Part shown: positions 1 through 64,000 of the stretch, one piece after another
Layout: every line of letters begins with the position of its first letter
Numbering within the stretch: the first letter of the stretch is position 1
From: Heterodontus francisci
Lineage: Eukaryota
NCBI RefSeq assembly: GCF_036365525.1
Contig: NC_090378.1
Location: 118,467,593-118,531,592 of the forward strand
Reading direction: 5' to 3'
DNA: 64,000 nt
Made by a program: the position numbers and the translations under genes
The notes under the pieces: model-generated
Databases searched by the model: none
What the model was told of the DNA's origin: nothing
Seen by the model: the letters and a program-made list of their open reading frames with translations, nothing else

Positions 1-3000
1 TCACACTTCACAATCCAGTCTGTGTACTCAGGTACATCACACTTCAAAATCCAGTCCGTGTACTCAGGTACATCACACTTCACAATCCAGTCTGTGTACT
101 CAGGTATATCACACTTCACAATCCAGTCTGTGTAATCAGGTACATCACACTTCACAATCCAGTCTGTGTACTCCGGTACATCATACTTATCAATCCAGTC
201 TGTGCACTCTGGTACATCACACTTCACAATCCGGTCTGTGTACACAGGGACATCACACTTCACAATCCAGTCTGTGTACTCCGGTACATCACACTTATCA
301 ATCCAGTCTGTGCACTCTGGTACATCACACTTCACAATCCAGTCTGTGTACTCAGACATATCACACTTCACAATCCAGTCTGTGTACTCAGATACATCAC
401 ACTTCACAATCTGGTCTGTGTACTCAGCTACATCACACTTCACAATCCAGTCTGTGTACTCAGGTACATCACACATTAGAATCCGGTCTGTGTACTCAGG
501 AAAATCACACTTCACAATCCAGTCTGAGTACTCAGGTACATCACACTTACAATCCGGTCTGTGTACTCAGGAAAATCACACTTCACAATCCAGTCTATGC
601 ACTCAGGTACATCACACTTCAAAATCCAATCCGTGTGCTCAAGTGCATCACACTTCACAATCTGGTCTGTGTACTCAGATTCATCACACTTCACAATCTG
701 GTCTGTGTACTCAGGTACAACACACTTCACAATCCAGTCTGTGTACTCAGGTACATCACACTTCACAATGCAGTCTTTGTACTCACATACATCACACATC
801 ACAATATGGTCTGTGTACTCAGGTACATCACACTTCACAATCCAGTCTGTGTACACAGGTAAATCACACTTCAGAATCCGGTCTGTGTACTCAGGTACCT
901 CACACTTCAGAATCTAGTCTGTGTTCTCAGGTACATCACACTTCACAATCCAGTCTGTGTAATCAGGTACATGACACTTCACAATCCAATCCGTGTACTC
1001 AGGTACATCACACTTCACAATCCAGTCTGTGTACTTAGAAACATCACACTTCACAATCCGGTCTGAGTACTCATTTACATCACACTTCACAAACCAGTCT
1101 GTGTACTCAGGAACATCACACTTCAGATTCTGGTCTGTGTACTCAGGTACATCACACTTCACAATCTGGTCTGTGTACTCAGGTACAACAGACTTCACAA
1201 TCCAGTCTGTTTACGCAGGTACATCACACTTCAGAATCTAGTGTGTGTACTCAGGTACATCACACTTCACAGTCCAGTTTGTGTACTCAGGGACATCACA
1301 CTTCAGAATCGAAGCTGTGAACTCAGGTACATCACACTTCACAATCCAGTCTGTGTATTCAGCTACATCACACTTCAGAATCTAGTCTGTGTACTCAGGA
1401 ACATCACACTTCACAATCCAGTCTGTGTACTCAGGCACATCACACTTCACAATCCAGTCTGTGTACTCAGGAAAATCACACTTCACAATCCAGTCTGTGT
1501 ATTCAGGTACATCACACTTCAAAATCCAATCCGTGTAATCAAGTACACCTCACTTCAGAATCTGGTCTGTGCACTCAGTTACATCACACTTCACAATCCG
1601 TTCCGTGTACTCAGTTACATCACACTTCAAAATCCAGTCCGTGTACTCAGGTACATCACACTTCACAATCCAGTCTGTGTACTCAGGTACATCACGCTTC
1701 ACAATCCTGTCTGTGTACTCAGGTACACCACACTTCACAATCCGGTCTGTGTACTCAGGTACATCACACTTCACAATCCAGTCTGTGCACTCAGGTACAT
1801 CACACTTCACAATGCAGTCTGTGTACTCAGGTATATCACACTTCACAATCCAGTCAGCGTAATCAGATACATCACACTTCACAATCCAGTCTGTGTATTC
1901 AGGTACATCACACTTCACAATCCAGTCTGTGTACTCAGATACATCACACTTCACAATCCATTCTGTGTACTCAGATACATCACACTTCACAATCCAGTCT
2001 GTGTACTCAGGTACATCACACTTATCAATCCAGTCTGTGTACTCCGGTAAATCACACTTCACAATCCGGTCAGTGCACTCAGGGACATCACACTTCACAA
2101 TCCAGTCTGTGTACACAGGTACATCACACATTACAATTCGGTCTGTGTACTCAGGAAAATCACACTTCACAATCCAGTCTGAGTACTCAGGTACATCACA
2201 CTTCACAATCCAGTCTGTGCACTCAAGTACATCACACTTCACAATCCTGTCTGTGTACTCAGATACATCACACTTCACAATCCAGTCTGTGTACTCAGGC
2301 ACATCACACTTCACAATCCAGTCTGTGTACTCAGGAAAATCACACTTCACAATCCAGTCTGTGTATTCAGGTACATCACACTTCAAAATCCAATCCTTAG
2401 TAATCAAGTACATCTCACTTCAGTATCTGGTCTGTGCACTCAGTTACATCACACTTCACAATCCGTTCCGTGTACTCAGATTCATCACACTTCACAATCT
2501 GGTCTGTGTACTCAGCTACATCACACTTCACAATCCAGTCTGTGTACACAGGTACATCACACATTACAATCCGGTCTGTGTACTCAGGAAAATCACACTT
2601 CCGAATCCAGTCTGAGTGCTCAGGTACATCACACTTCACAATCCGGTCTGTGTACTCAGGTACATCACACTTCACAATCCAGTCTGTGTACTCAGGAAAA
2701 TCACACTTCACAATCCAGTCTGTGTACTCAGGTACATCACACTTCAAAATCCAATCCGTGTACTCAAGTGCATCACACTTCACAATCTGGTCTGTGTACT
2801 CAGATTCATCACACTTCACAATCTGGTCTGTGTACTCAGGTACAACACACTTCACAATCCAGTCTGTGTACTCAGGTACATCACACTTCACAATGCAGTC
2901 TTTGTACTCAGATACATCACACTTCACAATCCAGTCTGTGTACTCAGATACATCACACATCACAATCTGGTCTGTGTACTCAGGTACATCACACTTCACA

Positions 3001-6000
3001 ATCCATTCTGTGTACTCAGGTACATCACACTTCAGATTCTAGTCTGTGTACTCAGGTACATCACACTTCACAATCCAGTCTGTGTACACAAGTAAATCAC
3101 ACTTCAGAATCTAGTCTGTGTACTCCGATACATCACACTTCACAATCCAGTCTGTGTACTCACGTACATCACACTTCAGATTCCGGTCTGTGTACTCAGG
3201 TACCTCACACTTCAGTATCTAGTCTGTGTTGTCAGGTACATCACACTTCACAATCCAGTCTGTGTTATCAGGTACATGACACTTCACAATCCAATCCGTG
3301 TACTCAGATACATCACACTTCACAATCCGGTCTGAGTAGTCATTTGCATCACACTTCACAATCCAGTCTGTGTACTCAGGAACATCACACTTCAGATTGT
3401 GGTCTGTGTACTCAGGTACATCACACTTCACAATCCAGTCTGTGTACACAGGTACATCACACTTCCGATTCTGGTCTGTGTACTCAGGTACAACAGACTT
3501 CACAATCCAGTCTGTGTACGCAGGTACATCACACTTCACAATCCAGTCTGTGTACTCAGGGACATCACACTTCACAATCTGGTCTGTGTACTCAGATTCA
3601 TCACATTCACAATCTGGTCTGTGTACTCAGGTACATCACACTTCACAATCCAGTCTGTGTACTCAGGGACATCACTCTTCACAATACTGTCTGTGTACTC
3701 AAGTACATCACACTTCACAATCCAGTCTGTATACTCCGATACATCACACTTCACAATCCAGTCTGTGTACTCAGGAAAATCACACTTCACAATCCAGTCT
3801 GTGTACTCAGGTACATCACACTTCACAATCCGGTCTCTGTACTCAGGTACATCACACTTCACAATCCAGTCTGTGTACTCAGGAAAATCACACTTCACAA
3901 TCCAGTCTGTGTACTCAGGTACATCACACTTCAAAATCCAATCCGTGTAATCAAGTACATCTCACTTCAGAATCTGGTCTGTGCACTCAGTTACATCACA
4001 CTTCACAATCCGTTCCGTGTACTCAGTTACATCACACTTCACAATCCAGTCTGTGTGCTCAGGTACATCACACTTCACAATCCAGTCTGTGTACTCAGGT
4101 ACATCACACTTCAAAATCCAGTCCGTGTACTCAGGTACATCACACTTCACAATCCTGTCTGTGTACTCAGGTACATCACACTTCACAATCCGGTCTGTGT
4201 ACTCAGGTACGTCACACTTCACAATCCAGTCTGAGCACTCAGGTACATCACACTTCACAATGCAGTCTGTGTACTCAGGTATATCACACTTCACAATCCA
4301 GTCTGCGTAATCAGGTACATCACACTTCACAATCAAGTCTGTGCACTCAGATACATCACACTTCACAATCCAGTCTGTGTACTCAGGTACATCACACTTA
4401 TCAATCCAGTCTGTGTACTCTGGTACATCACACTTCACAATCCGGTCTGTGTACTCAGGGACATCACACTTCACAATCCAGTCTATGTACTCCGATACAT
4501 CACACGTCATAATGCAGTCTGTGTACTCAGACACATCACACTTCACAATCCCGCCTGTGTACTCAGATACATCACACTTCACAATCTGGTCTGTGTACTC
4601 AGCTACATCACACTTCACAATCCAGTCTGTGTACACAGGTACGTCACACATTACAATCCGGTCTGTGTACTCAGGAAAATCACACTTCACAATCCAGTCT
4701 GAGTACTCAGGTACATCACACTTCACAATCCGGTCTGTGTACTCAGGTACATCACACTTCACAATCCAGTCTGTGTACTCAGGAAAATCACACTTCACAA
4801 TCCAGTCTGTGTACTCAGGTACATCACACTTCAAAATCCAATCCGTGTACTCAAGTGCATCACACTTCACAATCTGGTCTGTGTACTCAAGTGCATCACA
4901 CTTCACAATCTGGTCCGTGTACTCAGATACATCACACTTCACAATCCGGTCTGAGTAGTCATTTGCATCACACTTCACAATCCAGTCTGTGTACTCAGGA
5001 ACATCACACTTCAGATTGTGGTCTGTGTACTCAGGTACATCACACTTCACAATCCAGTCTGTGTACACAGGTACATCACACTTCCGATTCTGGTCTGTGT
5101 ACTCAGGTACAACAGACTTCACAATCCAGTCTGTGTACGCAGGTACATCACACTTCACAATCCAGTCTGTGTACTCAGGGACATCACACTTCACAATCTG
5201 GTCTGTGTACTCAGATTCATCACATTCACAATCTGGTCTGTGTACTCAGGTACATCACACTTCACAATCCAGTCTGTGTACTCAGGGACATCACTCTTCA
5301 CAATACTGTCTGTGTACTCAAGTACATCACACTTCACAATCCAGTCTGTATACTCCGATACATCACACTTCACAATCCAGTCTGTGTACTCAGGAAAATC
5401 ACACTTCACAATCCAGTCTGTGTACTCAGGTACATCACACTTCACAATCCGGTCTCTGTACTCAGGTACATCACACTTCACAATCCAGTCTGTGTACTCA
5501 GGAAAATCACACTTCACAATCCAGTCTGTGTACTCAGGTACATCACACTTCAAAATCCAATCCGTGTAATCAAGTACATCTCACTTCAGAATCTGGTCTG
5601 TGCACTCAGTTACATCACACTTCACAATCCGTTCCGTGTACTCAGTTACATCACACTTCACAATCCAGTCTGTGTGCTCAGGTACATCACACTTCACAAT
5701 CCAGTCTGTGTACTCAGGTACATCACACTTCAAAATCCAGTCCGTGTACTCAGGTACATCACACTTCACAATCCTGTCTGTGTACTCAGGTACATCACAC
5801 TTCACAATCCGGTCTGTGTACTCAGGTACGTCACACTTCACAATCCAGTCTGAGCACTCAGGTACATCACACTTCACAATGCAGTCTGTGTACTCAGGTA
5901 TATCACACTTCACAATCCAGTCTGCGTAATCAGGTACATCACACTTCACAATCAAGTCTGTGCACTCAGATACATCACACTTCACAATCCAGTCTGTGTA

Positions 6001-8008
6001 CTCAGGTACATCACACTTATCAATCCAGTCTGTGTACTCTGGTACATCACACTTCACAATCCGGTCTGTGTACTCAGGGACATCACACTTCACAATCCAG
6101 TCTATGTACTCCGATACATCACACGTCATAATGCAGTCTGTGTACTCAGACACATCACACTTCACAATCCCGCCTGTGTACTCAGATACATCACACTTCA
6201 CAATCTGGTCTGTGTACTCAGCTACATCACACTTCACAATCCAGTCTGTGTACACAGGTACGTCACACATTACAATCCGGTCTGTGTACTCAGGAAAATC
6301 ACACTTCACAATCCAGTCTGAGTACTCAGGTACATCACACTTCACAATCCGGTCTGTGTACTCAGGTACATCACACTTCACAATCCAGTCTGTGTACTCA
6401 GGAAAATCACACTTCACAATCCAGTCTGTGTACTCAGGTACATCACACTTCAAAATCCAATCCGTGTACTCAAGTGCATCACACTTCACAATCTGGTCTG
6501 TGTACTCAGGTACAACACACTTCACAATCCAGTCTGTGAACTCAGGTACATCACACTTCACAATGCAGTCTTTGTACTCAGATACATCACACATCACAAT
6601 CTGGTCTGTGTACTCAGGTACATCACACTTCGCAATCCAGTCTGTGCACACAGGTAAATCACACTTCAGAATCCGGTCTGTGTACTCAGGTACCTCACAC
6701 TTCAGAATCTAGTCTGTGTTCTCAGGAACATCACACTTCACAATCCAGTCTGTGTAATCAGGTACATCACACTTCACAATCCAGTCTGTGAACTTAGAAA
6801 CATCACACTTCACAATCCGGTCTGAGTAGTCCTTTACATCACACTTCACAATCCAGTCTGTGTACTCAGGAACATCACACTTCAGATTCTGGTCTGTGTA
6901 CTCAGGTACATCACACTTCACAATCCAGTCTGTGTACACAGGTACATCACACTTCCGATTCTGGTCTGTGTACTCAGGTACAACAGACTTCACAATCCAG
7001 TCTGTTTACGCAGGTACATCACACTTCAGAATCTAGTGTGTGTACTCAGGTACATCACACTTCACAATCTGGTCTGTGTACTCAGGTACATCACACTTCG
7101 CAATCCAGTCTGTGTACACAGGTAAATCACACTTCAGAATCCGGTCTGTGTACTCAGGTACCTCACACTTCAGAATCTAGTCTGTGTTCTCAGGTACATC
7201 ACACTTCACAATCCAGTCTGTGTAATCAGGTACATCACACTTCACAATCCAGTCTGTGTACTTAGAAACATCACACTTCACAATCCGGTCTGAGTAGTCA
7301 TTTACATCACACTTCACAATCCAGTCTGTGTACTCAGGAACATCACACTTCAGATTCTGGTCTGTGTACTCAGGTACATCACACTTCACAATCCAGTCTG
7401 TGTACACAGGTACATCACACTTCCGATTCTGGTCTGTGTACTCAGGTACAACAGACTTCACAATCCAGTCTGTTTACGCAGGTACATCACACTTCAGAAT
7501 CTAGTGTGTGTACTCAGGTACATCACACTTTACAATCCAGTCTGTGTACTCAGGGACATCACACTTCAGAATCGAATCTGTGAACTCAGGTACATCACAC
7601 TTCACAATCCAGTCTGTGTATTCAGCTCCATCACACTTCAGAGTCTAGTCTGTGTACTCCGATACATCACACTTCACAATCCAGTTTGTGTACTCAGGTA
7701 CATCACACTTCACAATCCATTCTGTGTACTCAGGTACATCACACTTCACAATCCATCTGTGTATTCAGCTACATCACACTTCAGAATCTAGTCTGTGTAC
7801 TCCGATACATCACACGTCACAATCCAGTCTGTGTACTCAGGTACATCACACTTCACAATCCAGTCTGTGTACTCAGGTACATCACACTTAACAATCCAGT
7901 TTGTGTACTCAGGTACATCACACTTCACAATCCAGTCTGTGTACTCAGGTTCATCACACTTCACAATCCAGTCTGTGTACTCAGGAACATCACACTTCAC
8001 AATCCAGT
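1..8008. repeat. 36-bp tandem satellite (consensus TCACACTTCACAATCCAGTCTGTGTACTCAGGTACA), ~220 copies, runs off the window start
   Basis: Unit read directly; 12-aa periodicity (SHFTIQSVYSGT) in the ORF track. Confidence 0.98.
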
Positions 8009-8599
8009 ATGAATACAACATGCAGTGTTTCACTCACAAGTCTTATCCTAATTCTACTTTATCTACATCTACATTCCATTCATACTGCCACTGAATCAGA
8101 GCACATCAAAGATACGTAAAAGTGATTTCAGAATAACCACATGGAGCCAGCAAAGGCTCTTTATTCCTCTCTATCCCTTCAAATCATCCTGTTTCAATGG
8201 TTATATTGCCCTCTGAAGCTCCATGATTATATTGCTGTTACAAATTCCTCTGATGATTTGAATAATATAAACACAAGTGAGCAGATTAACATTTCCAGAG
8301 TATCAGAGACCTGGATGAGTGAATTGCAGTACAAGTAGAGGCCACCCCAATGTCTGAGTGCTCCAGTCGAAGCTCAGACTGTGGTATTGTAATCTGAGCT
8401 TGCTCCCGCACAGGTTCAGACTGCTGCCATCATGGCTGTGGATGCCAGTGCTCAAAGGGGCTTGCAGGATCACCCAGCAGCCCAGCACCAAGTCCAGCTT
8501 GATGGAGTACTGCTTCAACAGATACCTAACTCGGAGAATTGGGGATTGAGGGAATTCAGTGCAATGACTGAAGAGGTTCTGTTCTGATCTTTGACAAAA

Positions 8600-11500
8600 C
8601 ACGGAGCAGTCTGAGTGATGGAGCGGGAGACAGCGAGACCTGGTGATCAGCTCTAAGTGTTTCTAGATAATAGTCTAGAAAGTAAAACATGGCAGGGAAC
8701 CTCAGCCCCGTGGAATACACATCCTGTGTCATGTGGGAAATCCTGGACACTTCTCATGATCTGGATGACCACATGTACCTGAATTTTCACCAGTTACAGC
8801 AGCTCGAGCTCTGGGTTTCGGAGTTTGAGCACTGACTGGAGTCACTATGCAGCATCCACGAGGCTGGGAGATTTCTGGAGGTGGTCACTCTACAGTTTAA
8901 AAATGTGCTGGCAGAGGGGGGAATGGGTGAGGGCCAGAAGAACAAGGAGGACCAGGCATGCAGGACAGTGATCCCATGAGTACATCTCACTCTCAACTGG
9001 TATTCAGTTCTGAATACTGGTCAGAGTAATGGTTCCACTGGGGAGTGCAGGCAGAGCAAAGTCCACAGCACCATGGGTGACTCAGTTGTGCAGGGAGGGA
9101 GGAAGAAGAGTGGAAGAGAAATAGTGGGAGGGGATTCGAAAGTGAGGAGAATAGACAGGCACTTCTGTGACTGCAGAGGTGTCTCCATTATGGTACGTTG
9201 CCTCCCTGGTGCCAGGGACAAGGATATCACTGAGTGGCTGCAGGACAATCTGACGGGGAAGAGTGAACAGCCAGAGGTCGTGGTCCATATTGGCACCAAT
9301 GACAGAGGCAGACAGATGGATAAGGTCCTGAGGCAGAATTTAGGCAGCTAGGAGGGAGATTGAAAAGCAGAACCTCAAAAGTATTAATCTCCAGATTACT
9401 CCCAGTGCCACGTGCTAGTGAGTACAGAAATAGGAAGATAGAGCTAATGAATACATAGAGCTGGAGAGATTATGCAGGAGGGAGGGCTTTAGATTCCTGA
9501 GGCTTTGGGACTGTTTTCAAATCAACAGGGCCGGGATTAATATCCTCACAAACTAATATATACTTCAATACAAGTTGAGGAAATAAGGCAGATGAGCTGA
9601 CAGCACAGATTGACACATGGCAGTATGACATTATATCTATTACTGAGACATGGTTGAAAGAAGGGCAGGAATGGCAGCTCAACATTCCTAGTTACAGGGT
9701 TTTCAGACGATACAGAGATGGGGATATCTCAGGAGGGGGTGAGTTGCAATATTGATTAAAGAAACAATTATAGCTGTGAGGAGAGAAGACATGGTAGAAG
9801 GATCATCAAATGATGCCATATGGGTTGAACTGAAGAACAAAACAGGGACAATCAAATGACTTGGAGTGTTCTATAGATCCTGAAACTGATCGAGGGAGAG
9901 AGAAGAGCAAATATGTAGACAAATTTCAGAACTGCAAAAACAATAAAACAGTAATAGTGGGGGATTTCAACTGCCCCAATATTAACTGGGGTAGAGTTTA
10001 TGTGAAAGACTCAGGGGGCACAGAATTCTTAATATACATTGAGGAGAACATTGTTATCCAGTATGTATCAAGTCCAACAAGAGGGATTGTGAGACTGGAC
10101 TTAATTTTAGTGAATGAAGCTGGGCAGGTGGAAGGGGGATCGGACGGGGTGCACTTTGGTGGAAGTGATCATAATTCAGTTAGATTTAGGATAGTTATGG
10201 AAAAGGACAAAGACAGACCAGGAATAAAAGTTCTCAACTGGGGAAAAGCTAATTTTACTAAGCTGAAATGTGATTTAGCTAAATGGGATTGGAAACAGTT
10301 ACTTGAAAGTAAATCAGTGCTGGATCAGTGGGAGGCATTCAAGGAAGAGATAGTGAGGGTTCAGAGCAAGTATGTTCCCTTAAAGAAAAAGGGTGGGACG
10401 AACAAATCCAGAGTCTTGTGGATGTCAAGGGGCTGAAAGGAGAGGATAAAGTAAAACAGGAAGATTAATGACAGATACCAAGGCAGAAAATCGAGAGGAG
10501 TATAAAAAGTGTAGGGGTGAAATTAAAAAGGAAATTAGGAAAGCAAAGAGAGGGCATGAAAAAAATTGGCAAGTCAAATAAAATAAAGGAAAACTAAATA
10601 TTTTTCTTACATATATAAAGGCAAGATTATAATGAAAGGAAGAGTAGAGCCTATTTGGGTCCACCAGGGTAACCTGTGGATGAAGGAGGAGGATTCGCAT
10701 TTGTTTTCACTAAAGAGAGGGATGATACAGAAATTGCAATCAGGGAGGAGGAGTGTGCAATGTTAGATAAAACTAATATAATGAGATGAGATATTAAGGG
10801 ATTTAACATGTTTGAAAGTGGTTAAATCACCAGGCCCAGATGAAATGCATCCTTGGCTGTTAAATGAAGCAAGAGAAGAAACAGCAGAGGCTCTGACCAT
10901 CATTTTCCAATATTCTCTGTCTACAGGTGTGGTGCCAGAGGACTGGAGGACAGTTCACATTGTCCCATTGTTTAAAACAGGAGAAAGGAATAGACCGAGT
11001 AATTACAGGCCAGTCAGCCTACCTCCGGTGGTGGGAAAAATATTGGAAAAAGCTCTGAGGGACAGGATAAATCTTCATTTAGACAGACATGGATTAGTCA
11101 CAGACAGTCAGCATGGATTTGTTGAGGGAAGGTTGTGTCTGACGACAGTGATTGAATTTTTTGAAGAGGAAACAAGGAGGGTCGATGAGGGTAGTGCATT
11201 TGATGTAGTCTATATGGATTATACCTAGGTTTATGATAAAGTCCCTGATGACAGACTGGTCATGAAAGTAAAAGCCCAGGGGACCAAGGCAAAGTGACAA
11301 GATGGATTCAAAATTGGCTCAGAGGCAGGAAACAAAGGATAATGGTCGATGGGTGTTTTTGTGACTGGAAGACTGTTTCCAAATGGGTTCTGCAGGGTTC
11401 AGTAGCAGGTCCCTTGCTTTTTGCAGGATATATCAATGATTTGGACTTCAATGTAAAGGCCTGTGACCCGACCGGGACCCGACGGGACCCGACGACATGT

Positions 11501-12805
11501 GTTGGGTTCAGGTCGGGTTGGGCCCCTCTTCCAGGTCCGGTTTTCGGGCTCAGATCGGGCCGGGTCCGGGTCCGGGTCAGGCCGGACACAGACGGTTATT
11601 GCTCTGCTGGTCAGTATTAAAATTTAAAAAACTTACCTGAGCTGGGAGTCCGGGGCGTCAAGCAGGGAAACTGAGTGTGTGAAGTTAGTGAGTGACGTCT
11701 CTATGATGCCATCACACACATGCTGCAGCTTCCTGGAGGTTCCGAGTCGGAAGGTAAGTAAAGGGATGGTTGAGTCGGGCTCGGGTCAGGTCGGGCTCGG
11801 GTCCACTATGGTTCGGTCTGGTTTGGGTTGGGTTCTTTTTCCCCGACCTGAGCAGGCCTTTACTTCAATGTAATGGGTATAAATAAGAAATTTGCAGGCG
11901 ATACAAACATTGTCCGTGTGGTTGTTAATAAATAAGAAAGCTGTAGACTGCAGGAAAATATCAATGGACTAGTCAGGTGGGCAGAGCAGTGGCAAATGGA
12001 GTTCAATCCGGAGAAGTGTGAGGTAATGCATTTGGGGAAGGCTGACAAGGCAAAGGAATACACAATAAATGGTAGGATACTGAGAAATGTAGAGGAACAG
12101 AGGGACCTTGGAATGCACGTTCACAGATCCCTGAAAGTGGCTGGACAGGTAGATATGGTGGTCAAGAAGGTACATGGGATACGTGTCTTCATTAACTGAG
12201 TCATGAAATATAAGAACTGGGAGGTTATACTGGAACTGTATAAAACACTAGTTAGTCCACAGCTGGAGTACTGTGTGCAGTTCTGGTCACCACACACCGC
12301 AGGAAAGATGGGATTGCACTGGAGAGGACACAAAGGAGATTTACAAGGATGTTGCTGGGACCGGAGAATTTTAGTTATGAGGAAAGATATGATCGGCTGG
12401 GTTTGTTTTCTTTGGAACAGAGAGGGCTGAGGAGAGACCTAAGTGAAGTGTATAAAATTATGAGGGGTCTCGACAGAGTGGATAGGAAGGATCTATTCCC
12501 CTTGGCTGAAGGGTCCATAACCAGAGGCATAGATTTAGGGTAAGATGTAGGAGGTTTAGAGGGGTTTCAGGGGGACTTTTTAACCCAGAGGGTGGTGAGG
12601 ATCTGGAACTCACTACCTGAAAGGATGGTAGAGGCAGAAATCCTCGTAACATTTAAAAAGTTCTTGGATATGCACTTGAAGTGATAAAGACTATGGACCA
12701 AGAGCTGGAAAGTGGGATTAGGCTGGATGGCTCCTTGTTGGATAGTGTGGACACAATGGGCTGAATGGCCTCCTTCTGTGCTGTAAATTGTATGATTTCT
12801 GTAAC
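8600..12805 (+). mobile_element. Near full-length degenerate CR1-clade LINE (ORF1 esterase-like plus ORF2 endonuclease/RT)
   Basis: ORF1 motifs IVGGDS..VRCLPGA..VVVHIGTND; APE motifs VIVGDFN, LDLILVN, GSDHNSV; RT motifs KSPGPD, NYRPVSL, QHGF, QGSV; CR1-type 3' end near 12800; many stops and frameshifts. The 5' boundary is approximate. Confidence 0.9.
11454..11862. mobile_element. Non-autonomous hAT-type MITE inserted in the CR1
   Basis: Perfect TIRs TAAAGGCCTG/CAGGCCTTTA; perfect 8-bp TSD CTTCAATG (11446-11453 and 11863-11870); subterminal CCCGA/TCGGG repeats. Confidence 0.92.
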
Positions 12806-13809
12806 TCTGTGCTCCAGCAGATTACTAGGATTGTGGAGGTGTCACCCGGGGCAGTGACAGTGGCTCCGTGGAACACAAACCTGCTGTCCTCTCTCAGGAT
12901 GAAAGTGCTTATATTCCCACCACTGTCACTCTCCAGTACCCCTGCTGTTGCCTGTTCGGCAGCCAGCCAAATGCTGCCACCCATGCTGAGGTGCTGCAGT
13001 CTGAAGCCAGGCCTCCTCGGCCTAGAGCAGCTTGAGGACTTCCTGCAAGGCTATCTGCAGTCTCCCCCAGTGAAAGTCAGTAACCTTCCACCAGCCATGC
13101 TGTATCCACTGGGGTAGCACTGTGTAGGAGCACGAGAACAGGCAAAGGACCCACAAGGCAGGCACTAAGGGAATGCACAAGGGGGATTAGTTGAGTTTTG
13201 GAGGGGTTATTGGATGTTTTGTTGCCGAATGGTGGGGTGGAATGGTTGTTTTGTGGTGGTTTTTATTTCAGGAATGTTTTGAAGAAGATTCTGTGATGGT
13301 CAGTAACAGAGGGATGGTCAGGTGTGGGACTGTTAGACAATGTGGATCTGGAATTGTATTCAGCAGAAGCAGAGTCCAGTTAGGTGCTCTGTGGCCCACG
13401 GAGGACCCCTCTGGTAAAACCTCCACCTCCCTGGAGTCCTCTCCCCCTGGAATTCATCCCCACCTTCCCATCCCACCTCACTGGGGCCTTCCAGACCGGC
13501 CCCGACGACCCTGTCTCACTTACCTGAGGTCGGTGTTTCCAGCGCTGGGTCTGGTTCCAAGGCCTCTGCAGTACCTGTGGTGCAGCCGATACTGCTGAGT
13601 TACTGGCCCTGTAATTGGCCAGCAGCTCTTGGAGGTGGAATCCCCGTCTTTAAAGGGACAGGGTACCCGACAACGGAAACTTCACCTCTGGATCAACGGA
13701 GGATTGTGGCAGTGGGGGGTGGTGGGGGGTATGAGAAGGCCGAGGTGGGGGGTGGGACTCCCCGCCTTTTCAACCTGATCCCGAAGCCCCACCACCTCCA
13801 TAAGAAACC

Positions 13810-14530
13810 GACAAAAGAGTCTGCAAAGGAATATAGATAGGTTATGTAAGTTGGCAAAAATTTGGCAGATGGAGTATAATGTGTAAAATGTGAGGTTGCC
13901 GACTTTGGCAGGAAGGATAGAAAAGAGATTTTGGTGTCCTCGTACATGAAACACAGAAAGATAGCATGCAGATACAGCGAGTCTGCACTTAGAGTCATGC
14001 ATTTTTAACCCCCTGACTTAAGGAAGGATATACTTGCATTGGAAGCAGTTCAGAGAAGGATCACTCGGCTGATTCCTGGGATGAAGGGGTTGTTTTATGA
14101 GGAAAGGTTGAGCAGGTTGGGCCTATACTCATTGGAGTTTAGAAGAATGAGAGATGACCTTATTGTAACATATAAGATTTTGAGGTGGCTTTACAAGGTA
14201 GGTGCTGAGAGAATGTTTCCCCTTGTGGGGGAATCTAGAATTCGGGGACACAGTTTCAGAACAAGGAGATGAGGAGGAATTTCTTCTCTCAGGGGATTGT
14301 TAATCTTTGGAAATCTCTACGCCAGAGAGCAGTGGAGGCTGGGTCATTGAATATATTCAAGGCTGAGTTAGACTGATTTTTAATCTGCAAGGGATTCAAA
14401 GGTTAGAGGTGACAGGCAAGAAAGTGGAGTTGAGGCCACAATCCGATCAGCCATGATCTTATTGAATGGTACAGCAGGCTCGATGGGCTGAATGGCCTAC
14501 TCCTGCTCCTATTTCCTCTGTTCTTATGTT
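13810..14530 (+). mobile_element. CR1-clade LINE 3' fragment
   Basis: EAVQRRITRLIPGMKGLFYEERLSRLGLYSLEFRRMRDDLI; 3' tail ...GAATGGCCTACTCCTGCTCCTATTTC. Confidence 0.9.
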
Positions 14531-14749
14531 ATTATGGAATATAAGTCACACAAGTCCACACTCTGAGCAATTGGCCTATAGACATGATAGCTCTGTCCTG
14601 TGTTTCCTGACCACTTACATTACCACTATCCAACCCTTGATCTATTGTATTCTGTTCCTCAGCACCTTCAGCAAAAAACAGATGAGCTCTTGAGGTACAA
14701 GGAGCCTTGTTTACTTTTCTAAGTGACTCATGGTCTGAGATTCTGTAAT

Positions 14750-16140
14750 TAATCCTGATTAATTGTGAGGAATCAGCCTGAACAGTTTGATTGCCGTGTT
14801 TGATTAGTACTGTCTTAGCATCATAACCTATGACCTTACCAGGACCTTTTACTCCCTATGACCCTCTCTTTTGTGATACACCAAATCTCCTGATTTAAAT
14901 TCTGTCCCGGATGGTCTTAGAGCTCTCTGAGACCTCAGCCTTGTTGAAAGCCTGTCTCCCTGCTTGTAAAACAATCTAATGTGCAGAAGAATGGAAATAA
15001 TTACAATGTCCTCTAGAGAAGGAGGACTATCACACAGCACAAAAGGCAATTGGCATTTCACCCATAGACCAATTGATCGGGTCTATACCCTCCAACCATC
15101 TGGAGTGAATTCCTTGCATGAACCGTCCATTCCAGGATGGTTATCAACTTGCAGTCTGGTTGATCGGATAAAATTTTAAGCAGCATTTCATCAATTACCT
15201 GGTGATTCCTTTCACAGAGTCCATCACTGAAAGGACATTCAGCTGCAGTATTCATGACCATAATGTTCATGTTTTCATAAATATCTCTGAACTTGTCATA
15301 TTCCCCTCCATTATCAGTCAGAAACTTAGCTGATTTCCCAAGTCCAGTCCCTATCCATTTCTCAATGATTTTGTCTATGATAAACCTTTTGCCTTTACTA
15401 AATATTATTGTAGAAACACTAAATCTGGTTGCCAGGTTTATAAAATGGAGAATGAAAATATTTCTGTCTTTGTCCCATACCTTTCGATCCATGGTCACCA
15501 CCTTGTTAAAGTCACGTGCCAATGGAAGACTAACAATAGGTTGTGGTGATGTCCTCCGATACTTTTACACATTTCACAATTGTCACTAATCTCCTCGATT
15601 AGCCTCGGATACTCTTCATCAACCACACCTGCATCCTGAGGCAGGGTTTCTAATCTTTGACAAGTAAGGTGAACAAATTGTCTGTGTAGATTTATGACAA
15701 TTTGCTTTTTTCTCTCTGATTCTCATCACCTGATGTTATTAATACTTGTCTAACACTCTGATGAGAAACATCAAGTCCTGTTAAATGGATACAATAAGGT
15801 TCTGATTGGGGAAAATGTAGATCCACTGACTTTCCAAAAATAATTGCCTGATCATTCTCCATGTTAAGTTTTATTTTGTGCCTTTTTCATCGAAGGTTTA
15901 CTCAACAGCATAGATATCTGACTAGAGACTGCATCAGTGTTGATAAAGTGGCTTATCCAGCTACTTACACAGAATTACAACAGTCTTTAGTGACCTTAAT
16001 GTGTTATCATCACCTCACCTAAAGTGAGTAGTACTTTTATACTCCTTAACCTTGCATCGATTCTCACTACTTAGTGAAATCAAGGTAACATTTTAACAAA
16101 TCTGTTCGACATCCTGTCAAAGTGTAAATACCATCTAGCA
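14750..16140 (-). mobile_element. Degenerate Ty1/Copia-like (GalEa-like) protease-integrase fragment
   Basis: Minus strand, protease-like segment first, then LHRQFVH, ARDFNKVVTMD..HFINLATRFS..KFLTDNGGEY..AECPFSDGLCERNH and KGPGKVIG; the PR-IN order is that of Copia. Confidence 0.75.
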
Positions 16141-16149
16141 CAAATTTTC

Positions 16150-17230
16150 AGAAAAAGGAATTTTCCTCCACACAAGATCAGGGGGCAGGTTGTTCAACTT
16201 TGCCCGTCTAAAAGCGAAGACCAAAGTACAGAAAGTCCTCATCAGGGAACTCCTCTTTGCTGATGATGCTGCATTAACATCTCACACTGAAGAGTGCCTG
16301 CAGAGACTCATCGACAGGTTTGCGGCTGCCTGCAGTGAATTTGTCCTAACCATCAGCCTCAAGAAAACGAACATCATGGGACAGGACGTCAGAAATGCCC
16401 CATCTATCAATATCGGCGACCACACTCTGGGAGTGGTTCATCTACCTAGGCTCAACTATCACCAGTAACTTGTCTCTCGATGCAAAATTAAACAAGCGCA
16501 TGGGGAAAGCTTCCTCTGCTATGTCCAGACTGGCCAAGAGAGTGTGGGAAAATGGGGCACTGACACAGAACACAAAATCCAAGTGTATCAAGCCTGTGTC
16601 CGCAGTATCTTGCTCTACGGCAGTGAGGCCTGGACAACATATGTCAGCCATGAGCGACGTCTCAATTCATTCCATCTTCACTGCCTCCGGAAAATCCTTG
16701 GCAGGACCGTATCTCCAACACAGAAGTCCTCGAGGCGGCCAACATCCCCGGCATATACACCCGACTAAGCCAGCGGTGCCTGACATGGCTTGACCATGTG
16801 AGCCGCATGGAAGATGGCAGGATCCCCAAGGACACATTGTACAGCGAGCTCGCCACTGGTATCAGACCCACCGGCCGTCCATGTCTCCGCTTTAAAGACG
16901 TCTGCAAACGCGACATGAAGTCCTGTGACATTGATCACAAGTCGTGGGAGTCAGTTGCCAGCGATCGCCAGAGCTGGCGGGCAGACATAAAGGCGGGCTA
17001 AAGCGTGGTGAGTCGAAGAGACTTAGCAGTTGGCAGAATAAAAGACAGAAGCGCAAGGAGAGAGCCAACTGTGTAACAGCCCCGACAACCAATTTTATCT
17101 ACAGCACCTGTGGAAGAGTGTCACTCTAGAATTGGCCTTTATAGCTACTCCAGGCGCTGCTTCACAAATCACTGACCACCTCTAGGTGCTTACCCATTGT
17201 CTCTCGAGACAAGGAGGCCAAAGAAGAAGA
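16150..17230 (+). mobile_element. RTE-clade (BovB-like) LINE 3' part
   Basis: LIRELLFADDAAL, ISLKKT, YLGSTI, RMEDGRIPKDTLYSEL, GRPCLRFKD; ends in a short (GAA)n tail. Confidence 0.88.
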
Positions 17231-17239
17231 TCCAGCACA

Positions 17240-18780
17240 GCACAAGGGAGGAAGGGAAAGCCCGAGTAATTACAGGCCAGTCAGCCTAACCGCAGTGGTG
17301 GGAAAATTATTGGAAACATTCTGAGAGACCATATAAATCATCATTTAGAGAGGCACAGATTGATCCAGGACAGTGATCTTGGATTTGTTAAGGGAAGGTC
17401 ATGTCTGATTAAGTTGATTGAATTTTTTGAGGAGGTTACAAGGAGTGTCAATGAGGGCAGCATGTTTGATATAGTCTACATGGAGTTTAGCAAGGCTTTT
17501 GATAAGGTTCCACATGGCAGACTGTTCAGAAAATTAAAAGCCCATGGGATCCGAGGGAAAGTGGGAAATTGGATCCAAAATTGGTTCATTGACTGGAAGC
17601 AAAGGATTCTGGTTGGCAGGTGTTTTGTGACTGGAAGTTTCTTTCCAGTGGGTTCCACAGGTCTCAGTACTGGGTCCCTTACTGTTTGTGTATATATCAA
17701 TGATTTAAACTTCAATGTAGGGGTATGATTAAAAAGATTGCAGATGATGCAAAGATTGTCCGTGTGGTGGATAGTGAGGAAGAAAGCTGTAGACTGCAGG
17801 AAGATATCAATGGACTGGTCAGGCGAGCAGAAAAATGGCAAGTGGAACTTAATCCAGAGAAGTGAGAGGGAATGAATTTGGGCAGGACAAACAAGGCAAA
17901 TGAATATACAATAAATGGAGGATTCTGAGAAGTGTAGAGGAATAGAGGGAACTTGGAGTTTATCTGCACAGCTCCCTGAAAGTAGCAGGACAGGTAGAAA
18001 AGGTGGTCAAAAAGGCATATGGAATACTTTCCATTATTAGCTGAGGCCGAGACTATAAGAGCAGGGTGGTTATTCTGGAACTGTATAAAACACTAGTTAG
18101 AACCATAGAAAGGTTACGGCACAGAAAGAGGCCATTCAGCCCATCGTAACTATGCTGGCTGAACAAACAAGCTGCCCATTCTAATCCTACCCTCTGGCAT
18201 CTGGTCCATAGCCTGGCAGGTTACAGCACTTCAGGTGCAGGTCCAGGTACCTTTTAAATGAGTTGAGGGTTTCTGCCTTCACCACCGATCCAGGCAGTGA
18301 ATTCCAGATACCCACCACCCTCTGGGTGAAAATGTGTTTCCTCATGTCCTCTCTAATCCTTCCACCAATCACCTTAAATCAGTGGATCGTTAGACCACAG
18401 CTAGAGTACTGTGTACAGTTCTGGTCACCACATTACAGGAAGAATGTGATCACACAAGAGAGGGTACAGAGGAGATTTACAAGGATGTTACCAGGAATGG
18501 AGAATTTCAGCTATGAGGAAAGATTGGATTGGCTGGGGTTGTAATCTTTGAAACAGAGGAGGCTGAGGGGAGGTTTAATTGAGGTGTATAAAATTAAGAG
18601 GGGCCAAGATAGAGTGAATAGGAAGGACCTATTTCCCTCAGCAGAGAGGTCAATAACCAGGGGGCATAGATTTGAAGTAATTGGTGGAAGGATTAGAGGT
18701 GAGTTGAGGAGTAATTTTTTCACCCAGAGGGTGGTGGGGGTCTGGAACTCACTGCCTGACAGGGTGGTAGAGGCAGAAAC
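17240..18780 (+). mobile_element. CR1-clade LINE RT fragment, paralogous to 48470-49700
   Basis: GFVKGRSCL..FSKAFDKVPH..PQLEYCVQFWSPH..FFTQRVVGVWNSLP. Confidence 0.9.
18102..18388 (-). mobile_element. Inverted CR1 3'-end insertion nested in the CR1
   Basis: FTQRVVGIWNSLP on the minus strand; flanked by GTTAGA duplication (18096-18101 and 18389-18394). Confidence 0.85.
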
Positions 18781-18899
18781 ATTTCAGTGCTGAAATGGTT
18801 AATAGTAAGAGTAATTAAAGAGACAGTGTCCCTTTAAGACACTGTTAACCTGGCAGAAACTCTAACCATAAATCAGTCTATCTGGATCCCTCCTCTAGC

Positions 18900-19640
18900 T
18901 TAGCCTCTAACATACTGGTGGCTGTAAGTGTAAGTTTGAGTGATGGTGTCTCTTTATCTTCCTTGTTTTCTGCCTCTTCCTCCCTGACTGGGAAGCTCCC
19001 AGTTTTCGGGTACCTGAAATGAATATGGACAAGGATTGGGTTGTGGTGAGGGGAGAGGAGAAAGTAAGAAGTGCATGTTTACACCGTCTGCAGCTTGAGA
19101 GTCTGAAGAGATTGTGTGATGAGAGAAGGAGGATAAGGTATACAGACAACCTTATCATCGATCTCTCCAGCCCCACCAGTGTCCATGGCCTCAGCGATGC
19201 CCCTTCCCATGTTGACCAGCACTGTATCCTCCGTGAGGGTTAAAATCTGCAGACCTGCTTGTCCGCCTCCAGTTCCTTCTTGTTGCCTCTATTATGAACC
19301 ACCTTCTCCTGTAAGAGAGAGAGAAGTGTGAGAGTGAGTGTCCTGTAATATGTTTGATGTGGCTGTCATGGTTGAATAGCTGTGTGCTAGCTGTGAGTTG
19401 TTGGTACAAGGTTGGCAGTAATGCTAAGTGTGTGAGGGTGAGGTAAATCCTATGAATTGAAGGGTTGAATACTGATTTATAGAGACTGTTGGTGGCTGGG
19501 TGATGTGGGTTTGGTGAATTGAGCAATGGATGAGGTTAGTGATGCAGTTGGTAGGATCTGCCATTTGAAGATGCACTCAGTCACCTTGACAACTCGTGTC
19601 AGATCATTAAACTTCTTCCTGCATCCTTGTTCTTGGAGCA
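18900..19640 (-). mobile_element. PIF/Harbinger ORF1 (Myb/SANT-like) remnant, apparently spliced
   Basis: Minus strand CRKKFNDLTRVVK followed by a GT donor, then an acceptor and EKVVHN..(frameshift)..TGGGQAGLQILTLTED, typical of Harbinger Myb/SANT proteins. Confidence 0.65.
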
Positions 19641-21354
19641 ACACTCCTGACATTGAGCTCTGCTATTACTTCTTCACACTGTCTCTTGAACATCTATCTG
19701 GAGGAGTTCCTGCCTCTCTGTGGATACTGGATGTTTCTCCTTCTTTCCACTTCTTCCACCAAGACCTGTAACACATCATCAGAAAAGCTTGGTGCACGCT
19801 CTCTCACACGTTCAGCCATTCCTCAAAGTATCACAGTGCCATTCCACCTCCACTTTTCCTCCTGTGGTGAGTTCCTCATTTCTACTGGATTGTCTGGTGG
19901 CCCAAAGTGCAGACCAGACCTCAGAAAGAGAAACCTGTTGCTGTCCAGAACTCACCAGCCCAATGGAAATGAGACCAGTGACCCAGTGTTGGTGGTGCCG
20001 TGGACTTCACCATTCAGGTACTGGGATCATTGTTCACATTCCCAAAAATAGGTGCACCTGAATTCCTAGGCCCAGGTTTATCACTGTAGCTATTCTGACA
20101 GAGGGCAGGAAAGCATGTTTCTCGTCTCTGTTTGAAGCCAGTGTTTTGAAACATCACACACATTAAGATCTTCCTCAGAGAACTGGTTCATCACAGCAGT
20201 CTTTGTGAAGATAATGAATCACTTTTAAAAGGATTTCCTGATGTTCTGAAATAATGGTTATATTTCACTTTAAATTTCTGTACCCAGTGCCACACTCGGA
20301 CAGATTTCCTCAGCATATTGAGGTCTCGGTAAATTGCTGAGAAAAATCTCATTGTAGGTGTCACTGATCCTGTCTCTGAAACAAAGAGTGTGAACACTTC
20401 AGTTTCAACAAGTCACTAATCCTCAATATCCAGTTCTTTCATTTACGATGACAGACATTGCCCCTTTCCTCTATATATTACAAGATATTAATGGAAGAGG
20501 AAGTCCATTCGGCCCACCTTAGCTCCTCCATTGATGATGACCCTAAAGTCTCCCCAATGCAGCATCCAGCTGGTTCTTCCATGACTTTCATTTCCATTAC
20601 TTTATCTGGGAATCCATTCCATGATTAGTCACTCTGATGTGAAGAAAGACTCCTTGATATTAGTCCTGAAGCTGCCTTTTACTAGTTTGAATGTGTGGCC
20701 TCCAGCTCTTGTCATAATTTAATTGGAAGTAATTGTTGGGATTTACTTTTTCCAGAATAAATACCAAGGACCTATTTCTGTTACCTGATGATTCAATATC
20801 CAACATCAGACCAAGAATATTCTTTAGACACAGGTGAATGTGAGTGTGACCCAATTTTTATTCTGTAAAATTGCTGTCTGTGTCCGCCCAGTGTTTAGTG
20901 ACCCAGTGTTTCCTGTCAATGGCACCATGGTCTGGGAAAGGGAGCAGATTTGGACAGTCGGGAATAATGTCGTATTCCCACCCTGAGCAAAATTTAGCCC
21001 CCCTGCTGCAACCACGGTTAAGCACCTATTCCCCACCCCCCACATGTGGAGGAGAGCGGGGGAGGGTGGGGACTTGTCCGTCTCCCTCTTATCGATACTC
21101 CTCAGGAGCAGCTGGTGGAAATTGGAAGTCGCTCCAAGGTTACGGCTGTAATGACCCTAATGTGCTGCACTTTGAACTGGCAGCGAAACTCAACTTTCAT
21201 CTGTAGCTGAAGATGCTGCTTCTGCCTCAATTTGTGAAGTTGTGTTTTGTGTTTATTATCTCGGGAAGTAAACACAGAAGCAGAAACCCAGCAAAGAACA
21301 AAGCCCCAGATATGAGCCTCCAAATGAGCACTTAACTGTTACTCTGCTATGTAG

Positions 21355-21760
21355 AATATAGGGACAGGGGTAGGCCATTCAGCCCCTTCAAGACTGTTCC
21401 ATCATTCAGTTCAATCATGGCTGATCTGTACTCCATTTACCTGCCTTTGATCCATATTCCTTGTTACCCTTATCTAATAAAAATCAGTCAATCTCTGCCT
21501 TTAAAATGTCAATTGACCAACATCTCCAATGTTTTAGAGGAGAGAATTCCAATTTCCACCACCCTTTGTGTGAAGAAGTACTTCCTGATTTCGAATCTTC
21601 TAATTTTAGGATTATGTCACCTTGTTGTGGATTCCCGAACTTGATAAAATAACTTCTCTACATCAAACCTATCAAATCCTTTTATTACTTTAAGCACCTT
21701 AATTAAATCATCTGTTCAACTTTCTAAACTCAGAGGAATACAAGACAATATTTGGTAACT
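21355..21760 (-). mobile_element. Old CR1-clade 3' fragment
   Basis: GGCCATTCAGCCCC..ATCATGGCTGATCTG and TTCCACCACCCTTTGTGTGAAG match the reverse complement of the CR1 3' ends seen elsewhere in the window. Confidence 0.7.
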
Positions 21761-22769
21761 TCACAAATGCATTTTAACAGGAGTTTGTGAGTTTTATATA
21801 AAAACTTGAATTAAATTAAAGTGTCAGTTTCCAATCACTGTACATGTTACTCACTAGAAAGTCTGTATGTAGGGATGTCAGATTATTACAGAATCAGGTT
21901 TCCTGTGATGCCCCCATGATTGAATAGCCTGTTGCCACCCACTGTCAACCTGTTTAACCTTGGAGCAATTGAGGTGATTAATTTGATGCTATTGTTAATT
22001 TGATTTGTGAAGAATTATTTCCACAGAACACACACACATTCTCGGAGTGAAAATTAGTTCCAATTAAACCATTGATCCAGGATGGTACATTTTGTACAAC
22101 CATATCAGTTTGAGATAATGAGGTCTGTTAACATATTCCAAAGAGTAAATTGATCCCTCGAGGAGAGCAATCCAGGGGTGAAAATGGGAAGATGAATTAC
22201 TATTCTCTAATTTTGTTTGATTATGTTTGGCAATCAAAGTGTATTTACACAGAAACTTCTCTTCTGAGATTCGGTGGGAATATAATCGAGAACAGGGAAG
22301 ATTTGTACCTTGTTAGTGAAAGGAGCAGGCTTGATGAGCAGAATGGCCTTTTCTTGTTATATGCTTTCCTAAATCCTTGTGTGTATCTCCCACATCCAAC
22401 ATTCCAGAGCAACAGACCAAGAGACACCTCAAAGCAAATGTCTGCTCAGGGCCCTGGTGGATTATAAACTCCTGTCGACCATACTTGAGTTTGACTAATG
22501 GTTCAGTGTATTCTGTGTATGTGACAGTGATGACAGTCAATAGAGGGCACCCTTTACTAAGTAGTTAAACTATCCTGGGCCTAATGCAGTTCACTGCTTT
22601 GCTGCTTTATAAACAGTAACATTCTTTGTACAGCTTGCTGGGCATTCGTGCTTGAAGTGAAATTGTGTTTCTCGAAAATAATTTCCGAGCTGGTTCCTGT
22701 GATGTTGATTATTACTGATTTCACTGAGAAACAAAGTTAGTGCATCATTTAATAGGATAGGGATGTGGT

Positions 22770-23830
22770 TCGGGTCTGTCTGAATGTGCTGTGTGGGCAG
22801 ATTCTGTCATTTGTGATCACATTGGAAGCATTGTGAATTGTGAGGAGGATAGTGTAGAACTTCCAAAGCACATAGACAGGTTGGTGGAATGGGCAGACAA
22901 GTGGCAGATGAAATTTAATGTAGAAATGTGTGAAGTGATTTATTTCGGTAGAAAGAATGTGGAGAAACAATATAAAATAAAGGGTAAGATTCTAAAGTGG
23001 GTGCAGTAACAGAGGGACCTGGGTGTATATGTGTGTAAATGATTGCAGTGGCAGGATAGGTTGTGAGGGTGGTTAATAAAGCATACATCATCCTAAGTTT
23101 TATCAGTAAGGGCACAGAGTACAAAAGCAAGGAAGTTATGTTAAACTTGTATAAAACACTGGTTCATCGTCAACTGGAGCATTGCATCCAGTTCTGAGCA
23201 CCACACGAAAGGAAGGATGTGAAGGCATTAGAGAGGGTGCAGAAAAGATTCACAAGAATAGTTCCAGGAACGAGGAACTTCAGTTATGTAGATAGATTGG
23301 AGAAGCTGGGGCTGAGAGGGGATTTGATCGAGGTATTCAAAATCATGAGGGGTCTGGACAGAGCAGATAGAGAGAAACTGCTCCCACTGAAGGAAGGATC
23401 GAGAACCAGAGGGCACAGATTTAAGATAATCGGCAAAAGAAGCAATGGAGACATGAAGAAAACCTTTTCACACAGCGAGTGGTTAGAATCTGAAATGCAC
23501 TGTCTGAGAGTGTGGTGGAAGCAGATACAAGCATCCGAACATAGGAATTAGGAGCAGGAGGAGGCCACTCGGCCCCTCGAGCCTGCTGCACTATTCAATA
23601 AGATCATGGCTGATCTGATTGTAACCACGACTCCACATTCCCACCTCCCTCTGAGAACCTTTCTCCCTCTTCCTTATCAAGAATCTATCTCCCTCTGCCT
23701 TAAAAATATTTAAGGACTCTGCTTCCACTGCCTTTTTATTATTGTCTGAAAAGGAAGAATGTGCAGGGCTACGGGGAGAAGGCGGGAGTGTGGCACACTC
23801 TGAATTGCTCATTCTGAGAACCAGCACAAA
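22770..23830 (+). mobile_element. CR1-clade 3' fragment, interrupted by an inverted CR1 3' piece at ~23537-23735
   Basis: WADKWQMKFNVEMCEV, ALERVQKRFTRIVPG. Confidence 0.85.
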
Positions 23831-26800
23831 GAAACATAGAAAATAGGAGCAGGAATAGGCCATTCGGCCCTTCAGGCCTGCTCCGCCATTCAAAAAAGAT
23901 CATGGCTGATAGTTTAATTCAGTTTCCTGTTCCTGCTTTCTCTCCATATCCCTTGATCCCTTTGGCATTCAGAAATATATTTTTCTCCTTCTTGAATATA
24001 TTTTAATGACTTGGCCTCCATTGCCTTCTGCGGTAGAGAATTCCACAGGTTCACCACCCTCTGAGTGAAGAAATTTCTCCTCATCTCGGTTCTAAATGGC
24101 ATACCCCATATCCTGAGACAGTTACCCCTGGTTCTGGACTCCCCAGCCATCAGGAACATCCTCCCTGCATCTAGCCCGTCTAGTCCTGTTAGAATTTTAT
24201 AGGTTTCTATGAGATCCCCTCTCATTCTTCTAAACTCTAGTGAATATAGGCCTAGTCGATCCATTCTCTCCTCATACGTCAATCCTGCCATTCCAGGAAT
24301 CAGCCTAGTAAATCTTCTTTGCACTCCCTCCATGGCAAGAACATCTTCCTCAGATGAGGAGACTAAAACTGCACAATATACTCCAGACGTGGTCTCACCA
24401 AGGCCCTGTATAAAGAACAAAGAACAAAGAAAATTACAGCACAGGAACAGGCCCTTCGGCCCTCCAAGCCTACGCTGATCCAAATCCTCTATCTAAAACT
24501 GTCGCCTATTTTCTAAGGGTCTGTATCTCTTTACTTCCTGCCCATTCATGTATCTGTCTAGATACATCTTAAAAGACGCTATCGTGCCCGCGTCTACCAC
24601 CTCCGCTGGTAATGCATTCCATGCACCCACCACCCTCTGCGTAAAGAACTTTCCACGCATATCCCCCCTAAACTTTTCCCCTTTCACTTTGAACTCGTGT
24701 CCCCTTGTAATTGAATCCCCCACTCTGGGAAAAAGCTTCTTGCTATCCACCCTGTCTATACCTCTCATGATTTTGTACACCTCAATCAGGTCCCCCCTCA
24801 ACCTCCGTCTTTCTAATGAAAATAATCCTAATCTACTCAACCTCTCTTCATAGCTAGCGCCCTCCATACCAGGCAACATCCTGGTGAATCTCCTCTGCAC
24901 CCTCTCCAAAGCATCCACATCCTTTTGGTAATGTGGCGACCAGAACTGCACGCAGTATTCCAAATGTGGCCGAACCAAAGTCCTATACAACTGTAACATG
25001 ACCTGCCAACTCTTGTACTCAATACCCCGTCCGATGAAGGAAAGCATGCCGTATGCCTTCTTGACCACTCTATTGACCTGCGTTGCCACCTTCAGGGAAC
25101 AATGGACCTGAACACCCAAATCTCTCTGTACATCAATTTTCCCCAGGACTTTTCCATTTACTGTATAGTTCACTCTTGAATTGGATCTTCCAAAATGCAT
25201 CACCTCGCATTTGCCCTGATTGAACTCCATCTGCCATTTCTCTGCCCAACTCTCCAGTCTATCTATATTCTGCTGTATTCTCTGACAGTCCCCTTCACTA
25301 TCTGCTACTCCACCAATCTTAGTGTCGTCTGCAAACTTGTTAATCAGACCACCTATACTTTCCTCCAAATCATTTATGTATATCACAAACAACAGTGGTC
25401 CCAGCACGGATCCCTGTGGAACACCACTGGTCACACGTCTCCATTTTGAGAAACTCCCTTCTACTGCTACTCTCTGTCTCCTGTTGCCCAGCCAGTTCTT
25501 TATCCATCTAGCTAGCACACCTTGGACCCCATGCGCCTTCACTTTCTCCATCAGCCTACCATGGGGAACCTTATCAAACGCCTTACTGAAGTCCATGTAT
25601 ATGACATCTACAGCCCTTCCCTCATCAATCAACTTTGTCACTTCCTCAAAGAATTCTATTAAGTTGGTAAGACATGACCTTCCCTGCACAAAACCATGTT
25701 GCCTATCACTGATAAGCCCATTTTCTTCCAAATGGGAATAGATCCTATCCCTCAGTATCTTCTCCAGTAGCTTCCCTACCACTGACATCAGGCTCACCGG
25801 TCTATAATTACCTGGATTTTCCCTGCTACCCTTCTTAAGCAAGGGGACAACATTAGCAATTCTCCAGTCCTCCGGGACCTCACCCGTGTTTAAGGATGTT
25901 GCAAAGATATCTGTTAAGGCCCCAACTATTTCCTCTCTCGCTTCCCACAGTTACCTGGGATAGATCCCATCCGGACCTGGGGACTTGTCCACCTTAATGC
26001 CTTTTTGAATACCCAACACTTCCTCCCTCCTTATGCCGACTTGACCTAGAGTAATCAAACATCTGTCCCTAACCTCAACATCCGTCATGTCCCTCTCCTC
26101 GGTGAATACCGATGCAAAGTACTCGTTTAGAATCTCACCCATTTTCTCTGACTCCACGCATAACTTTCCTCCTTTGTCCTTGAGTGGGCCAATCCTTTCT
26201 CTAGTTACCCTCTTGCTCCTTATATATGAATAAAAGGCTTTGGGATTTTCCTTAACCCTGTTTGCTAAAGATATTTCATGACCCCTTTTAGCCCTATTAA
26301 TTCCTCGTTTCAGATTGCGCCTACAATCCCGATATTCTTTCAAAGCTTCGTCTTTCTTCAGCCGCCTAGACCTTATGTGTGCTTCCTTTTTCCTCTTAGC
26401 TAGTCTCACAATTTCACCTGTCATCCATGGTTCCCTAATCTTGCCATTTCTGCCCCTCATTTTCACAGGAACATGTCTCTCCTGTACGCTAATCAACCTC
26501 TCTTTAAAAGCCTCCCACATATCAAAAGTGGATTTACCTTCAAACAGCTGCTCCCAATCTACATTCCCCAGCTCCTGCCGAATTTTGGTATAGTTGGCCT
26601 TCCCCCAATTTAGCACCCTTCCTTTAGGACCACTCTCGTCTGCAGTAAGACATCCTTACTCCGGTACTCAAATCCTCTTGCAATGAAGGCCAACATCCCA
26701 TTTGCCTTCCTAACTGCTTGCAGCACCTGAATGCTTGCTTTTAGTGACTGGTGTACAAGGACACCCAGGTCTCGTTGCACCTTCCCCTTACCCAATCTAT

Positions 26801-27430
26801 CACCATACAGATAATCTGCCTTTCTATTATTACAACCAAAGTGGATTACTTCACATTTATCCACATTATACTGCATCTGCCATGCATTTGCCCATTCACC
26901 CAACTTGTGCAAATCACATTGAAGCCTCTTTGCATCCTTCTCACAGATCACTCGCACCCCACCACCACCTCCCCCCCCCTCCCCCCTCCTCCAGCTTTGT
27001 GTCGTCTGCAAACTTGGAAATGTTACATTTGGTTCCCTCACCCAAGTCATTAATATATATTGTGAATAGCTGGGGCCCAAGCACTGATCCCTGCCATACC
27101 CCACTCGTCACTGCCTGCCACTCGGAAAAGACCCATTTATTCCTACTCTGTTTCCTGTCTGTAAACCAATTCTCATTCCATGCCAATATATTACCCCCAA
27201 TCCCATGTGCTTTAATTTTGCCCACGAGCCTCTTACGTGGGACCTTATCAAAAGCCTTCTGAAAATCCAAATACACCACATCCACTGGTTATCTATTATC
27301 TATTATCCTTATCATCCTTATCTATTCTACTAGTTACAGCCTCAAAAAACTCTAGTCGATTTGATAAGCATGATCTCCCTTGCGTAAACCCATGCTGACT
27401 TTGTCCAATCCCATTTATGCTTTCCAGGTG
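23830..27430 (-). mobile_element. CR1-clade LINE (host), split by a younger CR1 at 24412-26640
   Basis: [28 protein letters not shown] at 26640-27430; continuation MEGVQRRFTRLIPG and 3' tail at 23830-24411. Confidence 0.88.
24412..26640 (-). mobile_element. Young 5'-truncated CR1-clade LINE; ORF2 open except for one nonsense codon
   Basis: ORFs 25951..26616 and 24493..25842 share a frame, separated by a single TAA; complete RT motifs including FADD; short-repeat tail (TTCTTTG)n. Confidence 0.93.
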
Positions 27431-27434
27431 TTCA

Positions 27435-28370
27435 CAGAAATGACGGGCCGATTGGGTTTTATTCATGTGCTCTACAATTACTGAGGACTGTGGATTATGA
27501 TTTATGTGCTATTTCCCTTCAATATCCAGCAGTTTCAAAGTCACTGGCATTCCCTTTCCAGTAAAGTGTCTTTCCTGATCTGATCCCATGATCCGTGGTA
27601 GTCACCTTCTGGAGAATATCTCCTTCACCAGGATTTTCGAGATACTTCAGTGGGTAGCTGCGTTACATGGAACTGCCTCAACCCATTTGGTGAAGTTATC
27701 AACCAGAATAAACAGTATTTATTCCCACTGCTGGAAGTTGGAAGAGATTCTATCAAATCTATATGCACACTGCCAAGGTCCTTCTAATCTTTGGGTGTGC
27801 CCCAAAGGTGCCTTTCTCCTCTGTAGGTCTGGATTATTGGCTGCACAAATCAACAATTATGAAAAAATCCTCCACATCCTCTGTCTGATGAGGCCACCAT
27901 CCCACCACATTCACTCTTTTCCATGTTCCCTCTGCACTAGGATGTCCTGCTCCTGGTCCCTCCATGTACTAATCAGAGAAAATCTTCCCTCTGGGTTGTA
28001 GGCACCACCCACTTGTCATTTTTAAATAACATCCCTTCTTTAATTCCCATTTCAGCTCTTCCACAGGGTCTCTCAACAGTCTCCTCCTTTTCTAGTTTGT
28101 TTAACACCTCCCTGAGTGCTGGATCCAACTTTTTCACTTCTATAAGATCACTCACTCTCACTGGCTCAACCACTGCCATCATTGCTATTTCTCCCACTTC
28201 TTCCATGGGATCCCAAGACTCTCCTCCTATAGCGCCTTTCTTTGCTAGTATGTCTTCTTTCTCGTTTCCTCCCCATCTCACCTCTGTCTTAGCATGAGCC
28301 TTCATTTTGTGTATATAATAGTCATATTTCACCTCATTGTTCCTGATCACCTGCAGCACCGTCTTCAGCG
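27435..28370 (-). mobile_element. Retrovirus-like pol remnant (RNase H end plus integrase)
   Basis: KMKAH..GNEKEDILAKKGA (retroviral-type RNase H); H..GH zinc-binding region; ILVDNFTKWVEAVP, LPRIMGSDQ..HFTG, PQSSG; frameshifted. Confidence 0.7.
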
Positions 28371-28373
28371 TAG

Positions 28374-28720
28374 TGTAACAAGAATTTTACTTTTTGTACT
28401 CAGAACTTAGAATTCTGTGTGTTTTAAAAACTGAGAAAAGGACTTTCACTCAGTGGACATTGACCTGCAAATAGCTGAATTTTTTGGATGTTGACTCTGT
28501 ACAAAAGAACTGGGAAGCAGACAGTTTCAAGGAAACAGCAAGGGGTTTTGACCTGCTCAGAGCAACACTTTGAATGACTGGAGAGACTGTCTTGTCATGT
28601 GATTGGTTCAGGAAGGTTTGCTTTCACTTTTGACACTTTTTAAAACCAATGAGTTGGACAAAGAGCAAGCATTTTTGGAATTTGGCTGTGACCTGCCTGG
28701 AGAGAGAGAAAGACCCGCTG
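28374..28720. mobile_element. Possible partial LTR
   Basis: Begins TGTAACA; non-coding; truncated by a CR1 fragment. No second terminus seen. Confidence 0.3.
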
Positions 28721-28729
28721 TGTAGAAGA

Positions 28730-28950
28730 ATAGGACACCAATTTAAGGAGGTTGGTAAAGGAACCAATGATGACATGAGGAAAAACTGTTTTACCCAGAG
28801 AGTGGTCAGGATCTGGAATGAACTGTCTGAGAGTATGGTGGAGGCTGATTCAAACGGGGCTTTCAGAAGGGGATTGGATAAACACCTGAAGAGAAACGAT
28901 TTGCAGGGCTATGGGGAAAAGGCAGGGGAGTGGGATGAGTTGAGTTGCTT
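28730..28950 (+). mobile_element. CR1-clade 3' fragment
   Basis: GHQFKEVG..FTQRVVRIWNELSE..FRRGLDKHL. Confidence 0.8.
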
Positions 28951-28952
28951 TT

Positions 28953-30080
28953 ATTTCATTCGTTCATGGGATGTGGGTGCCGCTGGCCAGGCCAGCATTT
29001 ATTGATCATCTCTAATTGCCCTTGAGAAGGTGGTGGTGAGCTGCCTTCTTGAACCACTGCAGTCCATTTGGGGTAGGTACACCCACAGTGGTGTTAGGAA
29101 GGGAGTTACAGGTTTTTGACCCTCCATCAGTGAAGGAACGGCGATACAGTTCCAAATCAGGATGGTGTGTGACTTGGAGGGGAACTTGCAGGTGGTGGTA
29201 TTCCCATGGATTTGCTGCCCTTGTCCTTCCAGTTGGTAGAGGTCGCGGATTTGGAAGGTGCTGTCTAAGGAGCCTTGGTGCATTGCTGCAGTGCATCTTG
29301 TAGATGGTACACACTGCTGTCACTGTGCTTCAGTGATGGAGGGCATGAATGTTTGTGGATGAGGTGCCAATCAAGAAGCTGCGTTGTCCTGGATGGTGTC
29401 GAGCTTCTTGAGTGTTGTTGGAACTGCACCCATTCAGGCAAGTGGAGGGTATTCCATCACACTCCTGCCTTGTGCCTTATGGGCAGGCTTTGGGGAGTCA
29501 GGAGGTGCGTTACTCACTGCAGGATTCCTAGCCTCTGACCTGCTCTTGTAGCCACGGTATTTATATGGCTACTTCAGTTAAGTTTCTGGTCAATGGTAAC
29601 TCCCAGGATGTTGATAGTGAGGGATTCAGCGATTGTAATGCCATTGAATGTTGGTTGGATTCTTCTTGTTGGAGATGGTCATTGCCTGGCACTTGTGTGG
29701 CGCGAATGTTACTTGCCACTGATCAGCCCAAGCCTGGATATTGTCCAGGTCTTGCTGCATTTCTACATGGACTGCTTCAGTATCTGAGGAGTTATGAATG
29801 AAACTGAACATTGTGCAATTATCAATGAACATCCCCACTTCTGATCTTATGATTGAAGGAAGCTCTTTGATGAAGCAGCTGAAGATGGATGAACCTGGGA
29901 CACTACCCTGAGGAACTCCTGCAGTGATGTCCTGGAGATGAGATGACTGACCACCAACAACAACAGCCATCTTCTGTTATGCTCGGTATGACTCCAACCA
30001 GCGGAGAGATTTCCCCGATTCCCCTTGACTCCAGTTTTACTGGGGCTCCTTGATGCCGTACCCAGTCAAATGCTGTCTTT
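28953..30080 (-). mobile_element. Second-family CR1-like LINE 3' part
   Basis: AGVPQGSV..IFSCFI..QQDLDNIQAWADQWQVTF; YKMHCSNAPRLLRQHLPNPRP; same family as 35040-35390 and 45535-46375. Confidence 0.85.
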
Positions 30081-31001
30081 ATGCCTTTTGGAAAAAGCTG
30101 GCACAGATATGACAGGCCGAATGGCCTCCTTCTGTGTTGCAACCATTCAATGAGCCTATGATTCTCACAGCCATTGTGGGATTTGAACTCCCACACTTTG
30201 GATTATTAGTCCACTGGATTCCTAGTTGAGTATCATATCCACTTCATCACCGTACCCATAACAAAGATCAAATTACAGAATGAGAGACAGGTTTAGTTTT
30301 AAATGAACAAAACATGAGACTGCAATGCATTCTGTGTATAACTGGGGACTGAACAAAAAAGTGGTGTATGGGCTGTTCCTGGTTTGAGGAAGAAACTTGT
30401 AAATTTTCCAAGTTTCTATCCCAGTTTTCCCTGTCCCCTGTGGACTGTAAGCACTGGGAGGTTGTGTTCTGTCAGTGAGAGTGCTGTAGACATGGAACTT
30501 GCTTTTTGTCTGCACCTTTCTGTGACTTTTCAGCTCATTGCTAAGTCTGAGACCTGGAATCTTGTCCTGTTACACTATTGTGGAATTTATACAGAGTTCC
30601 AGTGGCCGACAATTGTGCCTTAAAACTGGAAAGTAATTCCATCGCTGAACCTCCTAACATTGAATCTGACTGATGCTGGTTCTGATGTACAATCAGACTC
30701 ACCAATTCCAACTCTCAGAAGACACAACAATCAGAGAAAGGTCTCGGTCACAACTTCCAAACTCACTGTTCTCCAGTAAACAGAGCTCCTTTCCTTAATG
30801 GACATTGTGAATGCTCAATGGCCAACAAGGACATGGGAGCAACCAACATACCAGGATGTATTGTTACCCAGTGGTGCAGTGTACTTCACATGGGAGAACA
30901 GCACAGAGTCAAAGAGCTGGACATTTCACCATGAATCTTCTAGAGACAGACAACATTGTAATTTGTGTGGAATACTATGTGAAGTTTAACTTTGGGAGAA
31001 A

Positions 31002-32237
31002 GTCCAGATGGAGCTGCCCTGGGACAGAACACAATGTCCAGATGGAGCTGCCCTGGGGGAGAACACAATGTCAAGATGAAGCTGCCCTGGGGGAGAACAC
31101 AATGTCCAGATGGAGCTGCCCTGGGACGGAACACAATGTCCAGATGGAGCTGCCCTGGGACAGAACACAATGTCCAGATGGAGCTGCCCTGGGACAGAAC
31201 ACAATGTCAAGATGAAGCTGCCCTGGGGGAGAACACAATGTCCAGATGGAAATGCCCTGGGGGAGAACACAATGTCCAGATGGAGCTGTCCTGGGACAGA
31301 ACACAATGTCCAGATGGAGCTGCCCTGGGACAGAACACAATGTCCAGATGGAGCTGCCCTGGGGGAGAACACAATGTCCAGATGGAGCTGCCCTGGGACA
31401 GAACACAATGTCCAGATGGAGCTGCACTGGGGGAGAACACAATGTCAAGATGAAGCTGCCCTGGGGGAGAACACAATGTCCAGATGGAGCTGCCCTGGGA
31501 CGGAACACAATGTCCAGATGGAGCTGCTATGGGACAGAACACAATGTCCAGATGGAGCTGCCCTCGGACAGAACACAATGTCCAGATGGAGCTGCCCTGG
31601 GACAGAACACAATGTCCAGATGGAGCTGCCCTGGGACAGAACACAATGTCCAGATGGAGCTGCCCTGGGACAGAACACAATGTCCAGATGGAGCTGCCCT
31701 GGGGAAGAACACAATGTCCAGATGGAGCTGCCCTGGGACAGAACACAATGTCCAGATGGGGCTGTCCTGGGGAAGAACACAATGTCCAGATGGAGCTGCC
31801 CTGGGACAGAACACAATGTCCAGATGGAGCTGTCCTGGGACAGAACACAATGTCCAGATGGAGCTGTCCTGGGGAAGAACACAATGTCCAGATGAAGCTG
31901 CCCTGGGACAGAACACAATGTCCAGATGGAGCTGTCCTGGGGAAGAACACAATGTCCAGATGGAGCTGCTCTGGGACAGAACACAATGTCCAGATGGAGC
32001 TGCTCTGGGACAGAACACAATGTCTAGATGGAGCTGCCCTGGGGAAGAACACAATGTCCAGATGGAGCTGCCCTGGGACAGAACACAATGTCCAGATGGA
32101 GCTGCCCTGGGACAGAACACAATGTCCAGATGGAGCTGCCCTGGGACAGAACACAATGTCCAGATGGAGCTGCCCTGGGACAGAACACAATGTCCAGATG
32201 GAGCTGCCCTGGGGAAGAACACAATGTCCAGATGGAC
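31002..32237. repeat. 34-bp minisatellite (GTCCAGATGGAGCTGCCCTGGGACAGAACACAAT), ~36 copies
   Basis: Unit read directly; highly homogeneous copies. Confidence 0.97.
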
Positions 32238-32239
32238 CT

Positions 32240-34990
32240 GGCCCAGTGGCAGGTGTACAAAGAGAAGAAGGGCGCGCTGAGGGACCTGCAGCTCGTAGAG
32301 TCCGAGGCGTGTACATGAGGTCGTGGATCCAGATACTGGAAGATTTGGACCACGCATGACCCTTCTTCTACTCGCTGGAAAAATGGCAGGGCGTCATTAA
32401 GCAGCTTGTTGAGCTGCTGTCTGATGACGGATCTTCCATCACGAATCCGGAGGGAATGGGCCTCCTGGTCCGCACCTATTACAGTGTGTTATTCTCTCCG
32501 GATCCATCCAACGACGATGCAAGCAGAGTTTTGTGGGAGGACCTGCCGCAGGTCAGCCCGGACGGTGCCAAAGGATTGGAGACCCCTCTCACGTTGGTGC
32601 CCTGCACCAGCTCGCGAAGGGCAACTCCCTGGGGCTGGATGGGCTGACCGTGGAGTTCCTCAGGATGTTCTGGGACATCCTGGGGGACGATTATGCATGG
32701 GTTCTGGGGGACGATTACGTGTGGGTGTTGGTGGAAATGCAGGCGACCGGCGAGATGCCCCTCTCGTGGTGCAGGTCGGTCATCGTCCTGCTGCTGAAGA
32801 GGCGCAATCTCCACTTGCTTAAAGTCCGGTCTCCGTCCTCAGTACCAGCCTGGGCTCTGTGCTGGCTCACATGATCCACCCCGACCAGTTCTACAATATT
32901 CCGGGCCGGTCCATCCAGGACAACATCCTCCTCGTCCGAGACCTGATCCAGCTTTTCCAGAGGATTGCTCTGTTGATCGCCTTTCTCTCCCTTGATCAGG
33001 AGAAGGCGTTCGACAGGGTGGATCAAGAATACCTTTTCAGGACTCTGCACGCATTCAGATTTGGGCCGCATTTTGTGGCCCGGGTACGACTTTTATACGT
33101 CGCTGCACAGTGTCTAGTCAAAGTTAACTGGTCCTTGACGGCGCCCCTTCGCTTTGGGAGAGGAGTGCGCCAGGGATGCCTCATTTCCAGCCAATTGTAC
33201 ACCATCTGTGTGGAGCCATTCCTTTGCTTGCTTCACAGGAGGTTGAAGGGCTGGCCATGCGGGTTGTCCTCTTGGCTTACGCCGATGACGTGCTCCTCAC
33301 GATCATAGGTCCCATTGACTTGCGGAGGATGCGTGACTGCCGGCAGACCTTTCCCACGTCCTCCCCAAGGATCAGTTGGGAGAAATATTCCAGATTCCTG
33401 GTGGGTCAGTGGCAGGTCGACTCACTGCCGGAGGAGTTGACACCTTTTGCGTGGAGCACCATGCACCTCCTCTATCTGGGACTCCAACTTAGCCCCGCTG
33501 AGGAAGCCTGGCCGGCAAAGTGGCAGGAATTGGAGGCGAAAGTCACCAGTTGGCTGGGGCGCTGGACAGGACTGCTCCGAGTGCTTTCCGACAGGGGCCG
33601 TGCGCTGGTCATAAACCAACTGGTGGCCTTGATGCTGTGGTATGGTTGGCCATTTTGGCTCCGCCCCCTGCATTTGCCACCAAGATCCAGAAGAAGCTTG
33701 TCGATTTCTTCTGGGGCAAGAGGAAACACTGGGTCTCTGCTGCGGTCCTGAGTCTCCCAATTGAGGAGGGCGGCCAGTCGCTGGCGTGCTTCCGGACCCA
33801 GGCTGTGAAGCTCCACCTTCAAACCCTGTACGCGGAGCTGCCTCCCAGATGGGGTGTGCTGCCAAGGGCACTGCCTTCAAGACAACACGCAGCTCCCAGT
33901 GGAGAACGTTAGCTGTGCCTCTCTGAGGGAGTTGCCTGTCTTTTACCGGGATCTATTCAGAGTCTGGAACATGGTCGCCTCCAGTCAGCGCGTTCCCTCG
34001 TTGGCGGAGGGGAACGCCTCGGCTGTCCTGGTGGCCAGCTCCGGCGACGGACCAATGGGTGAAGGAATAGCTGAAGCCTCTGGGACGCCCCTCATTGCAG
34101 GTTGCGAAGGGACACGGGAGAGCGAAGCGTTCCCAGCAGAACTGAGCCCCATTCGGCGGAACTGCTCATCGGACCCAGGCCCCAAAACCATCCTCGGGAG
34201 CCGGTCGCGCACAAACCAAGCCGCTTCTTGGAAATGCCCTCTGTGCCATTCCAATCGGCATGGAGGTGTTTCCTGTACAGGCTATTCCTGCACACTCTCT
34301 ACTTCCTTGCCCTCGTCAGCGGGCCGGACACGGCCTGGCAGTCCGTGTTGACATCTGGCAGCGAGGGGAAACCACAGTGGGGGTCTCTCTAAGCAGGAGT
34401 CTTCCCCATTTACATTAGGGACCTGGGGTGGAGGGTGCTGCACAGGGCAGTCCCATGCACTAGTCTTTTAAGTAGGTTCACGGACCCCCAGGCCGCCTGT
34501 AATTTCTGCAGCCTGGACAAGTTTGTGTTCCATGTTTATATGGAATGTGCTAGGTTGCTGCCCCTCTTTGAGTATTTGAAGGGGCTGCTCCTCAAGTTTT
34601 GGCTGCACTTCAGTCCCACGCTCCTGATCTTTGGCCACCCGGGGCGGAGGGGCGTGGGCCGGGGGAAGGATCTCCTCATCGGTCTGCTCCTGGGCCTGGC
34701 CAAGGTGGCAATTCACAGGTCCAGGCTGCGGACCGTCAGGGGGTCCATCCGCCCTGATTGCCTGCTCCTCTTCCCAGGTTATGTTCTCGCCTGGGTGTCC
34801 CTGCAGAAGGAGCATGCGGTGTCCGCGGGTTCGATCGAGGCCTTCTGCGACCGGTGGTCATCGCAGGGGCTGGAGTGCATCATCAATGCTGAGAATGGCA
34901 TTTTAATCAGATTTTTGTTCTATTTATCTGTTTTTAATAAAGTTATTTTATAAAATGCATTTTAAAGGGGACCTGAGGAATAAAGGCCCC
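32240..34990 (+). mobile_element. Degenerate Tx1-clade LINE ORF2
   Basis: GLDGLTVEF, PGRSIQDNILLVRDL, LSLDQEKAFDRV, GVRQGC, AYADDV, C-terminal CNFC..HVYMEC; AT-rich 3' end with AATAAA. Confidence 0.88.
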
Positions 34991-35039
34991 CTCAGCAAAA
35001 TAAAAGGGGCCTGGGGTATAAAGGCTTCCTTCCAAATAA

Positions 35040-35390
35040 ACAAGATGCACTGCAGCAACGCACCAAGTCTCCTTAGACAGAACCTTCCAAACCCACGACC
35101 TCTACCACCAAGAAGGACAAGGGCAGCAAATACATGGGAACAGCACCACCTGTAATTTCCCCTCCAATCCACACACCATCCTGACCTGGAAGTATATTGC
35201 TGTTCCTTCACTGTCACTGGGTCAAAATCCTGGAACTCCCTTCCTAACAGCTCTGTGGGTTCACCTGCACCACACGGACTGCAGCAGTTCAAGAAGGCAG
35301 CTCACCACCACCTTCTCACGGGCAATTAGGGATGGGCAATAAATGCTGGCCTGGCCAGCGGCACCCACATCCCAAGAAAGAATTTTAAAA
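35040..35390 (+). mobile_element. Second-family CR1-like LINE 3' end
   Basis: KMHCSNAPSLLRQNLPNPRP; ends GGCAATAAATGCTGGCCTGGCCAGCG..CACATCCC. Confidence 0.85.
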
Positions 35391-36649
35391 ATGTAGATCA
35401 AAGCAGATTCCAACAACAGGCCCGAGGGGCTGAATGGCCTCCTTCAGTGTTGTGTGATTCTCGGATTCGATGGTAAAAGCTGATGACATTAATGGAAAGT
35501 AGTGACAGAAAAATTACAACATCGATCAGGTAAATATTCCTGACTCAGAGGGGAATATGTTTGGAATAATAAGGAAAACAAGGAAACAGAGGGAAAACCG
35601 TTGGAATTATTCAGATTACAGTTTGGAGCCATGATGAGAGAGATAAAGTAGCCAAGGGAAAGCTTCACTGGGAGAGTTCAGGTATCAGAGGTTCGGGCTT
35701 TCCACAGGTAATGACCCCCTCGCTCTCAAAATCATCATCATCACCATCTCCTCAAAAAATCCACACTCAACCAATGTGTCCTTGTAAACTACCCCATCAC
35801 TAATCTCCCTTTCCTCTCCAAAGTGTGAATGTATTTTTGCCTCATTACTCTGTGCCCATTTTCCCCAGACTTCCCTCTTTGAATCTGTCCAATCAGGTGG
35901 ATGGGGCTGGATTTTCATATCGGGGGCAGGAAATGGACGTCGGGACTGTTTCCGGGTCCCAAACCCGTCCCTGGGGGGGAAACAGAAATGAGTTCCGGGT
36001 TTCACAGTGGTGACCAGTTAATTAATGCAGGAACGGGGGTTTTGGGGGGCAGCTCAAGTGTGAGTCCAATTTAAACTCACCACGGCAGCCATTCCTGTGG
36101 CCGCTGTTTGAGTGCTCATACTGCAGAGTGGGAGAACACAGAGCACTTGATTTACATAATGGTCCAGCAAAGCCAGAGGCCTGGCTGCCTTCCCGCTGGT
36201 CACATGGCCACCCAATTGTCTGTGGCAGCCTCGCCCCCTGTTCTTCTGCCCTCACGATGCCAAGAGGGTGACGATCCTCTCCACTGCCCAATCACTCACA
36301 GCCCACTCCAGCCCAATGGAGAGTGATGTCCTCGGGACTTAGTGAGGTTCAGCCGAGTTTAGGATGAGATATGTGAGACTGAGACTGCAGGCTGTTAAAC
36401 ACAAAGGCTTCTTCTTTATTCTGTTTTATTTCCACTTTCCCTTTGCTAGCCTGTGTGTTCTACAGTGGCTTCAAGTTAACAAAATGTACAATGCAATTTC
36501 AAAACACTGCAACACGACATTCCTCCCCTTCTCAGTAAATGAGAGATGTAGTATGTGTCAATGGTTTGTTTCCAAAAATGTAAAGTATAAACTTACACAT
36601 AAATAGTTCACTTCGTTAGATAGTCACCTATGTATGATGGGCATTTTCT

Positions 36650-37842
36650 CTCACAAGTAGGATATTGTCTGACATCAGGTGAAGTCTCATTTAACTCATG
36701 TTCTTCATCGGAGGTGTTGATGCTGAAATCGGATTCAATGTTTACGAGAGGTGTTTTCAGTGTTTGAAGAATGACACGTTTCTTGTGATAATTTGTGAAT
36801 CGTGCTCAGCAGTGATCATTGATCCTTTTGTGTTGGTCACAACAAATGGTTGGATGTTATAAGGGGTTGTTTGTTTTCCAACATGACCATCCCGTTTCAC
36901 AAGTACTTTATCTCCTGGCTTTAATGGTGTAGCTCGAAGTTTCATGTTTCGTTCTGCATTTACCTTCAATCTATCCTTCTGATATCGATCGTGTTGATGT
37001 ATATGTTGATCATTAGCTCCGTAGGGTAATTGAGGAAGACGTGTGCACAGAGGATGTGTAAAGATGAGAGTGACTGGAGGTTTTCCAGTAGTTGAGTGAG
37101 GAGTCACTCTGTAATTATGAAGAAAGTGATATAACTCTTGCTCCCATGACTTGTTCACAGCTGTAGCTGTACGTATCATTATTTTCAAGGTTCACATAAA
37201 TGTCTCGACTTCTCCATTAGCTCTTGGCCAATGGGGTGTGATTTCCCTATGAGTGAACACTAGGTAGTTTGTGAATTTACTGAACTCATTGCTGTTGAAT
37301 GGGGGTTCATTGTCACTTCTTACTGTTTGAGGGATTCCAAACAAGGTAAAGATCTGGTCAAGCTTTGGAATCACTGCTTTTGTTGGAGTTGACTTAACTA
37401 ATTCCACGATTGGGAATCTGCTGTAGTCGTCAGTGACAACAAGCAGGTGTTCACCTGTGGGTAAATCTGTGAAATCAACACTGACACAATCCCTGGTCCT
37501 GGAGGTAGTTCAGACATCACGAGAGGATCATGAAGATTTGACATTGTGGGTAGTTGACATGGTAAACACTGATTGATTTTATCACTGCCATTCAGTTCAT
37601 TCCTGGAACCCAAACCATTTGCCTAAGGAGTTGTTTGCTAGTGACTATTCCCTGGTGTCCTTTATTAACAACACATTCTCTTAATGAGTGTGAAATGACC
37701 ATACAGTTGTTGTGTAATATGAGATCAGATGTCGTTGTAACAGTGAGCTCATTTCGAACATTGGTGTGAAGATCTTGTAGTGTGTCAGAATTAATCTGTA
37801 GACGTTTCTCGATCACGTCTTTCCAGTTTCGTGATTTGATAG
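36650..37842 (-). mobile_element. Gypsy-type integrase remnant
   Basis: GHQGIV..CLPCQ (HHCC); FGIPQTVRSDNEPPFNS..PHWPRANGEVE; YRVTPHSTTG; frameshifted. Confidence 0.85.
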
Positions 37843-39403
37843 CAGGGATGTCCAACCTTTTCGTGTCAGGGGCCAGATTACAATTTTTACCCTCCAGTAG
37901 GGGGCCAGTGAGAACATTTCGGACGATAAAGGCATTAAAAATGTATCCTTGTATGAAAACTGTAACAAATGTGCATTTTTATGAAGAAGCTTTAAATGAG
38001 AAGTAATTTATTGACTTACTTTCTCATTACTATGTTGAACATTGATTTAGTGACCTACCTGACATTGTTTTTGCTTGCATTAATACTCAATCTCTGCCCA
38101 CACACTTGACGTAGCGATGCAGTGTATTCCAGAATGATGTCCATGTGTCAGAGAGATATTGATCTTTCTTCCTCTCTCCTCTTGCTCTCTGTATCTCTCT
38201 GTCTCTCTTTCCCCCCTCCATCTCTCTCTCCCCCTCTCAGTCCCACCCTCTCCCCTACCTCTGTCTCCCCACTCTCTCTATCAGTCTCCCTCTGTCTGTC
38301 CCACTATCCCCTCTCTCTGTCTCTCTCTCTCCCTCTCTCTCTGCCCCTTCTTTCTCTTACTCCCTGCTCTCTTTCTCTGTTTGTCTCTCATTCCCTCCTC
38401 CTCACTGCCTGCTCCCCAGTCCCTGATCCCTGCTCCCCACCCTCCACTTCCCACTCTCCACTGCCCACTCTCCACTGCCCACTCTCCTCTCCCCACTACC
38501 CACACTCCACTCCCCACTCCACGCTCTCCACTCCCCACTGTCCGTTCTCCACTCCCCACTCCACGCCTCTACTCCCCACTGTCCGTTCTCCATTCCCACT
38601 CCACGCTCTCCACTCCCCACTGTCCTTTCTCCACTCCCCATTCCACGCTCTCCACTCCCCACTGTCCGTTCTCCACTCCACGCTCCCCACTCCCCACTGT
38701 CCGTTCTCCACTCCACGCTCTCCACTCCCCACTGTCCGTTCTCCACTCCCCACTCCACGCTCTCCACTCCCCACTGTCCGTTCTCCACTCCCCACTCCAC
38801 GCTCTCCACTCCCCACTGTCCGTTCTCCACTCCCCACTCCACGCTCTCTACTCCCCACTGTCCGTTCACCACTCCCCACTCCACGCTCTCCACTCCCCAC
38901 TGTCCTTTCTCCACTCCCCATTCCACGCTCTCCACTCCCCACTGTCGGTTCTCCACTCCACGCTCCCCACTCCCCACTGTCCGTTCTCCACTCCACGCTC
39001 TCCACTCCCCACTGTCCGTTCTCCACTCCCCACTCCACGCTCTCCACTCCCCACTGTCCGTTCTCCACTCCCCACTCCACGCTCTCTACTCCCCACTGTC
39101 CGTTCACCACTCCCCACTCCACGCTCTCCACTCCCCACTGTCCGTTCTCCAATCCCCACTCCACGCTCCACTCCTCGCTTTCCACTCCCCGCCCTACAAT
39201 TCCGGCTCCCCTGTCTCTGCTGCCCATTCCCCATCTGTTCATTCTCCATCAATGTGGATTACAGAGACAGGATGTGAATGACACTCTCCCGCTGGGCACA
39301 GCCACGTTGTGTGGGTCTGGGATCCTCACAAAAATAGAGCTGCCCACCGAAGTGCTTTGCAGGGCTGAAGTCAGGCCCGTGGGCCGTATGCTGGAAAACC
39401 ATA
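37843..39403. mobile_element. hAT-Charlie-like non-autonomous element containing a minisatellite
   Basis: Left end CAGGGATGTCCAACCTTTT; right end GGCCCGTGGGCCGTATGCTGGAAAACC (degenerate TIR); TSD not resolved. Confidence 0.55.
38160..39230. repeat. Pyrimidine-rich tract plus 42/35-bp (CCACTCC-based) minisatellite
   Basis: Unit CCACTCCCCACTGTCCGTTCTCCACTCCCCACTCCACGCTCT; 14-aa periodicity in the ORF track. Confidence 0.92.
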
Positions 39404-39497
39404 TTCTAATTCTTCACCTCCAAGTGTCAAAGTAAGGCCTTTTTCCTTGTGACGTCTGTGATAGTGAAACGTGCCATTGCATCTTCAAAACATAGCA

Positions 39498-41890
39498 GCC
39501 ACACCTACAGACAGTACTGGGTAACACACTCAAACTCAGAGATACACACCTACAGACAGTACTGGGTAACACACCCACACTCAGAGATACACACCTACAG
39601 ACAGTACTGGGTAACACACTCAAACTCAGAGATACACACCTACAGACAGTACTGGGTAACACACCCACACTCAGAGATACACACCTACAGACAGTACTGG
39701 GTAACACACCCACACTCAGAGATACACACCTACAGACAGTACTGGGTAACACACCCACACTCAGAGACACACACCTACAGACAGTACTGGGTAACACACC
39801 CACACTCAGAGACACACATCTACAGACAGTACTGGGTAACACACTCAAACTCAGAGACACACACCTACAGACAGTACTGGGTAACACACTCAAACTCAGA
39901 GACACACACCTACAGACAGTACTGGGTAACACACTCAAACTCAGAGACACACACCTACAGACAGTACTGGGTAACACACTCAAACTCAGAGATACACACC
40001 TACAGACAGTACTGGGTAACACACCCACACTCAGAGATACACACCTACAGACAGTACTGGGTAACACACCCACACTCAGAGACACACACCTACAGACAGT
40101 ACTGGGTAACACACCCACACTCAGAGACACACATCTACAGACAGTACTGGGTAACACACTCAAACTCAGAGACACACACCTACAGACAGTACTGGGTAAC
40201 ACACTCAAACTCAGAGACACACACCTACAGACAGTACTGGGTAACACACTCAAACTCAGAGATACACACCTACAGACAGTACTGGGTAACACACTCAAAC
40301 TCAGAGATACACACCTACAGACAGTACTGGGTAACACACTCAAACTCAGAGACACACACCTACAGACAGTACCGGGTAACACACTCAAACTCAGAGATAC
40401 ACACCGACAGACAGTACTGGGTAACACACTCAAACTCAGAGACACACACCGACAGACAGTTCTGGGTAACATACTCAAACTCAGAGACACACACCTACAG
40501 ACAGTACTGGGTAACACACTCACACTCAGAGACACACACCTACAGACAGTACTGGGTAACACACTCACACTCAGAGACACACACCTACAGACAGTACTGG
40601 GTAACACACCCACACTCAGAGACACACACCTACAGACAGTACTGGGTAACACTCCCACACTCAGAGACACACACCTACAGACAGTACTGGGTAACACACC
40701 CACACTCAGAGACACACACCTACAGACAGTACTGGGTAACACACCCACACTCAGAGATACACACCTACAGACAGTACTGGGTAACATACCCACACTCAGA
40801 GATACACACCTCCAGACAGAACTGGGTAACACACCCACACTCAGAGATACACACCTACAGACAGTACTGGGTAACACACCCACACTCAGAGATACACACC
40901 TCCAGACAGAACTGGGTAACACACCCACACTCAGAGATACACACCTACCGACAGTACTGGGTAACTCACCCACAATCAGAGTTACACACCTATAGACAGT
41001 ACTGGGTAACACACTCAAACTCAGAGACACACACCTACAGACAGTACAGGCTAACACACCCAAACTCAGAGATACACACCTCCAGACAGAACTGGGTAGC
41101 ACACCCACACTCAGAGATACACACCTACCGACAGAACTGGGTAACACACTCAAACTCAGAGATACACACCTACAGACAGTACTGGGTAACACACTCAAAC
41201 TCAGAGACACACACCTACAGACAGTACTGGGTAACACACCCACACTCAGAGACACACACCTACAGACAGTACTGGGTAACACACCCACACTCAGAGATAC
41301 ACACCTACAGACAGTACTGGGTAACATACCCACACTCAGAGATACACACCTCCAGACAGAACTGGGTAACACACCCACACTCAGAGATACACACCTACAG
41401 ACAGTACTGGGTAACACACCCACACTCAGAGATACACACCTCCAGACAGAACTGGGTAGCACACCCACACTCAGAGATACACACCTACCGACAGAACTGG
41501 GTAACTCACCCACAATCAGAGATGCACACCTCCAGACAGTACTGGGTAACACACTCAAACTCAGAGACACACACCTACAGACAGTACTGGGTAACACACT
41601 CAAACTCAGAGACACACACCTACAGACAGTACTGGGTAACACACCCACACTCAGAGACACACACCTGCAGACAGTACTGTTTAACACACACACACTCAGA
41701 GACACACACCTGCAGACAGTACTGGGTAAGACACATACTCAGAGACACGCACCTACAGACAGTACTGGGTAACACACCCACACTCAGAGACACACACCTA
41801 CAGACAGTACTGGGTAACAGACCCATTCTCAGAGGAACCCACCAAATGACTGCACTGTGTAATACACACATACTTAGACATACACACCTA
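39498..41890. repeat. 45-bp minisatellite, left sub-array (ACACCTACAGACAGTACTGGGTAACACACYCAMACTCAGAGAYAC)
   Basis: Unit read directly; 15-aa periodicity. Confidence 0.97.
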
Positions 41891-41904
41891 CTGAGAGTAC
41901 TGGA

Positions 41905-42335
41905 TAGCTATGAAGAGAGACTGGATAGGCTAGGGTTGTTTTCCTTAGAGCAGAGAAGGCTGATGGAGGACCTGATTGAGGTATATAAAATTATGAGGTG
42001 CATTGATAGGATAGATAGGAAGAAACCTTTTGCCTTAGTGGAGGGGTCAATAACCAGTGTGCATAGATTGAAGCTAAGAGGCAGGAGGCTTAGAGGAAAA
42101 GAATTTTCACCCAGAGGGTGGTGCGAATCTGGAATGCACTGCCTGAACACTTGGTAGAGGCAGGAACCCTCACAACATTTAAGATGTATTTAGATGAGCA
42201 CTTGAAATGCCATAGCATACAAGGCTACGGGCCAAGTGCCAGAAAATGTGATTAGAATAGATAGGTGCTTGATGGTTGGCAAAGACACGATGGGCTGAAG
42301 GGCCTGGTTCTGTGCTGTATAACTCTATGATTCTA
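41905..42335 (+). mobile_element. CR1 3' fragment inserted in the 45-bp array
   Basis: SYEERLDRLGLFSLEQRRLMEDLIEVYKIM; tail TGTGCTGTATAACTCTATGATTCTA. Confidence 0.9.
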
Positions 42336-43540
42336 TAACACACCCACACTCAGACTCACACACCTACAGACAGTACTGGGTAACCCACACACACTCAGAG
42401 ACACACACCTACAGACAGGACAGGGTAACCCACACAAACTCAGACACACACACCTACAGACAGTACTGGGTAACCCACACACACTCAGAGACACACACCT
42501 ACAGACAGGACAGGGTAACCCACACACACTCAGACACACACACCTACAGACAGTACTGGGTAACCCACACACACTCAGAGACACACACCTACAGACAGGA
42601 CAGGGTAACCCACACACACTCAGACACACACAACTACAGACAGTACTGGGTAACCCACACACACTCAGACACACACACCTACAGACAGTACTGGGTAACC
42701 CACACACACTCAGAGACACACACCTACAGACAGGACAGGGTAACCCACACACACTTAGACACACACACCTACAGACAGGACAGGGTAACCCACACACACT
42801 CAGACACACACACTTACAGACAGTATAGGGTAACCCACACACACTCAGACACACACACCTACAGACAGCACAGGGTAACCCACACACACTCAGACACACA
42901 CACCTACAGACAGTACTGGGTTACCCACACACACTCAGACACACACATCTACAGACAGTCCAGGGTAACCCACACACACTCAGATACACACACCTACAGA
43001 CAGTACAGGGTAACCCACACACACTCAGACACACACACCTACAGACAGTACTGGGTAACCCACACACACTCAGACACACACACTGACATACAGTCCTGGG
43101 TAACCCACACACACTCAGACACACACACCTCCAGACAATACAGGGTAACCCACACACACTCAGACACACACACCTACAGACAGTACAGGGTAACCCACAC
43201 ACACTCAGACACACACACCTACAGACAGTACAGGGTAACCCACACACACGCAGACACACACACCTACAGACAGTACAGGGTAACTCACACACACACAGAC
43301 ACACACACCTACAGACAGTACTGTGTAACCCACACACACTCAGACACACACACCGACGTACAGTACTGGGTAACCCACACATACTCAGACACACACACCT
43401 CCAGACAATACAGGGTAACCCACACACATGCAGACACACACACCTACAGACAGTACAGGGTAACCCACACACACTCAGACACACACACCGAACAGACAGT
43501 ATTGGGTAACCCACACACACTCCGAAACACACACCTACAG
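42336..43540. repeat. 45-bp minisatellite, right sub-array (CACACACTCAGACACACACACCTACAGACAGTACWGGGTAACCCA)
   Basis: Unit read directly; a variant of the left array. Confidence 0.96.
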
Positions 43541-44055
43541 GATGTAAATGTGTTGTAATCAGTTCAGAGAAGGTTTATTAGACTAATACTTGGAATGTGC
43601 AGGTTTTCCTCTGAGGAAAGGTTGGACAGGTTAGGTTTATATCCACTGGAGTTTAGAAGAGTAAGAGGTGACTTGATGGAGACATATAAGATTCCTGAGG
43701 GGTTTTGACAGGGTGGATGTGGAAAGGTTGTTTCTTCTTGTTGAAGAAACTAGAACTTGGGGTCACTATTTAAAAATAAGGTGTCACCCATTTAATACAG
43801 AGTTGAGAATTCTTTTATTTCCAAGGGTCGTGACTCTTTGGAACTCTCTTTCTCAAAAGGCAATGGAAGCAGAGTCTATAAATATTTTTAAGGCAGAGGA
43901 AGATAGATTCTTGATAAGCAAGGGGGTGAAAGGTTATCATGGGTAGGAGGGAATGTGGTGTTGAGATTACAATCAGATCAGCCATGATCTTATTGAATGG
44001 TGGAGCAGGTTCGAGGGGCCGAGTGGCCTACTCCTGCTCCTAATTCATATGTTTG
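43540..44055 (+). mobile_element. CR1-clade 3' fragment
   Basis: VERLFLLVEETRTWGH..LWNSLSQKAMEAES; tail GAGTGGCCTACTCCTGCTCCTAATTC. Confidence 0.88.
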
Positions 44056-44308
44056 TATTTCTGTTTGTAATCAAATCTTATGCTAATGTGCTATTGATTG
44101 AGAGTTTAACCAGCCAATCATTAGAATCACTTGCTGAAATACAGCCAATCAACTGACAGGAATGTGGGACATTTCCAAAGTACTCCCGAGACATTTACTG
44201 AATATTCTTAATGTTTATTACCTTTTACAGATTTACATTTACAGTAAAAAGACTTGAATAAACAGCTCAGTGAGAGGAAGCTGGAGAAATTCACAGGGAG
44301 AATGAAGG

Positions 44309-44314
44309 TTTATT
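44309..44314 (-). promoter_or_regulatory. Candidate polyadenylation signal of the Ig light-chain transcript
   Basis: AATAAA on the minus strand ~430 nt after the C-exon stop; a second AATAAA at 44214-44219. Confidence 0.6.
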
Positions 44315-44508
44315 AAAACAGTTGTGGAGATTTTCTCAATAACATGAGAATCCTGTCGCTTTAAACAGAGACTAAACTTTAAATTGTAACTGCAGGGTGA
44401 GCAGGAAGGAGGTCTGGTTTACTGAGCGGTGACTTCTGAGGTTCATATTATTTTAGCGCAGCTGACAGTCTTCAGCATCTTAGAGAGGTTTTACTTGGCA
44501 TCACGAGT

Positions 44509-44590
44509 CTACATTGTCCAATCAAACACTCCCAGGGCAGGTACAGTACGGGTTAGATACAGAGTAAAGCCCCCTCTACACTGTCCCAAT
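44509..44590. repeat. Short interspersed repeat fragment in the predicted IgL 3' UTR
   Basis: CAAACACTCCCAGGGCAGGTACAGTACGGGTTAGATACAGAGTAAAGC, recalled as a common shark repeat motif and not verified by search. Confidence 0.5.
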
Positions 44591-44743
44591 TTAGTGCCTT
44601 GACCCCTGATCCTCAGAGGTGTCTCAGACCCAGTCACGAGAAGGAAGAGAGTTGAAATTCCGTGCTGACAATGACCTTTATCCTCCCAGCTCACCCCTGT
44701 TATATTTAAAGTTGTGTCTCCTCTGCGGACTGTCTCTAACATT

Positions 44744-45072
44744 CTACACACATTCTGATCTGCTCACACTCTTACTGAGGGGAGAGGACAGGGTCTCGTG
44801 GGTGAGGGCACAGGAGAAGCGGGCGTTGGACTCCCAGTCAGAGCCAGAGAGGGTCAGCAGGCTGCTGACACTGTAGGTGCTGTCCGAAGCTCGCAGGTAA
44901 TTGCTGGTCTGAACTCCGGCCGAAATGGCTGCACCGTCCTTCTTCCACTCCACCCCCACTTCATCGGGATAGAAGTGATCGGCAAGGCACACCAGGGTGG
45001 CAGTGCCCTTGGCCTTGACCTCCTCCGGCGAGGGGGGCATCAGGGTCAGTGTGGGTTGAGACTTCTCTCGGC
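44744..45072 (-). CDS. IGKC: Immunoglobulin light-chain constant exon, kappa type (chondrichthyan type III/NS4-like)
   Basis: Polypyrimidine tract plus CAG acceptor (45073-45075), phase 1. Translates to (S)REKSQPTLTLMPPSPEEVKAKGTATLVCLADHFYPDEVGVEWKKDG..YSVSSLLTL..W..FSCALTHETLSSPLSKSVSRSECV*. C1-set Cys/Trp/Cys and the penultimate interchain Cys are intact, with no stops. Confidence 0.96.
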
Positions 45073-45104
45073 CTGAAAGAGAAGAGAAAAACTGTTAATC
45101 ACTG

Positions 45105-45345
45105 CATGTTTGTGTATTTCTGTGTTCTATTTGTATATTTTTTGCTCTCTGTATATATTTGTGTGTTTTATGTATATATTTGTGTCTTTTGTCGGTATAT
45201 TTGTGTGTCCTCTGTATATATTTGTGTGTTTCATGTATTTATTTGTGTGTTCTGTCTGTACATTTGTGTATTCTCTGTGTATATTTGTGTGTTCTATGTG
45301 TATATTTATGTGTATGTTTCTGTGGGTGTTTCTGTGTTTGGATAT
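45105..45345. repeat. Low-complexity (TGTA/TGTG) tract near the C acceptor
   Basis: Read directly. Confidence 0.85.
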
Positions 45346-45534
45346 GTCACATCAGATAACAGACAGCTGAGTTAATGAACTACGGCTGGTGTTGAATCGT
45401 TAGAAATGAGCACCATCACTTCTTAATTTGCCTCGCTTGCTAGGTTTAGTCTAAAATACAAAGACAGTGGATGGTTTGATGTTCAACTGGTTAAATTGTG
45501 TTCGACTGCTCTTGGAAGTATGATATGGTAGTTT

Positions 45535-46375
45535 TTTTTATTCATTCATGGGATGTGGGCGTCGCTGGCCAGGCCAGCATTTATTGCCCATCACTAATAG
45601 CCCTTGAGAAGGTGGTGGTGAGCTGCCTTCTTGAACTGCTGCAGTCCATGTGGGGTAGGTACACCCACAGTGCTGTTAGGCAGGGAGTTCCAGGATTTTG
45701 ACCCAGTGACAGTGAAGGAACGGCGATATAGTTCCAAGTCAGGATGGTGTGTGGCTTGGAGGAGAACTTGCAGGTGTTGGTGTTCCCATACAACTGCTGG
45801 CCTTTCCTCCTAGGTGGCCAGCCTTTGACCTGCTCTTGTAGCCACAGTATTTACAGGGCTACTGCAGTTCAGGTTCTGGTCAATGGTAACCCTCAGGATG
45901 TTGATAGTGGGGGATTCAGCGATCGTAATGCCATTGAATGTCAAGGGGAGATGGTTAGATTCTTTCTTATTTGAGATAGTCATTGCCTTTCACTTGTGTC
46001 ACGCGAATGTTACTTGTTACTTATCAGCCCAAGCGTGGACAGTGTCCAGGTTTTGCTGCATTTCTAGATAGTCTGTTTCCGTTTCTGTGGATTCGCGAAT
46101 GGTGCTGAAGGTTGTGCAATCATCAGCGAACATCCCCTCTTCTGACCTTATGGTGGAGGGAAGGTCATTGATGAAGCAGCTGAAGATGGTTGGGCCTAGG
46201 ACACTATGCTGAGGAACTCCTGCAGTGACGTCCTGGAGCTGAGATGATTGACCTCCAACAACCACAGCTATCTTCCTTTGCGCTAGGTATGACTCCAAAC
46301 AGTCGAGAGATTTCCCCCTGATTCACACTGACTCTAGTTTTGCTCGGGCTCCTTGATTCCAGACTCAAATGCTGT
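45535..46375 (-). mobile_element. Second-family CR1-like LINE fragment in the J-C intron
   Basis: AGVPQHSVLGPTIFSCFINDL..MFADD; same 3' end as the element at 28953. Confidence 0.85.
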
Positions 46376-46379
46376 CTTG

Positions 46380-49300
46380 ATGACAGTTATTACTGAAATG
46401 AGTCTGAAAGAAGGGCAGGAATGGCAGCTCAATATTCCTGATACTGAGTTTCCCAACGGGATAGAGAGGGAGAGAAAAAAGGAGAAGGGTTTCACAATAT
46501 TAGTCAAAAGAAAAAATCGCAGCTGTGAGGAGGGATGATATTCAAGCAGGATCATCGAATGAGGACATTTGAATGAACGTAGGAACAAAAAAGGGGCAAT
46601 CACATTGCTGCACTATATATAGACCAGGGGTCGGTAACCTTTATTACCTGAAGAGACTGTTTTCAAAAATATTACCTAAAATAAAAACTACTGGCAGTGT
46701 CAAGACCAAAATTCAGCATTTCTAAACCAAATACCTTCTAAATTGCCAAGTGTCTCTGGTAGAATGCACACTTTGTATATATAATAAATAAAATACATGT
46801 ATTGAATTTATGTATCAATAGAAAAAAGTCAAAATCAGAATAGGTTTCACTCTGAATTATTGCATTTTTTTGACTTGTTTTTGTATAATTTTGTCAGTGA
46901 AGTCAAAATTTTAAAAAAAAATTGAAATTCAGATGTGCAGAATTAAGACAATTTTTTCAGCTATTGATTCTCGTAATAAAAAAGAAGTTTCTAATAGCAG
47001 AATAATTTATCATCTCAGTGATATTAGAAACAATAATGGTCACAAACATAAAAGCTGTTCCTCCAATGGAAGCTGTACCACTCAAACAAGTTCATTTAGA
47101 CAATGATGATGCTTTTCATTTAAATAATCATTTGAAACTATAAAGTACAACATAATGATTAGCCTTTTATCCCCACAATAAAAACACAGTTTACTTTCCT
47201 TGACTGAATTTTTTCGGCCTTTTTCATGTTAATGTGATCCAACTGGAAAAGGTTGGCAGCTGTAAATGAGCTGTTAAAGAGTCACATGTGGCTCCGGAGT
47301 CGCAGGTTCCAGACTCCTGCTATCGACCCTCAAACAGTCAGAGGGAGAGAGAAGAGCAAATGTGTCGGCAAATTACTGAAAAGTGCAGAAACAACAGGCC
47401 AGTAATAGGAGGGGATTTCAACTTTCCAAAAATTAACTGGGATAAATTCAGTATAAAAGGTACAGAGGGCGCAGAATTCCTAAAATACATTCGGGAGAAC
47501 TTTTCTCATCAGTAGAAAGGCCAACAAGAGAAGATACAGTTCTGGACTTAGTTTTCAGGAATGAATCTGGGCAGGTGGAAGGGGATCAATGTGAGAGTGT
47601 TTTAGTGGCAGTGATTATAATTCAGTTAGATTTAGAGCAGTTATAGAAAAGGATAAAGATGGACCAAGAGTAAATGTTTTAAACTGGGGAAAGGCCAATT
47701 TTACTAAGCTGAGATGTGATTTGTCAGAATTAGACTGGAAACAGCTACTTGAAGGTAAATCAGTGTCAGAGCAGTGGGAGGCATTCAAGGAGGAGATAGT
47801 GAGGGCTCAGAACAAACATGTTCCCACAAAGAAAAAGGGTGAGACTCCCAAATCTCCATTTACCGCAGATGGTAAAGAGCATACACAGTAGGATAAGGTA
47901 CAAAAGGGAAACTTATATCGGATACTGAGATCTTGATACTGCAGAAAACCTGGAGAAGTGTAGAGAGTTCAGGGGTGAAATTGAAAAGGAAATTAGGGAA
48001 ACAAAGAGAGGACATGAAAAAATATGAGCTAGTAAAATCAAGGAAAACCCAAAGATGTTTAATAAATACATAAAGAGCCGGAGAATCACTAAGAAAAGAG
48101 CGGGGTAAATTGGAGTCCAAAAACCTAACCTGTGTGTGGAGGCGGAGGATGTGGACATGTTTCTGAATGAATACTTTGTGCCTTTTTTCACAGAGAGTGA
48201 CAAAGCAGACATTGTAGTGAAGGAGGAGGAGTGTAAAATCTTGGATGGGATAAACTTAGTGAGGGAGGAAATATTAAGGTGTTTCACATCCTTGAAAATG
48301 GATAAATCACCAGGCCCAGGTGAAATGTATCCCAGGCTGCAAAAGAAGCAATGGAAGAAATAGCGGAGGCTCTGATCCTCATTTTCCAATTCTCTCTGGT
48401 TAAAGGCATGGTGCCTGAGGACTGGAGGACTGCTAATGTTCTACTGTTGTTTAAAAAGGAAAGAATGGATGGACCAAGTAATTACAGATCAGTCAGCATA
48501 ACCTCGGCAGTGGGAAAATTATTGGAAAAAGTTCTGAGAGACAGTAAAAACCATCATTTAGAGAAGCACGGGATTAATTCAGGACAGTCAGCATGGATTT
48601 GTTAAGGGAAGTTTGTGTCTGACTAACGATTACATTTCATGAGGAGGTTACAAGGAGTGTCAAAGTGGGCGTCATGTTTGAAAGAGTCTACATGGATTTT
48701 AGCAAGGCCTTTGATAAGATCCCACATGGCAGACTGGTCAGAAAATTAAAAGCCCATGGGATCCAAGGAAAAGTGGGAAATTGGATCAAAAATTGAGTCA
48801 GTGACAGGAAGCAAAGTTTTATTGTCAACGGGTGTTTTTGTGAGTGGAAAGCTGTTTTCAGTGGGGTTCTGCAGGGCTCAGTACTGGGTCCACTGCTGAT
48901 TATAGTATCTTTCAATGATTTAGATTTAAATGGAAGGGGTATTAAGAAGTTTGCAGATGATACAAAAATAGGCCTTGCGGTTGATAATGAGGAAAAAGGC
49001 TGTAGACTGCAGGAAGATATCAATGGACTGGTCAGGTGGGCAGAAAAATAGCAAATGGAATTCAGTCCAGAGAAATGTGAGGTAATGCATTTGGGGAGGA
49101 CAAACGAGGCAAAGGAATATCCAATAAATGGGATGATACTGAGAAGTGTAGAGGAACTGAGGGACCTTGGAGTTCATGTCCACAGATCCCTGAAGGTAGC
49201 AGGACAGCTCGATAAGGTGGTTAAGAAGGCTTACGGGATGCTTGCCCTTATTCGCTGAGGCCTGGAGTATAAGGGTAAGGAGGTTATGCCAGAACTGTAG

Positions 49301-49870
49301 AAAACACTAGTTAGACCACAGCTAGAAAACTGTGTACAGTTCTGGTCACCACATTACAGGAAGGATGTGATCAAACAAGAGGGGGTACAGAGGAGATTTA
49401 CGAGGATGTTACCAGGAATGGAGAATTTTACCTATGAGGAAAGATAGGATCGGCTGGGATTGTTATCTCTGGAACAGAGGAGACTGAGGGGAGATTTAAT
49501 TGAGGTGTATAAAATTATGAGGGGCCTAGATAGAGTGGATAGGAAGGACCTACTTCCCGCAGCAGAGAGGTCAATAACCCAGCGGCATAGATTTAAATTA
49601 ATTGGTGGAAGGATGAGAGGTGAATTGAGGAGTAATATTTTCACCCAGAGGGTGTTGGGGGTCTGGAACTCACTGCCTGAAAGGGTGGTAGAGGCAGAAA
49701 CTCTCATCACATTGAAAAAACACTTGGATATGCACTTGAGGTGCCGAAACCTACAGGGATATGGGAATAAGAGCTGGAAAGTGGGATTAGGTTTGTTAAC
49801 TCATTTTCAGCTGGCATGGACACCATGGGCCGAATGGCCTCATCTGCATTGTAAATCTTTCTATGTTTCT
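46380..49870 (+). mobile_element. Degenerate CR1-clade LINE ORF2 (endonuclease plus RT) in the J-C intron
   Basis: VIGGDFNFPKINW, KSPGPG, NYRSVS, FSKAFDKIPH, FADD, FTQRVLGVWNSLP, CR1 3' tail. Confidence 0.9.
46625..47319. mobile_element. hAT-Charlie-like non-autonomous DNA transposon inserted in the CR1
   Basis: TIRs CAGGGGTCGGTAACCT / AGGTTCCAGACTCCTG; imperfect 8-bp TSD ATATAGAC / CTATCGAC; AT-rich interior. Confidence 0.8.
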
Positions 49871-50309
49871 CTGTTTAAACGTCTCTAATGAAGGTTTATC
49901 ACCAATTCAGCACTGAAATGGTTAATAGTAAGAGTGTTTAAAGACTCAGTGTCCCTTTAAGACACTGTTAACCTGACAGGAAGCTCGAACTATAGATCAG
50001 TCTATCCGGAGGAAACAGGCTCAGTGTTAACAAATCTCAGATCACACACACATCCGGAGAACTTTCTCTGAGAACACTGGAGCAGACTTGTATCAACACA
50101 TGTCAGAAAGGATTCATGTTGGGTGTCGGTGTAGAAGGTTTTCGATTTCATTTAAAACCTTCTTGTCCAACACTGGGGTGAGGTCAAGGGTGAGGTTATA
50201 ATCAGTCTCAGTGTACTGGGATCAGGCAGGGTCACTGCTCCAAATGATCCCATGAACCCTGGAAGGTGAGAGTGTGCGCGAGGGTCAGGATCAGGAGCCT
50301 CCAAACTCA

Positions 50310-50695
50310 AAGAAAGACTTGCATTTCTATAGTGCCTGTCACCACCTCAGGATGTCCCAAAGTGTTTTACGGCCAATTGTGCACAGCAAGATCCCAGACA
50401 GCTGAGTGATAATGAGCAGATAATCTGATTTTCAGTGCTGTTGGTTGAGTGATAAACATTGTCCAGAACACCGAGGAGAATTCCCCTGCTCTTCTAATAG
50501 TGCAGTGGGATCCTTTACATCCACCTGAGAGGGCAGACGTCAGTTTGTCTCAACTGAAAGACAGCACCTCTGACAATGCAGCACTCCCTCAATACTGCAC
50601 TGCAGTGTCAGTCTGGATTATGTGCTCCAGCCTCTGGAGTGGGACCTGAAGCCACGACATTCTGACTCAGAGGTGAGAGTGCTACCCACTGAGGC
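50310..50695 (-). mobile_element. tRNA-derived Deu-domain SINE (SacSINE1-like); a second partial copy at ~51105-51305
   Basis: tRNA-like head on the minus strand (CTCAGTGGGTAGCACTC..); core GACAGCACCTCTGACAATGCAGCACTCCCTC; tail AGAAAGACTTGCATTT. Family name recalled, not searched. Confidence 0.7.
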
Positions 50696-51309
50696 AACAC
50701 TAACACCTCACAGTCGAATAGCCTGCCATTCTCACCCTCCCGGCTCACACTTGGAGGAATGAGGCCACTTGGGGAGGGTGGAGCTGTGCCCCAGCCAGAG
50801 ATAGTGCCTTCAGGAGAGAGATGGAGAGCAGATTGTGGGAGACCTGTAGTCTAGAGGGGTGACATTTAACCAGTCGATGGCAGGTGCTGAGCCCTTTCCC
50901 CGTAAGTATTATGTAAGTCGATGGGGAAAGTGGGAGGGGCACTAGAGTAACACCTTTGTTGCTGCTGAAACTCTTGCTATCTGCTCAGTCATGTCTAATA
51001 AACACACAGACAAATCAGACAAACATTAGTCGGTTTTATGTGGATTTTCTGCTGGGTTCAGCTTTAATCAACAGGGTATTGTGGGAGCTCCCGGTTAATA
51101 AAAGGAAAAGAAAGACTTGTATTTATGTCGGGTATTTCACACCTCAGGACCTCCCAAAGTCATTTACAGACAATGAAGGACTTGTTTAAAGAGCAGTCAC
51201 TGTTTGAATGCAGGAAATGTGGCAGACAATTTGTGCACAGCAAGATCCCACAAACAGCAATGAGGTAAATGAACATTTTCAGTGACATCGGTTCAGAGAT
51301 AAATATCAG

Positions 51310-52215
51310 TGTCATGCAGGCCCCCACCTGCCAAGAATGAGGCACATTAATTTCACCATATGAACACTGCTTTTTAATCTGTTGCTGGAGTAAAGAAATA
51401 ACTTGTTTTTAAAAAACAACACCAGGCCCTTGACTGGAAAGACATTGGCATAATAACAGACAGAACTTGGAAGGGACAAAAGACCATTTCCTGACAAATT
51501 CAATCCACAATGGACTTTTGATTACCAGACATTGAGGATGGAGGAGCTCCCATTCCAGCTTGACTGCTAAGATGGCCGACTACACCATCGGACATGGCCA
51601 GACCAGTTTAGTCACATGACTAACTGGCTGTTGTAGTTTTTTGAATTTGAACTTGCCACAGAGAATTTGAACTCAGAAAGCTGTTTGCTCCTGGACTGAA
51701 AAGACTTTTCATGGCTGGCTTGCCACTGTCTCTCTCCCATTGGCTTTCATCTCTCTGACCAGCTTCAGGAATCATTGAAGACATATGAACCGCAAGAGGG
51801 AAAAGTCTCCCACAGTGAACAAGGTTTAAGAAGAATACTGGGCCCCAATGAAAAGCAACACCTACCGACAAGCAAGGACTACAGTGAGCTCGAAGCACAG
51901 TAACAAAAACTCTCTTCAGAGATTGCCTCAAACCTCTGCACTTTATTTTTCTTCTGCTCTTTTCTGTCTCTATTTGCATGTGTGTATCGCATATGCATGC
52001 TAGCATGGGGCATGGCGTGTATCCGTACGCGTTAACTGAATTAGAGTTTTAGTTTAAGTTTTAATAAATTTCACCTTTCTTCTTTAAACCTAAGAAAACC
52101 TGTTTGTGCTCATTTCTTTGCCTCACACAGTGTGTTTCAAATTAAATCTTGTTACAGTAAGACCAGGTGAAGGCTGTGAAAGACCCCTAGAGACTTTCAT
52201 CACCTGGTCAGAACA
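51310..52215 (+). mobile_element. Solo LTR (~906 bp) in the J-C intron
   Basis: TGT...ACA termini, internal AATAAA (~52063), no coding capacity; the adjacent SINE copy stops at its left end; TSD unclear. Confidence 0.65.
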
Positions 52216-52752
52216 ATCGACCTGAACTTGACCCAAAGACAAAGCAACTGAGAGTCTCCCCAAAACCCTGGAACACTGAAGCCACTGGATTGGGAGCCCT
52301 GCTGTCGCTGTTTGTCATCAGAACTTTGACAAGAGATAAGCAGGGAGTGGACAGAGCAGAGTTAAAGCTGGGGGAGGTGGGACCTTGGTGTCTCACTGTG
52401 CTGGTGCTGAGATCAGTTCTATCAGAGACTGTGACAGAGACCCAGAGCTCACACTGAGACTGGCAGGAGTCTAGTGAGGGATTTCACTCCATGGAGCAGG
52501 AATGTGACCACAGTCTGCAAACGTCCAGATCTCCTCTACACACTCGGTAAAAGTTGGTTACTTATATCTTGCTGGTTAAAGGGGGAATGTAACTAAAGAA
52601 ATACAGCTGGGCACCCTGTTATACACAGTGCTCTTCAATGAACCATTTCATTGACTGCAGCTCCTTACTAACACCTTCCACTATTCAGCATTTGTGTTTT
52701 CGAAAGTTTCAGTATTTAAAGGATTAATAACGGAGGATTGAGGTTTACTTAC

Positions 52753-52787
52753 TCAGTCTGAGCTTGGTTCCTTTACCGAACGTAAAC
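52753..52787 (-). CDS. IGKJ: Immunoglobulin kappa-type J segment, unrearranged
   Basis: GTTTACGTTCGGTAAAGGAACCAAGCTCAGACTGA encodes FTFGKGTKLRL(S) with the FGXG motif. GTAAGT donor at 52747-52752; the phase matches the C exon (A+GC gives Ser). Confidence 0.95.
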
Positions 52788-52826
52788 CACACTGACAGCT
52801 TCCAGTGCAGGGGCTGTACAATATCC
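52788..52826 (+). promoter_or_regulatory. 23-bp-spacer recombination signal sequence of J
   Basis: Heptamer CACACTG (52788-52794), 23-nt spacer, nonamer ACAATATCC (52818-52826); consensus is CACAGTG / ACAAAAACC. Confidence 0.93.
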
Positions 52827-52829
52827 TCT

Positions 52830-53690
52830 GCTCTCTGTTTCACTCACTCACTCTCACCCTCTCTCTGTCTTTCACTGTCACTGTGTCTCTTTCTCTGTCA
52901 CTCTTTGCCTGTGTGTATGTGTGTCTCTGTCTCTCACACTCTCTCTATATATATCTATTTGTCTCTGTCTCTATGTGTGCTTCTGTCTGTCTCTGTCTGT
53001 GTGTGTCATTCACAGTGTGTCACACTCTGTCTCTGCTACTTTGGGTTTCTCTCACATTCTGTCTCTCTCTCATTGTTTTCTCTCACTCTGTCTCTTTCAC
53101 TCTCTCATTATGTCCCTCTCTCTCACTCCCTGTTACTCTGTCTCTGTCACACGCTCTCTCTCTCTCACACTCTCTCTCAATCTGTCTCTCTCTTTCTCTC
53201 ACTCACTCTGTCTCTCTTTCTCACTCTCTCTCACTCCCTCACTCTGTCTCTCTTTTTCTCCCTCTCACTGTCTCTCTCTTTCTTTCTCTCTCACTCTCTC
53301 TCTCTTTCTCCCTCTCACTCTCTCATTCTGCCTCACTCTGTCTCTCTNNNNNNNNNNNNNNNNNNNNNNNNNNNNNNNNNNNNNNNNNNNNNNNNNNNNN
53401 NNNNNNNNNNNNNNNNNNNNNNNNNNNNNNNNNNNNNNNNNNNNNNNNNNNNNNNNNNNNNNNNNNNNNNNNNNNNNNNNNNNNNNNNNNNNNNNNNNNN
53501 NNNNNNNNNNNNNNNNNNNNNNNNNCTCTCATTCAGTCTCACTCTGTCTCTCTTTTTCTCCCTCTCACTATCTCTCTCTTTCTCTCTCTCTCACTCTCTC
53601 ACTTTGTCTCCCTTTCTCACTCTGTCTCTCTTTTTCTCCCTCTCACTCTCTCTCTCTTTCTCTCTCTCTCACTTTCTCTCTCTCTGTCTC
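52830..53690. repeat. CT-rich low-complexity tract with a 178-N assembly gap (53348-53525)
   Basis: Read directly. Confidence 0.95.
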
Positions 53691-54474
53691 TAACAGACTG
53701 GGATGAATTCTCCCGGTGCCATGGAGACGGGGTTCTCATTTGGAGGTTGGGCAGGACTGGGAAAAATACGACGAGCCGTGTCAACATGGCTCCCTGACAC
53801 ATTCCCGCCTCCGGGTTACTTTCCCATGGGTGTACTGGGAACCGGTCATCTGCTGCCTCCATGGAGATGGGCAGACAATTCGAGCAATGAAGTTCACATT
53901 TAGGGGCCATTTTTGAGCCGGTGCTGGTATTTTACCAACGTCGGAGCGGCCTCCCCACCCCCGAGTGCGGAGGCCACCAGCTCAATGGAGGAGGCCTCCC
54001 GGCAGCAGGCCTGGGGACCATCGGAGACGGAGACTCTATGTCCCAATGACAGAGCTACAGGGATGAAAAGCTGCAGTCCCGCCTGTTAATAATCCTGTGG
54101 AGGAGTTTCCTAACCCTAACCCTCTTCAACCTGATGGCCCAACTGGCTTCAGCCCTTTTTATTTTACTATTCCTCTACAGGCAGCCAAGGGCGTCTCCAT
54201 GTTGAGGGGCCCTCACTCTCGCCTGCCTGTTTCAGCAGGGCCCACCTCTCCCGGTGGAGCTGCCAGCCTGACATCACTGTGGGCCCTCTGATTGGGCCTG
54301 CAGGCTCGGGAGCCTGACTGCCATCATTAATAGGACAGTGAGTGTGGAGGTGACCAATTAAGAGGCTGCCTCCCAGAAAGTTGCTCCGGCGAGTGCTGAT
54401 GACATGGGCAGGCTCGGGACCCTCATATAGGCCAGAAGTCAGAGTCCCAATGTCCACTGGGCCAACCAGCCATC

Positions 54475-54732
54475 TCTCTCTCTCACGCTGTCCCTCTTGT
54501 GCTCTTTCCCTCTGTCTATCTCACTATCTCCCTCTCTCTCTTTCTCTCATTCTCTTTCTCTCACTCTTTCTCTCTCTCTATCTGTCTCTCTCTAGCACTT
54601 TCTCTCTCTCTCCTACTGTCTCTCTTTATCTCTCTCTCTCTCTCTCACTGTCTCTCTTTCTGTCATTCTCTCTCTCCCACTGTCTCTGTTTCTCTCTCTC
54701 TCCTGCTGTCTCTGCTTCACTCTCTCTCTCTG
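54475..54732. repeat. CT-rich low-complexity tract
   Basis: Read directly. Confidence 0.9.
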
Positions 54733-54984
54733 TTTGAATTCCATGCTGCCGTGCTTGGGAAAGTTGGGAATTCTACTTGTCGATGATAAATCTTCCAGCT
54801 GCTCTTCCCACCACATCAGATGGAAAAACCTGGAGCCACTCAATTCCTGGAAAATGAAAATCTCCCAGCTAACCGAGCTCACCTGCCTGTGCCCTGGAAA
54901 AAAGGGGAGGAGTGTTTCTGTAAATGTGATGTTTCTGTTGCTGACTCTGCTCTTCCTCATGGACCATTTGAAAACAGTGAGTTT

Positions 54985-55420
54985 CAGAGTCGGTGGATCA
55001 TGTCTACATGGAGTGGGAGAGGTTGTGGCCCCTGTTCCATTATTTGAAGGGGCTGCTCCTCATCCTCTGGTTCCAATTCAGGCCCACACTCCTGATCTTT
55101 GGCCACCCAGTGCAGAGGGGACTGGGCAGGTTGGAGGCCCCTCCTCGTGGGTCTGCTCCTGGGCCTGGCCAAGGTGTCCATCCACAGGCCCGAGTTGGAT
55201 GGGACCCATGGGGGTGGTGGCACTGGCTGCCAGTCTCTCTACCATGGCATTGTCCCCACCCGGGTGGCCCTGGAGAAGGAGCAGGGGGTGTCTGCTGGGT
55301 CACTTGAGGCCTTCAGGCTGCAGTGGGCACCACAGGGACAGGAGTGTGTAGTGGATCGTGGAAATAACATCAGGCTTTAATTTGTTCAGTTTGCTTTCTA
55401 TTTATGATTTCAGTTTTATT
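54985..55420 (+). mobile_element. Tx1-clade LINE 3' fragment
   Basis: HVYMEWERLWPLFHYLKGLLLILWFQFRPTLLIFGHP, homologous to 34530-34900. Confidence 0.85.
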
Positions 55421-55844
55421 CATTTCGACACTTTTCTAAATTGGATTTTGATTGGTGAAAATTGTGTCATCCAGATTGTCCAATCAGATGATAAGAAACC
55501 TGTTTCCATAGTAACTGACCTGGGGTGTCTGACCTGGGATGGGGGGTCAATAATAATGATCAATAATTAGTCTGTGCTCATGAAGCGACTCCACGAGAAC
55601 CCAGAGAGAATCGAATGAAGCAAAATGTCAAATCTCCAGAGCTGTGAGATTCTCACTGATGAAGACAGCAGCTCCTCGTCCTCTCTAAACTCCTCCATCC
55701 TTTCTCAATTCCTCACACCGTTCAGGGGAATGTTTCTGTCAACACTCTCATCGACACATGTGGCAGCAATGCACAAAACAGCAAATATTTCCCAGATAGA
55801 TAAGACAGGAGATTGAAGCAACTGTTTTAATAGAAGGTCTGTTT

Positions 55845-58800
55845 ATTATATAATAAATATAACTGTGGGATGTGTCGGTACAGGAGGTGGGACTGTGTGT
55901 CCATTATTAACTATTATATATAACTGTGGGATGTGTCAGTACAGGAGGTGGGACTGTGTGTCCATTATTATATATTATATATAACTGTGGGATGTGTCAG
56001 TGCAGGAGGTGTGACTGTGTGTCCATTATTATATATTATATATAACTGTGGGATGTGTCGGTACAGGAGGTGGGACTGTGTGTCCATTATTAACTATTAT
56101 ATATAACTGTGGGATGTGTCAGTACAGGAGGTGGGACTGTGTATCCATTATTATATATTATATATAACTGTGGATGTGTCAGTAGTGAAATTGGGACTGT
56201 GTGTCCATTATTATATATTATATATAACGGTGGATGTGTCAGTAGAGAAATTGGGACTGTGTGTCCATTATTATATATTATATATAACTGTGGGATGTGT
56301 CAGTGCAGGAGGTGGGACTGTGCGTCCATTATTATATATTATATATAACTGTGGGATGTGTCAGTGCAGGAGGTGGGACTGTGTGTCCATTATTATATAT
56401 TATATATAACTGTGGGATGTATCAGTGCAGGAGGTCGGACTGTGCATCCATTATTATATATTATATAGAACAGTGGAACGTGTCAGTCGAGGAGGTGGGA
56501 CTGTGCGTCCCTTATTATATATTATCTAGAACTGTGGGATGTGTCAGTGCGGGAGGTGGGACTGTGCGTCCCATATTATATATTATATATAACAGTGGAA
56601 CGTGTCAGTCGAGGAGGTGGGACTGTGCGTCCCTTATTATATATTATATATAACTGTGGAACGTGTTAGTCGAGGAGGTGGGACTGTGCGTCCCTTATTA
56701 TATATTATATATAACTGTGGAACGTGTCAGTCGAGGAGGTGGGGCTGTGCGTCCCTTATTATATATTATATATAACTGTGGAACGTGTTAGTCGAGGAGG
56801 TGGGACTGTGCGTCCCTTATTATATATTATATATAACTGTGGAACGTGTCAGTCGAGGAGGTGGGACTGTGCGTCCCTTATTATATATTATATATAACTG
56901 TGGAACGTGTCAGTCGGGTAGGTGGGACTGTGCGTCCATTATTATATATGATATATAACTGTGGAACGTGTCAGTCGAGGAGGTGGGACTGTGTGTTCAT
57001 TATTATATATTATCTATAACTGTGGAATGTGTCAGTGCGGGAGGTGGGCTGTGAGTCCATTATTATATATTATATATAAATGTGGAACATGTCAGTCGGG
57101 TAGGTGGGACTGTGCGTCCATTATTATATATTATATATAACTGTGGGATGTGTCAGTGCGGGAGGTGGGACTGTGTGTCCATTATTATATATTATCTATA
57201 ACTGTGGGATGTGTCAGTGCGGGAGGTGGGACTGTCTGTCCATTATTATATATTATATATAACTGTGGGATGTGTCAGTCCAGGAGGTGGGACTGTGTGT
57301 CCATTATTATATATTATATATAACTGTGTGATGTGTCAGTGCGGGAGGTGGGACTGTGTGTCCATTATTATATATTATATATAAATGTGGAACATGTCAG
57401 TCGGGTAGGTGGGACTGTGCGTCCATTATTATATATTATATATAACTGTGGGATGTCAGTACAGGAGGTGGGACTGTGTGTCCATTATTATATATTATAT
57501 ATAACTGTGGGATGTGTCAGTGCGGGAGGTGGGACTGTGTGTCCATTATTATATATTATATATAACTGTGGAACGTGTCAGTCGAGGAGGTGGCACGGTG
57601 CGTCCATTAATATATATTATATATATCTGTGGGATGTGTCAGTACAGGAGGTCGGACTGTGTGTCCATTATTATATATTATATATAACTGTGGGATGTGT
57701 CAGTGCGGGAGGTGGGACTGTCTGTCCATTATTATATATTATATATAACTGTGGAACGTGTCAGTCGAGGAGGTGGCACGGTGCGTCCATTAATATATAT
57801 TATATATATCTGTGGGATGTGTCAGTACAGGAGGTGGGACTGTGTGTCCATTATTATATATTATATATAACTGTGGGATGTGTCAGTGCGGGAGGTGGGA
57901 CTGTGTGTCCATTATTATATATTATATATAACTGTGGGATGTGTCAGTACAGGAGGTGGGACTGTGTGTCCATTATTATATATTATATATAACTGTGGAA
58001 CGTGTCAGTCGAGGAGGTGGGACTGTGCGTCCATTATTATATATTATATATAACTGTGGGATGTGTCAGTTCGGGAGGTGGGACTGTGTGTCCATTATTA
58101 TATATTATATATAACTGTGGGATGTGTCAGTGCGGGAGGTGGGACTGTGTGTCCATTATTATATATTATATATAACTGTGGGATGTGTCAGTGCGGGAGG
58201 TGGGACTGTGTGTCCATTATTATATATCATATATAAATGTGGGATGTGTCAGTGCAGGAGGTGGGACTGTGTGTCCATTATTATATATTATATATAACTG
58301 TCGGATGTGTCAGTGCGGGAGGTGGGACTGTGTGTCCATTATTATATATTCTAGATAACTGTCGGATGTGTCAGTACAGGAGGTGGGACTGTGTGTCCAA
58401 TATTATGTCTTATATATAACTGTGGGATGTGTCAGTGCGGGAGGTGGGACTGTGTGTCCATGAACATATATTATATATAACTGTGGGATGTGTCAGTACA
58501 GGACATGGGACTGTGAGCCCATTATTATATATTCTAGATAACAGTGGGATCTGTCAGGACAGGAGGTGGGGCTGTCTGTCCAATATTATATATTATATAT
58601 AACTGTGGGACGTGTCAGTCCAGGAGGTGGGACTGTGTGTCCATTATTATATATTAGATATAACTGTGGGATGTGTCAGTACAGGAGGTGGGACTGTGTG
58701 TCCATTATTATATATTATATATAAATGTGGGATGTGTCAGTGCAGGAGGTGGGACTGTGTGTCCATTATTATATATTATATATAACTGTGGGATGTGTCA

Positions 58801-61800
58801 GTGCGGGAGGTGGGACTGTGTGTCCATGAACATATATTATATATAACTGTAGGATGTGTCAGTACAGGACGTGGGACTGTGAGCCCATTATTATATATTC
58901 TAGATAACAGTGGGATGTGTCAGTACAGGGGGTGGGACTGTGTGTCCATTATTATATTTTATATATAACTGTGGGATGTGTCAGTGCAGGAGGTGGGACT
59001 GTGTGTCCATTATTATATATTATATATAACTGAGGGATGTGTCAGGACAGGAGGTGGGACTGTGTGTCGATTATTATATATTATATATAACTGTGGGATG
59101 TGTCAGAGCGGGAGGTGGGATTTTGTGTCCATTATTATATATAATATATAAATGTGGGATGTGTCAGTGCAGGAGGTGGGACTGTGTGTCCATTATTATC
59201 TATTATATATAACTGTGGGATGTGTCAGTGCGGGAGGTGGGACTGTGTGTCCATTATTATATATTATATATAACTGTGGGATGTGTCAGTGCGGGAGGTG
59301 GGACTGTGTGTCCATTATTATATATTATATATAACTGTGGGTTGTGTCAGTAGAGGAGGTGGGACTGTGAGTCCATTATTATATATAATATATAATTGTG
59401 GGATGTGTCAGTGCGGGAGGTGGGACTGTGTGTCCATTATTATATATTATATATAACTGTGGGTTGTGTCAGTAGAGGAGGTGGGACTGTGAGTCCATTA
59501 TTATATATAATATATAATTGTGGGATGTGTCAGTGCGGGAGGTGGGACTGTGTATCCAATATTATATATTATGTATAACTGTGGGATGTGTCAGTGCAGG
59601 AGGTGGGACTGTGAGTCCATTATTATAAATAATTTATAATTGTGGGATGTGTCAGTGCAGGAGGTGGGACTGTGTGTCCAATATTATATATTATGTATAA
59701 CTGTGGGATGTGTCAGTGCAGGAGGTGGGACTGTGTGTCCAATATTATATATTATATATAACTGTGGGATGTGTCAGTGAGGGAGGTGGGACTGTGTGTC
59801 CATTATTATATATTATATATAACTGTGGAACGTGTCAGTGTGGGAGGTGGGACTATGCGTCCATTATTATATATTATATATAACTGTGGAATGTGTCAGT
59901 CGAGGAGGTGGGACTGTGCGTCCATTATTATATATTATATATAACTGTGGAACGTGTCAGTCGAGGAGGTGGGACTGTGCGTCCCTTATTATATATTATA
60001 TATAACTGTGGAAAGTGTCAGTCGAGGAGGTGGGACTGTGTGTCCATTATTATATATTATATATAACTGTGGGATGTGTCAGTGCGGGAGGTGGGACTGT
60101 GTGTCCATTATTATATATTATATATAACTGTGGGATGTGTCAGTACAGGAGGTGGGACTGTGTGTCCATTATTATATATTATATATAAGTGTGGAACGTG
60201 TCAGTCGAGGAGGTGGGACTGTGCGTCCATTATTATATATTATATATAACTGTGGGATGTGTCAGTTCGGGAGGTGGGACTGTGTGTCCATTATTATATA
60301 TCATATATAAATGAGGGATGTGTCAGTGCAGGAGGTGGGACTGTGTGTCCATTAATATATATTATATATAACTGTCGGATGTGTCAGTGCGGGAGGTGGG
60401 ACTGTGTGTCCATGATTATATATTCTAGATAACTGTCGGATGTGTCAGTACAGGAGGTGGGACCGTGTGTCCAATATTATGTCTTATATATAACTGTGGG
60501 ATGTGTCAGTGCGGGAGGTGGGACTGTGTGTCCATGAACATATATTATATATAACTGTGGGATGTGTCAGTACAGGACGTGGGACTGTGAGCCCATTATT
60601 ATATATTCTAGATAACAGTGGGATCTGTCAGGACAGGAGGTGTGGCTGTCTGTCCAATATTATATATTATATATAACTGTCGGATGTGTCAGTACAGGAG
60701 GTGGGACTGTGTGTCCAATATTATGTCTTATATATAACTGTGGGACGTGTCAGTCCAGGAGGTGGGACTGTGTGTCCATTATTATATATTAGATATAACT
60801 GTGGGATGTGTCAGTACAGGAGGTGGGACTGTGTGTCCATTATTATATATTAAATATAACTGTGGGATGTGTCAGTACAGGAGGTGGGACTGTGTGTCCA
60901 TTATTATATATTATATATAAATGTGGGATGTGTCAGTGCAGGAGGTGGGACTGTGTGTCCATTATTATATATTATATATAACTGTGGGATGTGTCAGTGC
61001 GGGAGGTGGGACTGTGTGTCCATGAACATATATTATATATAACTGTGGGATGTGTCAGTACAGGACGTGGGACTGTGAGCCCATTATTATATATTCTAGA
61101 TAACAGTGGGATCTGTCAGGACAGGAGGTGGGGCTGTCTGTCCAATATTATATATTATATATAACTGTCGGATGTGTCAGTACAGGAGGTGGGACTGTGT
61201 GTCCAATATTATGTCTTATATATAACTGTGGGACGTGTCAGTCCAGGAGGTGGGACTGTGTGTCCATTATTATATATTAGATATAACTGTGGGATGTGTC
61301 AGTACAGGAGGTGGGACTGTGTGTCCATTATTATATATTAAATATAACTGTGGGATGTGTCAGTACAGGAGGTGGGACTGTGTGTCCATTATTATATATT
61401 ATATATAAATGTGGGATGTGTCAGTGCAGGAGGTGGGACTGTGTGTCCATTATTATATATTATATATAACTGTGGGATGTGTCAGTGCGGGAGGTGGGAC
61501 TGTGTGTCCATGAACATATATTATATATAACTGTGGGATGTGTCAGTACAGGACGTGGGACTGTGAGCATATTATTATATATTCTAGATAACAGTGGGAT
61601 GTGTCAGTACAGGGGGTGGGACTGTGTGTCCATTATTATATATTATATATAACTGTGGGATGTGTCAGTGCAGGAGGTGGGACTGTGTGTCCATTATTAT
61701 ATATTATATATAACTGAGGGATGTGTCAGGACAGGAGGTGGGACTGTGTGTCGATTATTATATATTATATATAACTGTGGGATGTGTCAGAGCGGGAGGT

Positions 61801-64000
61801 GGGATTTTGTGTCCATTATTATATATAATATATAAATGTGGGATGTGTCAGTGCAGGAGGTGGGACTGTGTGTCCATTATTATCTATTATATATAACTGT
61901 GGGATGTGTCAGTGCGGGAGGTGGGACTGTGTGTCCATTATTATATATTATATATAACTGTGGGATGTGTCAGTGCGGGACGTGGGACTGTGTGTCCATT
62001 ATTATATATTATATATAACTGTGGGTTGTGTCAGTAGAGGAGGTGGGACTGTGAGTCCATTATTATATATAATATATAATTGTGGGATGTGTCAGTGCAG
62101 GAGGTGGGACTGTGTGTCCAATATTATATATTATATATAACTGTGGGATGTGTCAGTGCGGGAGGTGGGACTGTGTGTCCATTATTATATATTATATATA
62201 ACTGTGGAACGTGTCAGTGTGGGAGGTGGGACTATGCGTCCATTATTATATATTATATATAACTGTGGAAAGTGTCAGTCGAGGAGGTGGGACTGTGTGT
62301 CCATTATTATATATTATATATAACTGTGGGATGTGTCAGTGCGGGAGGTGGGACTGTGTGTCCATTATTATATATTATATATAACTGTGGGATGTGTCAG
62401 TACAGGAGGTGGGACTGTGTGTCCAATATTATGTCTTATATATAACTGTGGAACGTGTCAGTGTGGGAGGTGGGACTATGCGTCCATTATTATATATTAT
62501 ATATAACTGTGGAAAGTGTCAGTCGAGGAGGTGGGACTGTGTGTCCATTATTATATATTATATATAACTGTGGGATGTGTCAGAGCGGGAGGTGGGACTG
62601 TGTGTCCATTATTATATATTATATATAACTGTGGGATGTGTCAGTACAGGAGGTGGGACTGTGTGTCCAATATTATGTCTTATATATAACTGTGGGACGT
62701 GTCAGTCCAGGAGGTGGGACTGTGTGTCCATTATTATATATTAGATATAACTGTGGGATGTGTCAGTACAGGAGGTGGGACTGTGTGTCCATTATTATAT
62801 ATTAAATATAACTGTGGGATGTGTCAGTACAGGAGGTGGGACTGTGTGCCCATTATTATATATTATATATAACTGTGGGATGTGTCAGTGCGGGAGGTGG
62901 GACTGTGTGTCCATGAACATATATTATATATAACTGTGGGATGTGTCAGTACAGGACGTGGGACTGTGAGCCCATTATTATATATTCTAGATAACAGTGG
63001 GATGTGTCAGTACAGGGGGTGGGACTGTGTGTCCATTATTATATATTATATATAACTGTGGGATGTGTCAGTGCAGGAGGTGGGACTGTGTGTCCATTAT
63101 TATATATTATATATAACTGAGGGATGTGTCAGGACAGGAGGTGGGACTGTGTGTCGATTATAATATATTATATACAACTGTGGGATGTGTCAGTACAGGA
63201 GGTGCGACTGTGTGTCCATTATTATTATTATATATAACTGTGGGATATGTCAGTGCAGGAGGTGGGACTGTATGTCGATTATTATATATTATATATAACT
63301 GTGGGATGTGTCAGAGCGGGAGGTGGGATTTTGTGTCCATTATTATATATAATATATAAATGTGGGATGTGTCAGTGCAGGAGGTGGGACTGTGTGTCCA
63401 TTATTATCTATTATATATAACTGTGGGATGTGTCAGTGCGGGAGGTGGGACTGTGTGTCCATTATTATATATTATATATAACTGTGGGTTGTCTCAGTAG
63501 AGGAGGTGGGACTGTGAGTCCATTATTATATATAATATATAATTGTGGGATGTGTCAGTGCAGGAGGTGGCACTGTGTGTCCAATATTATATATTATATA
63601 TAACTGTGGGTTGTGTCAGTAGAGGAGGTGGGACTGTGAGTCCATTATTATATATAATATATAATTGTGGGATGTGTCAGTGCGGGAGGTGGGACTGTGT
63701 ATCCAATATTATATATTATGTATAACTGTGGGATGTGTCAGTGCAGGAGGTGGGACTGTGTGTCCAATATTATATATTATGTATAACTGTGGGTTGTGTC
63801 AGTAGAGGAGGTGGGACTGTGAGTCCATTATTATATATAATATATAATTGTGGGATGTGTCAGTGCAGGAGGTGGGACTGTGTGTCCAATATTAAATATT
63901 ATATATAACTGTGGGATGTGTCAGTGCGGGAGGTGGGACTGTGTGTCCATTATTATATGTTATATATAACTGTGGAACGTGTCAGTGTGGGAGGTGGGAC
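55845..64000. repeat. 61-bp tandem satellite (ATATAACTGTGGGATGTGTCAGTGCAGGAGGTGGGACTGTGTGTCCATTATTATATATTAT), >130 copies, runs off the window end
   Basis: Unit read directly; it shifts by 1 nt per 60-nt line. Confidence 0.98.

Follow-up and report, generated by a model that had tools for sequence, protein, structure and literature searches.

Where is the V segment of an immunoglobulin kappa gene whose J segment and C exon have no V within reach? In the kappa configuration, V carries a 12-RSS and J a 23-RSS, and the two face each other. The window analysed here, 64,000 nucleotides of Heterodontus francisci DNA, holds the J-C side of such a gene on its minus strand. An intact C exon (44744..45072) runs open from 45072 to the TAG at its end (...SRSECV-stop). 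It is in phase with a single J, FTFGKGTKLRLS, read from 52787 to 52753, which motif and J-type comparison assigns to the F type found in 7 of the 28 clusters described below. Between them lies a 7.68-kb GT..AG intron (45073..52752), with the donor of J at 52752-52751 and the acceptor of the C exon at 45074-45073. The J 23-RSS (52788..52826) reads CACACTG-23-ACAATATCC on the plus strand, with one mismatch in the heptamer and two in the nonamer. Proteins labelled H. francisci kappa light chain-like match the C exon with 100% identity. Pairwise comparison, as distinct from phylogeny, gives it 83-90% identity with kappa-labelled chains of other sharks and 85% with one light chain from nurse shark. 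A preliminary description had reported a single J with a good 23-RSS, an in-phase donor and an intact C; RSS scan, translation and the splice joint in RNA contigs bear this out.

Neither a V exon nor a 12-RSS with three or fewer mismatches was found on either strand of the window by six-frame motif scan and RSS scan, as the same description had it. The CT tracts, 178-N gap and more than 8 kb of satellite that it placed upstream of J were located at 52848-54735, 53348-53525 (the only N run in the window) and 55843-64000; the tracts and the gap belong to a non-array part of the V-J spacer of ~3 kb (52827..55842). Three accounts had been offered, namely an expanded V-J interval, an orphan J-C cassette, or a V hidden in an under-sized gap, and the expanded interval is the correct one. 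Upstream of J, at a distance of 41,683 bp and 30 kb past the window end, lies V, again on the minus strand. It consists of an open kappa V exon (C8:118562063-118562371) with a leader exon (C8:118562558-118562606), an octamer-like ATTTACAT (C8:118562713-118562720) and a perfect 12-RSS, CACAGTG-12-ACAAAAACC (C8:118562035-118562062). The lack of a V in the window itself was what spoke for an orphan or a V inside the N stretch. Both readings are almost certainly wrong: the target cluster has a linked V with its RSS, the contig carries 28 V, 28 J and 28 C, each V matched with one J and one C of its own strand, and a V in the gap is not needed, the 3,055 bp from J to the array matching 3,054-3,055 bp in four near-identical paralogues free of N. 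A PDB search with V returned nothing but generic antibody chains among the 60 matches listed.

V is far from J because an array of a 61-bp minisatellite fills the interval. In the target cluster, 633 copies run uninterrupted for 38.6 kb, beginning 5 bp behind the V nonamer (outer end at G000:C8:118562029); the 8.2 kb nearest J occupy 55843..64000 (minus strand) and the array continues beyond the window. The satellite had thus been noted correctly as lying upstream, and missed as the cause of the V-J distance. With every interval fetched whole, the array begins at base 33-41 from the V heptamer in all 28 clusters, and arrays make up 1.47 of the 1.59 Mb of V-J intervals (93%), the non-array part being 2.7-5.4 kb in the paralogues. 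Array sizes, taken from a single assembly, range from ~55 to 3,400 units. Genome-wide, a 29-nt pattern of the unit matched 5,532 times, 5,500 of them within the 28 intervals, always in gene orientation with none on the opposite strand, and 32 outside; a 35-nt pattern placed 2,938 of 2,948 matches within the intervals and 10 outside. The unit was found in none of nine other V-set loci examined, non-IgH loci of which only one is a split light chain, one is a germline-joined lambda-like gene and one a tandem series of V segments with 23-RSS. Locus-specific vertebrate minisatellites (VNTR arrays) resemble the kappa arrays in being built of short units, with patterns of repeat variants, differing copy numbers, inserted retroelements and nested duplications. 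Unlike VNTR arrays, the kappa arrays are restricted to V(D)J-deleted DNA, start 5 bp behind a nonamer and total ~24,000 units.

Most of these arrays are longer than ordinary accurate reads. Near-copy cluster pairs share 97-99% of their 200-mers in four of six tested, including a mirrored triplet, as would come from duplicated haplotypes. Nonetheless, an assembly that inflated the array lengths or the cluster number, the arrays themselves being real, is very unlikely. The 17,487 units comprise 3,029 distinct variants, retroelement insertions sit at fixed places (some copied along with the array), and the 28 intervals hold no N other than the 178 of the target window, all of which argues against inflation. 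At most 42% of the 200-mers of the target array are common to any other cluster, and the shortest V-J interval still measures 7.5 kb. Assemblers more often collapse such arrays than inflate them.

Among the 28 clusters, V-J distances run from 7,537 to 216,649 bp with a median of 48,950, so the target cluster is ordinary within its genome. The preliminary description had suggested an unusually expanded interval as one reading, and had named distances of this size in paralogous kappa clusters as what would tell against its reading; such distances are typical here, and 'unusual' holds only for the whole locus set beside published sharks. A V 12-RSS faces a J 23-RSS in 28 of 28 clusters, the J heptamer and nonamer are identical in 27, and 13 have an identical C. 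V, J and C alternate singly along the contig, and no translocon layout of several V per J-C was seen. In excerpts from PMC2193156, nurse shark NS4 kappa genes have V-J distances of 502-524 bp, with germline-joined copies present too, and horn shark type III genes are reported as all split. The H. francisci clusters resemble both in having one V, J and C each, split and RSS-flanked, with somatic joining, and agree with type III in that none of the 28 is germline-joined in the assembly; they differ from NS4 in V-J intervals of 7.5-217 kb, 93% of which is one minisatellite. The elasmobranch minilocus model, as set out in passages of PMC2435157 and PMC5192425, has segments spaced 250-500 bp apart, with long-distance joining and locus contraction concluded to be absent. 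The contig fits this model in having numerous distinct clusters, which are separated by tens to hundreds of kb and apparently joined within the cluster. It departs from the model in that segments must be joined across distances 15 to 430 times as long as 500 bp, neither the target nor even the closest V-J pair among the 28 being compact. A sigma-like light-chain cluster on C36 of the same genome has a V-J distance of ~370 bp. Long or satellite-filled kappa V-J intervals were not found in a literature search, itself incomplete, by which their absence from print is not established.

The cluster, with its 41.7-kb V-J interval, appears to be rearranged in RNA. The J-C splice (45071/52752, CT..AC ends) occurs in contigs of four of four probable RNA runs; the runs are contigs whose RNA status is an automatic guess, one that these exon-to-exon joints support. 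The V 3' end QQTYSWQTAG is found in the target V only among the 28 V. In three runs, kappa J sequence takes over from the V-unique end at places 470, 473, 475 and 477. Most of the V RSS (places 443-466) has zero depth in the three RNA runs and is covered in the DNA run, in line with a target V that is not germline-joined; no J join was seen among the matches listed for that run. Eight V-unique loose ends were among the matches listed, of which two low-agreement mixtures were dropped and six kept. All six readable junctions are compatible with the J type of the target cluster itself (the chance shares multiply to 0.01), the junctions coming from one animal and being perhaps not independent. Since this J type is common to 7 of 28 clusters and an identical C to 13, joining in cis is probable rather than proven. 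B cells likely join this V to the J of its own cluster and in doing so cut out the array entirely, a gap likely ~80 times the ~500 bp described for sharks. A V joined to a non-kappa FGGGTK J was discarded as a two-contig mixture (agreement 0.61) whose 18-nt core has no match in the genome. The public protein P0003, a kappa chain with V, J and C joined, could likewise not be assigned to a single cluster: in a comparison with 27 of the 28 V, four clusters are level at 88 identities.

The locus could also be partly translocon-like, with V joining the J of neighbouring clusters. Distances from V to its own J (up to 217 kb) overlap those between clusters, as with the V at 117,013,476, which lies 66 kb from the next C. 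Moreover, a Y-type J follows in three of the loose ends, at places 486-488. The recurring letters ACACTC lead us to assign these to a different V allele; should they instead be the target V after trimming of 15-17 nt, they are joins between clusters. Such joining is quite unlikely given the six-of-six fit to the cluster's own J type, and joining between IgH miniloci is described as rare in the nurse shark, in the extract of PMC2435157.

Taken together, the target is with high probability a complete, spliced kappa V-J-C cluster whose array likely grew in situ and which is likely joined in cis by array deletion. In basking shark, cloudy catshark, zebra, epaulette and bamboo sharks, gene models that extend beyond V and across its RSS run on into the same post-nonamer motif (for example TSIHTAPPPVLTH and TPIHTFPPPGLTHPTV, compared with TSIHTVPPPVLTHPTV in H. 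francisci), a comparison at the protein level between automatic gene models. On this sequence evidence, the 61-bp unit likely grew from that conserved motif. Tandem duplication of the motif would have taken place in an ancestral cluster, which would then have multiplied by segmental duplication, each array later changing in length by unequal exchange and gaining retroelement insertions. By analogy with mammalian Igk, looping or diffusion may bring the consensus V 12-RSS to the J 23-RSS across tens of kb, in which case short spacing would not be required for shark light-chain rearrangement. Mouse Igk, as portrayed in parts of PMC11153149, likewise joins V 12-RSS to J 23-RSS over long range, and its convergent CAC sites can be hit at a low level; it has 100+ V per 4 J and CTCF-based elements, whereas H. 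francisci has one V per J with mostly tandem array between. We regard the array as tolerated, rather than shown to be selected, because it is deleted on rearrangement.

A selected role would be suggested by the sequence of the unit. The array might act as a regulator whose length and RSS-like sites set the frequency of cluster rearrangement or destruction and prevent germ-cell joining, which we judge unlikely. The unit consensus contains two 6-of-7 heptamers (CACAGTT and CACAGTC) that have the orientation of the V RSS and converge with the J RSS; it also includes CACAGTT-23-ACACAGTCC, a heptamer starting CAC with an exact 23-bp spacer. Dinucleotide shuffles matched these RSS-like features in 89 and 68 of 20,000 cases, in a test devised after the motif was seen. 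However, both heptamer-like words appear derived from the inherited post-nonamer motif, so that tandem duplication alone would create their register. A functional nonamer is expected to have an A-tract; the unit nonamer lacks one and has three mismatches, the working J nonamer also being off consensus, by two. With a 23 spacer, 15,829 sites have at most one heptamer and three nonamer mismatches, and sites at the 4-mismatch level are treated as strong RSS sites in a portion of PMC11153149. The array is kept and germline joining absent in 28 of 28 clusters, while joined genes occur in the nurse shark, where V and J are 500 bp apart (PMC2193156). Against selection, copy number spreads 60-fold, consistent with drift, and no V-to-array or J-to-array joins occur among the matches listed, which would miss most of them. 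A rheostat of hundreds to thousands of RSS-like decoys per cluster, derived from the flank of its own V, in which array length would set the chance and timing of V-J joining in each cluster, aid light-chain exclusion among the 28 near-identical genes and block germline joining, is in our estimate rather unlikely as well.

With segments described as 250-500 bp apart, shark Ig genes serve as the standard example of V(D)J recombination that proceeds without looping over long distances. What chiefly separates the 28 near-identical clusters, whose RSS are almost the same, is their V-J distance (7.5 to 217 kb); they hence form a natural distance series in which the effect of distance and of cryptic RSS density on RAG joining can be tested. 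Loop extrusion at shark Ig loci is a question that this series could address. Another is why some shark clusters become germline-joined and these 28 do not. If the rheostat reading were true, satellite DNA would be serving as a regulator of V(D)J recombination.

The kappa-type J (window 52787-52753, minus strand) carries a 23-RSS (CACACTG-23-ACAATATCC), and its donor GT is in phase with the acceptor AG of an open C exon (window 45072-44744, minus strand). No V motif and no 12-RSS with up to three mismatches occur in the window, and a 61-bp minisatellite extends from position 55843 to the window end. The preliminary description of these features (J with 23-RSS, in-phase splicing to an intact C, no V in the window, upstream satellite) was accurate, as all were found again. 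The window occupies C8:118467593-118531592, and a genome-wide V-set search located the V 30 kb past it, in the same orientation. This kappa V is intact and has a leader, an octamer-like ATTTACAT and a perfect 12-RSS. The two heptamers lie 41,683 bp apart, and the array runs on past the window without interruption, stops 5 bp short of the V nonamer and reaches 38.6 kb and 633 copies. The cassette is therefore no orphan J-C, one of the readings offered earlier; the alternative of an expanded V-J interval was right, and the array fills most of it. The C protein matches entries labelled H. francisci kappa-like at full identity, and the cluster belongs to the kappa isotype but lacks compact segment spacing.

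DNA searches of the genome, which give lower bounds, returned at least 28 C, at least 28 V and at least 28 J; a further, stray J lies on contig C2. All 28 sets pair one-to-one within 115.6-124.8 Mb of contig C8, 15 on the minus strand followed by 13 on the plus strand. Within this region a triplet with V-J distances of 51, 124 and 66 kb reappears mirrored, with 97-99% of 200-mers in common, and further cluster pairs repeat on one strand; these reflect either recent segmental duplication or a duplicated haplotype. Because four of the six cluster pairs tested are such near copies (97-99% common 200-mers), the total of 28 could include duplicated haplotypes. One V (L012, C8:117591891) has a leader donor AT instead of GT and one J (L046, C8:120123463) a gene-strand heptamer CAGTATG, and their clusters are possibly weak or dead. 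The stray J (L217, C2:125446252-125446356) is degenerate, with RSS CACGCTG and ACAGTATCC, donor GTAAAT, a GA-rich flank of ~120 bp and repeat-like surroundings; with neither V motif nor satellite within 1.5 kb, it is likely a true orphon J. Elsewhere, a 10-kb stretch of a small contig (L123, C761:856600-866599) holds five near-perfect 23-RSS, all in one orientation; the first of them follows a V exon of T-cell-receptor-like look, and the stretch would by its motifs be a tandem V run.

The 61-bp array is a constant feature of the locus. Taking all 28 V-J intervals whole, it starts in every one at base 33-41 from the V heptamer, stops 2.7-5.4 kb short of J, and occupies 1,469,696 of 1,588,014 bp in total. 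This amounts to ~24,000 units, 55 to 3,396 per cluster, for lengths as assembled in one assembly. Two exact unit patterns matched the 6.0-Gb genome 5,532 and 2,948 times, with 5,500 and 2,938 matches inside kappa intervals in gene orientation, so the repeat is almost confined to the DNA lost during V-J joining. The unit was absent from all nine other V-set loci examined. A split light chain on contig C36, which reads as putatively sigma-like, has a V-J distance of ~370 bp. Apart from 178 in the window, the intervals contain no N bases. Among 17,487 units counted, 3,029 are distinct (mean identity to consensus 95%), and the study cluster array shares at most 42% of its 200-mers with any other cluster.

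The arrays harbour insertions, presumably LINE- and SINE-like, some of them copied together with the array. Four 368-bp insertions spaced 3-4 kb (V at C8:121515373), the first of which we take to be SINE-like, and three 395-bp insertions in a 217-kb array (V at C8:124597842), the first assumed LINE-like, were likely copied during array growth and could serve for dating array expansions. The unit consensus (window 55843-64000) has a palindromic stem, TTATATA-TAA-TATATAA, in its AT-rich half, and the retroelement insertions examined start in or beside this part. Other tandem arrays lie downstream of C, with units of 36, 34, 7/21 and 45 bp (window 1-8008, 31002-32240, 38433-39168 and 39500-43540), and the 36-bp unit reappears ~12-17 kb upstream of V (stretches L005 and L006). 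With such arrays flanking both C and V, the kappa locus is minisatellite-rich in general.

Automatic gene models that read through the V RSS in basking shark, cloudy catshark, and zebra, epaulette and bamboo sharks run into the same post-nonamer motif, which is the first half of the 61-bp unit. In the zebra shark model, J follows 109 residues past the heptamer, or 327 bp provided no intron was called. Since other sharks have the motif, the unit likely arose via tandem duplication of an inherited V flank. Its consensus contains the words CACAGTT and CACAGTC, oriented like the V RSS, together with a register resembling a 23-RSS; 89 and 68 of 20,000 shuffles equal these in post hoc tests. Each cluster might present hundreds of such sites to RAG as decoys. 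In PMC11153149, RAG joins to convergent CAC sites occur at low level, and a site with as many as four mismatches still counts as strong. We nonetheless consider decoy activity improbable: the unit nonamer is weak, the heptamer-like motifs arrive with the inherited flank, and no RAG-type join to the array appears among the loose ends listed. By default, the array is taken to be tolerated.

In contigs from four probable RNA runs, all of a single animal, the J-C joint falls at the predicted splice positions, and loose ends on the 5′ side of J correspond to V CDR3. The 3′ end of the study cluster V is unique among the 28 and is covered by three probable RNA runs, with zero depth over most of the RSS. 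In these runs its sequence gives way to kappa J letters at positions 470, 473, 475 and 477 of L004, the stretch holding this V end. Such varied entry points with loss of RSS depth show that this V is joined, at differing positions, to a kappa J. The DNA run covers the RSS, with no J join among the rows listed. Of at least eight V-unique loose ends listed, two were mixtures and were left out; all six readable ones fit the cluster's own F-type J, the product of chance shares being 0.01, a rough figure as the junctions need not be independent. Joining to its own J over 41.7 kb is therefore likely. Three junctions at L004:486-488 (runs X1 and X2) carry recurring ACACTC letters followed by a Y-type J. 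They would be inter-cluster joins if the study cluster V had been trimmed far back; the recurring letters suggest instead a kappa V allele missing from the 28 assembled.

V-J distances across the 28 clusters span 7,537-216,649 bp (median 48,950) and none is germline-joined. The locus range and the 41,683 bp of the study cluster contrast with 502-524 bp in nurse shark NS4 (PMC2193156), and in that paper horn shark type III clusters are all given as split. A review puts segment spacing inside clusters at 250-500 bp (PMC5192425), and for shark IgH a ~400-bp spacing was taken as an argument against long-distance joining and locus contraction (PMC2435157). Passages from PMC12227049 and PMC13433984 add nothing further on spacing. 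A search of main texts, with partial coverage of J Immunol and Immunogenetics, found no published report of a kappa cluster with a minisatellite-stretched V-J interval. The study cluster belongs to a kappa cluster variant whose V-J intervals a locus-specific minisatellite has lengthened 15- to 430-fold, and it is likely still in use.
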